The notes under the pieces are model-generated. The model was given only the letters and a program-made list of their open reading frames with translations. It was not told where the DNA came from and did no database searches. Shown one piece after another: positions 1 through 64,000 of a stretch of 64,000 nucleotides of DNA. Source of the stretch: Actinomycetes bacterium (GTDB lineage: Bacteria > Actinomycetota > Actinomycetes > Actinomycetales > SCSIO-59966); assembly GCA_046566185.1 (NCBI GenBank), contig JBKHXE010000021.1, forward strand, positions 2,053 to 66,052, given 5' to 3'. Numbering within the stretch: the stretch's first letter is position 1; each line of letters begins with the position of its first letter. A program made the position numbers and the translations under genes.

Positions 1-1578
1 GTAGTTCGCCAGCACGGCCGGCCACCAGGCCCACATCTCGTTGACCTGCGAGGGGAACTCCACGAAGTCCCGCGGCACCGTGGTGCCCGAGAACCGCGGG
101 TACGTGACGTCGGAGAGCAGCCCGTGCAGGGCGTGACCGAACTCGTGGAACGCCGTGTCCACCTCGTCGACGGTCATCAGCGCAGGCTCACCGCGCGGCG
201 GACGAGGCACGTTGAGGTTGACGACGACGACGGGGCGCTCGTCGAGCAGGTGCGACTGCTCGACGTAGCTGCTCATCCAGGCACCCCCCTGCTTGGTGTC
301 ACGGGCGAACCAGTCGCACAGGAACAGCCCGAGCGCCGAGCCGTCCGCGTCGTGCACCTCGAACACGCGGACGTCCGGGTGGTAGACCGGCAGATCGGGC
401 CGCGGCGTGAAGGTCAGCCCGTACAGCCGGTTCGCCGCGTGGAAGACGCCGTCGTGCAGCACGCGCTCGAGCTCGAAGTACGGGCGCAGCTGCGCGCCGT
501 CCACCGCGTACCGCTCTGCGCGCACCCTCTCGGCGTAGTACGCCCAGTCCCAGGCCTGCAGCGGACCCTCCTCGCCGTCCGCGAGCAGGGCCCTCTCGAG
601 CTCCGCCGCCTCGGCCCGCGCGTTGGCGACCGCAGGGCCCACCAGCGAGCCGAGCATGTCGAGGACGACGTCGACCGAGCCGGCCGTCTGGTCCTCCACG
701 ACGTAGGAGGCGTGGTCGGCGTAGCCCAGCAGCGCCGCGCGTTCCGCACGGAGCCGGACGATCTCGGTGAGCAGCTCCCGGGTGTCGGTGCCGTTGCCCC
801 GCAGTCCGCGCGTGACCGACGCACGGTGGATCCGCTCGCGCAGGGCACGGCTGCGCAGCGACGCCAGCGCCGGCTGCCCGGTGGGCAGCACGAGGGTCAG
901 GAGGTAGCCGTCGAGGCCACGACCCCGGGCCGCCTCGGCCGCGGCTGCCACCGCGTCCTCCGACAGCCCCTCGAGCTCCTCGGCGGAGGTGACGTGCACG
1001 GCGAGGTCGTTCGTCTCGGCCAGCAGCCGGTGGCTGAACGTCGCGGCGAGCGTCGAGAGCCGCTCGTTGATGGCTCGGAGCCGCTCCTGCTCCGCCTCAC
1101 CCAGCGCCGCGCCGGCCCGCCGCACGTCGGTGCGGTACCGCTCGAGGAGCCGAGCCTGCTCGGCGTCCAGCCCCAGCTCGTCGCGGCGCGACCAGAGGTG
1201 CTCCAGGCGCTGGAGCAGGCGTGGGTCGAGGGAGATCGAGTCCTGGTGGGCCGAGAGGCGCGGCGCCAGCTCCTCCTCCAGCGAGCGCAGGGTGTCGCCG
1301 GCGTGCGAGCTGGTGAGGTTGAAGAAGGTCCGGCTCACCCGGCTGAGCAGGGCGCCGGAGCGCTCGAGGGCCTCGACCGTGTTGCCGAACGTGGGCTCCG
1401 CCGGGTCGGCGAGGACCTGCTCGACCTCCCGGCGGTGCTCGGCCATCCCGACGTCGAAGGCCGGCCCGAAGTGCTCGTCGGCGATCCGGTCGAACGGCGG
1501 CAGGCCGTACGGCAGCGGGCTCGCTGCGGCGAAGGGGTTGTCACCGTCCAGGGCCGCGGTGGTGGCGTCGTGAGGCAT
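1..1578 (-). CDS. dcp: M3-family zinc metallopeptidase (peptidyl-dipeptidase Dcp / oligopeptidase A-like); C-terminus runs off the left edge
   Basis: Not in the ORF track because no stop lies in the window. Reading the minus strand from ATG 1578..1576 gives an open frame to position 1 (MPHDATTAALDGDNPF...). The frame encodes FHEFGHALH (HEFGH at 133..147), the zincin motif in the context typical of M3 peptidases. Confidence 0.85.
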   Translation of the reverse strand, partial: MPHDATTAALDGDNPFAAASPLPYGLPPFDRIADEHFGPAFDVGMAEHRREVEQVLADPAEPTFGNTVEALERSGALLSRVSRTFFNLTSSHAGDTLRSLEEELAPRLSAHQDSISLDPRLLQRLEHLWSRRDELGLDAEQARLLERYRTDVRRAGAALGEAEQERLRAINERLSTLAATFSHRLLAETNDLAVHVTSAEELEGLSEDAVAAAAEAARGRGLDGYLLTLVLPTGQPALASLRSRALRERIHRASVTRGLRGNGTDTRELLTEIVRLRAERAALLGYADHASYVVEDQTAGSVDVVLDMLGSLVGPAVANARAEAAELERALLADGEEGPLQAWDWAYYAERVRAERYAVDGAQLRPYFELERVLHDGVFHAANRLYGLTFTPRPDLPVYHPDVRVFEVHDADGSALGLFLCDWFARDTKQGGAWMSSYVEQSHLLDERPVVVVNLNVPRPPRGEPALMTVDEVDTAFHEFGHALHGLLSDVTYPRFSGTTVPRDFVEFPSQVNEMWAWWPAVLANY

Positions 1579-1663
1579 GCACGGCAGCCTGCCACGCCCG
1601 CCTCCCGGCGTCGCCGGGGAACGCCGGACGGCGCCGCGGGCCCGTCAGCCCTACCCTCGACGG

Positions 1664-2131
1664 GTGGCGCACCCCCAGACCCCGGGCGGCGCCGCGGGGC
1701 CGGACCGACCCGCGGCGTCTCCTGCGCGCCTCCCCGTCTTCCAGCACACGGTCACCGACGACCGGCACGCACTGCGCGAGCTGCGCCGTGACCTGCACTC
1801 GTGGCTGCTGGACAAGGGCGCGAACGGGCGCACGGCGGACGCCGTGGTGCTCGCCTGCTCCGAGGCCGTGGCCAACGGGCTCGAGCACGGCCTCCAGGGC
1901 ACCCCGGACGCCTCGGTGACCGTGCGCGGCGTCCTCGACGCGGGCACGCTCACGCTGCGCGTCGAGAACCCTGGCGGCTGGGACCGGACCCCGAGCCAGA
2001 GCTACCGCGGCCACGGGCTGCTGCTCATGGAGCGGTTGATGGACGCCGTCGAGGTCTCCACGGGCGCCGGCACGGTGGTGACCATGCAGCGTCGGCTCTC
2101 CCCGGACGGCACGGCGGGCCCACGTGCCTGA
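1664..2131 (+). CDS. RsbW/SpoIIAB-like ATP-binding protein (anti-sigma factor kinase-type HATPase domain)
   Basis: ORF 1577..2131. The C-terminal ~130 aa (DDRHALRELRRDLHSWL, AVVLACSEAVANGLEHG, LRVENPGGW, GHGLLLMERLMD) resemble HATPase_c_2 anti-sigma kinases. ATG 1577 abuts the divergent dcp start, so GTG 1664, the last in-frame start before the domain, is preferred. The start is uncertain. Confidence 0.6.
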   Translation: MAHPQTPGGAAGPDRPAASPARLPVFQHTVTDDRHALRELRRDLHSWLLDKGANGRTADAVVLACSEAVANGLEHGLQGTPDASVTVRGVLDAGTLTLRVENPGGWDRTPSQSYRGHGLLLMERLMDAVEVSTGAGTVVTMQRRLSPDGTAGPRA

Positions 2132-3062
2132 CCGCTCCCCCGCCCTCGGCTTCGGCCTGCCGGTCTCCGGCTCCTGGGCCGGCCCGACGACGCTTCGGGA
2201 CGTCGCGGAGCGGGCGGAGGCCCTGGGCTATGCGTCCCTGTGGACCTTCCAGCGCGTGCTGTCCCCGGTGGGTGCGCCCTGGGGAGAGGCCTACCGGTCG
2301 GTGCTCGACCCGGTGGTCTCCCTCGCGCACGTGGCGGCGGTCACCCGCCGAGCCCGGCTCGGGGTGGCGGTGCTCAACGCGCCGTACACCCCGGCGGCCC
2401 TGCTCGCGAAGCAGCTGGCGACGCTGGACGTCGTCAGCGACGGACGGCTGGACGTCGGCCTCGGCCTCGGCTGGGCCCACGAGGAGTTCGTCGCGCTCGG
2501 CGTACCGGAGGAGCGGCGCGTGACGCGGCTGGCCGAGACAGTCCGCTGCCTCACGGCGCTGTGGGCCCCGGACCCGGTGCGCTTCGACGGGCAGCTCGTC
2601 ACGGTCCCACCCAGCGAGGTGCTGCCCAAGCCGGTGCAGCGGCCGCGGCCGCCCGTCCTGCTCGGGGGCACGGCCGAGGCGGCCCTGCGGCGGGCCGGGC
2701 GCATCGCGGACGGGTGGATCAGCGCCAGCCGGCACGACCTGCGGCGGGTCGGCGAGGCGGTGTCCACCGTCGGCGCGGCGGCGCAGGACGCCGGGCGGGA
2801 CGCCGCCGCCCTGCGCTACGTCGTCCGCGGCGTGGTGCACCTCGGGGAGGAGCGACGGTCGCGGGACGGCGACCGACGTCCCCTCACCGGCGGCGCCGAG
2901 GCCATCCGCGACGACCTCGGCCGGCTCGGGGAGCAGGGCGTCACCGAGGTCTTCCTGGACCTGAACTTCCACCCGGCCGTCGGCTCGCCGGACGCCGACC
3001 CGGGGGCGTCCCGCGACCACGCCGAGGAGGTGCTCGAGACCTTCGCCCCCGGCCTCAGCTGA
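2124..3062 (+). CDS. LLM-class (luciferase-like) F420-dependent oxidoreductase
   Basis: ORF 2124..3062. GTG 2124 overlaps the upstream stop (GTGCCTGA). Family-typical strings are present: [78 protein letters not shown]. Confidence 0.85.
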   Translation: MPDRSPALGFGLPVSGSWAGPTTLRDVAERAEALGYASLWTFQRVLSPVGAPWGEAYRSVLDPVVSLAHVAAVTRRARLGVAVLNAPYTPAALLAKQLATLDVVSDGRLDVGLGLGWAHEEFVALGVPEERRVTRLAETVRCLTALWAPDPVRFDGQLVTVPPSEVLPKPVQRPRPPVLLGGTAEAALRRAGRIADGWISASRHDLRRVGEAVSTVGAAAQDAGRDAAALRYVVRGVVHLGEERRSRDGDRRPLTGGAEAIRDDLGRLGEQGVTEVFLDLNFHPAVGSPDADPGASRDHAEEVLETFAPGLS

Positions 3063-3282
3063 CGCGGATCTCCTCCGCACCCTCGACGGAGACGACGTCA
3101 CCGCGCCGCACCTGCCGTCCGCGCCGGTCCTCCGGCTCGCCGTTCACCCGCACCAGCCCGGCCGCGAGCAGGTCGCGCGCGTCCCCGCCGGAGTCGACCA
3201 GACCGGCCAGCTTGACGAGCTGACCGAGCCGGATGCTGTCGTCGCGAATCGGCACCTCCCGCACGACCGGCAGGCTACTCAC
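3055..3282 (-). CDS. small S4-domain RNA-binding protein (YbcJ-like)
   Basis: ORF 3055..3315. IRLGQLVKLAGLVDSGGDARDLLAAGLVRVNGEPEDRRGRQVRRGDVV is S4-domain-like. GTG 3282 is preferred over the first start, but this is uncertain. The 3' end overlaps the convergent LLM gene by 8 nt. Confidence 0.7.
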   Translation of the reverse strand: MSSLPVVREVPIRDDSIRLGQLVKLAGLVDSGGDARDLLAAGLVRVNGEPEDRRGRQVRRGDVVSVEGAEEIRVS

Positions 3283-3366
3283 GTCGGTCGATGACCGCGT
3301 AGGTGCAGCACGCACAGGGACCGCCCACCGTGTGCGGGCGGGCGGCCCCTGTGGCTCGCGGTGACG

Positions 3367-5088
3367 TCAGTGCGCGGCGCCGGGTGGCGGCCCCTCGCGC
3401 TCGACGTCCTCGAGGTGCCCCTCGGCGTGGGCGGCCACGAGCCGCGTCTTGCCGGGGTAGCGGATCTCCTCCACCAGCTCCTGCATGAGCGGCGAGGGCT
3501 TCGTGGTGAACTGCGACACGACGATCGTCACCACGAAGTTGATCAGCATGCCGACGGTGCCGAAGCCGGTCTCGGGGATGCCGAGGATGCCGGCGCTGTT
3601 GCCGTAGATGTCGATGGTCCACAGCATGTAGAGGAACGTCGTCCCCAGGCCGGCGATCATGCCGGCCGCGGCGCCGGCCGCCGTGGTCTTCTTCCAGAAG
3701 ATGCCGAGCACCAGGATCGGGAAGAAGCTGGCGGCCGCCAGTCCGAAGGCCAGTGCCACGACCTGGGCGACGAAGCCCGGCGGGTTGATGCCGAGGTAGC
3801 CGGCCACCACGATCGCGCCCGCCATCGCGATGCGGCCGACCATCAGCTGTCGGGCCTCGCTCGCCTGCGGGTTGATCTTCTTGTAGTAGACGTCGTTCGC
3901 CACGGCCGACGAGATGACCAGGAGCAGGCCGGACGCCGTCGACAGGGCCGCCGCGAGACCACCGGCGGCCACGAGGCCGACGATCGGGGCGGGCAGACCG
4001 GCGATCTCCGGCGTGGCGAGCACGATGATGTCGTTGTTGATGACGAGCTCGCCCGCCTCGCCGGGCACGTAGTCGATGACGCCGTCGCCGTTGAGGTCGT
4101 TGAAGGTGATGAGCCCGACGTTCGCCCAGTTCGTGAACCACTCCGGCACCTGGTCGGCCGGCGTGCCCGCGATCTGGTCGATGAAGTTGTACTTGCTGAA
4201 CACGCCGATGGTGGGCGCCGTCAGGTACAGCAGGGAGATGAAGAACAGCGCCCACAGCGCCGAGAACCGCGCCGCCCGAACGCTCTTGGCAGTGTAGAAG
4301 CGCACGATGACGTGCGGCAGGCCGGCGGTGCCGAACATCAGCGCCGCCGTGATGAGCAGCATGTTGGCCATGCTCGTCTGGGTGAACGCGTCGGTGTACG
4401 CGGCGAACCCGAGGTCCTGCTGCAGCCCGTCCAGCTCGGAGACGAGCTGGCCCCAGCCGATCTGCGGCACCGGGATGCCGGTCAGCTGCTGGGAGATCGC
4501 GAACGCCGGGATGAGGTAGGCGACGATGAGCACGCTGTACTGGGCCACCTGGGTCCACGTGATGCCCTTCATGCCGCCGAGGACGGCGTAGAAGAACACG
4601 ATCACCATGCCGATGACGACGCCCGCGGTGGTGTCGACGCCGAGGAAGCGCTGGAACACCACGCCGACACCGGACATCTGGCCGGCGACGTAGACGAACG
4701 AGATGACGATCGCGGCGACGACCGCGACGAGCCGGGCGCTCTCGTTGTACCGGTCACCGACGAAGTCCGGGATCGTGTACTTGCCGAACTTTCGCAGGTA
4801 GGGGGCGAGCAGCAGCGCCAGCAGGACGTAGCCGCCGGTCCAGCCCATGAGGAAGACGGAGCCGGCGTACCCGTTCTGCGCGAAGGCGACGAGGCCCGCC
4901 ATGGAGATGAACGACGCGGCGCTCATCCAGTCGGCGGCGATCGCGGCCCCGTTCGCCGGGGCGGGGATGCCGCCGCCGGCCACGTAGAAGCCCGAGGTGG
5001 TGCTCACCCGGCTGGCGTACGCGATGTAGATGTAGAGCCCGAAGGTGATGACGACGAAGACGAGGGTCCACAGCTGGATGTCGTTCAC
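3367..5088 (-). CDS. sodium:solute symporter family transporter, large subunit (ActP / VC_2705-like)
   Basis: The 3' part of ORF 3367..5427 is a multi-helix SSF protein (GFYVAGGGIPAPANGAAIAADWMSAASFISMAGL, GLPHVIVRFYTAKSVRAAR). The 5' 113 codons of the ORF are Arg/Pro junk. GTG 5088 overlaps the stop of the upstream small-subunit gene (GTGA). Confidence 0.9.
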   Translation of the reverse strand: MNDIQLWTLVFVVITFGLYIYIAYASRVSTTSGFYVAGGGIPAPANGAAIAADWMSAASFISMAGLVAFAQNGYAGSVFLMGWTGGYVLLALLLAPYLRKFGKYTIPDFVGDRYNESARLVAVVAAIVISFVYVAGQMSGVGVVFQRFLGVDTTAGVVIGMVIVFFYAVLGGMKGITWTQVAQYSVLIVAYLIPAFAISQQLTGIPVPQIGWGQLVSELDGLQQDLGFAAYTDAFTQTSMANMLLITAALMFGTAGLPHVIVRFYTAKSVRAARFSALWALFFISLLYLTAPTIGVFSKYNFIDQIAGTPADQVPEWFTNWANVGLITFNDLNGDGVIDYVPGEAGELVINNDIIVLATPEIAGLPAPIVGLVAAGGLAAALSTASGLLLVISSAVANDVYYKKINPQASEARQLMVGRIAMAGAIVVAGYLGINPPGFVAQVVALAFGLAAASFFPILVLGIFWKKTTAAGAAAGMIAGLGTTFLYMLWTIDIYGNSAGILGIPETGFGTVGMLINFVVTIVVSQFTTKPSPLMQELVEEIRYPGKTRLVAAHAEGHLEDVEREGPPPGAAH

Positions 5089-5363
5089 GAGTGGTGCACC
5101 TCCTCCTCGTACTCGGTGATGCCGAACTCGTCGTCGAGCTTGTCCATCCGCCAGACGTAGATGGCGATGAGCACGACGAAGGTGAGGATCGAGCCCTGCT
5201 GGGCGAACCAGAACCCGAGCGGGACGCCCAGGATGCTCAGCTGGTTGAGGGGCTCGACGAAGACGATCCCGGCGCCGAAGGACACCAGCGCCCAGACCGC
5301 GAGCAGAACCGCCATGAGGCGGAGGTTTCTGCGCCAGTACGCCTGGCGCTGCGTGTCGTCCAT
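5085..5363 (-). CDS. DUF4212-type small membrane subunit of the sodium:solute symporter
   Basis: ORF 5085..5363, 92 aa with two hydrophobic helices (MDDTQRQAYWRRNLRLMAVLLAVWALVSFG...ILGVPLGFWFAQQGSILTFVVLIAIYVWRMD). It sits immediately upstream of the SSF gene and is translationally coupled to it, the known arrangement for this family. Confidence 0.85.
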   Translation of the reverse strand: MDDTQRQAYWRRNLRLMAVLLAVWALVSFGAGIVFVEPLNQLSILGVPLGFWFAQQGSILTFVVLIAIYVWRMDKLDDEFGITEYEEEVHHS

Positions 5364-5624
5364 GGAGGTCTCCCAGGTGTGAGAAGGGCCGACGCGGAGA
5401 CAAACAAAGGCGCGGCACCAGGGTCAAGGACGCGCGGTGACCTGGCTCACAGCAATCGGCGGACGGTCGATGTGTCGCGCCCAGCGGTCGAGGGGGACCG
5501 TTCGGCCCGTTGCGCCCGGCGACCCGCCTGCGTGGTGCCTGCGCGGGGGACCGCTCGGCGCACGCCGACCGCCACTCATCGCGCGGTACGCCCCGCCCCG
5601 GTGACGCCCGTCTACCCTGCCGGG

Positions 5625-6032
5625 ATGGACGCCGTCACTGCCCGACCCGCCGCGCGACGACCGGCGCGGCGCCGCAGCCGCGCGAGCCTGCACGTCCTCG
5701 GCGCCGCGCTGATGATCCTCGTCGGCGCGTTCCTGCCCTGGGTGTCGACCGCGGCCGGGACGGTGCCCGGCGTCCGGGGGGCCGGCATCTGGACGCTGTA
5801 CGCCGCCTGTCTCGGCATCGCCGGAGCCATCGTGAAGGCCCCCCGGGTCGCCGCCGCCCACGCCGCCCTGATGGGGTCGGTCGCGGTGGTCCTGACGCTG
5901 TGGCAGCTGCTGCACCTGGTCGGCCTCGTCGGTTTCGGCGGGTGGCTGCCCGGTCCCGGCCTCGTGATGACGTTCGGCGGCGGTGTCCTCGCCGCGTCCG
6001 CCGCGGTGCGCCTCTGGCGTCAGCGCCCGTAG
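5625..6032 (+). CDS. hypothetical integral membrane protein
   Basis: The last 135 codons of ORF 5091..6032, from ATG 5625, give an Arg-rich N-terminus followed by four hydrophobic segments (LHVLGAALMILVGAFLPWV, IWTLYAACLGIAGAIV, LMGSVAVVLTLWQLLHLVGLVGF, VMTFGGGVLAASAAV). No family was recognised. Confidence 0.5.
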   Translation: MDAVTARPAARRPARRRSRASLHVLGAALMILVGAFLPWVSTAAGTVPGVRGAGIWTLYAACLGIAGAIVKAPRVAAAHAALMGSVAVVLTLWQLLHLVGLVGFGGWLPGPGLVMTFGGGVLAASAAVRLWRQRP

Positions 6033-8110
6033 CGGACCTCGTCGACGCGGTCGCGGAAGGTCTCCCGCGTCGCCTCGACCGCCTCGCCGAGTGTCGTCAC
6101 CCCACGCCGCCTCAGCAGCGCGAGCAGCCCGACGAGGACCTCGCCGGTCACCAGCGCGTCGCCCAGGGCGGTGTGCCGACCCACCACGCTGACGCCGAGC
6201 CGCTCGGCGATCGCCTCGAGCGTGTGGTCGTCGTGGTCCGGGTGCAGGGCGGCGTCGAGCAGCAGGGTGTCGAGCACCGGCTGGTCCAGCCGGACGCCCG
6301 CGGCGCCCTCCGCGGACCTCAGGAACCTCAGGTCGAAACCGACGTCGTGCCCCACGAGCACCGTGTCGCGGGCGAAGGCCGCGAAGGCCGGCAGGACGTC
6401 GGTCAGCCGCGGCTGGCCGGCCACCATCGCGTCCGTGATCCCGTGGATGGCCGTCGAGGCGGCAGGCACGGGCCGGCCCGGGTCGACCAGGCGCTCGAAC
6501 GTCTCGTGCCGCAGCAGCCGGCCGTGTACCACCCGGACGGCGGCGAGGGACACCACGCGGTCGCCGGCCGCGGGGTCGAGGCCGGTGGTCTCGGTGTCGA
6601 GCACCGTGAACGACAGCTCGTCGAGCCGGCGCTCGTGCCAGCCGTCCGCCTGCGGCCGCGCCGAGAAGAGGTCGAAGTCGTAGTACTCCGGCCGGCTCGC
6701 CGGAGTCCGGCGCCCCGTGGCCGGCGCGACCGGACGGCGTTCGGACGCCGGCAGCAGCAGCCGCACGTAGGCGGTGCCCCCGACGTCGGTGGCCGACCAG
6801 ACCTCGCCACCGTGCCGGTCGACGACGTCCCGCGCGGTCGCCGACCCGGGCCCGGCGAGCGGCTCGGCCGACCACTGCGCGAAGTCCGCCATGGCGGGAG
6901 GGTCGCCGCGCCACCGCAGGTCGAGCTGCACACCGTGGGCGCCCTCGGCGAGCGAGAGGGTGACGTCGTCCAGCACGACCCGCTCGCGCAAGCGGGTCGC
7001 GAGGTGGACGAGCACCCGCGAGACAGCGTGCCCGTCCACCCGCAGCCACGGGTCCTCGGCCACCGGCGCGAGGCGCACCGGCAGAGCGCCGCGCCCCAGC
7101 TCCTGCCCCAGGAGGGTCAGCAGGTCGGCACCGGTCATGTCGGTGCGCACCCGGTCGTCCGTGGGCTCGGCCCACTCCGCCGCCCAGCCGTCGACACGGG
7201 AGCCGAGCCGCTCGGCCTCGTCGTGCACGATCTCCAGGAAGCCCCGCCGCTCCTCGGGTCGGAGGTCGGGGAAGTCCAGGATGCTCTCGACCGCGGCACG
7301 GATGCTGCCCAGGGACGCGCGCGTCGCCTCGGTCAGCTCCCGTAGCCGCGCTTCGCGCCGCTGGCCGGCCCGCACCTGCGCCGTCAGGTCGTCGAGCACC
7401 AGCACGAAGCCCGAGGCGGCGTCGGCGCCGGGGTCGCGGACGAGCGCGACCCGCACGTGCAGCAGCCGATCACCCCGCACCGTCGTGGCGGCCGGCGCCG
7501 GCTCGGTGCCCGAGCCGATGCGGTCCATCGCGTGGGTGACCAGACCCCGGTCGACGATGCCGAACACCGACCGGCCCAGTCCGAGCAGCGTGTCGTCACC
7601 GACCACGTCACGCGCTGCCTCGTTGTAGAGCAGGATCCGCCCCTCGGTGTTGCAGACCACCACCGCGACGCTCAGCTCGGCCATCAGCGCCGCCAGCCGG
7701 TTCCGCTCGGCCTCCACCTCCCGCCGGGCGACCGCGACCTGCCCCGCCACGTCCCGCTCGGCGGCCTCGCGGCGCTCCGCCAGCCGGTTGACCGACGCGG
7801 CGAGCAGGTACAGCTCCCCGGCACCCACGGGGTCCAGGCGCAGCGACGGGTTCACGTCGACGATCACCCGGGTCTCGGCCGCCAGCCGGCGGGCGGTGGA
7901 CGACGTCCGGTCGAGCACGCGGGCGAGCGTCAGGACGAGAGCCCCCACCGCGACGACGGCGAGCACCGCGACGGCGACCGGGTCGGCGCCGACGGCGACG
8001 AGCGCGGCGAGCCCGGTCGCGGCGACGACGACGCACGCCGCGACCGCGACGACGGTGAGCCACTGCCGACGCCGCAGGTCCAGGGGCCGCAGCGCCGTGC
8101 GTCCGGGCAT
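6020..8110 (-). CDS. membrane-anchored HAMP/PAS - degenerate histidine-kinase-like module fused to a DEDDh (DnaQ / Pol III epsilon-type) 3'-5' exonuclease
   Basis: ORF 6020..8113. ATG 8110 shares one base with the upstream stop (TGATG). The N-terminus has 2 TM helices, followed by a PAS-like region (VVVCNTEGRILLYNEAARDV). The DHp-like stretch LRELTEATRASLGSIRAAVESIL has no His at the phospho-acceptor position. The C-terminus carries the exonuclease motifs FTVLDTETTGLDP, LVGHDVGFDLRFL and HTALGDALVTGEVL. Confidence 0.85.
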   Translation of the reverse strand: MPGRTALRPLDLRRRQWLTVVAVAACVVVAATGLAALVAVGADPVAVAVLAVVAVGALVLTLARVLDRTSSTARRLAAETRVIVDVNPSLRLDPVGAGELYLLAASVNRLAERREAAERDVAGQVAVARREVEAERNRLAALMAELSVAVVVCNTEGRILLYNEAARDVVGDDTLLGLGRSVFGIVDRGLVTHAMDRIGSGTEPAPAATTVRGDRLLHVRVALVRDPGADAASGFVLVLDDLTAQVRAGQRREARLRELTEATRASLGSIRAAVESILDFPDLRPEERRGFLEIVHDEAERLGSRVDGWAAEWAEPTDDRVRTDMTGADLLTLLGQELGRGALPVRLAPVAEDPWLRVDGHAVSRVLVHLATRLRERVVLDDVTLSLAEGAHGVQLDLRWRGDPPAMADFAQWSAEPLAGPGSATARDVVDRHGGEVWSATDVGGTAYVRLLLPASERRPVAPATGRRTPASRPEYYDFDLFSARPQADGWHERRLDELSFTVLDTETTGLDPAAGDRVVSLAAVRVVHGRLLRHETFERLVDPGRPVPAASTAIHGITDAMVAGQPRLTDVLPAFAAFARDTVLVGHDVGFDLRFLRSAEGAAGVRLDQPVLDTLLLDAALHPDHDDHTLEAIAERLGVSVVGRHTALGDALVTGEVLVGLLALLRRRGVTTLGEAVEATRETFRDRVDEVRYGR

Positions 8111-8481
8111 CAAGCGTCCCCGGCGAGCAGACGGCCGACGAGGTCGACCAGGTCGCGCGTGGAGAACGGCTTGGTCACGTACGCGTCGGCGCCGACCGCG
8201 AGGCCCTTGGCCACCTCGGGCGGGCGGCCCTTCGCGGTCAGCATGACGATGCGCAGGTCGGTCTGCCCGGACGCCCGCAGCTGCTGGCAGACCTCGAAGC
8301 CGTCGCGGCGCGGCATCATCGTGTCGAGCAGCACCAGGTCGGGTCGGAAGCGCTCGACCTCGGCCAGGGCCTCCTCACCGTCCCGGGCGACCGCGGTCTC
8401 GAACCCCTTGCGGCGCAGGATGAACTCGAGCGAGGTCACGATGTTCGGCTCGTCGTCGACGATGAGCACCCGGTGCGCCAT
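8110..8481 (-). CDS. single-domain response regulator (receiver only, no output domain)
   Basis: ORF 8110..8481, 123 aa. RVLIVDDEPNIV...PDLVLLDTMMPRRDGFEV...IVMLTAKG...GADAYVTKPF is a canonical CheY-like receiver. The start shares a base with the kinase stop (TGATG). Confidence 0.9.
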   Translation of the reverse strand: MAHRVLIVDDEPNIVTSLEFILRRKGFETAVARDGEEALAEVERFRPDLVLLDTMMPRRDGFEVCQQLRASGQTDLRIVMLTAKGRPPEVAKGLAVGADAYVTKPFSTRDLVDLVGRLLAGDA

Positions 8482-11210
8482 CAGTCCTCCGTCCCGGCCA
8501 GCGGGAGTGTAAACGAGAAGGTCGCGCCGCCGGCCGCGCCGTCGTCGACCCAGAGCCGCCCGCCGAGGTGGTCGACGATCTCCCGGCTGATCGGCAGGCC
8601 GAGCCCGGTGCCGGCCGGGCGGTTGCGGCGCACGTCGCCCCCCTGCCGGAACTTGTCGAAGATGACGTCACGGTCCGCCGGTGGCACCCCGGGCCCGTTG
8701 TCGTGGACGTCGACGCGCACGACGTCCGACTCCGGGCGCACCGCCACCGTCACCTGCCCGTCCTGCGGGTCGGCGAACTTCACCGCGTTGCCGAGCAGGT
8801 TGACCATCACCTGGACGACCCGGTCGCGGTCGGCGCGCACCGGCGGGACGACGTCCGGCAGGTCGGTGCGGAGCGTGACCCCGCGGGACGCGAACAGCTG
8901 TGCCGTGGCGTGCGTGGAGGCCTCCACGGCGTCACGCAGGTCGATCGGCTCGACGTGCCACTCCCCCGCGCCCGACTCCAGCTTGGCCAGGTCCAGCACC
9001 TGGTTGATGAGCCGGGTGAGCCGCTCGGTCTCCTCCACGATGGGGCCCAGGAAGGCCTGCCGCTCCGCGACCGTGAGATCGGGGTTGTCGAGCAGGATCT
9101 CCGAGAAGGCCCGGATCGACGTGAGCGGCGTGCGCAGCTCGTGGGTGACGGTCGACATGAAGTCGTCCTTGAGCCGGTCCAGCTCGGTGAGCCGCTCGTT
9201 CGCGGCCCGCAGGTCGGCGGTGGCCCGCTCGAGCTCGGCGGACTTGCGCTCGAGCTCGCGGCTGTAGGCGCGCACCTGCGAGGCCTCGTCGAGGATGTCC
9301 AGCACCTCGTCCAGTCCCAGGGGCTCCTCGGCCACCACGGACGAGACGAGCACGCGCGCCGACGCCGTGCCCACCGAGCCGGAGAGCAGGGCCTCGACGT
9401 GGTGGATGAGGCCGGCGTCCGCGGCCGCCCCGGCGCGGACGTCGGCACCGGTGCTGCGGGCGTACTCCTGCAGGGCCTGGCCGGCCCGGTGCGGCCCGAC
9501 GAAGCGCTCGAGCAGACCGCTCAGGGCGCCCACGGTGGCCGACCCCCGCCAGAGGGCCGCGCCGCGCTCGGGGCTGGGCCGCCGCATCGCGTCGACGAAG
9601 ACCGCGGCCTGGAGGTGCTCGACGGGGTCGCGACGCCCCGCCAGCGACACCGCGACGAGCAGCCCGACGTTGGCCAGCAGGCTCCACAGCATCGCGTGGC
9701 TGACCGGGTCGAGCCCGTCGAGTCCGAAGAGGGAGTACGGCGCCAGCAGCCGCACGCCGAACGGACCCTCGCCCGGGATGGACGCCGGCAGCCAGCCGGA
9801 CTCCGAGAACGAGGGCAGCAGGAGGGTGTACGCCCAGGTGGCGACGCCGGCGACCAGGCCGGTGACGGCGCCGGCCCGGGTGGCCCCCTTCCAGTACAGC
9901 CCCAGGAGCACGGCGGGGGCGAACTGCGCGACGGCCGCGAAGGAGACGAGGCCGATCTGCACGAGTCCCAAGGCGTCCGCGGCCATCCGGAAGTACGCGA
10001 ACCCCAGCAGCAGCAGGACGACGATGGTGACGCGGCGCACGAGCAGGACGACGGCGCCCAGGTCGGTGCGACCGCGCAGCGCCTCGCGGTTGCGCAGCAG
10101 CAGTGGCATCACCAACGAGTTCGAGACCATCGTGGACAGGGCGATCGTCTCGACGATGACCATCCCGGTCGCGGCGGACAGACCGCCGACGAAGACCAGC
10201 AGCGCCAGCAGGGGGCGCCCGTCCGCCATCGGCAGCGCGAGCACGAAGGTGTCGGCGTCCGCCTCCGGCAGGCGCAGCAGCCCGGCCAGGCTGATCGGCA
10301 GCACGAAGACGTTGATGAGCAGCAGGTACAGCGGGAAGACCCACGTCGCCGTCCGCACGTGGTTCTCGTCGACGTTCTCGACGACGGCCACCTGCCACTG
10401 CCGCGGCAGCAGCAGGAACGCGAGCATGGACAGCACCGTGAGCCAGAAGAACGACGCGTAGCCGGTCGTCGACTCCAGCGTCAGCAGCTCGGCCAGGTCG
10501 GCTCGCTCGGCGGCCTGGCCCACGACGTCCGCGAAGCCGTCGAAGAGCCCGAAGGTGACCCAGGAACCGACGACGAGGAAGGCGACCAGCTTGACCAGCG
10601 ACTCGAAGGCGATCGCCGCGACCATGCCCTCGTGCCGCTCGGTGGCGTCCAGGTGGCGCGTGCCGAAGACGATCGTGAAGGCGGCCAGGAGCAGGGCCGC
10701 GTACAGCGCGGTGTCCTGCACCACCGGCACCGACGCGGTGACGCCGGTGCCGAGCGGGCCGGTGCCGCCGCGCAGGATGGAGAAGGTCGTCGAGATGGCC
10801 TTGAGCTGCAGCGCGATGTAGGGCACCAGACCGAGCACCGCGACGACCGTGACCAGGCCACCGAGCACCTGGCTCTTGCCGTAACGGGCGGAGACGAAGT
10901 CCGCCAGCGAGGTGATGCGGTCGCGCTTGCAGATCCTGATGATCTTGCGCAGCACCACCCACCACAGGACGACGACGACGGTGGGGCCCAGGTAGATGGG
11001 CAGCCACGCCACCCCGCTCGTCGACGCCGTGCCGACGCTGCCGTAGTAGGTCCACGAGGTGGCGTAGACGGCGATGGAGAGCGCGTAGATGTAGCCGTTG
11101 CTGATGATGCTGCGCCCCGCGTCCGCGCGCCGGTCGCCGTAGAACGCGATGGCGAACAGCAGCGCCAGGTACGCCACCGAGACGGCGACCACGACCCAGG
11201 TGGCGACCAC
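8481..11210 (-). CDS. sensor histidine kinase with N-terminal sodium:solute-symporter (SSF/SLC5) domain (CrbS/MxtR-like)
   Basis: ORF 8481..11210, 909 aa. The N-terminal ~500 aa are polytopic and SSF-like (ISNGYIYALSIAVYATSWTYYGSVG...). The C-terminus has canonical HisKA (FMSTVTHELRTPLTSI) and HATPase boxes (LLGNAVKF, DNGPGV, GTGLGL). There is no receiver domain. Confidence 0.9.
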   Translation of the reverse strand: MVATWVVVAVSVAYLALLFAIAFYGDRRADAGRSIISNGYIYALSIAVYATSWTYYGSVGTASTSGVAWLPIYLGPTVVVVLWWVVLRKIIRICKRDRITSLADFVSARYGKSQVLGGLVTVVAVLGLVPYIALQLKAISTTFSILRGGTGPLGTGVTASVPVVQDTALYAALLLAAFTIVFGTRHLDATERHEGMVAAIAFESLVKLVAFLVVGSWVTFGLFDGFADVVGQAAERADLAELLTLESTTGYASFFWLTVLSMLAFLLLPRQWQVAVVENVDENHVRTATWVFPLYLLLINVFVLPISLAGLLRLPEADADTFVLALPMADGRPLLALLVFVGGLSAATGMVIVETIALSTMVSNSLVMPLLLRNREALRGRTDLGAVVLLVRRVTIVVLLLLGFAYFRMAADALGLVQIGLVSFAAVAQFAPAVLLGLYWKGATRAGAVTGLVAGVATWAYTLLLPSFSESGWLPASIPGEGPFGVRLLAPYSLFGLDGLDPVSHAMLWSLLANVGLLVAVSLAGRRDPVEHLQAAVFVDAMRRPSPERGAALWRGSATVGALSGLLERFVGPHRAGQALQEYARSTGADVRAGAAADAGLIHHVEALLSGSVGTASARVLVSSVVAEEPLGLDEVLDILDEASQVRAYSRELERKSAELERATADLRAANERLTELDRLKDDFMSTVTHELRTPLTSIRAFSEILLDNPDLTVAERQAFLGPIVEETERLTRLINQVLDLAKLESGAGEWHVEPIDLRDAVEASTHATAQLFASRGVTLRTDLPDVVPPVRADRDRVVQVMVNLLGNAVKFADPQDGQVTVAVRPESDVVRVDVHDNGPGVPPADRDVIFDKFRQGGDVRRNRPAGTGLGLPISREIVDHLGGRLWVDDGAAGGATFSFTLPLAGTED

Positions 11211-11211
11211 G

Positions 11212-11403
11212 TCAACGACCTCGCACGGTGAGGCCCGCGACGACGATCACGGCCAGCCAGACGCCGAACAGGTAGAGCCACACCAGCGGCACGCCGAGCA
11301 CGAGCACGGCCACGTCGAACACGGCGAGGACGGGGTAGCCGAAGAGCAGCACGGCGGTCACCGCGAGCGCGACCAGCCGCGCGGTCCGTGCCTCCTCGCC
11401 CAC
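11212..11403 (-). CDS. small two-helix membrane protein, small-subunit-like partner of the SSF sensor domain (DUF3311/DUF4212-like)
   Basis: ORF 11212..11403, 63 aa (LVALAVTAVLLFGYPVLAVF...VLGVPLVWLYLFGVWLAVIVVAGL). Its stop lies 1 nt before the kinase GTG 11210. It shares an LGVPL-aromatic motif with the DUF4212 protein at 5085..5363. Confidence 0.5.
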   Translation of the reverse strand: MGEEARTARLVALAVTAVLLFGYPVLAVFDVAVLVLGVPLVWLYLFGVWLAVIVVAGLTVRGR

Positions 11404-11415
11404 GCCGACCTCCTC

Positions 11416-12459
11416 TCAGGTCACCGTATGGGTGGCGTAGCGGTTCTCGGTCACCTCTTGGACGACACGCACCGTGCGCACCGCGTCCCGCAGACGCCGC
11501 TGGTCGGCGCGGGAGAGGGCGTCGACCCGCACCCGGTTGTCCGGCACCTGGCCGGCGCGGACCTGCTGCACCTGGTGCCGCAGCCTCAGCTCGGTCAGGA
11601 GGCGGTAGGCGTCGGTCAGCTGCTCCACGCCGGAGGGGCTGAGCGCGCGCGCCTCGCGGGCCGCCTCCAGGCGGCTGGTCGTCGTCCGGGCGGCGGAGCC
11701 GGCGGCGAGCGCGTAGAGCCGGGCGAGCAGGACGATGGCGGCGGTGCCGGCCCGCTTCACGTCGAGGACGCCGTGGTCGGTGTGAAGGCGGCCGAAGATG
11801 ATCCGCGGCGGCCTGAACGACACCGCTGCCCGGGCCATCTGCAGGACGAACGTGCCGTCCCCGCCGCCTCGCACCAGCAGGTCGCCCAGCACGGCGACGT
11901 CGAGGTCGCCGTGCACCGGCCGGACGTCGAGGAACACCTCGGCCCTCAGCAGCGCCGCGGGAAGCGGGTGGTCGACCCAGCGGCGGAAGAGCTCGGCGAG
12001 CTCCTCCAGCGGGTGCCACCAGGTGGTGGCCATGTAGCCGCCGCTGCACCGCGGGATGCCGGCGCGGGCCAGGCCGTCCACGACGAGCGCGGCCAGCGCC
12101 GGGTAGTACTCGCGGGGCGGGCCGCCGTGCAGCCGCGGGCCGCCGTAGGCCAGCGCGCTGTCCTGGTCGCTGGAGAGCACCTGCTCGCCGCGACCGTGCG
12201 ACCCGAGCGCCAGCCAGGCGTACGCGAACGGCGGCGGGCCCAGGTGGGCCTCCGCCAGCGCGAGCAGCCGCGAGGTGAGGACGTCGTTCACGGCGGCGAC
12301 CGCCTGCGTGACGTGCAGGGCGTCGGCGCCGTCGTCGAGCAGGCGCGACGTCGCCCGCGTCATGGCGTCGGCGTAGCCGTCGAGGGGGGCGAGGTGGAGC
12401 ACCCCGCCCAGGCCGCGGGCGAGCTCGAGCGGCTCGCGCACCTCGTCCGTCAGCTCCAC
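11416..12459 (-). CDS. DUF294-family putative nucleotidyltransferase (NTase plus substrate-binding domain), without CBS/cNMP N-terminal domains
   Basis: ORF 11416..12459, 347 aa. YAWLALGSHGRGEQVLSSDQDSALAY is the pol-beta-type NTase G[SG]...DxD signature seen in DUF294/GlnD-like proteins. The C-terminal helical part (AAIVLLARLYALAAG...TTSRL) resembles DUF294_C. Confidence 0.8.
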   Translation of the reverse strand: MELTDEVREPLELARGLGGVLHLAPLDGYADAMTRATSRLLDDGADALHVTQAVAAVNDVLTSRLLALAEAHLGPPPFAYAWLALGSHGRGEQVLSSDQDSALAYGGPRLHGGPPREYYPALAALVVDGLARAGIPRCSGGYMATTWWHPLEELAELFRRWVDHPLPAALLRAEVFLDVRPVHGDLDVAVLGDLLVRGGGDGTFVLQMARAAVSFRPPRIIFGRLHTDHGVLDVKRAGTAAIVLLARLYALAAGSAARTTTSRLEAAREARALSPSGVEQLTDAYRLLTELRLRHQVQQVRAGQVPDNRVRVDALSRADQRRLRDAVRTVRVVQEVTENRYATHTVT

Positions 12460-12534
12460 GGCACGGCTCCGTCGTCCTCACCGGCAATGATCACCTGGGC
12501 CGAGACTAGCCGCGCGCCGTGCGGGCGGTACGGG

Positions 12535-13506
12535 TCAGAGCAGCCCTCGGCGCCGCAGCCCCCCGGCCGCGAGGGCGCCGAGCGGCACCAGCAGCCAGAA
12601 GGTGGCCAGGCGGTACAGCAGGACGGCCGGCGCCGCCTGCGCCAGCGGGACGCCGGCCGCCACCAGCCCGGCGGTCATCGCCGCCTCGACGCCTCCCACA
12701 CCCGCGGGGGTGGGCACGCTGCTGCCCACGGCCGAGCCCGCGAGCAGGACGACGACCACCGCCAGCGGCGTCAGCGAGCCGCCCACCGCCTGCACGGACG
12801 CCCACAGCGCCCCGGCGAGACCGCCGGTCAGCACGACACAGCCACCGAGACCGGCGACGAGCCGGCGCGGGCGGCGCACGACGGCGAGCAGCTGCGGGCG
12901 CACCTCGGCGAACCGAACGGCGGTGGTCAGCGGCACGAGCCGCCACCACCACCGTCGCGTCATGGCGAGGACGACCGCGGCGGCCCCGACGGCCAGCGCC
13001 ACGGTGAGCGGGGTGCGGGTGCTCTCGACGGTCGGCGCCGGTCCGGTGACCGGGAGCAGGGCGACGGCGCCGAGGACCACGCCGGTGACGGCGACCTGGG
13101 CGACCTGACTGGCGGCCACCGCGACGACCGCAGGTGCGGCGCCCGCTCCCGAGCGCTGCACGACGCGGGCGTTGACGGCGACGGTACCCACCGAGGCCGG
13201 TGTCACCACCTTGAGCGCGGTGCCCGCGAGCTGCGCCGACAGCGCCCTCCGGAGGGTGAGCGGCACCGGGCTGAAGCCCACGAGGTTCCAGGCGGCCCCG
13301 AGCAGGGACGCGGCGGTGGCCCCGACGGCGGCGGGGACCGCCCACCACCGGACCCGCGCCAGCAGCGGCTCGAGGTCGACGGCGGCGAGCTGCACGGTCA
13401 TCGCCAGCAGGACGACGGCCACGAGGGCCGCGACGACGGCCCTGTACCACCGGGACCGGCCGGCGGCCGGAGCCGGCGGCGGTGCGGCGAGGACGGGCGC
13501 GGTCAC
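12535..13506 (-). CDS. flippase-like / lysylphosphatidylglycerol-synthase TM-region family membrane protein (UPF0104)
   Basis: ORF 12535..13749. The product is polytopic with the family-typical C-terminus SSVPTPAGVGGVEAAMTAGLVAAGVPLAQAAPAVLLYRLATFWLLVP. The 5' 80 codons are Arg/Pro-rich. GTG 13506 is preferred (GTG 13626 is the alternative). The start is uncertain. Confidence 0.6.
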   Translation of the reverse strand: MTAPVLAAPPPAPAAGRSRWYRAVVAALVAVVLLAMTVQLAAVDLEPLLARVRWWAVPAAVGATAASLLGAAWNLVGFSPVPLTLRRALSAQLAGTALKVVTPASVGTVAVNARVVQRSGAGAAPAVVAVAASQVAQVAVTGVVLGAVALLPVTGPAPTVESTRTPLTVALAVGAAAVVLAMTRRWWWRLVPLTTAVRFAEVRPQLLAVVRRPRRLVAGLGGCVVLTGGLAGALWASVQAVGGSLTPLAVVVVLLAGSAVGSSVPTPAGVGGVEAAMTAGLVAAGVPLAQAAPAVLLYRLATFWLLVPLGALAAGGLRRRGLL

Positions 13507-13830
13507 CTGGCCAGCCTCCCGGCCGGCGCGCGGTGCGGACGAGCCCGGCGGCCCGACGACCGGTGCTGGGGCTGCCCCCACCACCTGATGGTCGTGGCGC
13601 CTCGCCACCGCCCCCCGCGTGCTCACGACTCCACGGTAGGGACGAGGAGCACCGGTGACGTCGTCATTCGGTCTCCGACGCGCCGACGGACGTCGACGCA
13701 CGGCGGCCGGCCCCGGCTCCTGGAGCGCACGGGGGCTCGATCTCGGCATTGCCTGGCGCGGCCCACGGGTGGAGCGTGGACGCGACCGGCGGTGCCACCG
13801 GGTGCCGCCACTCGACGCGGAGGTCGAGCC

Positions 13831-14451
13831 ATGTACGCACGCACCACGGAGTTCACCGGCGGGTCAGGCAGGCTGGACGCGGGTCTGGCCTTCGTCCGCG
13901 AGGAGGTGCTGCCGACCGTCACGGCCATCGACGGCTGCATCGGCCTCTCCTGTCTGGCGGACCGCTCGTCCGGCCGCTGCATCGCCACCAGCGCGTGGAC
14001 GACGCAGGAGGCCATGCGGGCGAGCGACGCCCGGATCGAGCCGCTGCGCCGGCGCGGCTCGGAGATCTTCGGCGGGATGCCACGGGTCCAGGAGTGGGAG
14101 ATCGCGGCGCTGCACCGTGACCACCAGGCCCCGGACGGCGCGTGCGCGCGGGTCACGTGGCTCCGCGCCGGCGCCGAGGGCATCGCCGAGGCCGTCGACG
14201 TCTTCCGGATGGTGACGCTGCCGAAGCTGGACCACATCGGCGGCTTCGTCAGCGCCAGCCTCCTGGTGGACCGGGACGGTGGCATCGGCGCGGCCTCGAC
14301 CGTCTGGGAGAACCGCGAGGCCATGGTCGCGAGCCGGGCCGAGGCCGACCGCCTGCGGCAGCAGGTCAAGGACGAGTCCCGCGGCGAGATCATCGAGGTC
14401 GCCGAGTTCGAGCTGGTGCTCGCGCACCTGCACGTGCCCGAGATGGTCTGA
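13831..14451 (+). CDS. tandem dimeric alpha/beta-barrel (ABM / Dabb-like) domain protein
   Basis: The last 206 codons of the 1100-aa composite ORF 11149..14451. ATG 13831 is preceded by GGAGG (13819..13823). The product has two ~95-aa halves, each ending in a W..eEAm..s pattern (SAWTTQEAMRAS, TVWENREAMVAS). Confidence 0.55.
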   Translation: MYARTTEFTGGSGRLDAGLAFVREEVLPTVTAIDGCIGLSCLADRSSGRCIATSAWTTQEAMRASDARIEPLRRRGSEIFGGMPRVQEWEIAALHRDHQAPDGACARVTWLRAGAEGIAEAVDVFRMVTLPKLDHIGGFVSASLLVDRDGGIGAASTVWENREAMVASRAEADRLRQQVKDESRGEIIEVAEFELVLAHLHVPEMV

Positions 14452-14457
14452 GGCGGG

Positions 14458-15879
14458 TCAGTCGAGCAGGGCGCCGCACAGCTCGACGTACTGGATCAGG
14501 TGGCGGTCGCCCAGCAGCTGGTCGCGCACCCGCTCGCGCCCCGCCTCGCCCAGGCGGTGCGCGAGCTCCGGGTCGCCGAGCAGCCGGCGCAGGGCGGCCG
14601 CCAGCTCGTCGAGGTCCCGCGGGTCGTGCACCAGCAGCCCCTCCTGCCCGTCGCGGATCTGGTCCTGGATCCCGCCGACCGCGCTCGCCACCACCGGACG
14701 GCCCTTCCACATCGCCTCGGCCACCGTGAGCCCGAAGCCCTCCACGAGGCTCTTCTGGACGACCACGTGGGCGTGCCGCTGCAGGGCGTTGACCATGAGG
14801 GCGTTCTCGTCGACGTCGTCCATCGGCAGCGTCGCCAGGTGAACGCGCTCCCGGCGGCCGGGGTCGAGGGCGCGCCACGCGGCGATGCACTCGGCCAGCA
14901 CCTCGGCGCCCTCGGGGTCGTCGCTGACGCCGCCGACCTCGGGGCCGGCGAGCACGAGGTGGACGTCGTCCGGCAGGTCCCCGACGTGCCGCGCGAAGGC
15001 GGCCATCACGCCCGCCATGTCCTTGAGCCGGTCCCACCGGCTGACCTGGACGACGAGGCGTGCGTCGACGGGTGGGGGCGTCGAGGTGTCGACGAGGATG
15101 CCGTGGTGCCGGCGCAGGACGTCGTCCCGTCCGTCGCGGCGCCGGAAGCTCAGCGGCGGGCACTCGCCGCCGCGGGCGAGGCCGGCGGTGCAGAGGACGC
15201 CGACCACCTCCTCGGCGGTGAGGTCCTGGTTCTTCGCCGTGAAGGGGTCGATCGACGGGGGGATGACCCACAGGCGGTCCGGATCCACCCAGGCCGGGGC
15301 GTACTGCCGTCGTGAGTAGATGTGGGCCTCGGCCTTCGCGAGGTAGGGCCGCAGGAACTCCCACCCGCGGTCGGTCTGCTCGTTCGGCTCGTCGCGGCCC
15401 ACGTGGCAGCGCCACACGACGTGTGCGCCGGTGGCCAGCAGCCCGTCGACGAGGCCGGCGGTCTGCGGGTCGTGCAGCAGCACGATGTCGCCGGGACGCA
15501 CCTCGTGCACGATGGCCTGCAGGTTGTCGTCCAGGACGGCCTCGTAGTGCCGCCGCTCTGCGTCACCGAGCGGGCCACCGTCGCCGGGCTCACCGTGCAG
15601 CACGTTGTGCAGACGCTTCGTGACGGCGAAGAACGCCGGGTCTCCCCGCAGCACGAGCCACCGGGTGTCGACGCCCGCACCTCGGGCGTAGGCCAGCAGG
15701 GTCTGGAGCATCTCGGCCACCCCGCCTCCCTGGGCGGTGGCGTTGACGTTCCACACGACCCGGTCACCGAGCAGGCGACGCGCAGCCTCCGCGGTGGCCA
15801 TCAGGCGCTGCGCGCGCTCGGGGGTCAGCAGCCCCGTCAGTCGCTCGAGGGGCAGGGGCTCGATCTCGACATGGCGCAC
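14458..15879 (-). CDS. treT: trehalose synthase TreT-type glycosyltransferase (GT4)
   Basis: ORF 14458..15879, 473 aa. The N-terminal block VNATAQGGGVAEMLQTLLAYARGAGVDTRWLVLRGDPAFFAVTKRLHNVLHG closely follows the TreT signature as I recall it. The C-terminus is a GT-B group-1 block (EGFGLTVAEAMWKGRPVVASAVGGIQDQI). Confidence 0.8.
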   Translation of the reverse strand: MRHVEIEPLPLERLTGLLTPERAQRLMATAEAARRLLGDRVVWNVNATAQGGGVAEMLQTLLAYARGAGVDTRWLVLRGDPAFFAVTKRLHNVLHGEPGDGGPLGDAERRHYEAVLDDNLQAIVHEVRPGDIVLLHDPQTAGLVDGLLATGAHVVWRCHVGRDEPNEQTDRGWEFLRPYLAKAEAHIYSRRQYAPAWVDPDRLWVIPPSIDPFTAKNQDLTAEEVVGVLCTAGLARGGECPPLSFRRRDGRDDVLRRHHGILVDTSTPPPVDARLVVQVSRWDRLKDMAGVMAAFARHVGDLPDDVHLVLAGPEVGGVSDDPEGAEVLAECIAAWRALDPGRRERVHLATLPMDDVDENALMVNALQRHAHVVVQKSLVEGFGLTVAEAMWKGRPVVASAVGGIQDQIRDGQEGLLVHDPRDLDELAAALRRLLGDPELAHRLGEAGRERVRDQLLGDRHLIQYVELCGALLD

Positions 15880-16006
15880 GTCTCCTTTCTACGTCGGGAC
15901 CGGCGCACCGGCCAGCGCCGACCGCGAGAACCCGCAGACCGCTTGTCTCGCGGCGCGGCGCGTGCCTACCGTCGTGGGTACAGGCACGACGAGGACGGTG
16001 GCCGCG

Positions 16007-16636
16007 ATGAGCCGGATCCCCCAGACACCAGAAGGTCTCCCCCGCCTGTCGCGCGGGAGCCACCTCGGCCCCGAGGAGGGAGCGTGCTTCATGGAGTACG
16101 CCTCCTTCCTGGCCGGCGAGCCCTTCAGCGACCAGCCCGGCTGTACGCACCCGTTGCTCGCGGAGCTGGCCCGCATGGTCAACGACTCGGTCAGCGACGC
16201 GGGCCGGCAGCGTCTGCTCCCGCTCGTGCCGGCGGTCATCGGGCGCACCAGCGACGACCCGCGCGTCGCGGCGCTGCTCGTGCAGCGGCTCGTCGACGAG
16301 GCGGAGGCGCGCGACGTCGAGGGCCCGTCACTGCGCTGGCACCGGCGGCGCGCCCAGCTGCGTCTGCGCCGCATCGCCGGACGGGGCCCGGCCGGCCCCC
16401 TCCTGGCCCGCCTGCGGGAAGTCGTCGACTTCGCCTACCGGGAGGGGCCGGCGTCCCGCGCCGTCAACGCGATCGGCTTCGCGGCGTGCGGGCCACCGGA
16501 CTCCCGTCGCGACGACCGGCTCACGGCGCTGCTGGTGGCGGGCATCGACGTGCTCGAGCGGGTCGGCGCCGGCGGGAGCCGCCCGGACGCCGCAGCCACC
16601 GTCAGGCGTACCGGGACGCGGGGGGCAGCGGCCTGA
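16007..16636 (+). CDS. hypothetical protein
   Basis: The last 209 codons of ORF 15737..16636, from ATG 16007. The frame has high G/C at codon position 3 and a non-junk composition (GACFMEYASFLAGEPFSDQPGCTHPLLAELARMVND). No family was recognised. The 3' end overlaps the convergent gene by 35 nt. Confidence 0.5.
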   Translation: MSRIPQTPEGLPRLSRGSHLGPEEGACFMEYASFLAGEPFSDQPGCTHPLLAELARMVNDSVSDAGRQRLLPLVPAVIGRTSDDPRVAALLVQRLVDEAEARDVEGPSLRWHRRRAQLRLRRIAGRGPAGPLLARLREVVDFAYREGPASRAVNAIGFAACGPPDSRRDDRLTALLVAGIDVLERVGAGGSRPDAAATVRRTGTRGAAA

Positions 16637-18110
16637 CGGCCGGTCCCTGCAGCACCGTGCCCGTGTGGTCGAACCGCGAGGCGTGGCAGGGACAGTCCCA
16701 GCTGCGCTCGCCGTCGTTCCAGGCGACGAGGCAGCCCAGGTGGGTGCAGCGGGCCGCCACCACGTGCAGGGCGCCGTCGTCGTCCCGGTAGCAGGCCAGG
16801 TGACGGGCACCGACCCGCAGCACGGCGGCCTGGCCCGGCGCGAGGTCCTGGGGCCGTCCCGCGGCGAGGTGGCGCAGGCGGTCGCCGACGGCGTGCGCGG
16901 CGACCCTCGCGTTCTGCGCCGCCAGCGGCCCTGCGGTGCGTGACAGGGTGAACCGGCGCGCGTCCAGCGCCTCGGCCCACGGGTTGACGCGGCCCTCCAC
17001 CTGGTCCGCGAGCACCTCCGCTGCGGCGGTGCCGTTCGTCATCCCCCAGCCGGCGAAGCCGGTCGCGAGCAGCAGCCGGTCGGTGCCGGGCGTGAGGCGC
17101 CCGACGTAGGGCAGCCCGTCCGGGGTCGAGGCGTCCTGGGTCGACCACGTGTAGCGCACCGGCCCGGCCCCCAGGTGCTGGGCCGCCCAGTCGCCCAGTG
17201 CCCGCCACCGGCGCGACGTGTCGCCGCCCTCCCCGACGTGGTGCCCCTCGCCCACGACGACGGCCAGCCGCTCGCCGTCCACCTCGACGGTCCGGGTGGA
17301 GCGGGTCGGCTCGTCGACCGCGAGCGTCATGCCGACGTCCACGCCGTCCGGCAGCACGGCGGCGACGCCGTACGCCCGGTGGTGGGCGAGCTTGGTGAAG
17401 TGCAGTCCCCGGTCCAGGAACGGGACGTGCGTGGCGACGACGACGTGGCCGGCCCGCAGCTCGCCCGCGGTGGTGGAGACGACGCACGGGTCGTCGTCCC
17501 GGACGCCGGTGGCCCGCGCACCCTCGACGACGGTACCGCCGGCGTCCACGACCGCCCGGGCCAGACCGAGGAGGTAGCGCACCGGGTGGAGGCTGACCTG
17601 GTCGGGGAACGAGGCGGCCGCCGCGACCTCGAAGGGCAGCGGCACCTCGTCGGTCTCCTCGACGGCCAGGCCGCAGGCGGCGGCGACCCGGGCCTCGGTG
17701 CGCACGGCGTCCACCGACTGCGGCCCCCGCGCGTAGAGGACGTGCGGACCGGTCGCGAGGTCGCACTCGACGTCCAGCTCGTCGGCGAGGGAGCGGATGC
17801 GCCGCAGCCCGGCGGCGTTGGCCTGGGCGTAGACCCGCGCGGCGTCGTCCCCGAGCCGCTGACCGATGCGGGTCAGCACGGTGCCCTGCGCGACGGTCGC
17901 CTTCACGGTCGAGTGGCCGGTGACGCCGCGGCCCACGCGCCCCGCCTCGACGACGACGACGCGGTGCCCCGCCCGCTGCAGGAGCGCCGCCGTGGTGAGT
18001 CCCACGACGCCGGCGCCGAGCACGGCGACGTCCGCGTCGCGGGGCAGCTCGGACGGGGGCAGCCCCGAGGGCGGCGCGGTGGCGATCCAGGGCGACAGGT
18101 GCTGGGCCAT
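16602..18110 (-). CDS. FAD-dependent oxidoreductase fused to a C-terminal Rieske [2Fe-2S] domain
   Basis: ORF 16602..18323 trimmed to ATG 18110. It has a dinucleotide-binding motif (DVAVLGAGVVGLTTAALLQRAG) and a Rieske signature (CTHLGC...CPCHASRFD). Confidence 0.85.
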   Translation of the reverse strand: MAQHLSPWIATAPPSGLPPSELPRDADVAVLGAGVVGLTTAALLQRAGHRVVVVEAGRVGRGVTGHSTVKATVAQGTVLTRIGQRLGDDAARVYAQANAAGLRRIRSLADELDVECDLATGPHVLYARGPQSVDAVRTEARVAAACGLAVEETDEVPLPFEVAAAASFPDQVSLHPVRYLLGLARAVVDAGGTVVEGARATGVRDDDPCVVSTTAGELRAGHVVVATHVPFLDRGLHFTKLAHHRAYGVAAVLPDGVDVGMTLAVDEPTRSTRTVEVDGERLAVVVGEGHHVGEGGDTSRRWRALGDWAAQHLGAGPVRYTWSTQDASTPDGLPYVGRLTPGTDRLLLATGFAGWGMTNGTAAAEVLADQVEGRVNPWAEALDARRFTLSRTAGPLAAQNARVAAHAVGDRLRHLAAGRPQDLAPGQAAVLRVGARHLACYRDDDGALHVVAARCTHLGCLVAWNDGERSWDCPCHASRFDHTGTVLQGPAVRPLPPASRYA

Positions 18111-18177
18111 CACCCCACCCTCGTGCCCGCAGGGACGTGGCGCATCCGGGCGGACCGGGGCGTGACAGAGTGCGGGC

Positions 18178-19212
18178 ATGGAGTACCGGACCCTGGGCCG
18201 CTCGGGCTGCGCCGTCTCGACGCTGAGCCTCGGAACGATGACCTTCGGCGCGGAGACCGACGAGCAGGGCTCGCTCGCCCAGCTCGACGCCTTCGTCGAG
18301 GCGGGGGGCAACCTCGTCGACATCGCCGACGTCTACGCGGGCGGGACGTCCGAGGAGATCGTCGGGCGGTGGCTCGCCACGCGCCCCAGCGACGTGCGGG
18401 ACCGCGTGGTGCTGGCCACCAAGGGCCGGTTCCCGACCGGCCCCGACGTCAACGACGTCGGCCTGTCGCGTCGGCACCTGCAGCGGGCGCTCGACGCGTC
18501 GCTGCGACGGCTCGGCGTGGACGTCGTCGACCTCTACCAGGTGCACGCGTGGGACCCGGTCACGCCGGTCGAGGAGACGCTGCGCACCCTCGACGACATG
18601 GTGCGCGCCGGCAAGGTGCGGTACGTGGGGCTGTCGAACGTCACCGGGTGGCAGCTGCAGAAGCTCGTCGGCCTCGCGGAGCGGCTCGGGCTCGAGCGTC
18701 CGGTGACCCTGCAGCCGCAGTACAACATGCTGGTGCGCGAGCTGGAGTGGGAGGTCGTGCCGTCCGCGCTGGACGCCGGCCTGGGTCTGCTGCCGTGGTC
18801 CCCGCTGGGGGGCGGCTGGCTCACCGGCAAGTACTCCCCGGACCGGCGGCCCACCGGCGCCACCCGGCTCGGCGAGGACCCGGACCGCGGCGTCGAGGCC
18901 TACGACCGCCGCTCGACGCAGCAGCGCACCTGGGACGTCGTGGAGGCGGTGCGCCGCGTGGCCGACGCCCGCGGCGTCCCCATGGCGCAGGTGGCGCTGG
19001 CATGGCTCGTCGACCGCCCCGGCGTCACGTCGGTGATCCTCGGGGCCCGCACGATCGACCAGCTGGCCGACAATCTCGGCGCGGCCGGGCTTCACCTGAC
19101 GGCCGAGGAGACCGCGGCGCTGGACGCGGCCAGCGACCCGGGCGCCGCGGACTACCCCTACGGCGGCCCGGGCCGCGACCAGCGCAGCCGGGTGCTCAGC
19201 GCAGGGGATTGA
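18178..19212 (+). CDS. aldo/keto reductase
   Basis: ORF 18178..19212, 344 aa. MEYRTLGRSGCAVSTLSLGTMTFG, DIADVYAGGTSEEIVG, VRYVGLSNVTGWQL and LLPWSPLGGGWLTGKY are typical AKR motifs. Confidence 0.9.
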   Translation: MEYRTLGRSGCAVSTLSLGTMTFGAETDEQGSLAQLDAFVEAGGNLVDIADVYAGGTSEEIVGRWLATRPSDVRDRVVLATKGRFPTGPDVNDVGLSRRHLQRALDASLRRLGVDVVDLYQVHAWDPVTPVEETLRTLDDMVRAGKVRYVGLSNVTGWQLQKLVGLAERLGLERPVTLQPQYNMLVRELEWEVVPSALDAGLGLLPWSPLGGGWLTGKYSPDRRPTGATRLGEDPDRGVEAYDRRSTQQRTWDVVEAVRRVADARGVPMAQVALAWLVDRPGVTSVILGARTIDQLADNLGAAGLHLTAEETAALDAASDPGAADYPYGGPGRDQRSRVLSAGD

Positions 19213-20575
19213 CCCCCGACCCGGCCATCACGTACCACGCGGACGCCCCGACGTGCTGCACCGGGAAGTAGCCGAACCCGAAGCCCGTGTCGATCAGGCT
19301 CGAGGCGGCGACGACGCCGGACGACGGCGGCAGCGGGCGACCACCGACGTGCTGCCCGGCACCCAGCACCCGCTGGGCCACCGCGACCTGCTCGAGGAGT
19401 GACGTGACCAGCCGGCGGTCGTGGCCGCCCCATGACCGGTCGCCCATCGAGCAGGCGAGCTGCGCCGTCCCCTCCAGCCACACCCCGGTCGGGTGCACGG
19501 TCGTCCCGTTGTAGGCGGCCGTCGAGGTGAGACTCGCGGAGCTGAAGGTCACCCCGGAGACCGAGACCCCTTCGGGCAGCTGGCTCGTCGGCTGGTCGGA
19601 GGAGTCCGTGGCAGCGAGCTCGGCCGCCGCCCAGTCCAGGCAGCGGGCGAAGCGCCGCTCGCGCAGCGCCAACCAGCTCCAGGTCTGCGGGTCCAGCGGC
19701 AGCGGTGAGCGGTTGACGGTGTCGCCGTCGTTGCTGCCGGTGTAGAAGAACCCTCCCGTCGGGTCCCACATGCGCTCGACGAAGTCGCGGGCGTGCCCGG
19801 CCTTCTCCCGCCACGAGTCGTCACCGGTCGCCGCGGCGAGCTGCCCGAAGAACCCCACGCAGTCGACGTTGTGCTCGGTGGACACGTTGGGGATCGGCCG
19901 GTCGTCGCCGGTGACGCCGAACGCGAAGCCGCCGAGCGACCCCGTCGACTCGGCCCGGTCCGTGATCCAGCCGGCGATGGCCAGGGCGCCGCGCAGGTAG
20001 CGCTCGTCGCCGGTGCGCCGGTACAGCCGCACGAGGGCGATGCCGGGCCAGGCCATGTCACCGACCGCCGTGCCGAGGAAGCCGAACTGCCAGGCGATGT
20101 TCGCGCTGCCGTCCGGCATGGCGAGGCCGTAGGGCTGCGGGGACCCGTCGTAGAACACGTACGGGCCCACGTTGTAGGCCTGGCGCAGCCGCCCGTCTCC
20201 GTAGGCCGGGTCGTGCTGCTGGGCGAAGAGCAGGCCGTCCCCCGCCGCGCGGGCGAGGTCCACATCGTCGGCCGCCAGAGCGGCGCAGATCGCGAGGGCG
20301 TTGTCGTACACGAAGGCCGTGCTGAACAGGCCGAGCTCGTCGGCGTAGCTCTGGGCCAGTCTGGGGCCGCTGCCGTTGACGTCCGGGTAGGCGTCCAGCA
20401 TCGCGCCGAGGAAACCGGTCGCGCGGCGCAGCGACTCCTGCACCGACGCAGCGGAGTGTGGCTCTGCCCGGGCAGGTGGGGCGGTGAGCGAGCCGCCGGC
20501 GATCACGCCGGCGGCACCGAGCAGGACGCTGCGCCGGCTCGGTCGGAGCGCGTGGCCGTCGTACGTACCGTGCAT
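19196..20575 (-). CDS. Tat-secreted hypothetical protein, possibly (alpha/alpha)6-barrel glycoside-hydrolase-like
   Basis: ORF 19196..20608. ATG 20575 is preceded by AGGAGG. There is a twin-arginine signal (SRRSVLLGAAGVIAGGSLTAPPARA). The mature part is rich in W/Y/F/D/G with repeated helical-hairpin-like blocks. The fold assignment is only a guess. Confidence 0.7.
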   Translation of the reverse strand: MHGTYDGHALRPSRRSVLLGAAGVIAGGSLTAPPARAEPHSAASVQESLRRATGFLGAMLDAYPDVNGSGPRLAQSYADELGLFSTAFVYDNALAICAALAADDVDLARAAGDGLLFAQQHDPAYGDGRLRQAYNVGPYVFYDGSPQPYGLAMPDGSANIAWQFGFLGTAVGDMAWPGIALVRLYRRTGDERYLRGALAIAGWITDRAESTGSLGGFAFGVTGDDRPIPNVSTEHNVDCVGFFGQLAAATGDDSWREKAGHARDFVERMWDPTGGFFYTGSNDGDTVNRSPLPLDPQTWSWLALRERRFARCLDWAAAELAATDSSDQPTSQLPEGVSVSGVTFSSASLTSTAAYNGTTVHPTGVWLEGTAQLACSMGDRSWGGHDRRLVTSLLEQVAVAQRVLGAGQHVGGRPLPPSSGVVAASSLIDTGFGFGYFPVQHVGASAWYVMAGSGVNPLR

Positions 20576-20611
20576 GGGACCTCCTGGTGTCGGGAGCGCC
20601 GGAGACACTTC

Positions 20612-20625
20612 TGAAAGCGCTCTCT
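20612..20625. promoter_or_regulatory. LacI/CebR-type operator candidate 1 (TGAAAGCGCTCTCT)
   Basis: A quasi-palindrome centred on GCGC lies in the divergent intergenic region, 37 nt upstream of the 20575 start. Its first 13 nt are the exact reverse complement of 20669..20681. Confidence 0.55.
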
Positions 20626-20667
20626 TGACAGGGAGTGTGCTGCACCGTCAGGCTTCGAGCAAGCGTG

Positions 20668-20681
20668 TGAGAGCGCTTTCA
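20668..20681. promoter_or_regulatory. LacI/CebR-type operator candidate 2 (TGAGAGCGCTTTCA)
   Basis: A 14-bp near-perfect palindrome lies 60 nt upstream of the solute-binding-protein start. It resembles the CebR box TGGGAGCGCTCCCA known from Streptomyces. Confidence 0.55.
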
Positions 20682-20740
20682 TCATTCGGTTCCGGACCGG
20701 ACGGGTCGCGGCTTCGCGGCGCCGTCACGAGAGGTGTGGC

Positions 20741-22027
20741 ATGGACAGGAAGCGAACGACCCTGGTGGGCGGAGCGGCACTGGCCGCCACCGCCGTCCTG
20801 CTGTCCGCATGCAGCGGGCCCGCGGACGGCGACGACGAGGCGGCAGGCGGCTCCGGGCCCGTCGAGCTGACGATCAACGTCTTCGGGGACTCCTTCCCCG
20901 AGGAGCTGTACGCGCAGTACGAGGAGGAGAACCCCGGCGTCACGATCACGGAGAACCGGGCGGACTACGGCACCCACCACAACAACCTGCAGGCCCGCCT
21001 CGCCGCCGGATCCGGCACCGCGGACGTCGAGCTCATCGAGGTCGGGCAGATCGCCGGCTTCATCGGCCAGGCCGACCGCTTCGTGAACTTCCTCGACGAG
21101 GGCGTCGACACCTCCCAGTGGAACGACGCGAAGATCCAGCAGGCGTCGACGCCGGACGGCGAGAGCCTCATCGGTCTCGGCACCGACATCGGCGGTCTGG
21201 CGATCTGCTACCGGACCGATCTCTTCGAGCAGGCCGGCCTGCCCACCGACCGGGACGAGGTCTCGGCGCTGTGGCCGACGTGGGACGACTACGTGGCAAC
21301 CGGCAGCCGCTTCCTCGAGTCGGCGCCGGACGGCGTCAGCTGGATGGACGGCGCGGGCCACCTCTTCACCGGCATGCTCGGGCAGGAGGCTGAGACCTTC
21401 TACGACACGGACGGCGAGATCGTCGTCGCGGACAACCCGGTCGTCCGCGAGGCCTGGGACCTTTCGGTCGAGGCGATCGAGGCAGGCCAGTCCGCCGCCC
21501 TGGCCGAGTTCAGCCCCGAGTGGAACACGGGCTTCCAGCGGGGCCAGTTCGCCACCATCACGTGCCCTTCCTGGATGACCGCCTACATCCGCAACAACGC
21601 CCCGGAGACCGAGGGTCTGTGGGACATCGCCACGGTTCCCGGCGGCTCGGGCAACTGGGGCGGCTCCTTCCTGACCGTCCCGGCCGCCGGTGAGAACGTC
21701 GAGGAGGCCGTGAAGCTGGCCCGCTGGCTGGCGGCGCCCGAGCAGGCCGTCGCGGTGTTCGAGACGTTCGGCAACTTCCCGAGCCCCGTCGACACGTGGG
21801 ACTCACCCGCAGTCGCCGAGAAGACGGACCCGTTCTTCAACGACGCCCCCGTCGGCACGATCTTCCCCGCCTCCTTCGAGTCCCTGCCGCCGCAGGTGCT
21901 CGGCCCGCAGAGCGGCGTCATCGGCGTGACTCTCAACAACGCCCTCAACACCGTGGAGAAGGGCGAGGACCCTGACCGGGCCTGGCAGACGGCCCTCGAC
22001 GACATCGCGGCAGCCACCGCCGGCTGA
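20741..22027 (+). CDS. ABC sugar transporter, extracellular solute-binding lipoprotein
   Basis: ORF 20741..22027, 428 aa. It has a lipoprotein signal ending in LLSAC and a family-1 SBP-like sequence. It is first in an operon with two permeases. Confidence 0.9.
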   Translation: MDRKRTTLVGGAALAATAVLLSACSGPADGDDEAAGGSGPVELTINVFGDSFPEELYAQYEEENPGVTITENRADYGTHHNNLQARLAAGSGTADVELIEVGQIAGFIGQADRFVNFLDEGVDTSQWNDAKIQQASTPDGESLIGLGTDIGGLAICYRTDLFEQAGLPTDRDEVSALWPTWDDYVATGSRFLESAPDGVSWMDGAGHLFTGMLGQEAETFYDTDGEIVVADNPVVREAWDLSVEAIEAGQSAALAEFSPEWNTGFQRGQFATITCPSWMTAYIRNNAPETEGLWDIATVPGGSGNWGGSFLTVPAAGENVEEAVKLARWLAAPEQAVAVFETFGNFPSPVDTWDSPAVAEKTDPFFNDAPVGTIFPASFESLPPQVLGPQSGVIGVTLNNALNTVEKGEDPDRAWQTALDDIAAATAG

Positions 22028-22081
22028 CCACCCCGGGCGGCACCGCCGACCCCGGCGGCGCCGCCCCCGCCCCCGCCCCCG

Positions 22082-23080
22082 ATGAACAGGAGAGCCGCCA
22101 TGGCGGTCACCCAGCGGCTGCACGCGCGACGGCGACCCGGCCCCGACGCCGGGCCGGCGGTCCCCGGCAGCCGTCCGTCCCGCCGGCACCGGTTCGACGT
22201 CCACGGCGCGCCGTACGTGCTCGTGGCGCCCTTCTTCGTGCTGTTCGCCGTCGTGGGCGTGTTCCCGCTGCTCTACACGGGCTACGTCTCGCTCACCGCG
22301 TGGAACCCCCGTCGTCCCGGCAGCGAGGCCGAGTTCGTCGGCCTGGAGAACTACCGGACGCTCCTCGCGGACGAGAACTTCTGGAATGCGCTGATCAACA
22401 CGTTCGGCATCGGCGTGCTGTCCACGGTGCCGCAGCTCCTCCTCGCGCTCTGGATCGCGCACCTGCTCAACTACCGGATCCGCGGCCGGCTGTTCTTCCG
22501 CATGGGCGTGCTCGTGCCCTACGTCACGAGCGTGGCCTCGGTCGCCCTGATCTTCGGACAGCTGTTCGCCCGTGACTTCGGGCCGGTCAACTGGGTCCTC
22601 GGGCTCGTGGGCCTCGATCCGGTGGACTGGGACAGTGGCCGCCTCGCCTCCTGGACCGCGGTCTCCGTGATGGTGATCTGGCGGTGGACGGGGTACAACG
22701 CGCTCATCTACCTGGCGTCCCTGCAGGCGATCCCCTACGAGCTCTACGAGGCCGCCTCGGTGGACGGCGCCTCGCGATGGCGCCAGTTCTGGCACATCAC
22801 CGTGCCCGGTCTGCGCCCGACGATCATCTTCACGATGGTCGTGTCGACGGTCGGCGCGCTGCAGCTGTTCGGCGAGCCGTTGCTCTTCGACACGTCCCGC
22901 AGCGCCAACGGCGGCACCGGCCGGGAGTTCCAGACGGCCGTTCTCTACCTGTACCAGCAGTTCTGGTTCAACGGCCGCTACGGCTACGCGTCGGCGGTGG
23001 CCTGGGGACTGTTCGCCGTCATCGTCGTCATCGTCGCCGTGAACCTCCTGCTGGCACGACGCATCCGCTCCGAGGACTGA
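22082..23080 (+). CDS. carbohydrate ABC transporter permease (MalF/CebF-like)
   Basis: ORF 22082..23080, 332 aa. The product is polytopic with the EAA-loop region [25 protein letters not shown]. Confidence 0.9.
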
Positions 23081-23091
23081 GAGGCCATCCC

Positions 23092-23964
23092 GTGACGACC
23101 ACCACCCTCCTCACCACCAGGCCCGTCCGCCGCTCACGCGTCGGTGTCGACACGGCGAGCCGGTCGACCTACGTCGCCCTGGCCGTCCTGGTCCTGCTCT
23201 CGGTGTTCCCCCTCTACTGGTCCGTCGTCGTGGCGTCGAACGACCAGTCGACCATCGGTCGGTACCCGCCGACACTGGTGCCCGGGTCCCAGCTGTGGGA
23301 CAACGTCGTCCGCGCCTTCGACCAGGCGAGCTTCGGCACCGCGCTGCTGAACTCGGTACTCGTCTGCGGCACCATCACGCTCTCCGTGCTGCTGACGAGC
23401 ACCCTGGCGGGCTTCGCGTTCGCCAAGCTGCGGTTCCGCGGCCGGAACGCGCTGTTCGGCGTCGTCGTCGGCACGATGCTCATCCCGACCCAGTTGGGCG
23501 TCATCCCGCTCTACATCATGGTCACGCAGTGGTTCGGCTGGGCGAACGACCTCAGGGCCGTGGCCCTCCCGTCGCTGGTCACCGCCTTCGGCGTCTTCTT
23601 CATGCGCCAGTACCTGGTGACGGCCCTGCCCACCGAGCTGATCGAGGCGGGCCGGGTGGACGGCGCCAACACGCTGCGCCTCTACTGGAACATCGTGCTG
23701 CCGGTGGCGCGGCCCGCCGCAGCCGTCCTCGGGCTGCTGACCTTCATCACCTACTGGAACGACCTGTTCTGGCCGCTCATCGTCCTGAACTCCCAGAACC
23801 CGACGGTGCAGGTGGCGATCTCCAACCTGGCCAGCGGCATCCAGGTCGACTACTCGCTCACCCTCACGGGGGCCGTCATCGGCACCTTTCCCATGCTCAT
23901 CGTCTTCCTCCTGCTCGGCCGCCAGATCATCGGCGGGATCATGACGGGCGCGGTGAAGGGATGA
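23092..23964 (+). CDS. carbohydrate ABC transporter permease (MalG/CebG-like)
   Basis: The 3' 290 codons of ORF 22684..23964, from GTG 23092. The EAA loop is [25 protein letters not shown]. Confidence 0.9.
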
Positions 23965-25376
23965 CGCGGCCCTCGCGTTCCTTTCCGGACGACTTCCGCT
24001 GGGGCGCCTCGACCGCCGCCTACCAGATCGAGGGCGCCGCAACCGCCGGCGGTCGCGGGCCGTCCATCTGGGACGTGTTCTCCCGCCGGCCGGGTGCCGT
24101 CCTGAACGGCGACACCGGCGACGTGGCGGCCGACCACTACCGGCTGTTCCGCGAGGACGTCGCGCTGATGGTCGACCTCGGGCTGCCGACGTACCGCTTC
24201 TCGGTCAGCTGGCCCCGGGTTCGTCCCACGGGTCGCGGACCGGTCAACGCCGAGGGCCTGGGGTTCTACGACCGGCTCGTCGACGCGCTGCTCGAGGCCG
24301 GCATCACCCCGTTCGTCACGCTGTACCACTGGGACCTGCCGGTGGAGCTCGAGGACGCCGGCGGGTGGCCGCTGCGCGACACCGCCGAGCGGTTCGCCGA
24401 CCACGCCGCTGTCGTGGCGACGCACCTCGGTGACCGGGTGCGGCACTGGCAGACCCTCAACGAGCCGTGGGTGGCGGCCTTCCTCGGCTACGCCGCAGGC
24501 GTCCACGCGCCGGGTCGCACCGAGCCTGCGGCGGCGCTGGCGGCGGCGCACCACCTCCTCCTCGGCCACGGCCTGGCGGCCCGGGCGATGCGCGAGGTGC
24601 TCCCGGCCGGCAACGAGATCTCGTTGACGCTCAACCAGACCGCCGTCCGCGCCGCGAGCGGGTCCCCGGCGGACCGGCAGGCGGCGCGGAGGGTCGACGG
24701 CCTGATGGCCCGGCTGTTCCTCGAACCGCTGGTGCACGGCCGGTACCCGGTGGACGTGCAGGAGCTCACCCGTCACCTCACCGACTGGAGCTTCGTGCGG
24801 GACGGCGACCTCACCCTGGTGGCCGGGTCGCTGGATGCGCTGGGCGTCAACTACTACGCGCCCACCGTCGTGCGGGCCCGTGCGTGCGACGAGACGGTCG
24901 ACGCCGGCACCGCCGCCTACCCCGGGTGCGACGACGTCGTCTTCGTCGAGGTCGACGGGCCGCGAACGGGGATGGGCTGGCCCATCGACGCCACCGGCCT
25001 CACCGAGGTGCTGGTCCGCCTCGCCACCGACGCCCCCGGCCTCCCGCTGCTGGTGACGGAGAACGGCGCTGCGTTCCCGGACGACCCACAGGTCGGAGTC
25101 ACCTCGGACCCTCGCCGGGTGGCGTACCTGCACGACCACGTCTCCGCCGCGCTCGACGCGATCGAGGCCGGCGTCGACCTGAGGGGCTACTTCGTGTGGT
25201 CGCTGCTGGACAACTTCGAGTGGGCCGAGGGGTACAGCCAGCGGTTCGGCCTCGTCCACGTCGACTACGCGACACAGCGCCGGACACCCCGCGACAGCGC
25301 ACGCTGGTTCAGCACCGTGATCCGACACAATGGCGTCGTCGTCCCGGACACGACGAAGGAGGAGCACACCGCGTGA
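23961..25376 (+). CDS. GH1 beta-glucosidase
   Basis: The 3' 471 codons of ORF 23295..25376. ATG 23961 overlaps the upstream stop (ATGA). GH1 signatures are present: [21 protein letters not shown] (acid/base Glu) and [10 protein letters not shown] (nucleophile Glu). Confidence 0.92.
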
Positions 25377-26398
25377 GCACCGCCCAGCGGCCCCGCCGGC
25401 GTGAGCCCACCCTGGCGACGGTCGCCACGCTCGCGGGCGTCTCCCCGGCCACCGTCTCACGCGTCGTCAACGGGACGTCCAACGTCACGCCGGGCGTGCG
25501 TGAGGCCGTCGAGTCGGCGATCGAGCAGCTGGGCTACGTGCCGAACCGGGCCGCGCGGTCGCTGGTCACCCGGCGCACCGACTCGATCGCCCTCGTGGTG
25601 CGCGAGCCCGTCGAGTTCGGTGTCGCGGACCCCTATCTGTCGAGCATCGTCGTCGCCGCCAGCCAGTCCCTGCTGGGCACCGGTGTACAGCTCGTCGTGA
25701 TGCTCGCGCAGGACGACGAGCACCACGCCCAGGTGAGCAGCTTCGTGCGGGCCGGCCACGTGGACGGCGTCATCCTCGTGTCGGTGCACGGTGACGACCC
25801 GCTGCCGGGTCAGCTGGTGCGTGCACGGATCCCCTTCGTCATGGGGGGCCGCCCGTCGACCCCGCTGCCCGGCGCCACCTACGTGGACGTCGACAACCGG
25901 CTCGGCGCCCGCCTCGCCACCGAGCGCCTGCTCGCCACCGACCACCGGCGCATCGCCACCATCGCCGGACCGCCGGACATGACCGCCGCCACGGACCGTC
26001 TCGCGGGGTTCCGTGAGGCACTGCACGAGGCGGGGGTCGCTGCGGCCGGGGTGGTGCACGGGCGCTTCACCCGCGAGTCGGGTGTCGCGGCGATGCGCGA
26101 GCTGCTCGAGACCGAGCCCGACGTCGAGGCGGTGTTCGCGGCGAACGACCTCATGGCGGTGGGCGCCCTGTCGGCCCTGCGCGCCGCCGGGCGCCGCGTG
26201 CCCGACGACGTCGCCGTCGTCGGCTTCGACGACATCGCCCTCGCGCAGGACGTCGACCCCGCCCTCACCACCGTGCACCAGCCGGTCGCCGAAGAGGCGC
26301 GGGTCATGACGCGCGAGGTGCTGCGCCAGATCGGGGGCGAGCCGGCCGGGGAGCCGGTCGTGCTACCGCCTCGCCTGGTCGTGCGCGCCTCCGGCTGA
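25373..26398 (+). CDS. LacI-family transcriptional regulator (CebR/CelR-like)
   Basis: The 3' 341 codons of ORF 24467..26398. GTG 25373 overlaps the upstream stop (GTGA). It has an N-terminal HTH ([22 protein letters not shown]) and a periplasmic-binding-protein-like core. Confidence 0.9.
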
Positions 26399-26610
26399 TC
26401 GCCTCGCCCTCACCGAGACCGGCACGGCCACGACGTCGGCCAGCGCCCGCGGGGCAGCCGATCCCTGGGGCGCGAACCTCCGCGAGACGACGCGCTCGCA
26501 CTCCCGCAGGGCCGCGAGGTGCAGCAGCCGGCCGTCGTGGTCGAGGACGGCCGCCCCGGTGGTCCCGCGGGCGCCCCACGCCAGGTCGAGACCGACGGCG
26601 CGCCAGCCGG

Positions 26611-26614
<4 letters not shown>
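26363..26614 (-). pseudogene. probable truncated remnant of a DUF429 (RNase-H-fold) gene
   Basis: The in-frame GTG 26614 overlaps the modC stop (GTGA). Its first ~35 aa (VTGWRAVGLDLAWGARGTTGAAVLDHDGRLLHLAAL) resemble the DUF429 N-terminus as I recall it. The ORF is only 83 aa, degenerates into Arg/Ala-rich sequence, and overlaps the convergent LacI gene by 36 nt. Confidence 0.3.
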
Positions 26615-27668
<1,054 letters not shown>

Positions 27669-27672
<4 letters not shown>

Positions 27673-28505
27673 CGGGCCGCCCCGGTCAGCCAGCGGTCCC
27701 GCAGCGCCACGAGGACGGCGACCGACACCGCGAGCAGCAGGAGGGACAGCACCACGGCGGCGTCCGGGTCGGTCTCCAGGGCGAGGTACACGGCGGTGGG
27801 CATGGTCTGCGTGACGCCGGGGAGGCTGCCGGCGAACGTGATGGTGGCGCCGAACTCGCCCAGGGCGCGGGCGAAGCAGAGGACGGCGCCCGCCGTCACC
27901 CCGGGCGCCACCGCGGGCAGGGTCACCCGGCGGAACGTGGTGAGCGTCGAGGCGCCGAGGGTCGACGCCGCCTCCTCGTAGCGCGGGTCGGTGCTGCGCA
28001 GCGCTCCCTCGACCGAGATGACGAGGAACGGCAGGGCGACGAACGTCTGCGCGAGCACCACCGCGGTGGTGGTGAACGGGACCGTCACGCCGAACCAGGC
28101 GTCGAGGTGCTGGCCGACCAGACCGCGGCGCCCGAGCAGCAGGAGCAGCGCGACGCCGCCGACGACGGGCGGCAGCACCAGCGGCACCGTGACGAGCGCC
28201 CGCACGACGCGCCGTCCGGGCAGGTGCGCCCGCGCCAGCACCCACGCCATCGGCACACCGAGCACCAGGCAGACGAGAGTCGCCGCTGCGGCCGTCCCGA
28301 ACGACAGCCGCAGCGCGGCGGCCACCTCGGCCGAGGCCAGGCGGTCGGTCAGCGATCCCCACGGCGCACGGGCGACGAGAGCCAGCAGCGGGAGGCCGAG
28401 GAACGCGACCGCGAGGAGGGCGGGCAGGGCGAGCAGCACCGGCACTCGCGCGGTCGGTGGGCGGCGCCGACGGGCAGGCGCCTCAGGGGACGTCGAAGCC
28501 GGCAC
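27669..28505 (-). CDS. modB: molybdate ABC transporter permease
   Basis: ORF 27669..28505, 278 aa. The product is polytopic with the EAA-type loop YEEAASTLGASTLTTFRRVTLP. GTG 28505 overlaps modA by 23 nt, and GTG 28445 is an alternative start. Confidence 0.88.
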
Positions 28506-29259
28506 CGACGAGCACCTCCCGCCCGGTCTCCGAGAGCAGCAGGTCGACGAAGGCGTCGGCCCCCGCGGGGTGGGGTGCCCCGTCCAGGCGGGTCACCAGG
28601 TAGTCGTTGGCGTGCCGTTCCGCGCCGGCCACGGCGAGCCCCTCGACGTCGCCCCCGCCGGCGAGCACGTCGGTGCGGTAGACCAGCCCGGCGTCCACCT
28701 CGCCGAGGCGCACCTTGGTCAGCACGGCGCGCACGTCCCGCTCGAGGGTGTCGGGCCGGGCGTCGACACCGGCGTCGGCGAGCAGGGCCTCGGACGCGGC
28801 ACCGCACGGCACCTCGGGGGCGCAGAGCGCGACCAGCAGGGCCGGGTCCGCGAGGTCGGCCAGTCCGCCGACGCCGGCCGGGTTGCCGGCGGGGACGGCG
28901 ATCTCCAGGCGGTTGCGCGCCAGCAGGGCCGGCTCGCCGGTCGTCGCGCCGCCGTCGACGGCGACCCGCATCGCCTCGGGGCTCGCCGTCACCAGGACGT
29001 CGCCGGGCGCACCCGCGACGGCCTGCGCCGCCAGGGCGGTGCTGCCTCCCGTGCTGACGACGACGCGGGTGCCGGGGTAGCGCTCCTCGAACCGGCCGGA
29101 CAGCTCGGCGAGCACGTCGGTGAGCGACGCGGCGGCCAGCACGGTGACGTCGCCCTCGACGCGGTCCGGTTGCTGCCCCGGCGGGGGGCCTCCTGCGGCG
29201 CAGGCCGCCAGGAGCGCCGACAGCGCCGCGGCGGCGCCGTGCCGGCGGAGCGGCGTCAC
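28483..29259 (-). CDS. modA: molybdate ABC transporter substrate-binding lipoprotein
   Basis: ORF 28483..29259, 258 aa. It has a lipoprotein-type signal (ALLAAC), then VLAAASLTDVL...FGGS-like and VRAVLTKVRLGEVDAGLVYRTDV blocks typical of ModA. Confidence 0.88.
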   Translation of the reverse strand: MTPLRRHGAAAALSALLAACAAGGPPPGQQPDRVEGDVTVLAAASLTDVLAELSGRFEERYPGTRVVVSTGGSTALAAQAVAGAPGDVLVTASPEAMRVAVDGGATTGEPALLARNRLEIAVPAGNPAGVGGLADLADPALLVALCAPEVPCGAASEALLADAGVDARPDTLERDVRAVLTKVRLGEVDAGLVYRTDVLAGGGDVEGLAVAGAERHANDYLVTRLDGAPHPAGADAFVDLLLSETGREVLVGAGFDVP

Positions 29260-29657
29260 CGCGGCCCGGCCAGCTCGACGACGACGTTGGTGGCCTTGAC
29301 GCTGGCGACGGCCAGGGTGCCGACCTCGAGGCCGAGCTCGTCGGCGGCCTCGCGGCTCATCAGCGACACGATGCGGAACGGGCCGGCCTGCATCTCGACC
29401 TGGGCCATCACCGTGTCGCGGGTGACCCTGGTGACGAGGCCGCGCAGCCGGTTGCGGGCCGAGACGCCGCCGGGCGGGCCCTCGGTGCCGGCCGCGAGCT
29501 CCTGGGCGAGCGTGGCCAGCTCGGCGCCGTCCACCTCGATGCGGCCGGACGACGTCCGGCGGGCCGGCAGCCGCCCGCCGTCCACCCAGCGGCGGACGGT
29601 GTCGTCGCTGACGCCCAGCAGGGCGGCCGCCTCGCTGACCCGGAAGGTGGTGGCCAC
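29256..29657 (-). CDS. MerR/excisionase-type HTH plus TOBE (molybdate-binding) domain regulator
   Basis: ORF 29256..29657, 133 aa. It has an HTH (FRVSEAAALLGVSDDTVRRWVDGG) and a TOBE domain (ARNRLRGLVTRVTRDTVMAQVEMQAGPFRIVSLMSREAADELGLEVGTLAVASVKATNVVV). Its stop overlaps the modA start. Confidence 0.85.
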   Translation of the reverse strand: MATTFRVSEAAALLGVSDDTVRRWVDGGRLPARRTSSGRIEVDGAELATLAQELAAGTEGPPGGVSARNRLRGLVTRVTRDTVMAQVEMQAGPFRIVSLMSREAADELGLEVGTLAVASVKATNVVVELAGPR

Positions 29658-29730
29658 CCGGCCACGCTACAGCAGATGCGGCGCTGCTGAGCTATCCATG
29701 CCGCATGTGCGGCGCGGTCGCTGCCTGGAG

Positions 29731-31017
29731 TCAGCGGCGGCGACGTGGGCGTCGACGCGGCGAGCCGGTCGTCGCCGACGCGGTCCGGGGCGCGACCAGG
29801 GCCGTCGGCGCGGACGTCTGGCGGGGCGCCACGTCACCGACGAGGGCGGCGACGGCCGGCGCACCCGGCGCCGCGGTGGCCTGCCGCGGGGTGATGCCGG
29901 CCTTGCGCATCAGGGTGCGGACGTCGCCGCGCTGCTCGTCGAGCACCACGGTGACGACGGTGCCGCCGGCGCCGGCGCGCGCCGTCCGGCCGGAGCGGTG
30001 CAGGTAGGCCTTGTGCTCGGTCGGCGGGTCGACGTGGACGACGAGCTCCACGTCGTCCACGTGGATGCCGCGGGCCGCGATGTCGGTGGCCACGAGCACG
30101 CGCACTCCCCCTCCGGAGAACGCGGCGAGGTTCCGCTCGCGCGCGTTCTGGGACAGGTTGCCGTGCAGGTCCACGGCGGGGATGCCCGCGGTGGTCAGCT
30201 GCCGCGCCAGCTTCTTGGCGGCGTGCTTGGTGCGGGTGAACAGCAGGCGGCGGCCGGTGCCGGACGCGAGCTCGGTGACGACGTCCCGCTTGTCGGCGGC
30301 GTTGGCGACGGCCAGCACGTGGTGGGTCATCTCGGCGACCGGCGACTCGGCCGAGTCCACCGAGTGGGTCACCGGGGCATCGAGGTAGCGGCGCACCAGG
30401 ACGTCGACGCCGTTGTCGAGCGTCGCGGAGAAGAGCATCCGCTGGGTGCCGCGCGGCGTGGCGTCCAGGATCCGGCGGACCCCGGGCAGGAAGCCGAGGT
30501 CGGCCATGTGGTCGGCCTCGTCGAGGACGGTGATCTCGACGGCGTCCAGACGGACGTGGCCCTGGCCCATGAGGTCCTCGAGGCGGCCCGGACAGGCGAT
30601 GACGACGTCGACGCCCGACTCCAGGGCGGCGACCTGCCGGCCCTGGCCGACGCCGCCGAAGACGGTCGTCGTCCGCAGCCCGCTGGCGCGCGCCAGCGGC
30701 TCGAGCACCGCGGCGATCTGGTTGGCGAGCTCCCGGGTCGGAGCGAGCACCAGGCCGCGGGGCCTGCCGGGACGGCGACGCGCGCCACCGGCGGCGAGCC
30801 GCGTGACGAGCGGGAGCGAGAACGCGAGGGTCTTGCCGCTGCCCGTGCGGCCGCGGCCGAGGACGTCGCGCCCGGCGAGCGTGTCGTGGAGGGTGGCGGC
30901 CTGGATCGGGAAGGGCGTCGTGATCCCGCGGGCCGCGAGGGAGTCGACGAGCGCCGCGGGGACGCCGAGGTCGGCGAAGGTGGACGTGCGGACAGGGTCG
31001 AGCGTGCTGCTGTGCAA
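29731..31017 (-). CDS. DEAD-box ATP-dependent RNA helicase
   Basis: The 3' 428 codons of ORF 29731..32070. TTG 31017 with an upstream GAAAGG is preferred, but the start is uncertain. It has the Q motif (FADLGV...TPFPIQ) and the motifs GRTGSGKT, PTRELA, VLDEADHM, SAT and HRSGRTARAG, with a basic C-terminal tail. Confidence 0.9.
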   Translation of the reverse strand: MHSSTLDPVRTSTFADLGVPAALVDSLAARGITTPFPIQAATLHDTLAGRDVLGRGRTGSGKTLAFSLPLVTRLAAGGARRRPGRPRGLVLAPTRELANQIAAVLEPLARASGLRTTTVFGGVGQGRQVAALESGVDVVIACPGRLEDLMGQGHVRLDAVEITVLDEADHMADLGFLPGVRRILDATPRGTQRMLFSATLDNGVDVLVRRYLDAPVTHSVDSAESPVAEMTHHVLAVANAADKRDVVTELASGTGRRLLFTRTKHAAKKLARQLTTAGIPAVDLHGNLSQNARERNLAAFSGGGVRVLVATDIAARGIHVDDVELVVHVDPPTEHKAYLHRSGRTARAGAGGTVVTVVLDEQRGDVRTLMRKAGITPRQATAAPGAPAVAALVGDVAPRQTSAPTALVAPRTASATTGSPRRRPRRRR

Positions 31018-31121
31018 GAGGGAGTGCCTTTCGGGCAGAGGGTCGGGGCGCCGCAGCTGCTGGGTGCTCCACGACGGGCGGGCGCGCCGGGTCGGCGCTG
31101 CCTCGCGGGGACCAGTGTGCC

Positions 31122-31364
31122 CTACCCGCCCGGGTTCTCCAACGCCGGGTCCGTCTCGATGCACGTGGCGACGTAGGAGAACCCCTCCCGCGGCCGGTCC
31201 TCCCACTCCAGGTGGACGACCTGACCGGCCCGCAGCGGGTGGTCGTTCTCGACGACGTTCGCGTCGGCCCACACGCCGCCCGGCGTCTCGGGCGAGTCCA
31301 GGACGCCGCAGGCCGTCTCCGCGGACCAGTGGCGGACCGTGGCGATCGTGCGACGTGCGCCCAC
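31122..31364 (-). CDS. cold-shock-domain-like protein (divergent CSD with degenerate RNP motifs)
   Basis: The 3' 80 codons of ORF 31122..31559, from GTG 31364. ATVRHWSAETACGVLDSPETPGGVWADANVVENDHPLRAGQVVHLEWEDRPREGFSYVATCI follows the actinobacterial CSD-variant pattern (W..e.g.GVLdSp.tPGG...L..Gq.V...WE...G..Y.A). Confidence 0.6.
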   Translation of the reverse strand: MGARRTIATVRHWSAETACGVLDSPETPGGVWADANVVENDHPLRAGQVVHLEWEDRPREGFSYVATCIETDPALENPGG

Positions 31365-31485
31365 CTGTCGATGATGGCGCGGTAGGAGCGCGCGCGTCCC
31401 CGGTTCCGCCCGGCATCGCGGAACCGCTGCGTCGGACCGGCTCGACGCGGCACGCTGTCTGGTGGTCCGGGCGGAGGGGACAACG

Positions 31486-31956
31486 ATGAATCGACTGACG
31501 CGGGGGTTGCTGGCCGGTGCGGTCGCCGGCGCGGCAGGGACGACGGCGCTCAATGCCATCGCCTACGGCGACATGGCGGTGCGGGGCCGGCCGCCGAGCA
31601 CGACACCGGAGCAGAGCGTGGAACGGCTCGCCGAGCGGCTGCGACTGAGGGTTCCCGGTTCCGCGGCCCGACGGCCGCACCGCACGAGTGGCCTGGGTGC
31701 CCTGCTCGGGATGGCCACCGGCGCAGGGATGGGCGCCCTCGCCGGCGCGGCTCGTGCCGCCGGGGTGCGCCTGCCGCTGCCGGCAGGTGCGGCGGTGACG
31801 ACCGGGCTGGCGATGCTGGCGGCGAACGGGCCGATGACGGCTCTCGGCGTCACGGACCCCCGCAGCTGGACGGCGACCGACTGGGCGAGCGACGTCCTGC
31901 CGCACGTCGGGTACGGCGTGGTGACGAGTGCCGCGCTGCGGTTGATGCTGCCCTGA
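31486..31956 (+). CDS. hypothetical membrane protein (Gly/Ala-rich helices)
   Basis: ORF 31462..31956 trimmed to ATG 31486 (MNRLTRGLLAGAVAGAAGTTALNAIAY...). It has three or four hydrophobic Gly/Ala-rich segments. No family was recognised. Confidence 0.5.
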   Translation: MNRLTRGLLAGAVAGAAGTTALNAIAYGDMAVRGRPPSTTPEQSVERLAERLRLRVPGSAARRPHRTSGLGALLGMATGAGMGALAGAARAAGVRLPLPAGAAVTTGLAMLAANGPMTALGVTDPRSWTATDWASDVLPHVGYGVVTSAALRLMLP

Positions 31957-31966
31957 GCGCCGGCTC

Positions 31967-32605
31967 TCAGGCCTCCGGGCCCTCGACGACGGGGGTGGTG
32001 ACCGTGGCGGAGTACCCACCGCCGGTCTCCGCCAGCGCCGCCACCCAGACCAGCCAGTAGCGGTGGGCACCCGCGCCCTCGCCGGACAGGGCGGTCTCCC
32101 CGTCGGCGGTGGTCGTCGCGTCGGCCTCGGTCATCCCCGCGGGGTCGCCCGACGGTGCCTCGTCCCCCGCGAGCAGCTGGACCGTGAGGCCGGGGGTGGC
32201 GCTCGGCAGGGTCACCGTGGAGACCTCACGCGCCTCCCCCAGGTCGATGAGCAGGCCGACGCCGGACTTGAGGGCGCCGAACTCGGCCGTCGTGTAGGTC
32301 TGGGTCGCCCAGGTGCCGTCGCCCTCGTCGCGGAAGCCGCTGCCCCCCACAGGGTCGAAGCTGGCGATCGAGGCCGGCTCGATCTCCACGCTCGAAACCG
32401 TCGCCTGGTCGGTGGGGGACGCCGCGCCACCCGCCTCCTCCTCGCGGTCACCGAAGAGCGCCAGACCGCCGCCCACGATGAGCCCCGCCAGTGCCGCGGC
32501 GACGAGGCTGAGCACGACGGCGCTCGGGCTCGGTCCGCCCCGTCGCGGGGGCTGGCCGTACGGGGGGATGCCGGCCACCGGGGTCACGGGTTCCTGGGTC
32601 GACAC
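31967..32605 (-). CDS. single-pass membrane protein with extracytoplasmic beta-rich domain (hypothetical)
   Basis: ORF 31967..32710. It has a Pro-rich cytoplasmic head, a TM helix (AVVLSLVAAALAGLIVGGGLALF), then a ~150-aa domain ending HRYWLVWVAALAE. GTG 32605 is preferred. The first start, GTG 32710, lies inside the 19-bp tandem repeat. Confidence 0.5.
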   Translation of the reverse strand: MSTQEPVTPVAGIPPYGQPPRRGGPSPSAVVLSLVAAALAGLIVGGGLALFGDREEEAGGAASPTDQATVSSVEIEPASIASFDPVGGSGFRDEGDGTWATQTYTTAEFGALKSGVGLLIDLGEAREVSTVTLPSATPGLTVQLLAGDEAPSGDPAGMTEADATTTADGETALSGEGAGAHRYWLVWVAALAETGGGYSATVTTPVVEGPEA

Positions 32606-32706
32606 GGAGACGAGTCCATCACACCCCGTCGACGCCGTGGTCACCCGGTGTCGGGTGGCCTGGCCGGCGGGTCGGGGCGGTGCAGGCGGGCCAGGCGCAG
32701 CCGCGG

Positions 32707-32768
32707 TCACGCCCAGGTTCCTTGATCACGCCCAGGTTGCTTGATCACGCCCAGGTTGCTTGATCACG
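32707..32768. repeat. 19-bp direct tandem repeat, 3.3 copies (TCACGCCCAGGTT[C/G]CTTGA)
   Basis: The units are 32707..32725, 32726..32744, 32745..32763 and a partial unit 32764..32768. Copies 2 and 3 are identical, and copy 1 differs at one base. The repeat is intergenic, between recD (stop 32814) and the start of the 31967 gene. Confidence 0.95.
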
Positions 32769-32813
32769 GTGGGGTGGGCGATCGTCCCGGACGGTGGGGC
32801 GCTCGGGACCGGG

Positions 32814-34679
32814 TCAGCCCAGTGGGCTGCGCAGCCCGCTCGCGCGCCGCACCGGCCGCGCCACCGCCGCCCTCACCGCCTCCGCCGTGCCGACCACCCG
32901 CACCGACCGCCGCGCGCGGGTGACGGCCGTGTACAGCAGCTCGCGCGTCAGGAGGGGTGAGGCGGCGGGCGGCAGGACCAGCGAGACCTGCGTGAACTGG
33001 CTGCCCTGGCCACGGTGCACGGTCATCGCGTGCACCGTCTCCACCGCGGGCAGCCGGTGCGGGCGCACGGACAGCGGCCGCTCCGCGTCTCCGAACACGG
33101 CGACCACTCCCCCGCCGCCGTCCGCCACCACGACACCGGTGTCGCCGTTGTACAGCCCGCTGTCCCGGTCGTTGGCCGTCACCAGCAGCGGTCGGCCCGG
33201 GTACCAGGGCCCGCTCGCCGGCTCGAGGCCCGCCACGGCGGCGGCCTCGGTCACCCACGCCTCGACCTGCTGCGCCCAGTGCGCGACGCCGGCGGGGCCG
33301 CGCCGGTGCGCGAGCAGCACCCGGTGGGACTCCAGGGCGGTCAGCGCCGCCCGCGCGTCGCCCGCCTGCGCGGCGCGCACCAGGTCGACCCCGGCCCGCT
33401 CGGCGTCCCGCCGGACGCCGGCGACCTCGGCATCCTGGAGCCGCTCGCCGGTGGTCTCCACGAACGCGACCGCCTCGTCACCGCCGCGCAGCACCGCCAG
33501 GACGTCGTCCGCCCGACCCTCCCGGACGGCGGCGGCCAGCTCGCCGATCACCGTCCCGTGCCGGTGCACCACCTCGAGGCGGACGACGCCGCCCCGCAGC
33601 GGCGACGCGTCGTCCGGCAGGTCGTCGGGCAGCACCTCGCGCAGACGGTCGGGCAGGCCGTCCGCGGCTCCCGGCCGGGCCACCAGGTCACCGAGCACGG
33701 CTCCCGCCTCGACCGACGCCAGCTGGTCGGGGTCGCCGACGAGCAGCAGTCGCGCCTGCGGGCGCAGCGCCTCGAGCAGGCGCGCCATGAGCGGCAGGGA
33801 CACCATCGACGTCTCGTCGACGACGACCAGGTCGTGCGGCAGGTGGTGGTCGCGGTCGTGCCGGAACCGCGTCGACGACCCGGGTCTCCAGCCGAGCAGG
33901 CGGTGCAGCGTCGTCGCCTCGAGCGACCCGACCCGACCCCGGTCGGGGTCCTCCAGCCGGCCCACCTCCGTGCGCACCGCCTCGGTCAGCCGGGCCGCCG
34001 CCTTGCCGGTCGGGGCGGCCAGCGCCACCCGCAGGCCCGGCCCCGCGACGTCCTGCAGGACGGCGAGCAGCCGCGCCACGGTCGTCGTCTTGCCCGTGCC
34101 GGGGCCACCGGTGAGGACGGTGAAACGGCCCAGCGCGCACGCGGCGGCGGCGAGCCGCTGCCGCGCGTCGCCCGGGCCCGGGAACAGCCGGTGGACGGCG
34201 CGCGCCAGCCGCCCGGGATCCACGGAGGCTTCGTCACCGGCGAGGCGACCGTCCACCTGCGCGCGCACCAGCTGCTCGTGCCGCCAGTAGCGGTCCAGGT
34301 AGAGCCGTCCGTGGACCCAGCGCAGCGGCCGGACGGCCGGGTCGTCCGCTCCGACGGCGACCATCGGGCTGGCGGTCACGACGTCCGCCCACGCGTCCGC
34401 GGCCGGCCACGGCAGGTCGTCGGCGGGGGCGGCGTCCTCCGCCTCCGGGACGGCGACGACCTCGGCGTCGGCCAGGGGCAGGCAGACCGACCCGGCCCGC
34501 ACCCCACGCACCGTCAGCGCCGCGGCCAGCACGACCCGCTCGTCGGTCTCGCCGGTGAGGCGGGCGAGGCGGGTCGCCACATGGACGTCGGCGGCGGACA
34601 GCACCGTGGCCTCGTTGAACCGGGCGAGCAGGGGCGTGGCCCGTAGCGCCGTGCGGACGTCGTACGTCGGGGCCGTCAT
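32814..34679 (-). CDS. recD: exodeoxyribonuclease V alpha subunit
   Basis: ORF 32814..34754 trimmed to ATG 34679, which overlaps the recB stop (ATGA). It has SF1 helicase motifs (GGPGTGKTTTV, LLVGDPDQLASVEAG, AMTVHRGQGSQF) and lies last in a recC-recB-recD arrangement. Confidence 0.9.
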   Translation of the reverse strand: MTAPTYDVRTALRATPLLARFNEATVLSAADVHVATRLARLTGETDERVVLAAALTVRGVRAGSVCLPLADAEVVAVPEAEDAAPADDLPWPAADAWADVVTASPMVAVGADDPAVRPLRWVHGRLYLDRYWRHEQLVRAQVDGRLAGDEASVDPGRLARAVHRLFPGPGDARQRLAAAACALGRFTVLTGGPGTGKTTTVARLLAVLQDVAGPGLRVALAAPTGKAAARLTEAVRTEVGRLEDPDRGRVGSLEATTLHRLLGWRPGSSTRFRHDRDHHLPHDLVVVDETSMVSLPLMARLLEALRPQARLLLVGDPDQLASVEAGAVLGDLVARPGAADGLPDRLREVLPDDLPDDASPLRGGVVRLEVVHRHGTVIGELAAAVREGRADDVLAVLRGGDEAVAFVETTGERLQDAEVAGVRRDAERAGVDLVRAAQAGDARAALTALESHRVLLAHRRGPAGVAHWAQQVEAWVTEAAAVAGLEPASGPWYPGRPLLVTANDRDSGLYNGDTGVVVADGGGGVVAVFGDAERPLSVRPHRLPAVETVHAMTVHRGQGSQFTQVSLVLPPAASPLLTRELLYTAVTRARRSVRVVGTAEAVRAAVARPVRRASGLRSPLG

Positions 34680-37600
34680 GCCCCGCTCCCCTCCAGGACG
34701 GCCGAGGCGGCCAGCACCAGCGCGTCGGGCGGTCGCCACGCCATCACGCCGCACGGCGAGCCGCCGATCACGGGCGTACCCGGCCCGACCATGCCCCGGA
34801 CGAACAGGTAGAGCCCGCCGCCGTGGTGCCGCGCCGGGTCGTAGCCGGGCTGCCGCCAGCGCAAGAACCGGTGCAGCGCAACGCTGTACAGCAGCAGCTG
34901 CAGCGGGTAGTGCGCGTCGGACATCGCGGCCGCCATCGCCTCGGGCCGGTAGTGCCAGGTGGTGAGGGGCTCGTCAGGCGCCGCCAGCCGGTTCGTCTTG
35001 TAGTCGACGACCAGGTACCGCGGCTCGCCGCCGCCGTCGCGCACCCTCAGCACGGCGTCCAGGCTGCCGGTGAGGTAGCCGCGCAGCCGCTCCGGGGCGA
35101 GGTGCCGACCCTCGAGCCGGTCTGCGTAGGCGGCGAACACGTCGTCCGGCGGCACGTGCCGGCGCCAGGCCGCGCCGAGGTCGGCGAGCGTCGCGCCGCC
35201 CCGTGGGGTCACGTCGCCACCCGCCAGTGGCAGCTCGAACTCCAGCTCCGCCAGCCGGTCGCCGGGGGCGACGTCGCGCAGGGTGCGGCCGCCGGCCGGC
35301 GCGCCGAGCGGCGTGTCCAGCACGGGCGCCAGCGCGGCGGCCAGCTCGACGGGGTCCACGCCGGGCACCCGTGAGGACGCCGCCTGCCGGCACCGGTGCA
35401 GCAGCTCGGCGTCGAGGTCGGGCGCGGACGTGTCGACGCCCTCCAGCACCGCGTGCACCAGGGTGCCGAACGCCGCCCCGCCGGGCAGGTCCGCCATCGG
35501 TGACGGCAGTGCCAGGTCCGCGGGCGGTGCGGCGGCGTCCACGACGACGTCGACCTCGTCCTGCACACCGGTCGTCTCCGGCTCGCTGGCGACTCCCCCG
35601 GCCGACGCCGCGTCCCCCGCGTGGGCGGCCGTGGTGAGACCGGTGTACGACGTGCGTCGCCACGACGTGTCCAGCCGCCGCTCGAACGCGGCCACCGTCA
35701 GCGCCGCCCGCGAGGACCGCGGCGGCTCCCACCGCGAGGGCGGGGGCGCGGCCTCCACCGGCTCGAGCGCGATCGACCCGGCCGACCCGTGCACCAGCGC
35801 GTCGAGCGACGCGGCGATGTCGTCGTCGCGGCCGAGCCGGGCGGTCGGCGGCGGCACCTCCCCGGGGGCGTGGCCGCCGAGCAGCACCCGGGTCAGCGGG
35901 CCGGCCGCCGAGTTGCGCGCCGTCGGGCACCACCAGACGACCACCTGCGACCGGGCGCGCGTCAGCGCGACGTAGAGCAGCCGCAGGTCCTCCCCCCGCT
36001 CCTCGTCCAGGTGCCGCGCGCGGGCGTCGGCGTACCCGGGGTCGGTCTCGCCGCCGACGAGGAGCCGCCGGACGCCGGACTCGTCGTGGAAGCGCAGCGG
36101 GTCGGGGCTCGGGCTCTCGTAGCGGTCCCAGGCGAACGGGACGTACACGACGGGGAACTCCAGTCCCTTGCTCGCGTGCACGGTGACGACCTGGACGGCG
36201 GCGGCGTCGGTCTCGAGGCGGCGGCTGCGCTCCTCGGCGTAGTCGTCGCCGGCCTCGGCGATGCGGCGGCGCAGCCACTCGGTGAGCGCGGCGGTCCCGA
36301 GGCTGCCGGCGACCGCGGCCGCGTGCAGGCTCTGGCCGATGTGCCGCAGGTCGGTGAGCACCCGCTCCCCGGTCGACGTGCGCAGGAGCCGCTCCGCCAG
36401 ACCGTCGGCACCGAGTGCCTCGACGAGGGCCGCGACACCCCGCTCGGCCAGCACGCGCGACCAGGCGCGCACCCGGTCGGCGAGCTCGTCGCGCTCGGCG
36501 CCGCTGGCAGCGGCGAGTCGCTCGGCGTCCCACCCGACGAACGGCGTGAGGGCCAGGGCCGCGGCGCGTCCCGAGTGCCCGGGCTGCTCCGCTGCGGTCA
36601 GCATCGTGAGCCAGAACCGCGCCGCCGGTGTCGCGAAGACGCTCGACAGCCCGGACTCCACCGCGGGCACCCCGGCCGCCTCGAGCGCGACGCGCACAGC
36701 GGCGGCGTCGGCGTTGCGCCGCGTGAGCACCGCGATGTCACCGGGCCGCAGCGGGCGCCACCCGCCACCGTCCCTCAGCCGGGTCGACGACAGCTGCCGG
36801 ACCACGTCCGCCGCCACGTCCGCGACGACGAGGTCACGGGCCGGCCCGACGGAGGGGCTCTTGGTCCCCTTGAGCCGGAACGCTTCTCGTCGCACCTGCC
36901 GTAACCGCACGGGGGCTCCCCCGTCCAGGCGTCTGCCGGTGTGCTCGGCCTCCACCGGCCTGACGACGATGCGCTCGTCGCCGAGGGCCGCCTGGCGGAA
37001 CAGCCGGTCCAGCCCGAGCAGCAACGGCTCGTCGCTGCGCCAGCTGCGACCCAGGGTGGCGGTCGCCCCGGCGTCCGCGGCGGCGTGCAGGTACGTGACG
37101 ACGTCCGCACCGCGGAACGCGTAGATGGCCTGCTTCGGGTCGCCGATGAGCACGAGGGTCCGGTGACCGTGGAACGCCAGCCGCAGGATCTGCCACTGCA
37201 CCGGGTCGGTGTCCTGGAACTCGTCGACCATGACGACGCGGTAGCGGGCGCGCACGCGCTCCGCGGCGTCCGCCCCGTGCACCGGGTCGGCGAGGGCGTC
37301 ACGCAGCAGCACGAGCAGGTCGTCGTAGTCGAGCAGGCGGCGAGACCGCTTGCGCCGCAGCACCTCTGCACGCACAGCGGTCGCGAGGGCGTGTCGGTGC
37401 GCCGCCGGCGAGCCGGCCGGCTGCGGTACCGGCCCGAGGTCGGCCTGGTGGTCGCCGACCGCGGCGCGCCCGACGAGCCGCGCTTCGGCGACGGAGATCC
37501 GTGGGCCGGGCACCGACGCGTACCGCTGCAGGTACAGGTCGTCGACCACCTCGTCGACGAGGTCGGCGACGTCGGGCACGAGCACCGCGTCGGCGTCCAC

Positions 37601-38029
37601 GTCACCGGTGACCCCCAGGGAGGCCAGCATCTGCTGGCAGAAGCCGTGGGTGGTGGCGATCGTCGCAGCGTCGAACTGCGACAGGGCGGTGGTGAGGCGG
37701 GCTCGGCGCCGGTCGCGCTCGGCGTCGTCCACGTCGGCGAGGTGGGCGACGAGGGCGTCGTCCGCGTCACGCGCCCCCGGCTCGCGGAGCGCCCGTTCGG
37801 CGCTCACCAGCCGCTCCCGCACCCGGTCCCGCAGCTCGGACGTGGCCGCCCGTCCGAAGGTCACCAGCATGAGGTCGGCCAGCTCCGCCACGCCCTCGGC
37901 GACGTAGCGGGTGGCGAGGGCGGCGATGGTGAACGTCTTGCCGGTACCGGCGCTGGCCTCCAGCACCGTGGTGCCGCTCGGCAGCGGTCCGCAGACGTCG
38001 AAGACGGCGGGCTGCACGTCGACCGTCAC
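34676..38029 (-). CDS. recB: exodeoxyribonuclease V beta subunit (UvrD-type helicase plus PD-(D/E)XK nuclease)
   Basis: ORF 34676..38203 trimmed to GTG 38029, which overlaps the recC stop (GTGA). It has VLEASAGTGKTFT (Walker A), VMVDEFQDTD, TVHASKGLEFPVV and a C-terminal nuclease block (LVVDYKTN). Confidence 0.9.
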   Translation of the reverse strand: MTVDVQPAVFDVCGPLPSGTTVLEASAGTGKTFTIAALATRYVAEGVAELADLMLVTFGRAATSELRDRVRERLVSAERALREPGARDADDALVAHLADVDDAERDRRRARLTTALSQFDAATIATTHGFCQQMLASLGVTGDVDADAVLVPDVADLVDEVVDDLYLQRYASVPGPRISVAEARLVGRAAVGDHQADLGPVPQPAGSPAAHRHALATAVRAEVLRRKRSRRLLDYDDLLVLLRDALADPVHGADAAERVRARYRVVMVDEFQDTDPVQWQILRLAFHGHRTLVLIGDPKQAIYAFRGADVVTYLHAAADAGATATLGRSWRSDEPLLLGLDRLFRQAALGDERIVVRPVEAEHTGRRLDGGAPVRLRQVRREAFRLKGTKSPSVGPARDLVVADVAADVVRQLSSTRLRDGGGWRPLRPGDIAVLTRRNADAAAVRVALEAAGVPAVESGLSSVFATPAARFWLTMLTAAEQPGHSGRAAALALTPFVGWDAERLAAASGAERDELADRVRAWSRVLAERGVAALVEALGADGLAERLLRTSTGERVLTDLRHIGQSLHAAAVAGSLGTAALTEWLRRRIAEAGDDYAEERSRRLETDAAAVQVVTVHASKGLEFPVVYVPFAWDRYESPSPDPLRFHDESGVRRLLVGGETDPGYADARARHLDEERGEDLRLLYVALTRARSQVVVWWCPTARNSAAGPLTRVLLGGHAPGEVPPPTARLGRDDDIAASLDALVHGSAGSIALEPVEAAPPPSRWEPPRSSRAALTVAAFERRLDTSWRRTSYTGLTTAAHAGDAASAGGVASEPETTGVQDEVDVVVDAAAPPADLALPSPMADLPGGAAFGTLVHAVLEGVDTSAPDLDAELLHRCRQAASSRVPGVDPVELAAALAPVLDTPLGAPAGGRTLRDVAPGDRLAELEFELPLAGGDVTPRGGATLADLGAAWRRHVPPDDVFAAYADRLEGRHLAPERLRGYLTGSLDAVLRVRDGGGEPRYLVVDYKTNRLAAPDEPLTTWHYRPEAMAAAMSDAHYPLQLLLYSVALHRFLRWRQPGYDPARHHGGGLYLFVRGMVGPGTPVIGGSPCGVMAWRPPDALVLAASAVLEGSGA

Positions 38030-41000
38030 AGCGTCCGGCTCCGTTCGTGGGACAGCAGGGGGTCCCAGACGCGCCGGGCCAGCACCCCGAGCCGGTGCGG
38101 GTCGTCGGGCCACCAGGCCTGCTCGGTGCGGCCGGGCGCAGCGAGCAGCACGTCGAAGGGCGCCTTGTCGCCCCACACCAGCACGTGGTGCTCGTCCTCC
38201 CACTCGAAGCGCGTCCAGGTGCGCTCCGCGTCCATATCGGCCTGCACGACCTCGTCACCGGCTGCGCGGCTCGTCGCGTACGCGCACGCCGTGTCGACCG
38301 GCATCGGCAGCGGCTCGCGCAGTGCGCGGTCGCGCAGCGCGACGAGGTCGGCGAGCCGCTGGGCGGCGACGGCCGGTGGCGGGGCCGCGAGCAGCGAGGC
38401 AGCGGCGCGCGGCCGCGACCCCTGGGCTCGCCCGACGGTCACCGCGCGCCAGGACCGCTCGGGCTCCGCGGCCGCCAGGGCGAGCAGCTGCACCCAGGCG
38501 CGCAGCCGGTGCTTCGCCGCGAGCCGCGAGTAGACCGCCCGGACCAGCACGTCACCGCGGACCCCGGCGACCGTGCCGGTGACGGCCCGCCCGTCCGGCA
38601 GGTCCGCCGTGACGTCGACGGACGTCGCGGGCGTGGCGGACCACCACTCCTGCACTGCCGCGGCGATCGGCACGACCTGCCCCTCGACCTCCTGCAGGAC
38701 GGCGCGGCCGAGCTCGCGCGGCGGCACCCGGCCGCGGCGCCACTCGGCCGCCACGGCGGTGCCCGAGTCGACGCCGCCCAGGCACGCGGAGAGCAGCCGG
38801 TTTCCGACGGCCCACTGCTGCAGCCGGTCGAGCTGCAGCGGCAACCGGTCGTCGACGTCCTCGGTGTCGGCGGCCAGGGTCACGCCGAGGCGCTGCCGCA
38901 GGAACGTCTTGACGGGGTGCTCCAGCGCCCCGACGAGCTCCTCGACGTCGACGACGTCCTGCCGCTCCGGCGGCACCAGCGGCTTGCGCAGGAACGGTTG
39001 TCGCCCCAGCCGTTCCGACCGGCCGGCGAGGGCCGCGCGGAAGGCCGCCGCGTCGAAGCTGAACGGCCCGGCCCGGCGCAGCGCCCCGGCCGTGAAGTTG
39101 CGCTCGTCGACGCCCTGCAAGGGGTGGTGGACCACGACCTGGTCGCGCACCGGTCCGCCGTCCGCCGTCGTGGCGGCCCGCTCGAGAGCGTCGAGCAGCT
39201 CGGTGACGGGCACCGCCGGGGGGCGCCGCGCCCCCGTGCGCTCGTCGGCACCGCTGTAGAGCACGACGAGGTGCTCCTGCGCCGACGTGACGGCGTCGAG
39301 GAAGAGCTGGCGGTCCTCGCTGCGGCGGTCGCGCTCCCCCAGGCACGGCTCGCGCAGCAGCACGTCGTCGCCGTCCGCGGACGCCCCGCGGGGGAAGGTC
39401 CCGTCGTCGAGCCCCAGCAGGCACACCACCCGGTGCGGCACCGCGCGCATCGGCTCCAGCGAGCACATCGTCAGCGCACCGGTGCGAAAGCCGGCCCGCG
39501 TCGGTCGTCCCTCGAGGCGGCCCGCCAGCAGGGCCCGCACGTCGGAGAGCCGCAGCGGCACGTCGCCGTGCGCCGCCCCGGCCGTCCGGACATCGGCCAG
39601 CACGGCGCGGGCCTGCACGACCTGCCAGCCGTCGGCCGGCTCGACGTCCGCCAGCAGGTCGAGCGCACGGTCCAGGGCGTCGAGCCACCCGGCGAGCTCC
39701 CGCGTGCCGTCCAGTGACTCCAGCACGACGGTGAGCCGGTCGAGCAGCTCGGCGAGCCGCCCGGCCAGGTCGACGTCGGTGCTGTCCACGTCGTCCAGCG
39801 GCAGCGCCGGGCCGATGAACCGCTCGCCCTCGTCGGCCATCGCGGCGCCCAGCAGGATGCGGTCGAGCGCGAAGTCCCAGGTGCCCTGGCCGATGTGGCC
39901 CAGCGAGAACCGGCTACGCCGTCCCGCGTGCTCGCCCCACCGCACACCGGCGTCGACGGCCCACTCGCGCACGCGGTCGAGGTCGTCGTCGGTCAGGTGG
40001 AACCGGCGGCGCACCGGTGCGCCGGCCGCGAGGTCGAGCACCTCGGACGCCGTCACGCGGCCGTCGGCGAGCTCCAGCAGCCGGCTCAGCAGCTCGAGCA
40101 GCGGGTTGGTGCGGCGCAGCGACCGGTCGGCGAGGCGCACCCGCAGCCGCTGCCCGGGATGGGCCTGCTCACCCTCGCCGTCCGCCAGGCCGAACGTCGC
40201 CGCCACCAGCGGCGCGACGTTCTCGATGTCGGGGCACATGACGAGCACGTCGCGCGGCTCCAGCGTCGGGTCGTCGGCGAACAGCCCGACGAGCACCTCG
40301 CGCAGCACCTCCACCTGACGCGCGCGGCCGTGGCACGCGTGCACCTGCACGGTGCGGTCGTCGCGGCCGACGGCGGCGGGGGCGGAGGTCCCGTCGTCCT
40401 GACGCAGGCGGCGCTGCAGCTCGCCGAGCAGGGAGGGCGGCGGTTCGGCTGCCGGGTGGTGGGTCTGCCGGGTGCCCTCCAGCGCGGTGAGCCGCAGCTG
40501 CAGCTCGGTGGCGTCGCGCGCCATCGACGCGAGCAGCGGGTGCGCCGCGGCGGCCCGGCGGTCCCGGCGGCGGACCGACCCGGGCGTCGCCTCCCCGGCC
40601 TTCCGCCACAGCGCCGGTGAGGGGTGCGGCAGCCAGAGGTGGACGTCGCGGTGGCCGGCCAGGGCGTGCAGCACCCGCAGCTGGTCCTCGGGCAGCCTCG
40701 TCGGCCCGAAGACCGACAGACGAGCCGGCAGGTCGACGGACGCCGGGTCGTCGAGCAGCCGGCGGACGGCGCCCTCCAGCCGCTCGGCCGGGCTGGGCTC
40801 CGCCACCAGCGCGCGGACCCGCCGCCACAGCTCCGGCTGCCACGCCAGGTCGGCCGGCACGCGGCCGCCCGTGCCGTCGTCGTCCTCCCCGCTCGCCCAG
40901 GCGCGCACCATCTCGGGACGCTGCACGCCGTAGGACGTGAACAGCCCGGCCAGACGGCGCGCGACCGCCAGCCGGCGGCCGCGGCGCACCGGGTCGTCGC

Positions 41001-41376
41001 CGCCGGACCCCAGGTGGCGCCCGAGGGCGCTGCACCAGGCCTCGCCGGCGCAGGCGTCGAGCGTCTCGAGCACCGGCCAGACGAGCCGGTCGGCGTGCCA
41101 GGGGTCGTCGCTGGGGTCGAGGTCCAGGACCGTGGCGAGCACCGCGCCGACGACCCGCGACGGCGACGCGAAGGTGACGTGGGCGCAGACGCCGCCCTCG
41201 CCGTCCGCCCCCGTGCCGAGGTGGTGCGAGAGGCGCTGCGCGAGCCACCGCTCGACGCCCCGGGTGGGGACGGCGACGACGTCCGGGGTGAAGGGGTCGT
41301 CGGGCGGCACGGCGAGCACCACGGCCAGCTGCGCCACGAGCGCGTCGGTGCGCTCGGAGCGGTGCAGGTGCAGCAT
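38026..41376 (-). CDS. recC: exodeoxyribonuclease V gamma subunit
   Basis: ORF 38026..41376, 1116 aa. ATG 41376 is preceded by GGGAGGGGG. The N-terminus (MLHLHRSERTDALVAQL...VVAVPTRGVERWLAQRLS) and the position upstream of recB-recD fit RecC. Confidence 0.88.
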   Translation of the reverse strand: MLHLHRSERTDALVAQLAVVLAVPPDDPFTPDVVAVPTRGVERWLAQRLSHHLGTGADGEGGVCAHVTFASPSRVVGAVLATVLDLDPSDDPWHADRLVWPVLETLDACAGEAWCSALGRHLGSGGDDPVRRGRRLAVARRLAGLFTSYGVQRPEMVRAWASGEDDDGTGGRVPADLAWQPELWRRVRALVAEPSPAERLEGAVRRLLDDPASVDLPARLSVFGPTRLPEDQLRVLHALAGHRDVHLWLPHPSPALWRKAGEATPGSVRRRDRRAAAAHPLLASMARDATELQLRLTALEGTRQTHHPAAEPPPSLLGELQRRLRQDDGTSAPAAVGRDDRTVQVHACHGRARQVEVLREVLVGLFADDPTLEPRDVLVMCPDIENVAPLVAATFGLADGEGEQAHPGQRLRVRLADRSLRRTNPLLELLSRLLELADGRVTASEVLDLAAGAPVRRRFHLTDDDLDRVREWAVDAGVRWGEHAGRRSRFSLGHIGQGTWDFALDRILLGAAMADEGERFIGPALPLDDVDSTDVDLAGRLAELLDRLTVVLESLDGTRELAGWLDALDRALDLLADVEPADGWQVVQARAVLADVRTAGAAHGDVPLRLSDVRALLAGRLEGRPTRAGFRTGALTMCSLEPMRAVPHRVVCLLGLDDGTFPRGASADGDDVLLREPCLGERDRRSEDRQLFLDAVTSAQEHLVVLYSGADERTGARRPPAVPVTELLDALERAATTADGGPVRDQVVVHHPLQGVDERNFTAGALRRAGPFSFDAAAFRAALAGRSERLGRQPFLRKPLVPPERQDVVDVEELVGALEHPVKTFLRQRLGVTLAADTEDVDDRLPLQLDRLQQWAVGNRLLSACLGGVDSGTAVAAEWRRGRVPPRELGRAVLQEVEGQVVPIAAAVQEWWSATPATSVDVTADLPDGRAVTGTVAGVRGDVLVRAVYSRLAAKHRLRAWVQLLALAAAEPERSWRAVTVGRAQGSRPRAAASLLAAPPPAVAAQRLADLVALRDRALREPLPMPVDTACAYATSRAAGDEVVQADMDAERTWTRFEWEDEHHVLVWGDKAPFDVLLAAPGRTEQAWWPDDPHRLGVLARRVWDPLLSHERSRTL

Positions 41377-41456
41377 CGGCGCCCCCTCCCGACCTCGACT
41401 GGGGCGACCCTACGGGGTGGCACCGACGCACCGGCGCCGCTGGCTAGGGTGCGGCG

Positions 41457-41873
41457 ATGAGCGCGAGCGTCGAGCACGCCCTGGCCTTCGTCTCCCGCCA
41501 CCACCGCGCGGTGATGGCCACGACCCGGGCCGACGGCCGGCCGGCGATGTCGCCCGTGCTGGCGGTCGTGGACGACGAGGGCCGCGTCGTCGTCAGCACC
41601 CGGGAGACGGCGATGAAGGTCAGGCACGTGCGCCGTGACCCCCACGTGGCGCTGTGCGTCTTCACCGACAGGTTCTTCGGCTCGTGGGTGCAGGTCGAGG
41701 GCGCGGCGGAGGTGGTGGCGCTGCCCGAGGCGATGGACCTGCTGGTCGACTACTACCGGCGAGCCGTCGGAGAGCACCCGGACTGGGACGACTACCGCGC
41801 CGCCATGGAGCGCGAGGGTCGCGTCGTCCTGCGGGTCGACGTCAGCCGCGCCGGACCGTCGCAGCAGGGGTAG
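41457..41873 (+). CDS. PPOX-class (pyridoxamine 5'-phosphate oxidase family) probable F420-dependent enzyme
   Basis: ORF 41457..41873, 138 aa. RAVMATTRADGRPAMSPVLAVVDDEGRVVVSTRETAMKVRHVRRDPHVALCV is the typical split-barrel PPOX pattern. Confidence 0.8.
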   Translation: MSASVEHALAFVSRHHRAVMATTRADGRPAMSPVLAVVDDEGRVVVSTRETAMKVRHVRRDPHVALCVFTDRFFGSWVQVEGAAEVVALPEAMDLLVDYYRRAVGEHPDWDDYRAAMEREGRVVLRVDVSRAGPSQQG

Positions 41874-42049
41874 CCGGGCGACGAGGTCTCCCCCGATCTC
41901 CTCCGAGGCCTTGTCCGGGCGCCCGCAGGGTGCCAGCATCCGAGCACCGAACCGGCCGAGACGCGCGCCTCGGGCGCCCCGCCAGGACGTCCGCGACCCA
42001 GCGGGTCGGCTGCCACTCGTGAGTGACACCACCACACCGAGGAGGGGCG

Positions 42050-43351
42050 ATGAGACGACGGGGTCTCGCAGCACTGACAGCCTGTTGCGCCGCGGTAGCG
42101 CTGGTCCTGGGCACGGGCCCGGCGGCGACCGCCGAGCACGACGAGAGGCCGCACACGCAGAACCTCAAGGCGCTCGGCCATCTCGAGGCGGAAGGAAGCT
42201 TCGTGACGCCGACCCCCCAGGGCGTCAACACCGACCTCGCCTTCTGGGGCAAGCACATCTTCCAGGGGACGTACGGCGGGTTCCGGGTCGTCCACGACGC
42301 CCCCGGCCAGCCTCGGGAGATCTCCTTCACCGAGTGCACCGGCAACCAGGGCGACGTGGTGGTCTGGGAGGACGTCCTCGTGCGGTCGTGGAACTCGCCG
42401 GCCCCGGCCGGCGCCACGTGCGACGGCCAGCCCGTGCCGGCAGGCTTCGAGGGCCTGCACGTGTTCGACATCAGCGACGTGCGCGACCCCGAGCTCGTCG
42501 CCGCGGTGCCGACCGCGTGCGGGTCGCACACGGCGACGGGTGTGCCGGACACGGCCAACGACCGCCTGCTCGTCTACAACAACGGCTCCAGCCCCAGCTG
42601 CCCCTGGTTCGAGGTCGTCGACGTCCCGCTGTCGGACCCCGACGCGGCGGCGGTGCTGCGGGTCGAGCCGCTGCAGGCCACCACGCGGTGCCACGACATC
42701 GGCGTGATCCTCGGTGACGTCATGATGGCGACGTGCGCGGCCGGCGGCGCAGCCAACGTGTTCAGCCTCGGCGGAGCGTCCGGCGGCACCCTCGAGGACC
42801 CGGCGTTCCTGTACTCCATCGCCGAACCCGGTGTCGGCACCGGCGGCAGCTGGCACTCGGCGGCGTTCACGTGGGACGGCGAGGTGATCGTGCTCGGCTG
42901 GGAGCCCGGCGGCGGAGCGGCGCCCGAGTGCGAGGCGACCGACCCGGACGTGAAGAAGTCGATGTTCTTCTACGACAGCGCGACCGGCCAGAAGCTGGGC
43001 CAGTGGACGCTGCCGCGGCCGCAGACCGCCGCGGAGAACTGCACCATCCACAACTTCAACGTGGTGCCGCTGGAGGACCGGTACGTCGTGGTCAGCGGCA
43101 ACTACCAGGCCGGCACGTGGGTCACCGAGTTCACCGACCCGGCGAACCCCGTGACGGTCGCCTGGTCCGACCCGGAGCCCCTGGTGCCGACGCAGCTCGG
43201 CGGGGCGTGGTCGAGCTACTGGTACAACAACACGATCTACGAGAGCTCGATCACCGAAGGGCTCAACGTGTTCCGCCTCAGCGGGCCCGAGACCGCCGGT
43301 GCACTCCAGCTGGAGCACCTCAACCCGCAGACGCAGGAGTTCTCGTTGTAG
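42050..43351 (+). CDS. secreted LVIVD-repeat beta-propeller protein, paralogue 1
   Basis: ORF 42023..43351 trimmed to ATG 42050, preceded by GAGGAGGGG. It has a signal peptide (LAALTACCAAVALVLGTGPAATA), LVIVD-like units (GGFRVVHDAPGQPREI, GLHVFDISDVRDPELV) and 8 Cys. It is colinear with 46623..48002. Confidence 0.8.
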   Translation: MRRRGLAALTACCAAVALVLGTGPAATAEHDERPHTQNLKALGHLEAEGSFVTPTPQGVNTDLAFWGKHIFQGTYGGFRVVHDAPGQPREISFTECTGNQGDVVVWEDVLVRSWNSPAPAGATCDGQPVPAGFEGLHVFDISDVRDPELVAAVPTACGSHTATGVPDTANDRLLVYNNGSSPSCPWFEVVDVPLSDPDAAAVLRVEPLQATTRCHDIGVILGDVMMATCAAGGAANVFSLGGASGGTLEDPAFLYSIAEPGVGTGGSWHSAAFTWDGEVIVLGWEPGGGAAPECEATDPDVKKSMFFYDSATGQKLGQWTLPRPQTAAENCTIHNFNVVPLEDRYVVVSGNYQAGTWVTEFTDPANPVTVAWSDPEPLVPTQLGGAWSSYWYNNTIYESSITEGLNVFRLSGPETAGALQLEHLNPQTQEFSL

Positions 43352-43375
43352 CCGCTCCGCGCACCAGCTCGTGGT

Positions 43376-43412
43376 CCGGGCCCCGTGAGGCACAGAGCCT
43401 CACGGGGCCCGG
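43376..43412 (+). terminator. intrinsic-terminator-like hairpin (perfect 15-bp GC-rich stem, 7-nt loop, no U-tract)
   Basis: CCGGGCCCCGTGAGG (43376..43390) pairs perfectly with CCTCACGGGGCCCGG (43398..43412), starting 25 nt after the stop at 43351. Confidence 0.5.
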
Positions 43413-43487
43413 GCTGCTCGCCGTAACCTCCGCCCGGACCGTCCCGTTGTGACCTGCGGACCACCCCTTCCACCCGCAGAGGTCGCC

Positions 43488-46418
43488 ATGCGCCGTCCCC
43501 GCCCCGTCCGCGCCGCCGCCGTCGCGGGGGCCTGTCTCGCCGGGCTCACCGCCGCCCTGCTCCTGCCCGTCCAGTCCGCCGGCGCCACCGAGGTCGGCCA
43601 GTACGTCGTCCGGCTCTCGGACGCCCCGCTGGCCAGCTACCGCGGTGGGCTCCCCGGTCTCGCCGCCACCAACCCCGCCGCTCTCGGGGAGACGCGGCTG
43701 GACGTCGACAGCGTCGCGAGCCGCGCCTACCTCACCCACCTGGCGAGCGCGCAGGCCGGCGTCGAGTCCGCCGTCGAGGCGGCCCTCGGCCGTGACGTGG
43801 AGCCCGAGCACAGCTACCGCTACGCCTACAACGGCCTGAGCCTGTCGCTCACCGAGGCGGAGGCAGCTCGTGTCGCCGGCCTGCCGGGGGTGGCCGACGT
43901 CCAGCCGGCGATCGAGCGGCAGCTGCTCACGGACGCCGGGCCGGCGTGGATCGGGGCGCCCGGCGTGTGGAGCGGCGCGTCCGCCTCCGCCGGCACGCAG
44001 GGCGAGGGCGTCGTCGTCGGCGTCATCGACACCGGCGTCAACCACGACCACCCGTCGTTCGCCGACGTCGGCGGCGACGGGTACGACCACGAGAACCCGC
44101 GCGGCACCTTCTACGGCCTGTGCGACCCGGTCACGGGGCTGCCGTTCTGCAACGACAAGCTCATCGGCGTCTGGGACTTCACCGGCACCACCCCCGAGGA
44201 CGACAACCAGCACGGCAGCCACACCGCGAGCACCGCGGCAGGCAACCACGTGTCCGCGACGCTCAGCGGCCCGACCCTCTCGATCGACCGCGAGGTCGCG
44301 GGCGTCGCGCCGCACGCCAACCTCATCACCTACAAGGCGTGCATCGCCGCCGGCTGCCTGTCCCCCAGCCTCGTGGCCGCCATCGACCAGGCCACGGCCG
44401 ACGGGGTCGACGTCATCAACTACTCGATCGGCGGTGGCTCCAGCGACCCGTGGGCGGACGCCGACGCGCAGGCCTTCCTGGGTGCCCGGGACGCCGGTGT
44501 GTTCGTCGCGTCGTCCGCCGGCAACAGCGGCCCGGGCGCCGCGACCGTCGGCTCCCCCGCCGACGCTCCGTGGCTCACCAGCGTCGCCGCCAGCACCCAC
44601 GACCGGGCGTTCGTCAACGCCGTCACCGGCATGACCGGCGGCGCCACGACCCCGCCGGCCGACCTGCCCGGCAGCAGCTTCACCTCCGGCTACGGTCCGG
44701 CGACCGTCGTCCACGCCGCCGACCACGGCGACGCGCTGTGCGGCGCCCCGTTCCCGCCCGGCACCTTCGACGGCGAGATCGTCGTCTGCCGCCGCGGCAG
44801 CAACCCACGCGTCGAGAAGGGCAGCAACGTCAGGACCGGCGGCGCCGGCGGCATGATCCTCGTCAACACCGAGGCGGACGGCGAGTCGACGGTGGCCGAC
44901 GCCCACGTGCTGCCAGCCGTGCACCTGGGCTGGGCCGCCGCACAGCAGCTCGAGGCCTGGGTGCTGGACGGCGGCGAGGGCCACACGGCGACGATCGCCG
45001 GGACCACCGTCGACCAGCGCGACGAGAACGGCGACGTGATGGCCGGTTTCAGCTCCCGCGGCCCGAACCCGTCGGTGGCGGGCGTGCTCAAGCCGGACAT
45101 CTCCGCCCCGGGCGTCGACGTCCTGGCGGCCGTGCACACGACCGACCCGACCGCCGGGCCCGAGTTCGGCGTGCTGTCCGGGACCTCGATGTCGAGCCCG
45201 CACCTCGCCGGCGCGGCCGCCCTGCTGCGCGCCCTGCACCCGGACTGGACCCCGGGCCAGGTGCAGTCCGCGCTGATGACCACGGCACTCGACTCCACCA
45301 TGCGCAAGGAGGACGGCAGCACCCCGGCGGACGCGTTCGACATGGGCGCGGGCCGCGTCGACCTCTCGGTGGCGGGGAGGGCCGGGCTGCTCCTCGACGA
45401 GGACCGGACGGCCTTCGACGCGGCGGACCCGGCCGCGGGCGGCGACCCGAGCCGGCTCAACCTGCCGAGCCTGGCCAGCGGTGACTGCGCCGGCACGTGC
45501 ACGTGGGTGCGCACCGTCACCAGCGCGCTCGGCACCACGGCCACGTGGGACGTCGCGGCCACCGCACCGTCCGGCCTGACGGTGTCGGTCAAGCCGAAGC
45601 GCGTCACGCTCGCGCCCGGGGAGAGCGCGGACATCACGGTGACCGCGGACGCCACGAGGGCGGCTGCCGGCTCCTGGGTCTTCGGCGCCCTGCGGCTGAG
45701 CGAGCGCAAGGGCCAGGCGCCCGCCGTGCACCTGCCGATGGCGGTCCTGCCCGGCGGCGCCCCGGTGCCGGTCAGCGTCGAGTCGACCGGCACGAGCGGC
45801 AGCACGACGGTCACGCTCACCGCCCCGACGGCGATCCGCGACCTGACGGCGAGCGTCAACGGGCTCCAGCAGGGCCTGGCGGAGTCCCGCCGGCTGGCGC
45901 AGGACCCGACGCCGCTGGACCCGTACGACGGGCTGGGCGGCACGTTCCACGTCACCACCCGGGCGGCCGAGGGGGCCCGCCTGCTCGCCGCCGAGATCGC
46001 GTCGACGACCGCCTCCGACCTCGACCTGTTCGTGGGCCTGGACGCCAACGGCGACGGCACGCCGCAGGCGAGCGAGGAAGTCTGCCGCAGCGCCAGCGAG
46101 ACCGCGCTGGAGGCCTGCCGGCTCACCGACCCGCGGGCGGGCACCTACTGGGTGATGGTGCAGAACTGGCTCACCGGCCAGGTGCTGGACGACGTCGAGC
46201 TGGTCGTCGCGTCGGTGCCGGGCACGGACGCCGGCAACCTCACCGTGACCGGCCCGGGCCGTGTCGCCGAGGGCGGCACGTACCGGGCGACCCTCGCGTG
46301 GGACGAGCCGGCGATGGCCCCGGGCACGACGTGGTTCGGACTGGCCGAGCTGGCCCCGGACCGTCGCAGCCCCGCCGGCAGCGCCGGCTCGCTGCTGGTG
46401 AGGATCGACCGGCCCTGA
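43488..46418 (+). CDS. secreted S8 subtilisin-family serine protease with inserted PA domain and C-terminal extensions
   Basis: ORF 43449..46418 trimmed to ATG 43488. It has a signal peptide and an I9-like propeptide (YVVRLSD...). The catalytic triad contexts are VGVIDTGV (Asp), HGSHTAST (His) and GTSMSSPHLAG (Ser). A PA-like insert lies between the His and Ser contexts. Confidence 0.9.
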   Translation: MRRPRPVRAAAVAGACLAGLTAALLLPVQSAGATEVGQYVVRLSDAPLASYRGGLPGLAATNPAALGETRLDVDSVASRAYLTHLASAQAGVESAVEAALGRDVEPEHSYRYAYNGLSLSLTEAEAARVAGLPGVADVQPAIERQLLTDAGPAWIGAPGVWSGASASAGTQGEGVVVGVIDTGVNHDHPSFADVGGDGYDHENPRGTFYGLCDPVTGLPFCNDKLIGVWDFTGTTPEDDNQHGSHTASTAAGNHVSATLSGPTLSIDREVAGVAPHANLITYKACIAAGCLSPSLVAAIDQATADGVDVINYSIGGGSSDPWADADAQAFLGARDAGVFVASSAGNSGPGAATVGSPADAPWLTSVAASTHDRAFVNAVTGMTGGATTPPADLPGSSFTSGYGPATVVHAADHGDALCGAPFPPGTFDGEIVVCRRGSNPRVEKGSNVRTGGAGGMILVNTEADGESTVADAHVLPAVHLGWAAAQQLEAWVLDGGEGHTATIAGTTVDQRDENGDVMAGFSSRGPNPSVAGVLKPDISAPGVDVLAAVHTTDPTAGPEFGVLSGTSMSSPHLAGAAALLRALHPDWTPGQVQSALMTTALDSTMRKEDGSTPADAFDMGAGRVDLSVAGRAGLLLDEDRTAFDAADPAAGGDPSRLNLPSLASGDCAGTCTWVRTVTSALGTTATWDVAATAPSGLTVSVKPKRVTLAPGESADITVTADATRAAAGSWVFGALRLSERKGQAPAVHLPMAVLPGGAPVPVSVESTGTSGSTTVTLTAPTAIRDLTASVNGLQQGLAESRRLAQDPTPLDPYDGLGGTFHVTTRAAEGARLLAAEIASTTASDLDLFVGLDANGDGTPQASEEVCRSASETALEACRLTDPRAGTYWVMVQNWLTGQVLDDVELVVASVPGTDAGNLTVTGPGRVAEGGTYRATLAWDEPAMAPGTTWFGLAELAPDRRSPAGSAGSLLVRIDRP

Positions 46419-46466
46419 GTCAGATCCTGACCTGACGCGGAAACGACGGGAACCCTTGTCACGCCC

Positions 46467-46496
46467 GTCCGCCCGGTGCCACGCTTCCGGGCGGAC
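46467..46496 (+). terminator. terminator-like hairpin (10-bp stem, 10-nt loop)
   Basis: GTCCGCCCGG (46467..46476) pairs with CCGGGCGGAC (46487..46496), starting 49 nt after the protease stop. No U-tract follows. Confidence 0.35.
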
Positions 46497-46622
46497 CGGC
46501 CGTGACGAGCTTCCTGGCGCTCAGCGGCTCCTGGATCCCGTCCCCCCGGCCCCTCGGAGGTGTGCGGGCGTCACCGGCACACCTCGGTGCGTCCACCACG
46601 ACCTCTCACGAGGAGGACCGAT

Positions 46623-48002
46623 ATGCGTCGACCACTGCGCGCCACCGCCGTCGCGGGGCTCGCCCTGTCCCTGATCCTCGCCGGCGGCGCCGCCGTCGCC
46701 AACGACCCCGACGGAGACCACGTCGGTCCGGGCTCGAGCGGCCCGGACCAGCACTCGAAGAACGTCAAGCTGCTGGCGAACGTCGCCCGCTCCGCGCCGG
46801 CGGTGCAGTCCGACCTCGCCTTCGACGGACGACTGGTGTACGCGGGCAACTACGGGGGGTTCCGCGTCATCGACGTCTCCGACCCCGAGGCGCCGCGGGT
46901 GGTCACCGACTTCCGCTGCAACGGCGCGCAGGGCGACATCTCGGTCTACCAGGGGCTCGCCTTCCAGTCCGTGGACAGGGCTCAGTCCGACGGCGGCTGC
47001 ACCAGCACGGACGTCACGGCGTCCACCCCCGGCATGTTCGAGGGTGTGCGCATCTTCGACGTCTCCGACCCCGCCTCCCCGAGGCTCATCACGTCGGTCC
47101 CCACGGACTGCGGCTCGCACACGCACACCCTGGTGCCCGATCCCGCGAACGGCCGGGTGGTCGTCTACGTCTCGTCCTACCCGCTCGGCGGGCTGGCCCT
47201 GGGGCCGAACTGCGTGCGCGCCGAGGACGGCGGCGGCCACAGCAAGATCTCGGTCATCGAGGTGCCGCTGGCGAACCCCGCGGCGGCCACCGTGTCCGCC
47301 TACCACCTCGATGGGGACACGCAGTGGGCGACCTACCTGGGCGCCTACACGTTCCGCGCCTGCCACGACATCAGCGTCAACACGGCCATCGACCGCGCCG
47401 CGGCGGCCTGCATGTCCGAGGGACAGGTCTGGGACATCAGCGACCCGCTCGCGCCGCGGTTCCTCTACCGGTACGACAACGACGCGGTGAAGCCGGAGAA
47501 CGTCGACCTGTTCCACTCCGCGAGCTTCAGCTGGGACGGCACCATCGTCGCCTTCGGTGACGAGTCCGGCGGTGGTGGGTCGGCCCGGTGCACGCGCCCG
47601 GACGACGACCGGGGCCGCATCTGGTTCCTGGAGCAGGCGACCGGCCGGGAGCTGGCCAGCTACAAGGTGCCCCGCGCCGAGCCCGGCACGTGCACCATGC
47701 ACAACTTCAACTTCCTCCCGCTGCGCGGCCGGAACGTCCTGGTGTCGGCCGCGTACACCGCCGGCACGACGATCGTCGACGTGGACGCGCTCGTCGCCGG
47801 CGCCTCCGAGGAGGACGCCGAGGTCGGCTGGTACAAGCCGAGCGGCGGCAACACCTGGTCGAGCTACTGGTACAACGGGTTCGTCTACGGCAACGACATC
47901 CTGCGCGGGCTCGACGTGTTCCTGCTGAGCGACCCGGTGCGTGCGGGCGCCCGGAAGCTGCCGTACCTCAACCCGCAGACGCAGGAGCAGCTCATCACCT
48001 GA
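46623..48002 (+). CDS. secreted LVIVD-repeat beta-propeller protein, paralogue 2
   Basis: ORF 46560..48002 trimmed to ATG 46623, preceded by GAGGAGGA. It has a signal peptide (AVAGLALSLILAGGAAVA), LVIVD-like units (GGFRVIDVSDPEAPRVV, VRIFDVSDPASPRLI, QVWDISDPLAPRF) and 8 Cys in the same relative positions as paralogue 1. Confidence 0.8.
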   Translation: MRRPLRATAVAGLALSLILAGGAAVANDPDGDHVGPGSSGPDQHSKNVKLLANVARSAPAVQSDLAFDGRLVYAGNYGGFRVIDVSDPEAPRVVTDFRCNGAQGDISVYQGLAFQSVDRAQSDGGCTSTDVTASTPGMFEGVRIFDVSDPASPRLITSVPTDCGSHTHTLVPDPANGRVVVYVSSYPLGGLALGPNCVRAEDGGGHSKISVIEVPLANPAAATVSAYHLDGDTQWATYLGAYTFRACHDISVNTAIDRAAAACMSEGQVWDISDPLAPRFLYRYDNDAVKPENVDLFHSASFSWDGTIVAFGDESGGGGSARCTRPDDDRGRIWFLEQATGRELASYKVPRAEPGTCTMHNFNFLPLRGRNVLVSAAYTAGTTIVDVDALVAGASEEDAEVGWYKPSGGNTWSSYWYNGFVYGNDILRGLDVFLLSDPVRAGARKLPYLNPQTQEQLIT

Positions 48003-48114
48003 CCCGTCACGCGGCCCCCGCCGCCCCCCACTGCCCCGCCGAGTGTGACTCCGAGAGCAGACACGCCGAGCGAGTCTGCGCGAAGAGCCACACTCGGCGA
48101 GGGCGGGGTGGTGG

Positions 48115-48480
48115 TCAGGCGACGTGCGGGTGCGTCTGGCGGTACCGGACGACGACGAGCGCGCCGCCGAGGGCCAGCGCCGCGCCGCCCAGCCCGGCCA
48201 CCGCAACCGTGTCCCACGGGATCGCCGTGGCGACCGGCGTGGCGGGCGCGGGCGAGGACTGCTGCTCCTGCAGCGCGACCCGCTCGGTGTACTCGATCTG
48301 CGCCTTCGTGTCGCGGATCCGCTCCGCCTCGACGGCCCTCCGCTCGGCGTACTCGAGCTGGGCCTTGCTCGGCGCCGGGTCGGCGCTCGCCGCGGCGGCG
48401 CCCGCAGGCAGCAGGGTGGCGCCGACGACCAGCGCGCCGGCGGCGAGACGTCGGGTGAGCAGGGTCTGGTCCTGGAACAT
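48115..48480 (-). CDS. small secreted, C-terminally membrane-anchored protein with an internal tandem repeat
   Basis: ORF 48115..48480, 121 aa. ATG 48480 is preceded by GGAGG. It has a signal peptide (RRLAAGALVVGATLLPAGAAAASA), the repeat KAQLEYAERRAVE / KAQIEYTERVALQ, and a C-terminal hydrophobic helix with a basic tail (VAVAGLGGAALALGGALVVVRYRQ). Confidence 0.6.
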   Translation of the reverse strand: MFQDQTLLTRRLAAGALVVGATLLPAGAAAASADPAPSKAQLEYAERRAVEAERIRDTKAQIEYTERVALQEQQSSPAPATPVATAIPWDTVAVAGLGGAALALGGALVVVRYRQTHPHVA

Positions 48481-48576
48481 CGTGACCTCCGTCGGTCCGG
48501 CTCCCCGGGTGGGAGCTCGTGCCGACGACGGTGCCGCCCGTCGGTCACCCGCCGGTCGCGCGACGGCCGCAGGCGG

Positions 48577-51500
48577 TCACGTGCCGGTCTCGCATCGGTC
48601 GCGGTGCAGGTACTGACGGCACTCCTGGTCGGTCATCGGCCTGGTGACGGCGTCCTGCGCCATGGCCAGGAGGTCGTCGAGGTCGAGGGCCCAGACCCGC
48701 ACGAGGTCGTCCTGCCCCGCCGTCACCAGGCGCCGCCCGTCGGGGGAGAAGTCGGCGTAGGTGACAGCCGAGCGGTGACCGTGCAGCGTGACGAGCGGCA
48801 GACCGGTCTCGACGTCCCACACCCGGGCCGTGCGGTCGCCGCTGGACGTCGCCACCCGCCTGCCGTCGGGGCTGAAGTCGACGTCGGTGACGTGGCTGCT
48901 GTGCCCCTCGAGCACGTGGACGACCTCGCCGGTGGAGACGTCCACGATCCGCGCCGGTCCGGTGTAGCTGCCGACCGCGACCTGTGTCCCGTCCGGCGAG
49001 TAGGCCAGCCGCCGCAGGAACCCGAGACCGCCGATCTCGCGCACGATCTCACCGGTCGCGACGTCCCAGACCACGATGCGCACGCCCTCGGCGTTCGCTC
49101 GCTCGTTCGGGGTGGCGATGGCCGCCATGTGCCGCCCGTCGGGTGAGTACGTGGCTCCCTCCAGGCCGGTCCCCTGCGGCGCGGAGAGCACGTCGAGCAC
49201 GCGTCCGTCGCGGTCCACGACGGTCGCGGACCCGTCGATCGTCGACAGCACGAGCCGCTGGCTGTCCGGGCTCCACGACACCCACTCGACGTTGTCGGGG
49301 GCCTCGGCGACGAAGGCGACGTCACCCCCGGCGGCGTCCCAGACCGTGGCGACCGGGGCGAAGAAGCCGGTGGCGGCGACCAGGGTGCCGTCGGGGCTGA
49401 CCGCCAGCGCGCGTGCGGGTTCGGGGTCCCCGGCGCCGGCCGGGGGCCGCATCACGACCGCGGCGCGCCCGGCATCGACGTCCCAGCGGGTCACGGTGGC
49501 GTCGGGGCTCGACGCCACGACCTGGCCGTCGGGCGTGAAGTCGGCGGCGTTCCACTCCGGGTCGCCCATCGCGGGGAGCGCCGCCCACTCGGCCCCGCCG
49601 CCGAGGGTCACGTCGAACACGCTGACCGCCGACACGGCCTCGTCCCCGGTCATGACGAAGCGCCCGTCCGGGGAGAACACCGCGTCGTACAGCCCCTGGG
49701 TGCCCTGGCCCGCAAGGGTCAGCTCGGGCCGCGCCGCGTCCGCCGAGACGTCCCAGACCCGCACCGTGCCGTCGCCGCCGGCGGTGGCGAGGCGACGCGC
49801 GTCGGGCGACCAGGCGACCGCCTGGACTGCCGCCCGGTGCGCCGTCACGGCGTGCACCATGGCGCCGGTCGAGGCGTCGAACACCCGGGCGGCGTGGTCG
49901 CCGTCGGCCGTCGCGACCCACCGGCCGTCCGGGCTGAAGTCCACGTCGGCGACCTCCTTGCCGGCGGCGCGAGCGACCTCTGCCCCGGACCGGGCGTCCC
50001 AGACGACGAGGGTCCCCCGGTCCTCCAGCGGCGCGGCCAGCCGAGCACCGTCGGGGCTCATCGCCAGCGCCCACTTGATGCCGGCCATCGGCCGCTCCTG
50101 GACGACCGAGCGTGTCGGCAGGTCCCAGACCCGCACCGTCGACTGCCCGTCGGCGAACCAGACCGCCGCCACGGTCCGGCCGTCCGGCGAGAACCAGGGT
50201 GACCAGATCTCCCCGGTGCCCGGCAACGAGTGCAGCAGCTCGCCGGTCTGCGGGTCCCAGACGTCCAGCACGCCGTCGTCCCCCGCCGACGCGAGCATCG
50301 TGCCGTCCGGGCTGAAGCGAGCCATGTTGATGTCGACGTCGTCGGCCACCCAGCTGAGCACCGGCTCGCCGGTCCGGGCGTCACGCAGCTCGACGAGCCC
50401 GGACTCCTCGGGCCCCTCGGTGACGAACAGCCGTCCGTCGGGGCTCCAGTCCACCCGGCCGCCCACGCCGTCGACGGAGAGCACCGCCCGGGACGCCGTC
50501 ACTGCCCGGTGCAGCGCGTCCTCGGCCTCCCCGAGGACGGCGAGCCCGTTGTCCCGCGCCAGCTGCGCCGACTCCACGGCCAGCATCACGGCGAGCTCGG
50601 GGTCGGCGTCCAGCACCGCGAGCGAGGACGACGCGAGCTCGCGTGCCTGCGCGACCAGCGCCTCGCGCTCGGCCCGGTCGCCCGCCCGGACGGCGGTGAC
50701 GCCCGCGACGAGCGACACGACGAGCAGCACGCCGACGCCACCGAGCAGCCACCGCAGCCGCCGGTTCTGGCGCGTGGCCTGCGTGGCGCGGCGCTCGGCG
50801 TCGGCGCGCTCCGCGTCGAGGGCGGCGCGAGCGGCCGCGAGGAACTCGGCCTCGAGGTCGGTGATCTCGCCGGGACGGGCAGCGGCCAGGTCGCTGCCCG
50901 CGGCCAGCCGGGCACCCCGCCACAGGTCCGTCGGCTCCCGGCCGCCTTCGGCCCAGTCGACGGCCGCGGCTGCCAGGCGGCCGCGGATCGCGCGGGTCTC
51001 GGCGTCCTCCGCGACCCAGTGGCGCAGCCGCGGCCACTCCCGGTACAGCGCCTCGTGCGCGGCCTCCACCCAGCCGTCGCCCAGACTGAGCAGCCGCGCG
51101 CCCGCCAGGGGGCCGACGACCGCACGCACGTGCGGGTCCGGCAGGGCCGCCAGCTCGGCGAGCGGCACCCGTCGCCGGCTGACGGCCGTGCCCTCCCCGG
51201 TGCCGGCCAGCCGCAGCATCAGCACCCGGACGGCGGCCCGGCCCTCGTCGTCCAGCTCGCCGTAGACGCGCTCGGCGAGCCGGGCCACCGCGCCCCGCAC
51301 GCCGCCGGCGCGGGCGTACGCGGCCAGGGTGAGCCGCGTGCCGTCCCGGTGCTCCCACAGCTCGCTGAGCGCGGTCGACAGCAGCGGCAGCACCCCGGGC
51401 TCCGCGGCGGCGTCGGCGACGAGCGCGTCCGTCAGGCCGACGTCCAGCACCAGACCGGCCCGCTCGGCGGGCAGCTCGACGGCGCGGCGCAGCTCGGCCT

Positions 51501-53571
51501 CGCTCGGCGGTCCGACCAGCACGGTGGAGTCGGACAGCAGCCGCGCCAGCTCCGGGCGACGCGCCACGTCTCCCGCGTGGTCGGCGCGCACCACCAGCAC
51601 GAGGGCCGCGCGGCGGTGGCCGACCGCCAGGTCGACGACGGCCGACAGGAACGCCTCACGCTCGTCCGGGTCGTCGCAGACGGTCCAGAGCTCCTCGGCC
51701 TGGTCGACCACCAGCACGACGCGGCTGTCGTCCGCGCCGTCCAGCACCATCCTCCGCAGCAGGTCGGCCACCTGGTCGGCCGTGGGCTCGGCGCCCCGCA
51801 GGGCCACCCGGGCCAGCTCGTGCATCGGGTGCCGGCCCGGACGCAGGAGCATCACCGGCCACGCCTCGCTGCCCGGCAGCACCCCGGAGCGCAGGGAGGC
51901 GGCGAGCCCGGCCCGCACGAGGCTGGACTTCCCGCTGCCCGAGGTGCCGATCACGGCCAGCACGGTGGACGACGACACGCGCGCCACCAGCTCGGCGACG
52001 AGCCGCTCGCGGCCCGCGAACATCGACGCGTCCTCGACGTCGTAGGCCGCCAGGCCCTTCCACGGGCACACGTCGGCGGCGGGCCCCCGAGGCCGCAGCA
52101 CCTCGCCGAGCCGCACCACCCCGTCCTGCAGCTCGGCGCGCGCGGCGTCCAGCCGTCGCCGACCGTCCCGTGCCTCGGCGGCCGCCGTCTCGACCCGAGA
52201 CATCTCCCGCCGCCGGGCCGTCTCGACGGCGAGGTCGTGCACCGCGCCCGGTCGCCCGCCGGACCGGCGCAGCACGTCCGGCAGCACGTCGCGCGCCACC
52301 TGCTCGGGCAGGTAGGTCTCCAGCAGGGCCCGCACGTCCTCGGGCGCCAGCGGGCCGACGTCGAGGCGCTCCACGTCGGCGGGCACGCCGTCGGGCGTCC
52401 CCATCACGAGGGTGACCGCGGCATCGTCCCCCTGGGTGGGCAGCACCCGCAGGACCCGGCCGCCGGCTCGCGAGGCCGTCCCGGCGTCCGGGCCCGGGTC
52501 GTCGCGCACCTCGTTCCCCGCCGCGGCCACCTCCGCCGCGAACTGGCTGACGAGCCGGCGGACGCCGGAGCCGGGCTGACCGCGGACGACGACCGTGAGG
52601 CCCGGCCGCTGCTCGCTGCGGCGCCACGCGTCGCGCAGCGCCCCGAGCTCGCGCTCCCTGCCGACGAACGCTCCGGGCTCGGGGACCAACGCGGTCGGCA
52701 GCCGGGGCGCCCGGCGCGGGGCAGCCAGGCTCACATCCTGCGCGAGCACCCGGCCGTGCAGGGTCCGCAGCGCCTCGCCCGGCTCGACGCCGAGCTCGTC
52801 GACGAGCTTCTCGCGGGCGCGGTGGTAGGCGGCCAGCGCGTCGGCCTGGCGTCCCTCGCGGTACAGCCCCAGCACGAGCAGCTCCCACAGTCGCTCGCGC
52901 AGCGGGTGGTCGTGGACGGCGGCCTCCAGCTCCGGCAGGCACTCGCGCGAGCGGCCCAGCTCGAGCTCGGCGGCGGCCCGGTCCTCGAACGCGGCGCGCC
53001 GCAGCTCCTCCAGCCGCCGCGCCTCGCCGCCGCCGAAGGCCGTGTCCTCGAAACCGGCGTACGCGGGCCCGCGCCACAGCGCGAGCGCCTGCCGCAGCGT
53101 GGCGGCCGCCGACTCGAGCCGCCCCTCCCGCAAGGCCCGGCGACCGAGCTCCACCAGCCGCTCGAAGTGCCGCGCGTCCACCGCCTCGTCGGGCACCGCC
53201 AGTCGGTACCCCGCGCCGTCGGTGACCAGGACCCGCGGCGGGCCGTCTCGGTCCGGCTCGAGCGACTTGCGCAGGCGCAGCACGTAGTTCTGCACCGACT
53301 TCGTCGCGGACCGCGGCGGGTCGTCCGCCCACAGCGTCCCCACCAGGTCGTCCACGGTGACCGTGCGGCCCGCGGACGCGACGAGCCGCGCGAGCACGGT
53401 GCGCTCCTTCGCCCCCGTGATCTCGACCGGGCCCTCGTCCACCGCTACCTGCAGGGTGCCGAGGACGGCGAACTCCACGCTGGAACCGTAGGGCGGCGCG
53501 GAGGCGCTGGTCATGGGAACTGCTGTACTCGCGCCCGGTCTCCCCGCGGTCACGCGTCGGTCAGACGCCAC
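48577..53571 (-). CDS. SARP-type wHTH + BTAD regulator fused to a degenerate P-loop module, a canonical STAND-type P-loop NTPase, one TM helix and 14 WD40 repeats
   Basis: ORF 48577..53571, 1664 aa (first start GTG 53571; ATG 53514 is the alternative). It has a wHTH (AVLGTLQV...YVLRLRKSL...GYRL) and a BTAD (RQALALWRGPAYAGF...). The degenerate Walker A is GQPGSGVRR (52561..52593). The canonical Walker A is VIGTSGSGKSS (51926..51955), with Walker B VLVVDQAEELW. The TM helix is WLLGGVGVLLVVSLVAGVTAV (about 50690..50755). Fourteen [FWY]SPDG-type blades follow. Confidence 0.85.
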   Translation of the reverse strand: MASDRRVTAGRPGASTAVPMTSASAPPYGSSVEFAVLGTLQVAVDEGPVEITGAKERTVLARLVASAGRTVTVDDLVGTLWADDPPRSATKSVQNYVLRLRKSLEPDRDGPPRVLVTDGAGYRLAVPDEAVDARHFERLVELGRRALREGRLESAAATLRQALALWRGPAYAGFEDTAFGGGEARRLEELRRAAFEDRAAAELELGRSRECLPELEAAVHDHPLRERLWELLVLGLYREGRQADALAAYHRAREKLVDELGVEPGEALRTLHGRVLAQDVSLAAPRRAPRLPTALVPEPGAFVGRERELGALRDAWRRSEQRPGLTVVVRGQPGSGVRRLVSQFAAEVAAAGNEVRDDPGPDAGTASRAGGRVLRVLPTQGDDAAVTLVMGTPDGVPADVERLDVGPLAPEDVRALLETYLPEQVARDVLPDVLRRSGGRPGAVHDLAVETARRREMSRVETAAAEARDGRRRLDAARAELQDGVVRLGEVLRPRGPAADVCPWKGLAAYDVEDASMFAGRERLVAELVARVSSSTVLAVIGTSGSGKSSLVRAGLAASLRSGVLPGSEAWPVMLLRPGRHPMHELARVALRGAEPTADQVADLLRRMVLDGADDSRVVLVVDQAEELWTVCDDPDEREAFLSAVVDLAVGHRRAALVLVVRADHAGDVARRPELARLLSDSTVLVGPPSEAELRRAVELPAERAGLVLDVGLTDALVADAAAEPGVLPLLSTALSELWEHRDGTRLTLAAYARAGGVRGAVARLAERVYGELDDEGRAAVRVLMLRLAGTGEGTAVSRRRVPLAELAALPDPHVRAVVGPLAGARLLSLGDGWVEAAHEALYREWPRLRHWVAEDAETRAIRGRLAAAAVDWAEGGREPTDLWRGARLAAGSDLAAARPGEITDLEAEFLAAARAALDAERADAERRATQATRQNRRLRWLLGGVGVLLVVSLVAGVTAVRAGDRAEREALVAQARELASSSLAVLDADPELAVMLAVESAQLARDNGLAVLGEAEDALHRAVTASRAVLSVDGVGGRVDWSPDGRLFVTEGPEESGLVELRDARTGEPVLSWVADDVDINMARFSPDGTMLASAGDDGVLDVWDPQTGELLHSLPGTGEIWSPWFSPDGRTVAAVWFADGQSTVRVWDLPTRSVVQERPMAGIKWALAMSPDGARLAAPLEDRGTLVVWDARSGAEVARAAGKEVADVDFSPDGRWVATADGDHAARVFDASTGAMVHAVTAHRAAVQAVAWSPDARRLATAGGDGTVRVWDVSADAARPELTLAGQGTQGLYDAVFSPDGRFVMTGDEAVSAVSVFDVTLGGGAEWAALPAMGDPEWNAADFTPDGQVVASSPDATVTRWDVDAGRAAVVMRPPAGAGDPEPARALAVSPDGTLVAATGFFAPVATVWDAAGGDVAFVAEAPDNVEWVSWSPDSQRLVLSTIDGSATVVDRDGRVLDVLSAPQGTGLEGATYSPDGRHMAAIATPNERANAEGVRIVVWDVATGEIVREIGGLGFLRRLAYSPDGTQVAVGSYTGPARIVDVSTGEVVHVLEGHSSHVTDVDFSPDGRRVATSSGDRTARVWDVETGLPLVTLHGHRSAVTYADFSPDGRRLVTAGQDDLVRVWALDLDDLLAMAQDAVTRPMTDQECRQYLHRDRCETGT

Positions 53572-55375
53572 CGCCCGGCGGGTCGGCGGTGTCGAAGCGC
53601 AGTCCGCTCGCCCCTTCGCCGTGGCCCACCCGCACGCGCCGTCCGACCCACAGCGACGTCCCCCCGCCGACGGTGCGCGCCAGCTGGAACGACCGCGTGA
53701 CCACGACGCCGTCCCGCGGCACCTCCTCCTCGGCGACCCGCAGCCGGTCGGTGGCCGGGTCGGCGTCCGGCCGGGACAGCAGCACCGTGCCGCGAGGGTG
53801 CACGAGGTCGACGCGTGGCTGCGTCTCCCCGGCCGGGACGTCGAGGTAGCGCAGCAGCGGCCGGCGCTCCAGCACGTGCGGCGCGGTCAGGTCACCCGGG
53901 CGCTGCCGGACGGCGACCATCGGGATCCAGTTCTCCGGCACCGGGGTCATCAGCCGCCAGACGACCCGGGCGTCACCGAGGTCGTCGGGTGCGGCGCCGA
54001 CGAGGCGGACCGGCGCCGCGAGGCGCCCGACCGGCACCGGCTCGCCGGACGTCGCGTCGGGCACCACCCGCTCGACGCCCCACACGAGGTTCGCCATCTC
54101 GTCGCGGAACAGCGCGACCTCCTCCAGCGGCTCGCCCTCCAGCACGTGCTGCAGCGTCGGCGCCAGCACGAACACCCGGTTGAGCCGGGAGGCGTCGCTC
54201 GCCGCGGTCGACTGGAACGCCGCCCAGCCGGGGCGGGTCGTCTCGCGGGCCGGGGCGATGTCGACCCGGTGACCGAACGTGTCCCGGACCTCGATGCGGT
54301 CCAGCCTCGTCACCGAGCCGTACGGCAGGTCCAGCGGCAGCTGGAACCAGTCGACGCCGTAGGCCAGGGCGAACTCCACGACGGCCAGCCGCGCGAGGTC
54401 GGTGCGCCCGCCCTGCACGCCGCCGAGGTAGACCGCGGAGTCCTCGAAGGCGAAGAGCCGGTCGCTCGGCATGCCGGCGAAGCGCACCGCCGACGGCAGG
54501 TTCGTGTCGGAGACCCGTTGCGCCGCGACCGCTGTCCCACTGCCGCCCAGCGAGGGGCCGGACCGCCCCTCGCCGTGGAACCAGTCCAGCGTGCCGCCGG
54601 TGTAGTCGTCGACGTCGACCACGACCGGGCCGTCGGTGAGGTCGGCCTGGACGGCGAAGCGGTGCTCGAGCCGGTGCGGGTCCCACGAGCTGTCACTGGG
54701 GGCGGCCAGCAGACCCGCACCCCAGGCCCGCCACCCGGCCAGGACGCCGCGGACGTCGTCGGCGGCCATCCCGGCGGCGTCGGCCAGCGGGGCCGGCAGG
54801 TCGTCGTCGGTCAGGGCGGACAGCACCGCCGCGCCGTCCGGGACGCGCCCGGCGGCCAGCCGCAGCCGGCGGGCACCGGCGGGGTCGGCGTCGGCGTCCG
54901 GCGCCGGGAAGGGGTAGGCAGCGACCGCGGCGTCGGCGACGGCGCCGTGGCCGCCGGCGCGGAGCAGCCGCAGCAGGTGCAGCCCGAGCTGCGTGCGCAC
55001 CCGCACCGGCAGCACGGCGGGCACCTCGGCCTCCACCCGCACCTCCAGCGGCACGTCGTCCGGCTCGCCCGGCGCCATCGGCACGACGGTGCCGTCGTCG
55101 CCGGGGCGCAGCCGCGACAGCGGCGCCGTCTCCCCCTCGACGGTGGCGAGTACCGGGGTACCGGCGTCCTCGCCGCGCAGCTCGTCGTACTGCCACTGGC
55201 GCCCGAGCAGCCACAGCGGGTCGCCGAGCAGGGCCTGGGCCCCGGGCGTGAGGTCGCCCCGCGTCAGCGGCAGCGGCTCCAGCCGCGACCAGCGCGGCAC
55301 GACCGGCAGCACCTGCCAGTCGGCGAACTTGCGGTCGATCTCGACCCGCACACTGCCCCAGTCGATCTCAGGCAC
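53561..55375 (-). CDS. hypothetical 604-aa protein, no recognisable domain (third complete gene of the giant-ORFan operon)
   Basis: The 3' 604 codons of ORF 53561..55930. GTG 55375 overlaps the upstream stop by 8 nt (GTGCCTGA). The frame has high G/C at codon position 3 and a balanced composition. Distinctive strings are LGDPLWLLGRQWQYDELRGEDAGTPV, FAGMPSDRLFAFEDSAVYLGG and VPENWIPMV. Confidence 0.75.
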   Translation of the reverse strand: MPEIDWGSVRVEIDRKFADWQVLPVVPRWSRLEPLPLTRGDLTPGAQALLGDPLWLLGRQWQYDELRGEDAGTPVLATVEGETAPLSRLRPGDDGTVVPMAPGEPDDVPLEVRVEAEVPAVLPVRVRTQLGLHLLRLLRAGGHGAVADAAVAAYPFPAPDADADPAGARRLRLAAGRVPDGAAVLSALTDDDLPAPLADAAGMAADDVRGVLAGWRAWGAGLLAAPSDSSWDPHRLEHRFAVQADLTDGPVVVDVDDYTGGTLDWFHGEGRSGPSLGGSGTAVAAQRVSDTNLPSAVRFAGMPSDRLFAFEDSAVYLGGVQGGRTDLARLAVVEFALAYGVDWFQLPLDLPYGSVTRLDRIEVRDTFGHRVDIAPARETTRPGWAAFQSTAASDASRLNRVFVLAPTLQHVLEGEPLEEVALFRDEMANLVWGVERVVPDATSGEPVPVGRLAAPVRLVGAAPDDLGDARVVWRLMTPVPENWIPMVAVRQRPGDLTAPHVLERRPLLRYLDVPAGETQPRVDLVHPRGTVLLSRPDADPATDRLRVAEEEVPRDGVVVTRSFQLARTVGGGTSLWVGRRVRVGHGEGASGLRFDTADPPGGGV

Positions 55376-58300
55376 CGGTGCTCCCCGCCTTCCCCAGCAC
55401 GTGGTCGGCCAGCAACCCGCCGACGCCGGCGAGCTCCGCCGCGACCGCCAGCTCGCGCAGCCGCACGCCGGGCACGTCGCGGGTGTAGGTGTCCGGCAGG
55501 AACAGCGCCGGCAGGAACGTGGACAGCGGCGCCAGCTCGGCGGCGCCCACGGTGCGCAGCCGGGCGAGGTCGACTGCCTCGGTGACACAGCCCAGCAGGG
55601 CGTCGAAGTCCCAGCGCCGCGCCTCGGCGTCCGGGTGCAGCCCGAGCAGCATCGTCTGCGGCGCCCGGGCTCCCGGCGCGTCGTACTGGAACGCCACCGC
55701 GGTGGTGTCGGACGCCGCCGGCACCGTCTCGGTCCAGGCGTCGACCACCACGCCGGCGGCCGGCTGCGCCGGGTCGACGTCCTGCGGCGCGTGCAGCACC
55801 AGGCCGACGACACCGTGCGGTGGCGGCACGGGGACGCCCCGCTCGTCGCGCTCGAACGGCAGCGCGACCCAGCGGGCGCCGGGCCGGTGCGGCGCCTGGA
55901 CGACGCGCAGGTCGGCGGCGACGTCCGCACCGTCCGCCTCGGCGTGCGCGAGCAGCGACGCCAGCGGGTCGAGCGCGGGCCTCACCAGGCTGCGGGTGTG
56001 CAGCCACGTCACCGCCGCGGTCTCGTCGGAGCCCAGCAGCGCGTCGCGGTCGGCGAGCGCGGCGGCCAGCGGGGCCGGTGCCGCGGGCAGCACCAGGGGC
56101 AGGAACGGCTGGTCGGCGCCGAGCAGGGTCCGCACGACGGCGCGCGCGGCGACCAGGCCCGGCGGCTCGGCGGGGCCCGGCGGGTCGCCGGCGGCCGGGT
56201 CCGTCGCCGAGGCGTCGGTGCCGGTGAGCAGCGCGTCGGCGGCGGCGAGCCGGGAGCGGAGCCGGTCGAGCACGGCGGCGGCGTGAGTGGCGCCGTCGTC
56301 GTCCCCGGCCGGCGACACGGCGTCCGGCCCGTCGAGGGGCACCACGGCCAGCAGCGCGTCGGCCAGCGCGTCGGCGTCCCCGCCGGCGAGGGCGGTCTCG
56401 AGCGCCGCCACCAGGCCGGCGGCGGCCGCCCGCACCGCTCCCGCCCGGGCGACCGCCTCGGTGACGTCGTACCGCCCGGGCGGGCTGCCGGCGCCGCCGG
56501 ACAGGTCGTCGGAGGCGACCAGGTCGGCGGGGGTCAGCACCGGGGCGCCGGCGACGTCCGCGGCCCAGCCGGCGAGGTCGAGCACCGGCGCGAGGCCGGC
56601 GGCCTCGACGCTGACGGCGTCGTCCGGGCCGGGCTGGTGGCCGCCGGTCTCGGCGGCCCGGCCGAGTGCCAGGGCGGCGCGCAGCTCCAGCTCGGTGGGC
56701 CTGCCCCCGGCGGGCCGGCGGGCGGCGAGGGCGAACGACAGCGCGCCCAGACCCGCCGCCACCGCGTCGACACCCACCGACAGCGGCACCGCCGGCTCGC
56801 GGTCGAGCGTCCCGGTGACGCGCCACCGGTCGGGGCGGCCGAGCACGGTGCCCACCCAGCGGTCCAGCCGCGGCTCGGCGACCGAGCGGATGTCCTCCGG
56901 CCAGCCACCGGCGGGGTCGTCCGGCTCCGCGGGCAGCCACAGCCCGACGCGGTGCGCGACGACGGCGCCGTCGCGGGGGGTCCGCACGAACTCCGGGTCC
57001 GGCGGCGGCGCCTGGCGGTCGTGCGCGGCCAGCGCCGCGCCGGAGCGCTCCAGGTTGCCGGCGGTCGCCTGGTGCACGGCCTCGGCCACGAGCACGTCGC
57101 TCACCGCGTCCGCGAGGCCGGCCACGGCGTCCAGCACCGCGGCGACGGCGGCGTGGTCGGCGGCGGCGACGCCGGCCGCGGTGAGCAGCCCGGTCCGCTC
57201 GCGCTCCCAGCGCGCCAGCAGCGCGACGCCGTCGACGACGTCGCGGGCCGCCACCGACTCCACGGGCTCGACGAGCTCCGGGTCGTCGGGCCGTTCGCTG
57301 CGCAGCGGGCACTGCATCCGCAGCGGCAGGATCCACCGGGCCAGCCGCAGGTCGGCCCGCTGCAGGCCGCGCTCCACCCGGTACCCGAGCAGCGCGGCCA
57401 GCCGCTGCCCCGAGCCGATGCCCTCGAGCAGCCGCAGGGCCTCGCGGACCCGGCGGGAGGTGAGGTCGAGGTCGAACACCTCGCCGGCACCGGTGCGGTG
57501 CGCCATCCGCGCGCTGCGCATCACGGCCAGCGAGACCGCCTGGCCGAGGGAGGGCGCGTGCACGAAGCCGGCGCTGTCGGCGGCCGGCCCGGTGTCGCGG
57601 CGCAGGTCCTCGACGACGCCCCAGCCGCCGAGGTGCACCCCGGTCGGGGCGGTGCCGCGGCGCTCCTGCAGCCGCGCCGCCGCCAGCGACGTGAACCAGG
57701 CGTCGAGCCGGGTCGCGTACAGGTCGAGGACGCCGCGGAACGCCCAGTCCAGCTGGCCGGGGGGCGCCTCGGTGAGCGTCGTGACCGCCTCGCGGTACCG
57801 GGCGAGCCGGTGCAGCGGGCTGTCCGGGACGTCGAGCAGGTCGCGGAACGCGGACGCCTGCCGCCAGAAGGCGGTCGCGACGTGCTCGCCGAGCGTGGCC
57901 GTGCCGGTCAGCTGCGGCAGCACGGTGCTCGACAGCTCCAGCGGGGTGCTCGGCACCGCGACGGCGGACCCGGGCGCCGCGGGGGCGGACACCTCCGGCT
58001 CCACCCGCAGCGTGAACGGCACCCGGTCGGCGGTGCGGCCGAGGTAGGCCGTGAACTCCGGTGAGACGCCGAGGGTCGGCGCGGCGTCCCGGGCGGCCTG
58101 CTTGGCGGCCAGGTCGTACTCGCGCACCAGCGCGTACGCGAGGAAGGCCTCCAGCAGCGCGACCGAGTTCGTCCGGCCGTCGACGAGCCGGCGGGCGTCC
58201 GGCTGCGACATCGCGTCGAGCAGCTCCGCCAGGTAGCCGGTCGGGTCGGCCAGGTCGGGGCGGGCGACGAGCGGGACGTCGAGGCCCCGGCCGGTGGGGT

Positions 58301-60119
58301 CGTGCACGAGCTGGGTCAGCGGCACCGTCGGGTACCAGCCCATCGTCCCGAGCACGGTCGCGGTGACCCGGTGCTGCAGGTCGGCGAGCGCGCCGATCTT
58401 CTGTCCCGCGTAGCGGAACTCCGCCGGCCCGGTGAGCACCCGGAAGTCCAGCGACCACGCGACCGGGGTGCGCTGCAGCAGCCGCAGCAGCACGTCGTCC
58501 GCGTCCTCGCGGGTGCGTACGTCGGCGATCCGCGGCACGAGTGCGACGAGCTCCTCGACGAGGCCGCGCAGCCGGCCGCCGACGGTCAGGACGTCGCGCT
58601 GCGCCCGGCGGCCGCGGGTCGGCGCGAAGGAGCGCGGGACGACCGGGAGCAGCCCGTACGGCTGGTCGGCGACGCGCCAGGTCGGCAGCGGCCCGCCGGG
58701 GCGCAGGTGGGCCGCGGCGTGGTCGCGCAGCGCCTGCTCGACGCGCTCGTCGTCCACCAGCGGGTCGAGCATCTCCCGCAGGTAGTAGCCGGCCGTGGCG
58801 GGCCACAGCGCGTCCACCAGCGCGCCCTGCCAGGCCTGCTCGCGCAGGTCGGCGCCCGGGACGCCGGCGAGCACCGAGCCGCCGAGCCCGAGGGCGGACG
58901 CCGTCAGGGTCGCGGCGTCGTCCGGGCGTGGCGCGGCGAACCGGTGCGGGGCGAGCTGCTCGCGGGCGGCGGCGGGGTCGCTGCTGAAGCCGCTGCGCAC
59001 GGCCCGGTCCTGCCCCGGGCCCGGGGACGCGGTGGAGTTCGTCGCCGTGCCCTGCGGCACGAACGCGAGGTCACCCTCGCCGGCGAGCCCGGCGAGGTGC
59101 GCCTCGAGCGCGGCAGCGCCCTGCGCCGGGTCGAGCGTGCGGTCGACCCCGAGGACGACGAGCCGGTCGACGCCGTCCGCGAGGCGGACGCCGGGCACGA
59201 CGTCGGACTGCTCGACGGTGACGAGCATGCCCACCGACTCCGCGGCGTCCGGGTCGTGCACCCAGCGCAGGCCCTCGTCGGCGGGCAGACCGCGCGGGGT
59301 CGCGGGGGCCTCGGGGTCGGGTCGGGGGCCGACCTGCAGGGTGTCGGGGACGGTGCTGCCCCACACGCGGAAGATCTGCCGGTGGCGTCCCTCGGCCTCC
59401 CGGCGGAACCCGACGACCGCCCACCGGTCGGGCAGCAGGGTCGCCTGCGGCGCGCGGCTCCACGCGGCGGCGCGGCGCGGCAGGTCGTCCCAGCGCGGCG
59501 CCTCGTCGTCGGTCCCGAGGTTCACCGGTGGGTAGGTGCGGACCAGGAACGCGGCCCGGCCGGGACGCAGCCGGGTGGCGAGCACCCCCCACGCCTCGTC
59601 GGCGAGGACGTCGACCAGCGGGTCGGGGGCCAGCGGGTCGTCCGGCCCGCGGTGCGGCCACCGGTGCTCCCAGTACCAGCGCAGGCCCTTCTCCTCGTCC
59701 TCGGTGAGCGCCGGGTCGTGCGTGCTGACGTGCACCTGGTCGGGGAACACCCGCACGCGCAGCCGGTCCGGCCCGTCGAAGCGGGTCTCGATCCGGACCG
59801 GCAGCAGCAGCACCGGGTGGTCGGCGGACAGGGACGTCACGGCGTCCTCGGGCGACCCGACCTCGAGCAGCCGGTCCGCGAGCTCGCCGACGCGCAGCCT
59901 GGCGCCCGTCTCCCGGGCGAGCAGGTCGCGGCGCTCGGTGACCAGCCGCCGCAGTGTCTCGTCCTCGCGCTCGGTGACCGAGGTGTCGCCGGCGCCGAGT
60001 GCGGCGTCCCGGGCGGTGGAGGCCTCCGCGACGGCGACGTCGAGCAGGCGCAGCCGCTCCTGGTGCTCGGCGACCGAGCGGCGGGCCGCGGTGATGGCGG
60101 TGAGGTCGAGGTCCGGCAT
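55368..60119 (-). CDS. hypothetical 1583-aa protein, no recognisable domain (second complete gene of the giant-ORFan operon)
   Basis: ORF 55368..60119. ATG 60119 is preceded by GGGGGAG in an 18-nt gap. A charged helical N-terminus (~100 aa) is followed by PVLLLPVRIETRF...VRVFPDQVHVSTHDPALTEDEE. I found no Walker, HExxH, signal-peptide or TM features. Confidence 0.8.
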   Translation of the reverse strand: MPDLDLTAITAARRSVAEHQERLRLLDVAVAEASTARDAALGAGDTSVTEREDETLRRLVTERRDLLARETGARLRVGELADRLLEVGSPEDAVTSLSADHPVLLLPVRIETRFDGPDRLRVRVFPDQVHVSTHDPALTEDEEKGLRWYWEHRWPHRGPDDPLAPDPLVDVLADEAWGVLATRLRPGRAAFLVRTYPPVNLGTDDEAPRWDDLPRRAAAWSRAPQATLLPDRWAVVGFRREAEGRHRQIFRVWGSTVPDTLQVGPRPDPEAPATPRGLPADEGLRWVHDPDAAESVGMLVTVEQSDVVPGVRLADGVDRLVVLGVDRTLDPAQGAAALEAHLAGLAGEGDLAFVPQGTATNSTASPGPGQDRAVRSGFSSDPAAAREQLAPHRFAAPRPDDAATLTASALGLGGSVLAGVPGADLREQAWQGALVDALWPATAGYYLREMLDPLVDDERVEQALRDHAAAHLRPGGPLPTWRVADQPYGLLPVVPRSFAPTRGRRAQRDVLTVGGRLRGLVEELVALVPRIADVRTREDADDVLLRLLQRTPVAWSLDFRVLTGPAEFRYAGQKIGALADLQHRVTATVLGTMGWYPTVPLTQLVHDPTGRGLDVPLVARPDLADPTGYLAELLDAMSQPDARRLVDGRTNSVALLEAFLAYALVREYDLAAKQAARDAAPTLGVSPEFTAYLGRTADRVPFTLRVEPEVSAPAAPGSAVAVPSTPLELSSTVLPQLTGTATLGEHVATAFWRQASAFRDLLDVPDSPLHRLARYREAVTTLTEAPPGQLDWAFRGVLDLYATRLDAWFTSLAAARLQERRGTAPTGVHLGGWGVVEDLRRDTGPAADSAGFVHAPSLGQAVSLAVMRSARMAHRTGAGEVFDLDLTSRRVREALRLLEGIGSGQRLAALLGYRVERGLQRADLRLARWILPLRMQCPLRSERPDDPELVEPVESVAARDVVDGVALLARWERERTGLLTAAGVAAADHAAVAAVLDAVAGLADAVSDVLVAEAVHQATAGNLERSGAALAAHDRQAPPPDPEFVRTPRDGAVVAHRVGLWLPAEPDDPAGGWPEDIRSVAEPRLDRWVGTVLGRPDRWRVTGTLDREPAVPLSVGVDAVAAGLGALSFALAARRPAGGRPTELELRAALALGRAAETGGHQPGPDDAVSVEAAGLAPVLDLAGWAADVAGAPVLTPADLVASDDLSGGAGSPPGRYDVTEAVARAGAVRAAAAGLVAALETALAGGDADALADALLAVVPLDGPDAVSPAGDDDGATHAAAVLDRLRSRLAAADALLTGTDASATDPAAGDPPGPAEPPGLVAARAVVRTLLGADQPFLPLVLPAAPAPLAAALADRDALLGSDETAAVTWLHTRSLVRPALDPLASLLAHAEADGADVAADLRVVQAPHRPGARWVALPFERDERGVPVPPPHGVVGLVLHAPQDVDPAQPAAGVVVDAWTETVPAASDTTAVAFQYDAPGARAPQTMLLGLHPDAEARRWDFDALLGCVTEAVDLARLRTVGAAELAPLSTFLPALFLPDTYTRDVPGVRLRELAVAAELAGVGGLLADHVLGKAGSTGA

Positions 60120-60137
60120 CGGTGGGCTCCCCCGGGC

Positions 60138-63100
60138 TCAGCGCTGCACCGGCAGCGGGGACGTCAGGTGGCGGGCGTGCACGTACAGCGCGAACGGCTT
60201 CTGGAACAGGACGGCGGCCACGTCGTCCGCCCGGGAGGCCGCGCCGTTGAGGCCGAGCGCCGGGAACGCCGTGCGGGTGAGGTGCCCGCCGTGCGTCACC
60301 CCGGTCGCCGGCCACGCCAGGGCGTCGCTGCCGCTGCCCGGCTCGGCCGTCTCGTCGAGCCCGAAGCGCGGCTCGGTGACCGGCTCCATCAGCGCGAAGA
60401 ACCAGCCGTCGCCGTCGGTCAGATCGGTGTCGACGAGCGGGAACCCGAAGAACGACACGTCGGGGTCGAACTGCCCGGCGAACACCGGCTCGAGGACGTC
60501 GGCGGTGTCCCGGCTCGGTCGGGTGCCGTCGGCCCGGACGGCGAGCACCACGGTGTGCGGGTAGCGGCGCAGCAGGTCGCCGCGCACCAGCAGGACGAGG
60601 TTCCCGCGCGGGTCGGTGGTCTGCTGGGCGAGGGTGCCCGCACCCCACGTGTGCAGCGGGGGGACGTCGGAGCGGCCGTCGAGACGGTCCCAGAACCGGC
60701 GGAACGGGGTGCCGCGGCTGTCGGTGGGGTAGCCGCGCCAGAGCAGCTCGGAGTTCGTCTCGTGGTTCAGCCCCGCCATGAACGCGGCGATGAAGCGCGG
60801 GTTGGTCTCCAGCAGGCTCACCGAGTCCGGCGGGATCGCGTCGATGCCCGGGCAGAAGCGTGCCTGGTCGTACTCGGCGAGGTAGCGGTACGCGGGGACG
60901 TCGAGCACCGGGTAGGCCATCACCCGGTCCGCGGCCGGCGTCGCCCACCAGCCGTCGGCGCCGGTGAAGGGCCCGGTGAGGGTGCCGACGGTGGCCCCCG
61001 CGAAGCGCAGCGACGCGTCGCGGCGCAGGGGCTGCGCCACTGCCGGGTCGAGGTGGGCCAGCGCGGCCGCGGTGACCGAGCCGAGGTCGAGCGGCACGAG
61101 GGTGGCGGTGACCTCGGGGGTCGTCAGGGTCGACACGTCACGCCACAGCGTGACCGCCAGCTCGAAGCGGCCGATGGTCGCGGCGTCGGTGACCAGCGGC
61201 GGCATCGTCACGGTGGGCCGGCCGCCGGGCGGCGGCGCAGGGCCGACGACGACGGGGCCGGGCTCCACCACGGGTCCGGGCACCACCGGGCCGGGCAGCG
61301 TCGGCCTCGGCCGACCCGCGCCGGGCAGGCCGGGCAGTCCGGGACGCGCCGGCCCGGGCCGCGAGCGCAGCGCCCCGAGGCCGGTCCGCGCCTCGGCGGG
61401 CGCGGCGCGCACGACGGAGGGCACCGACGCGTGCCCCGGGCGCAGCCCGCCGCGCGTGAGTACCGGCAGGTCGGCGTCGGCCGCGCGGACGGCGTGCAGC
61501 ACGCCCGGTCCGAGCCGCGCGACGACGGCGGTGAGGTCGGCGCCCGCGAGCGAGCCGTCCAGGGCCGCGACCGGCCGGTTGCGGCGGCCCGCCTCGGTGC
61601 GCAGCACGAGCCGGCCCCCGGTGTCGACGTCCAGCACCCCGACGTCCACCGCGGTGTCGACGCGCCCGCCGGCGACCGTCGGGCCCTCCAGCAGCAGCCC
61701 GACGCCGGGCGTGCGGCCGGCGCCCTCGACGAGGGCCTCGCTGAGCGCGCCGGTGGAGACGGCGAGTGCGGTGTCCACGTCGACCCGCACGTCCTGCTCG
61801 ACCAGCGCCCGGGTGACGGTGACCGCCAGGTCGCGGGCCGCCTCCAGGTGGGCGGTGCCGAGCATCCCGGTGTCGCGCAGGTCCGGCCGGGTCGTCCACA
61901 GCTCCAGCGGCGTGCCGTCCTGCGTCGAGGTCACCGCCTGCGCCGCGGACGCCAGCCCCCGGACGTCCTCGCGCCGCACCTGCACCGGCAGGCCGAGACC
62001 CGCGAGGTCGCCGGCGCCGTCCAGCGCCGCGGGGTCGAAGCCGCTGAGCACCGGGCGCTCGAAGCGGGTGGCGTCGACGTCGCGGCGCCCCTGGGCCAGT
62101 GCGGCGACCAGCCCCGGGCGCAGCGCCGTGCCGGTCACGCCGACACGGCGGGCGGCGCGCTGGACGGCGCGCCCGGCCGGGGCCAGCGCCCGCCGGAACC
62201 CGGCGCCGAGGACGGCGTCGGGCGTCGACGTGCGCGCCACCGCCGCGGTCAGGGCGCGGCCGGCGACCGGCAGCCGGGCGGCGACGGGACCGACGACGGT
62301 GAGCAGCCGCTCGTCGTCCATCGGCGCCAGGTGCCGGCGGTGGAAGGCGCGGGAGAGCAGCGTCGCGAGCGCGGCGCGCTGCAGCGCGGCCTCGGCGTCC
62401 AGCACGTCGCCGACCTGCTGCCAGGCGGCGTGCACGATGTCCTCCTGGTGCTGCCGGACGCACTCGGCGCCGAGGCCGGCGGCGACCCGGGGCCGCGGGT
62501 CGAGGTTGAGCTCGCGGAACCACACCGGGTCGCTCGGGCCGACCTGCCAGCGCCGGCGGTGCGAGGAGGCGTAGACCGGCGGCCCGACCGGCTGGCGGTC
62601 GGTCTCCGCGACGACGCCGTCGAGCCGGCCGTCGGCGGCGTCGGCGAGGGTCCGGCTGACCGTGGCGAGCCCGTCGACCAGCGTGGCCGCCACCTGTGCG
62701 AGGGTGCCGTCGCTGCCGGCGGTGGCACGCAGCGCGCCGTCCATGTCGATGCGCCGCTGGTCGGGGTCGTCCGCGTCGACCGGGGCGGGCACTCGCAGCG
62801 GCGGCGGGTTGGCGCCGACGTGCATCGGCACGTAGCCGACCGTCGCGGGTGCCTCGAACGGCCGCAGCCGCTGCGCGAGGGCCTCGAAGTCGCCCTCGGG
62901 CCCGGTCTGGAACCGCCAGTGGTGGTAGACGGGCAGGGTGACCGACTCCGGCGACGACCAGGCCGGCGCCAGCGACTCGCCGTCCGGCGTGCCGCCCAGG
63001 CCCCGGACGACGCCGGCGTCGAAGGCGGGCACGAGGGCGGCGACCCAGCGCCGGCCCGGCGCCAGCCGGCGCGGGCACATCAGGCGGGCGACGTTGCGGT

Positions 63101-63662
63101 CGGGCTGCGCGCCGAGGGTGTCGGCCACCGCCTGCGGCGTGGCGGCGCCGCCGGTCGGTGCGACCAGCTGCACGTGCGCCCAGGCCCAGGAGTCGGCGAG
63201 GTCGGGCAGCTCGGCGGCCGCCCCGCTCTCGATCCGCAGGCGCGGCAGCGGCGCACCGGTCGGCAGGCTCACGGTAACGCCGGGCCGGTCCTCGACGACG
63301 ACGAGCACCAGCCACGGCAGCAGCCGGTCGCTCGCGCCGCGCGGCGTGAACAGCCACGGCAGCTCGGGGGCGTCGAGGTCCACGGCGGCGAGGTAGTTCG
63401 GCTCCGCGTCGGTGGTGTGCGGGCGCGGCGACATCCGCACCACCTGGGCGGGGTCGAGGCCCACCACGTCGCCCGGTCCGAACAGGGTCGCGCCGGTGGT
63501 GACGGTGGGGTCCCCGGTGACGCCCGCGACGGTCGCCGTGACGACCACGCCGGCACGCAGGGGCACGCTCGGCGGCGCGCTCGACGACGCGGCCGGCTCG
63601 TCGGGCAGTGCCGCGGCGAGCCCGCGGCGCGCCCACGGCAGGAAGCGGTAGGTGGTGGCCAC
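60138..63662 (-). CDS. hypothetical 1174-aa protein, no recognisable domain (first complete gene of the giant-ORFan operon)
   Basis: ORF 60138..63662. GTG 63662 lies 1 nt after the upstream stop. The N-terminus is MATTYRFLPWARRGL. There is an internal Pro/Gly-rich linker (encoded about 61215..61375). The C-terminal block is LLWRGYPTDSRGTPFRRFWD...LLRRYPHTVVLAV. There is no signal peptide or TM segment. Confidence 0.8.
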   Translation of the reverse strand: MATTYRFLPWARRGLAAALPDEPAASSSAPPSVPLRAGVVVTATVAGVTGDPTVTTGATLFGPGDVVGLDPAQVVRMSPRPHTTDAEPNYLAAVDLDAPELPWLFTPRGASDRLLPWLVLVVVEDRPGVTVSLPTGAPLPRLRIESGAAAELPDLADSWAWAHVQLVAPTGGAATPQAVADTLGAQPDRNVARLMCPRRLAPGRRWVAALVPAFDAGVVRGLGGTPDGESLAPAWSSPESVTLPVYHHWRFQTGPEGDFEALAQRLRPFEAPATVGYVPMHVGANPPPLRVPAPVDADDPDQRRIDMDGALRATAGSDGTLAQVAATLVDGLATVSRTLADAADGRLDGVVAETDRQPVGPPVYASSHRRRWQVGPSDPVWFRELNLDPRPRVAAGLGAECVRQHQEDIVHAAWQQVGDVLDAEAALQRAALATLLSRAFHRRHLAPMDDERLLTVVGPVAARLPVAGRALTAAVARTSTPDAVLGAGFRRALAPAGRAVQRAARRVGVTGTALRPGLVAALAQGRRDVDATRFERPVLSGFDPAALDGAGDLAGLGLPVQVRREDVRGLASAAQAVTSTQDGTPLELWTTRPDLRDTGMLGTAHLEAARDLAVTVTRALVEQDVRVDVDTALAVSTGALSEALVEGAGRTPGVGLLLEGPTVAGGRVDTAVDVGVLDVDTGGRLVLRTEAGRRNRPVAALDGSLAGADLTAVVARLGPGVLHAVRAADADLPVLTRGGLRPGHASVPSVVRAAPAEARTGLGALRSRPGPARPGLPGLPGAGRPRPTLPGPVVPGPVVEPGPVVVGPAPPPGGRPTVTMPPLVTDAATIGRFELAVTLWRDVSTLTTPEVTATLVPLDLGSVTAAALAHLDPAVAQPLRRDASLRFAGATVGTLTGPFTGADGWWATPAADRVMAYPVLDVPAYRYLAEYDQARFCPGIDAIPPDSVSLLETNPRFIAAFMAGLNHETNSELLWRGYPTDSRGTPFRRFWDRLDGRSDVPPLHTWGAGTLAQQTTDPRGNLVLLVRGDLLRRYPHTVVLAVRADGTRPSRDTADVLEPVFAGQFDPDVSFFGFPLVDTDLTDGDGWFFALMEPVTEPRFGLDETAEPGSGSDALAWPATGVTHGGHLTRTAFPALGLNGAASRADDVAAVLFQKPFALYVHARHLTSPLPVQR

Positions 63663-63663
63663 G

Positions 63664-64000
63664 TCAGACCCCCTGCAGCTCGAACGCCTCGACGGTCAGC
63701 GTGCCGCTGGCGGCCGCCTGCTGCTCGGCGACGGCGGCCGAGCCGGCCAGCGCCGGCGCGAGCTCCGCGGCCACCTCGAGATCGCCGGCGTCCACCAGCG
63801 CGATGGGCAGGTCACGGGTCACCGCCGCCGCACCGGGGCCCCCGGCGAGCAGCGCCGCCGTCGTCGCCCGCACCGAGCGGGCCGCCGCCCCGAACGCCAC
63901 GTGGACGCCGAGCAGCGCGTCGTCCAGCGCCGCCGCGCGGTCGACGAGGGTGAGCCGCCACGGCCAGCGCGCCACCTCCGGCTCCGGCTCGAGCAGCTTC
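63664..64000 (-). CDS. hypothetical protein, 3' end only (frame open to the right edge of the window)
   Basis: The ORF track lists 63664..63975, but the same frame has no stop up to 64000 (KLLEPEPEVARWPWRL...). The gene therefore probably starts outside the window. It is Ala-rich, with no family recognised. Confidence 0.5.
   Translation of the reverse strand, partial: KLLEPEPEVARWPWRLTLVDRAAALDDALLGVHVAFGAAARSVRATTAALLAGGPGAAAVTRDLPIALVDAGDLEVAAELAPALAGSAAVAEQQAAASGTLTVEAFELQGV

Follow-up and report, generated by a model that had tools for sequence, protein, structure and literature searches.

A conserved cassette of giant proteins with a DUF6603 partner in an actinomycete genome, and its possible role as a modular surface-binding particle

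Introduction

Tc (ABC) toxins consist of a few giant subunits (1000–2500 aa) that lack signal peptides and are encoded by tightly linked genes, with variable receptor-binding domains inserted in a conserved scaffold. The eCIS, PVC and Afp systems are multi-gene operons of large proteins, also without signal peptides, in which a conserved core carries exchangeable modules for receptor binding (Ig-like domains, lectins, collagen stalks), and their distribution is patchy and horizontally transferred across bacteria and archaea. Both descriptions resemble a set of genes for giant proteins at one end of the window (the whole stretch of 64,000 nucleotides analysed here, from an actinomycete). Three other known groups are related to the locus by their domains, namely the PhoD-like metallophosphatases (PF09423; B. 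subtilis PhoD, 2yeq), the DUF6603 proteins (PF20248), for which DUF6603 is merely a name, and the STAND-NTPase conflict systems of multicellular bacteria (nSTAND1). The characterised PhoD enzymes act outside the cytoplasm as phosphodiesterases, teichoic-acid hydrolases among them.

The region is very probably the 3′ two-thirds of a five-gene operon of ~16 kb, g1-g2-gB-gC-gD, with products of ~834 and ~1129 aa for g1 and g2 and of 1174, 1583 and 604 aa for gB, gC and gD. With the same high confidence we regard it as a copy of an autonomous cassette spread by horizontal transfer, with an obligate core (g2-gB-gC-gD) and an optional first gene (g1), which is widespread in soil and freshwater bacteria, is present in haloarchaea, and does not include the neighbouring SARP-nSTAND1-WD40 gene as a component. 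A preliminary description of this DNA had reported an operon of at least four "ORFan" genes. The tightly packed minus-strand genes are real, but the full cassette has five genes, and gB, gC and gD are not ORFans, each having hundreds to thousands of homologues.

Gene content and reading frames

The features of the locus are:

63664..64000, minus strand: 3′ end of g2 (last 111 codons and stop); GC3 0.96; 91% identical over 103 aa to the C-terminal end of the DUF6603 protein in the closest relative (locus L006), with a match to the g2 HMM
63660..63666, minus strand: g2/gB junction; stop TGA, 1 nt (C), start GTG, with a G-run 8–12 nt upstream
60138..63662, minus strand: gB; 1174 aa, GTG start; GC3 0.974; at least 1916 homologues
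60117..60140, minus strand: gB/gC junction; stop TGA, 18-nt spacer with GGGGGAG (Shine-Dalgarno-like), ATG at 60119
55368..60119, minus strand: gC; 1583 aa, ATG start; GC3 0.98; at least 317 homologues
55368..55375, minus strand: gC/gD junction; 8-nt overlap GTGCCTGA, with the gD start inside the gC stop region
53561..55375, minus strand: gD; 604 aa, GTG start; GC3 0.962; at least 559 homologues
53561..53575, minus strand: cassette boundary; homology to L006 ends at 53575

The open reading frames, lengths and start codons of the four genes, and all three junctions between them, were confirmed as first described. The assigned frames are near-saturated at codon position 3 (GC3 0.96–0.98, GC2 0.53–0.57), as had been claimed, and overlapping alternative ORFs show a shifted pattern. 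Predicted N-termini (xxxYRFLPW, MPxxDL and MPxxDW) agree with the family consensus. Against the 96.4%-identical relative L006, codons with only synonymous changes outnumber those with non-synonymous changes by ~2:1 (69:42, 109:58 and 39:21), which shows that the frames are under purifying selection; together with the GC3 values, this indicates that the cassette genes are real. The 1-nt g2/gB gap recurs in the called genes of five relatives (L001, L003, L004, L005 and L006) and the 8-nt gC/gD overlap in those of three (L003, L004 and L006), and the g2/gB junction is predicted to be one of translational coupling.

The DUF6603 and PhoD-like proteins

The partial gene at the window's edge encodes the C-terminus of a DUF6603 protein of ~1129 aa, with the DUF6603 domain itself beyond the window; the g2 protein of L006 matches PF20248 at 7.3e-99. 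The remainder of g2, and g1, lie past the window end. DUF6603 or PF20248 was mentioned in no paper of the literature searched, and as far as that literature shows its constant partnership with gB, gC and gD has not been described.

In L006 the DUF6603 gene is preceded by g1. From the relatives' proteins, g1 is predicted to be a divergent PhoD-like metallophosphodiesterase: all 26 aligned g1 proteins match Pfam PhoD (PF09423; best 3.9e-11), 24 of the 26 match DUF7800 as an N-terminal domain, and GDQIYAD, DDHE..DDW and GDVH recur unchanged as motifs in every aligned sequence. These PhoD motifs and the N-terminal DUF7800 are what g1 shares with the PhoD-like metallophosphatases. The likeness is a distant one. 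The L006 protein falls below the Pfam gathering score for PhoD (21 bits against 27), and the best PDB match of g1, PhoD 2yeq, is weak (E 0.34). Unlike B. subtilis PhoD, g1 has no Tat signal, is far longer (~834 aa compared with 527 for the 2yeq chain) and is embedded in an operon of giant proteins. It stands before the cassette in about half of cases; 34 of the 63 loci that have room for it lack the gene.

Distribution and synteny

Relatives of gB were identified in the genomes of at least 554 species, spread over about nine bacterial phyla, and gD is represented by 4,965 clusters at 50% identity. The adjacency of gB, gC and gD is strongly conserved: together with the DUF6603 gene they are colinear on one strand in 47 of the 50 loci with room, in Actinomycetota, Cyanobacteria, Chloroflexota, Alpha-, Beta- and Gammaproteobacteria, Acidobacteriota, Gemmatimonadota and Myxococcota, and the cassette is also found on haloarchaeal megaplasmids. 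Cassette identity across phyla and domains is 35–68%, and this conservation, along with the purifying selection, argues that the cassette must do something important. An identity of 57% for gB between the actinomycete of the window and an alphaproteobacterium points to horizontal transfer; the distribution is patchy, with plasmid copies and tandem duplicates. Flanking genes are unrelated housekeeping genes (the top Pfam family, ECF sigma factors, accounts for 4 of 103 nearest flanking genes), no flank family recurred at other loci in BLAST clustering, and neither that clustering nor the 103 nearest flanking genes revealed a lysis, secretion or chaperone gene conserved beside the cassette.

The adjoining gE encodes BTAD, nSTAND1 and WD40 domains (Pfam), in likeness to STAND-NTPase conflict systems, and a link between it and the giant-protein genes had been proposed. 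This link was not borne out. In blastn the cassette and its L006 counterpart are 96.4% identical over 10,428 nt, and the alignment stops at 53575, which is 12 nt short of the gD stop codon's first base; the sequence beyond is unrelated, and the L006 tail is unmatched in the window. No STAND family is among the top 25 families listed for the 103 nearest flanking genes at ~70 other loci, and no flank family recurs. A STAND-associated conflict system was therefore rejected, as the adjacency is not conserved; gE adjoins the cassette through rearrangement and is no conserved partner of it, so that its adjacency is accidental. This removes a misleading association of a STAND gene with the cassette. 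The earlier start for gE, GTG 53571, is one option beside ATG 53514 and GTG 53478, the last of which gives MEFAVLG, which we take to resemble a typical SARP N-terminus.

The giant subunits and their decorated variants

Searches of gB, gC and gD against Pfam, NCBIfam, PHROGs, PADLOC and PDB sequences gave zero matches, so that their lack of a named family stands. PDB sequence-profile searches of the cassette proteins gave no significant match, and for gC the weak matches to residues 11–92 (E > 1) were coiled-coil proteins. PADLOC-DB 2.0 returned no family for gB, gC, gD or the g2 (gA) fragment. Motif and hydropathy scans likewise upheld the reported absence of Walker A, HExxH, Cys clusters (CxxC), signal peptides and TM-length stretches, and Pfam and motif scans of the cassette proteins found no ATPase, helicase or DNA-binding motif. 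No signal peptide or TM segment was seen in the actinomycete or Nitrosospira versions (N-termini of nine proteins), and no sortase motif or lipobox in any subunit scanned; the export-signal check, a Kyte-Doolittle 19-residue scan with inspection of N-termini, is crude.

In gB, a conserved N-terminal beta-rich region (~1–315) is followed by a helical region (~326–650), a variable, partly disordered and Pro-rich middle (~550–850), and a conserved C-terminal region (~827–1162) of helical and alpha/beta character. A nearly invariant RRGL adjoins a modelled strand (3–8) and helix (14–18) and is followed by acidic residues rather than by the hydrophobic stretch of a Tat signal. In the gC family alignment, ~90 poorly conserved, weakly coiled-coil-like N-terminal residues precede a conserved LLPVRIETRF motif. 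AF2 models were obtained for gB (pLDDT 83, pTM 0.61) and gD (pLDDT 81, pTM 0.77). Against a PDB structure library of April 2026, in which baseplate and Tc structures ought to be represented, Foldseek found no significant neighbour for gB (best E 0.41), and for gD the best E values were 0.28 in the PDB and 0.096 in BFVD, with TM below 0.1 and so no neighbour, viral library included; searches with whole multi-domain models can miss similarities of small domains. For gB and gD there was thus no confident profile or structure match to baseplates, Tc toxins or named defence systems, and the reading as a new system was not refuted. The structure models cover gB and gD, and gC and DUF6603 may still hide a known fold. 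The five-gene cassette encodes ~5,300 residues of co-translated protein without assigned function, family (one DUF excepted) or recognisable fold. So much protein without an assignment, encoded in a single transcription unit with tight coupling and conserved synteny, bears out its earlier designation as the best candidate in this DNA for an undescribed system.

In other lineages, gD variants bear IPT/TIG, collagen repeats, PASTA, LTD, or PA14 with F5/8-C (discoidin) and GLEYA. Orthologous variants of other subunits carry PG_binding_1 on g1 and FG-GAP on gB, and one haloarchaeal gC has decapeptide repeats in Pfam and is annotated in its record as a "BGTF surface domain-containing protein". The decorated genes lie within the same cassette, and the inserts are placed in the least conserved segments. 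The window gD would then be the bare core of a subunit that carries receptor-binding-type modules elsewhere; the window's own proteins have no binding module. Because orthologous variants carry modules typical of extracellular proteins, extracellular targeting seems indicated, and a large cytoplasmic assembly, one of the options first offered, is disfavoured.

Possible functions

The cassette may encode a multi-subunit particle of a new kind that, although its subunits are without signal peptides, binds target cell surfaces; we propose this tentatively. That the subunits form an obligate complex is suggested by several observations: the coupling junctions are conserved, gC and gD are fused in two loci (L018 and L057), with fused gC-gD carried by some Acidimicrobiia, Rhizobium has gB and gC each divided between two genes with gene order kept, and gD segments 26–73 and 302–340 are invariant in the family yet modelled at pLDDT below 50, as would fit ordering only on a partner. 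Under this proposal, the four or five proteins would be made in fixed proportion through translational coupling and would assemble in the cytoplasm into a single large hetero-oligomeric particle. It would be released by lysis or by a route outside the cassette (export is wholly assumed) and would act on the surface of other cells. A peripheral gD would be the platform for interchangeable receptor-binding modules (lectin/adhesin domains, peptidoglycan-binding PASTA, collagen stalks, Ig-like spacers), the variable middles of gB and gC could offer additional display sites, and DUF6603 with the conserved gB and gC cores would form the body and might deliver a damaging activity. Where present, the PhoD-like subunit could cleave phosphodiester-linked envelope polymers (e.g. 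teichoic acids) or nucleic acid at the target, and the window copy would be an undecorated minimal version. Against the proposal, the only recognisable enzyme is dispensable, given the loci that have room for g1 and lack it; in addition, signal peptides and TM segments are lacking in the actinomycete and Nitrosospira subunits, the cassette has no conserved neighbour for lysis, secretion or chaperoning, and the window proteins bear no binding module.

The alternative that survives best, although we consider it unlikely, is a surface or envelope structure of the producer itself, exported and in some lineages wall-anchored through PG-binding or PASTA domains, such as a giant adhesin, sheath or matrix organiser. 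PASTA, PG_binding_1, LTD, the "BGTF surface domain", FG-GAP, PA14 and collagen are what one expects on proteins of the cell surface, many of the carriers grow as filaments or aggregates (actinomycetes, Leptolyngbya/Phormidium, Anaerolineae, the Sphaerotilus-Rubrivivax group, Myxococcales), and the chromosomal neighbourhoods are housekeeping rather than islands. However, a structure of this type is hard to reconcile with subunits that lack a signal peptide, sortase motif, lipobox or TM anchor and have no linked secretion genes, and a patchy, horizontally transferred distribution that includes plasmid copies and tandem duplicates is more in keeping with a conflict or weapon module than with a core part of the envelope.

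An intracellular conflict or defence complex, in which a cytoplasmic assembly senses invaders, the PhoD-like subunit is a nuclease and the SARP-nSTAND1-WD40 protein exerts control at this locus, is rather improbable. It would explain the missing signal peptides and the patchy, horizontally transferred, partly plasmid-borne distribution, and metallophosphoesterases can be nucleases. A STAND gene does abut the cassette here, and an NB-ARC gene lies ~6 kb away on a S. longwoodensis plasmid, but the STAND gene is absent even beside the cassette of the 96%-identical relative, and the top families of the 103 nearest neighbours are unenriched for defence, integrase or STAND. PADLOC scans of gB, gC, gD, the g2 fragment and gE gave no meaningful match (gE had two marginal P-loop matches, E about 0.005–0.008). 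Nor is there an ATPase, helicase or DNA-binding motif in the cassette, g1 is missing in about half of cassettes, and it is hard to see what use PG-binding, PASTA, PA14, collagen and LTD modules would have in the cytoplasm.

A highly diverged relative of contractile-injection or phage-tail baseplate-fibre modules, or of Tc toxins, with homology too faint to detect, is very unlikely. The modular receptor-binding decorations do parallel eCIS fibres, and the C-terminal fragment of the DUF6603 protein has a weak DUF5047 match (E 0.003, Pfam scan). In Winogradskya a gene for DUF6519, which is the eBAP5 domain that serves as baseplate anchor in the tail fibres of eCIS (PMC12923769), stands immediately upstream of the cassette, but this is 1 genome among ~74 non-redundant loci. 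One homologue is named "Tail protein P2 I" in the databases, yet Tail_P2_I is matched by 0 of 76 gD family members, including that one. Pfam scans of gB, gC, gD, the g2 fragment, the L006 g1 and g2 proteins and the Nitrosospira cassette found no sheath, tube, gp25, baseplate-J, Tail_P2_I, VgrG or PAAR, and no VRP1, TcA, neuraminidase-like, TcB-binding, SpvB or RHS domain was found in the cassette proteins scanned; the confident gB and gD models also have no significant PDB neighbour, and gD none in BFVD. Least probable of all, at a very low level, is a phosphate-scavenging enzyme complex around the PhoD-like phosphatase, which the mostly soil and freshwater carriers might suggest, but about half of cassettes have no g1, whereas its four giant partners are invariant, the complex would have no evident use for about 4,500 aa of partner protein, and no Pho-regulon genes are in the top neighbouring families.

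Comparison with known systems

Compared with eCIS, the cassette has only four or five genes and is without sheath, tube, spike, baseplate and AAA ATPase genes; searches with gB and gD showed no likeness in sequence or fold, and the association with an eCIS gene, the fibre-anchor gene adjoining the cassette in one genome, is not conserved. In contrast to Tc toxins, the cassette has no recognisable C-terminal hypervariable toxin domain, and its carriers are mostly free-living environmental bacteria. Somewhat more tentatively still, DUF6603-gB-gC-gD, with or without the PhoD-like protein, could be an unrecognised class of large modular machine common to bacteria and archaea, with folds that have no solved relatives, which once released binds its targets through swappable modules and damages or manipulates them.

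Even if the proposed mechanism is wrong, the cassette is a clean experimental target, with four genes as its minimal core, an enzyme that is optional, and carriers in culture such as Streptomyces klenkii, Planotetraspora thailandica, Sphaerotilus hippei and Nitrosospira sp. NpAV. If the proposal is right, the cassette would join contractile injection systems and Tc toxins as a further type of particle weapon or adhesion machine, for which the umbrella toxin particles of Streptomyces offer another comparison. A surface-targeting particle of this type would represent a new machine for microbial warfare or adhesion, and could serve, as with eCIS and PVC, as a retargetable protein scaffold.

Genes of the window and their conservation

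The window has a G+C content of ~77%, because of which long spurious ORFs occur in every frame, and frames were assigned from codon-position composition. Four minus-strand ORFs have a GC3 of 0.96–0.98 and a GC2 of ~0.55, and the plus-strand ORFs that overlap them show a phase-shifted composition.

Giant genes of the window, the adjoining gene (gE), and two fused homologues from other genomes
63664..>64000, minus strand: partial gene, 3' end of g2 (DUF6603, PF20248), from ORF, GC3 and identity to L006
60138..63662, minus strand: gB, 1174 aa, from ORF and GC3
55368..60119, minus strand: gC, 1583 aa, from ORF and GC3
53561..55375, minus strand: gD, 604 aa, from ORF and GC3
48577..53571, minus strand: gE, 1664 aa, SARP(BTAD)-nSTAND1-WD40 protein, nSTAND1 match 5.9e-113
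L018 13268-19453, Acidimicrobiia MAG: gC-gD fusion, 2062 aa, matching both HMMs end to end
L057 12898-19593, Acidimicrobiia MAG: gC-gD fusion, 2232 aa, matching both HMMs end to end

The stop of g2 and the start of gB are one nucleotide apart (TGA-C-GTG); gB is separated from the ATG of gC at 60119 by 18 nt that include GGGGGAG; and gC and gD overlap by 8 nt (GTGCCTGA). The predicted N-termini of gB, gC and gD agree with the consensus of their respective families. No Walker A, HExxH or CxxC motif was seen in the three proteins on inspection, nor any signal peptide or TM-length hydrophobic segment. ORFs, GC3, junction sequences and motif inspection thus bear out the preliminary description in its genes, reading frames, junctions and absence of motifs.

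The closest relative, L006, is a contig from another sample with 96.4% identity to the window across 10.4 kb, its gC product being 96% identical to that of the window. Synonymous-only codon changes outnumber amino-acid-changing ones by 69:42 in gB, 109:58 in gC and 39:21 in gD, and these frames are under purifying selection. Given this excess and the GC3 pattern, the genes are real. A possible hotspot of diversifying selection at gB codons 701-800 was rejected, as synonymous changes relative to L006 also rise there. Exact-protein look-up of gB and gD found no identical protein on record. Promoter and terminator scans of the window were uninformative at 77% GC, and tRNA and Rfam scans gave no matches.

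A cassette of four or five genes

Gene order around the homologues is the same everywhere: a ~835-aa protein (g1), a ~1120-aa DUF6603 protein (g2), gB, gC and gD. The partial gene of the window is the 3' end of g2, its product being 91% identical to the DUF6603 C-terminus of L006. This places the start of the operon ~5.6 kb past position 64000 and its total length at ~16 kb. Gene calls in relatives thereby raise the earlier count of at least four genes to five. HMMs built for the five proteins were run on 78 species loci; of the 50 that have room for all four core genes, 47 show g2-gB-gC-gD colinear on one strand. The three exceptions are a frameshifted locus (L032) and the single-ORF gC-gD fusions of L018 and L057, which are natural Rosetta-stone fusions. 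Rhizobium lusitanum has two genes in place of gB and two in place of gC, with the order kept. The first gene, g1, is present in 29/63 loci with room and is mostly missing from betaproteobacterial cassettes; Nitrosospira sp. NpAV, for one, carries a clean four-gene cassette flanked by a porin and a DUF3015 gene.

Some loci depart from this arrangement. On ENA contig_26633 (L091, 1-22235) two cassettes lie in tandem on a single contig; the first is broken into many smaller genes, the last of them a collagen-tailed gD, after which comes an F5/8-type-C protein, and a second PhoD-like and DUF6603 pair begins ~5 kb downstream. The Streptomyces anthocyanicus plasmid NZ_CP109276.1 (L089, 19986-21791) has a solitary 601-aa gD-like gene, probably a cassette remnant, next to IS5 transposases and an SMI1/KNR4 gene. 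No gB, gC or DUF6603 gene is annotated on it in the PLSDB table, which omits pseudogenes, such that cassette fragments may be present. Phage carriage of the cassette was considered and rejected. The sole 'phage' match, GenBank MT835531.1 (L087; 'UNVERIFIED: Bacteriophage sp.', human faeces, 40 kb, 75-78% GC), is an unannotated scaffold bearing the cassette itself, with gB-, gC- and gD-like giant genes, and is most likely a misbinned or misclassified bacterial (actinobacterial-looking) contig.

The proteins had been called ORFans, a label that the size of their families contradicts. A word-indexed search returned at least 559 homologues of gD, 1916 of gB and 317 of gC, all 'hypothetical' and none with a precomputed Pfam domain. 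Searched exhaustively as a profile, gD matched 4,965 representatives of 50%-identity clusters at E <= 1e-3, of which 1,889 remained at E <= 1e-30. When one genome per species was scanned, gB relatives occurred in at least 554 genomes, from phyla including Actinomycetota, Cyanobacteria, Chloroflexota, Acidobacteriota, Gemmatimonadota and Myxococcota, and from Alpha-, Beta- and Gammaproteobacteria. Plasmid records contribute further cases from Streptomyces, Rhizobium, Nocardia, Paraburkholderia, Gemmatirosa and four haloarchaea. The actinomycete gB is 57% identical to a protein of the alphaproteobacterium Rubellimicrobium, a high value at such a distance and one that implies horizontal transfer as well as strong constraint.

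Searches for known domains and folds

Scans of the window proteins against Pfam, NCBIfam, PHROGs and PADLOC gave zero matches for gB, gC and gD. Against PDB sequences, single-sequence and profile searches with all five cassette proteins (profiles of gB, gC and gD built from 70-76 sequences) found nothing significant, g1 matching PhoD weakly; the gC and DUF6603 profiles had no match. Internal paralogy among gB, gC and gD was rejected (hhalign probabilities <= 1%), and the C-terminal extension of one gD variant (P0437) yielded only a non-significant beta-propeller hint against the PDB.

AlphaFold2 models from family alignments were confident for two proteins, reaching pLDDT 81 and pTM 0.77 for gD, and pLDDT 83 and pTM 0.61 for gB. 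Foldseek comparison of these two models found no match at E <= 0.001, whether for gD against the PDB (best E 0.28) or BFVD (best E 0.096), or for gB against the PDB (best E 0.41, generic Ig-like sandwiches only), and query-normalised TM-scores were < 0.1 throughout. The PDB copy was dated April 2026 and presumably includes contractile-injection baseplates, Tc toxins and many defence complexes. A structural match to known machinery, which the preliminary description had named as telling against it, was thus sought with two of the three proteins, gB and gD, and not found.

Two stretches of gD, residues 26-73 and 302-340 (window ~55159-55300 and 54358-54472, minus strand), are among its most conserved, with many invariant residues, yet have pLDDT < 50, as expected if they fold against a partner; they are candidates for docking between subunits. 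The g2 of L006 (beyond the window) has, at residues ~531-555, a conserved hydrophobic stretch rich in Gly (consensus GWSLLLxIxxQFPxxHxAFGIFLTGxGGxIGLHH). It is the sole near-TM-like segment of the whole cassette and may be either a buried core or a membrane-active element.

The cassette's only recognisable enzyme is the PhoD-like g1. All 26 aligned orthologues match Pfam PhoD (best 3.9e-11) and 24/26 match DUF7800; GDQIYAD, DDHE..DDW and GDVH are invariant motifs of the aligned set, and the best PDB match, a weak one, is B. subtilis PhoD.

Genomic surroundings

The preliminary description had linked the operon to the neighbouring gE. Its identity as a SARP-STAND-WD40 protein is confirmed by BTAD/SARP, nSTAND1 and WD40 domains, and its start may be GTG 53571, ATG 53514 or GTG 53478 (the last giving MEFAVLG). 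Homology between the window and L006 ends at 53575, 12 nt before the first base of the gD stop codon and coincident with the putative GTG start of gE; the L006 sequence beyond is unrelated. Because homology stops here, the gD/gE junction is a rearrangement breakpoint. BLAST clusters of flanking ORFs contain no family in more than 9 of ~74 loci, with side and strand inconsistent. When the 103 flanking genes nearest to the cassettes were pooled and scanned against Pfam, ECF sigma factors (4/103) and MFS transporters (3/103) came top, the remaining families being assorted metabolic genes; STAND, eCIS, integrase and defence families are absent from the 25 most frequent. Since no flanking family recurs, STAND is not among the top families and L006 diverges at the junction, gE is not a cassette partner. 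It abuts the cassette in the window genome alone, and the proposed STAND-linked cytoplasmic assembly is left unsupported.

Elsewhere in the window, a ~1009-aa subtilase (Peptidase_S8 with PA, fn3_6 and PPC) and, following it, a 498-aa LVIVD-repeat protein (43389-48002, plus strand) are encoded convergently with gE. A 1192-aa UvrD-helicase/PD-(D/E)XK protein (RecB/AddA-like) and a 1127-aa RecC-like protein (Exonuc_V_gamma and RecC_C) lie at 34676-41409 (minus strand), their stop-to-stop ORF coordinates overlapping by ~230 nt, and a 921-aa histidine kinase (HisKA and HATPase_c) with an N-terminal sodium:solute symporter (SSF)-like region lies at 8481-11246 (minus strand). ORFs of 442 aa (42023-43351, plus strand) and 153 aa (48115-48576, minus strand) have no Pfam match. 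In Winogradskya humida (L003/L010, 1-3765) the cassette is preceded by a gene for DUF6519 (eCIS fibre anchor, eBAP5) and an 868-aa protein with a weak VWA_2 match, and followed by B_lectin, TIG and ECF-sigma genes.

Domain decorations and possible function

Where orthologous cassettes have extra domains, these interrupt or extend the least conserved parts. In a Streptomyces longwoodensis plasmid cassette, g1 bears PG_binding_1 and gB has FG-GAP in its variable middle; that of Halalkalicoccus has LTD on gD and decapeptide repeats in a 3124-aa gC, which the record itself names 'BGTF surface domain-containing protein'. Among gD cluster representatives we found N-terminal IPT/TIG, C-terminal collagen triple-helix repeats, PASTA, and PA14 with F5/8-C and GLEYA, and the PA14- and collagen-bearing variants are located in the same cassette type. 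The decorations are adhesin, lectin or wall-binding modules, overwhelmingly extracellular, and a collagen stalk followed by a head domain is a fibre architecture; the collagen fusions also suggest that gD may form homo-trimers. No NTPase, nuclease or DNA-binding signature was found in the cassette core, no secretion or lysis gene in its flanks, and no signal peptide or TM segment in the subunits. The conserved translational-coupling junctions, the natural gC-gD fusions and gB/gC fissions, and the invariant low-pLDDT segments of gD together support an obligate complex of the cassette proteins.

The best-supported reading, which we put forward tentatively, is that the cassette proteins come together in the cytoplasm as a large particle that would be released by lysis or an unlinked route, like tailocins, eCIS and Tc toxins, and act on the surfaces of other cells. 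In such a particle gD may sit at the periphery and carry receptor-binding modules, the variable parts of gB and gC may offer further display sites, and the optional PhoD-like subunit could act as a phosphodiesterase on an envelope polymer or nucleic acid. The analysis establishes the cassette, its autonomy and conservation, the fusions and decorations, the PhoD homology and, for gB and gD, the lack of known folds; assembly, export, target binding and an enzymatic role are inferred.

That the cassette instead builds a surface or adhesion structure of the producer cell seems unlikely. An intracellular defence or conflict complex is distinctly unlikely, as defence context is absent, the modules are of extracellular type and the STAND gene is not conserved. 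Descent from a very diverged CIS or Tc system could be argued from Winogradskya, where a DUF6519 gene adjoins the cassette and a homologue bears the database name 'Tail protein P2 I', but both leads failed testing and we consider it highly improbable: DUF6519 was seen upstream in the W. humida genome only, and no family member matches Tail_P2_I, nor is there a fold match. A phosphate-scavenging complex is hardly credible. A released particle acting on other cells is a testable hypothesis, and the 16-kb cassette it concerns is very widespread and strongly conserved. Cultured carriers include Streptomyces klenkii KCTC 29202, Planotetraspora thailandica NBRC 104271, Winogradskya humida NBRC 14915, Rubellimicrobium rubrum YIM 131921, Sphaerotilus hippei DSM 566 and Nitrosospira sp. 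NpAV, besides S. longwoodensis NBC 00651 with its plasmid copy.

Comparison with known systems

The only names attached to the cassette are DUF6603 and 'hypothetical protein'. In the literature searched we found no papers on DUF6603 or PF20248, and DUF6519 appeared in eCIS-fibre papers only. In every membership test that was run, the cassette failed to qualify as an eCIS, a Tc toxin or a known defence system. On these grounds we rate it, with gB and gD compared at fold level, as outside every known kind of system, and the 'undescribed system' first proposed for this operon gains support. It resembles eCIS and Tc toxins in that its giant subunits lack signal peptides, its scaffold is conserved while the binding modules are interchangeable, and horizontal transfer has shaped its patchy distribution. 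Ig-like domains, lectins and collagen stalks are also combined in a similar way on eCIS tail fibres (PMC12923769).
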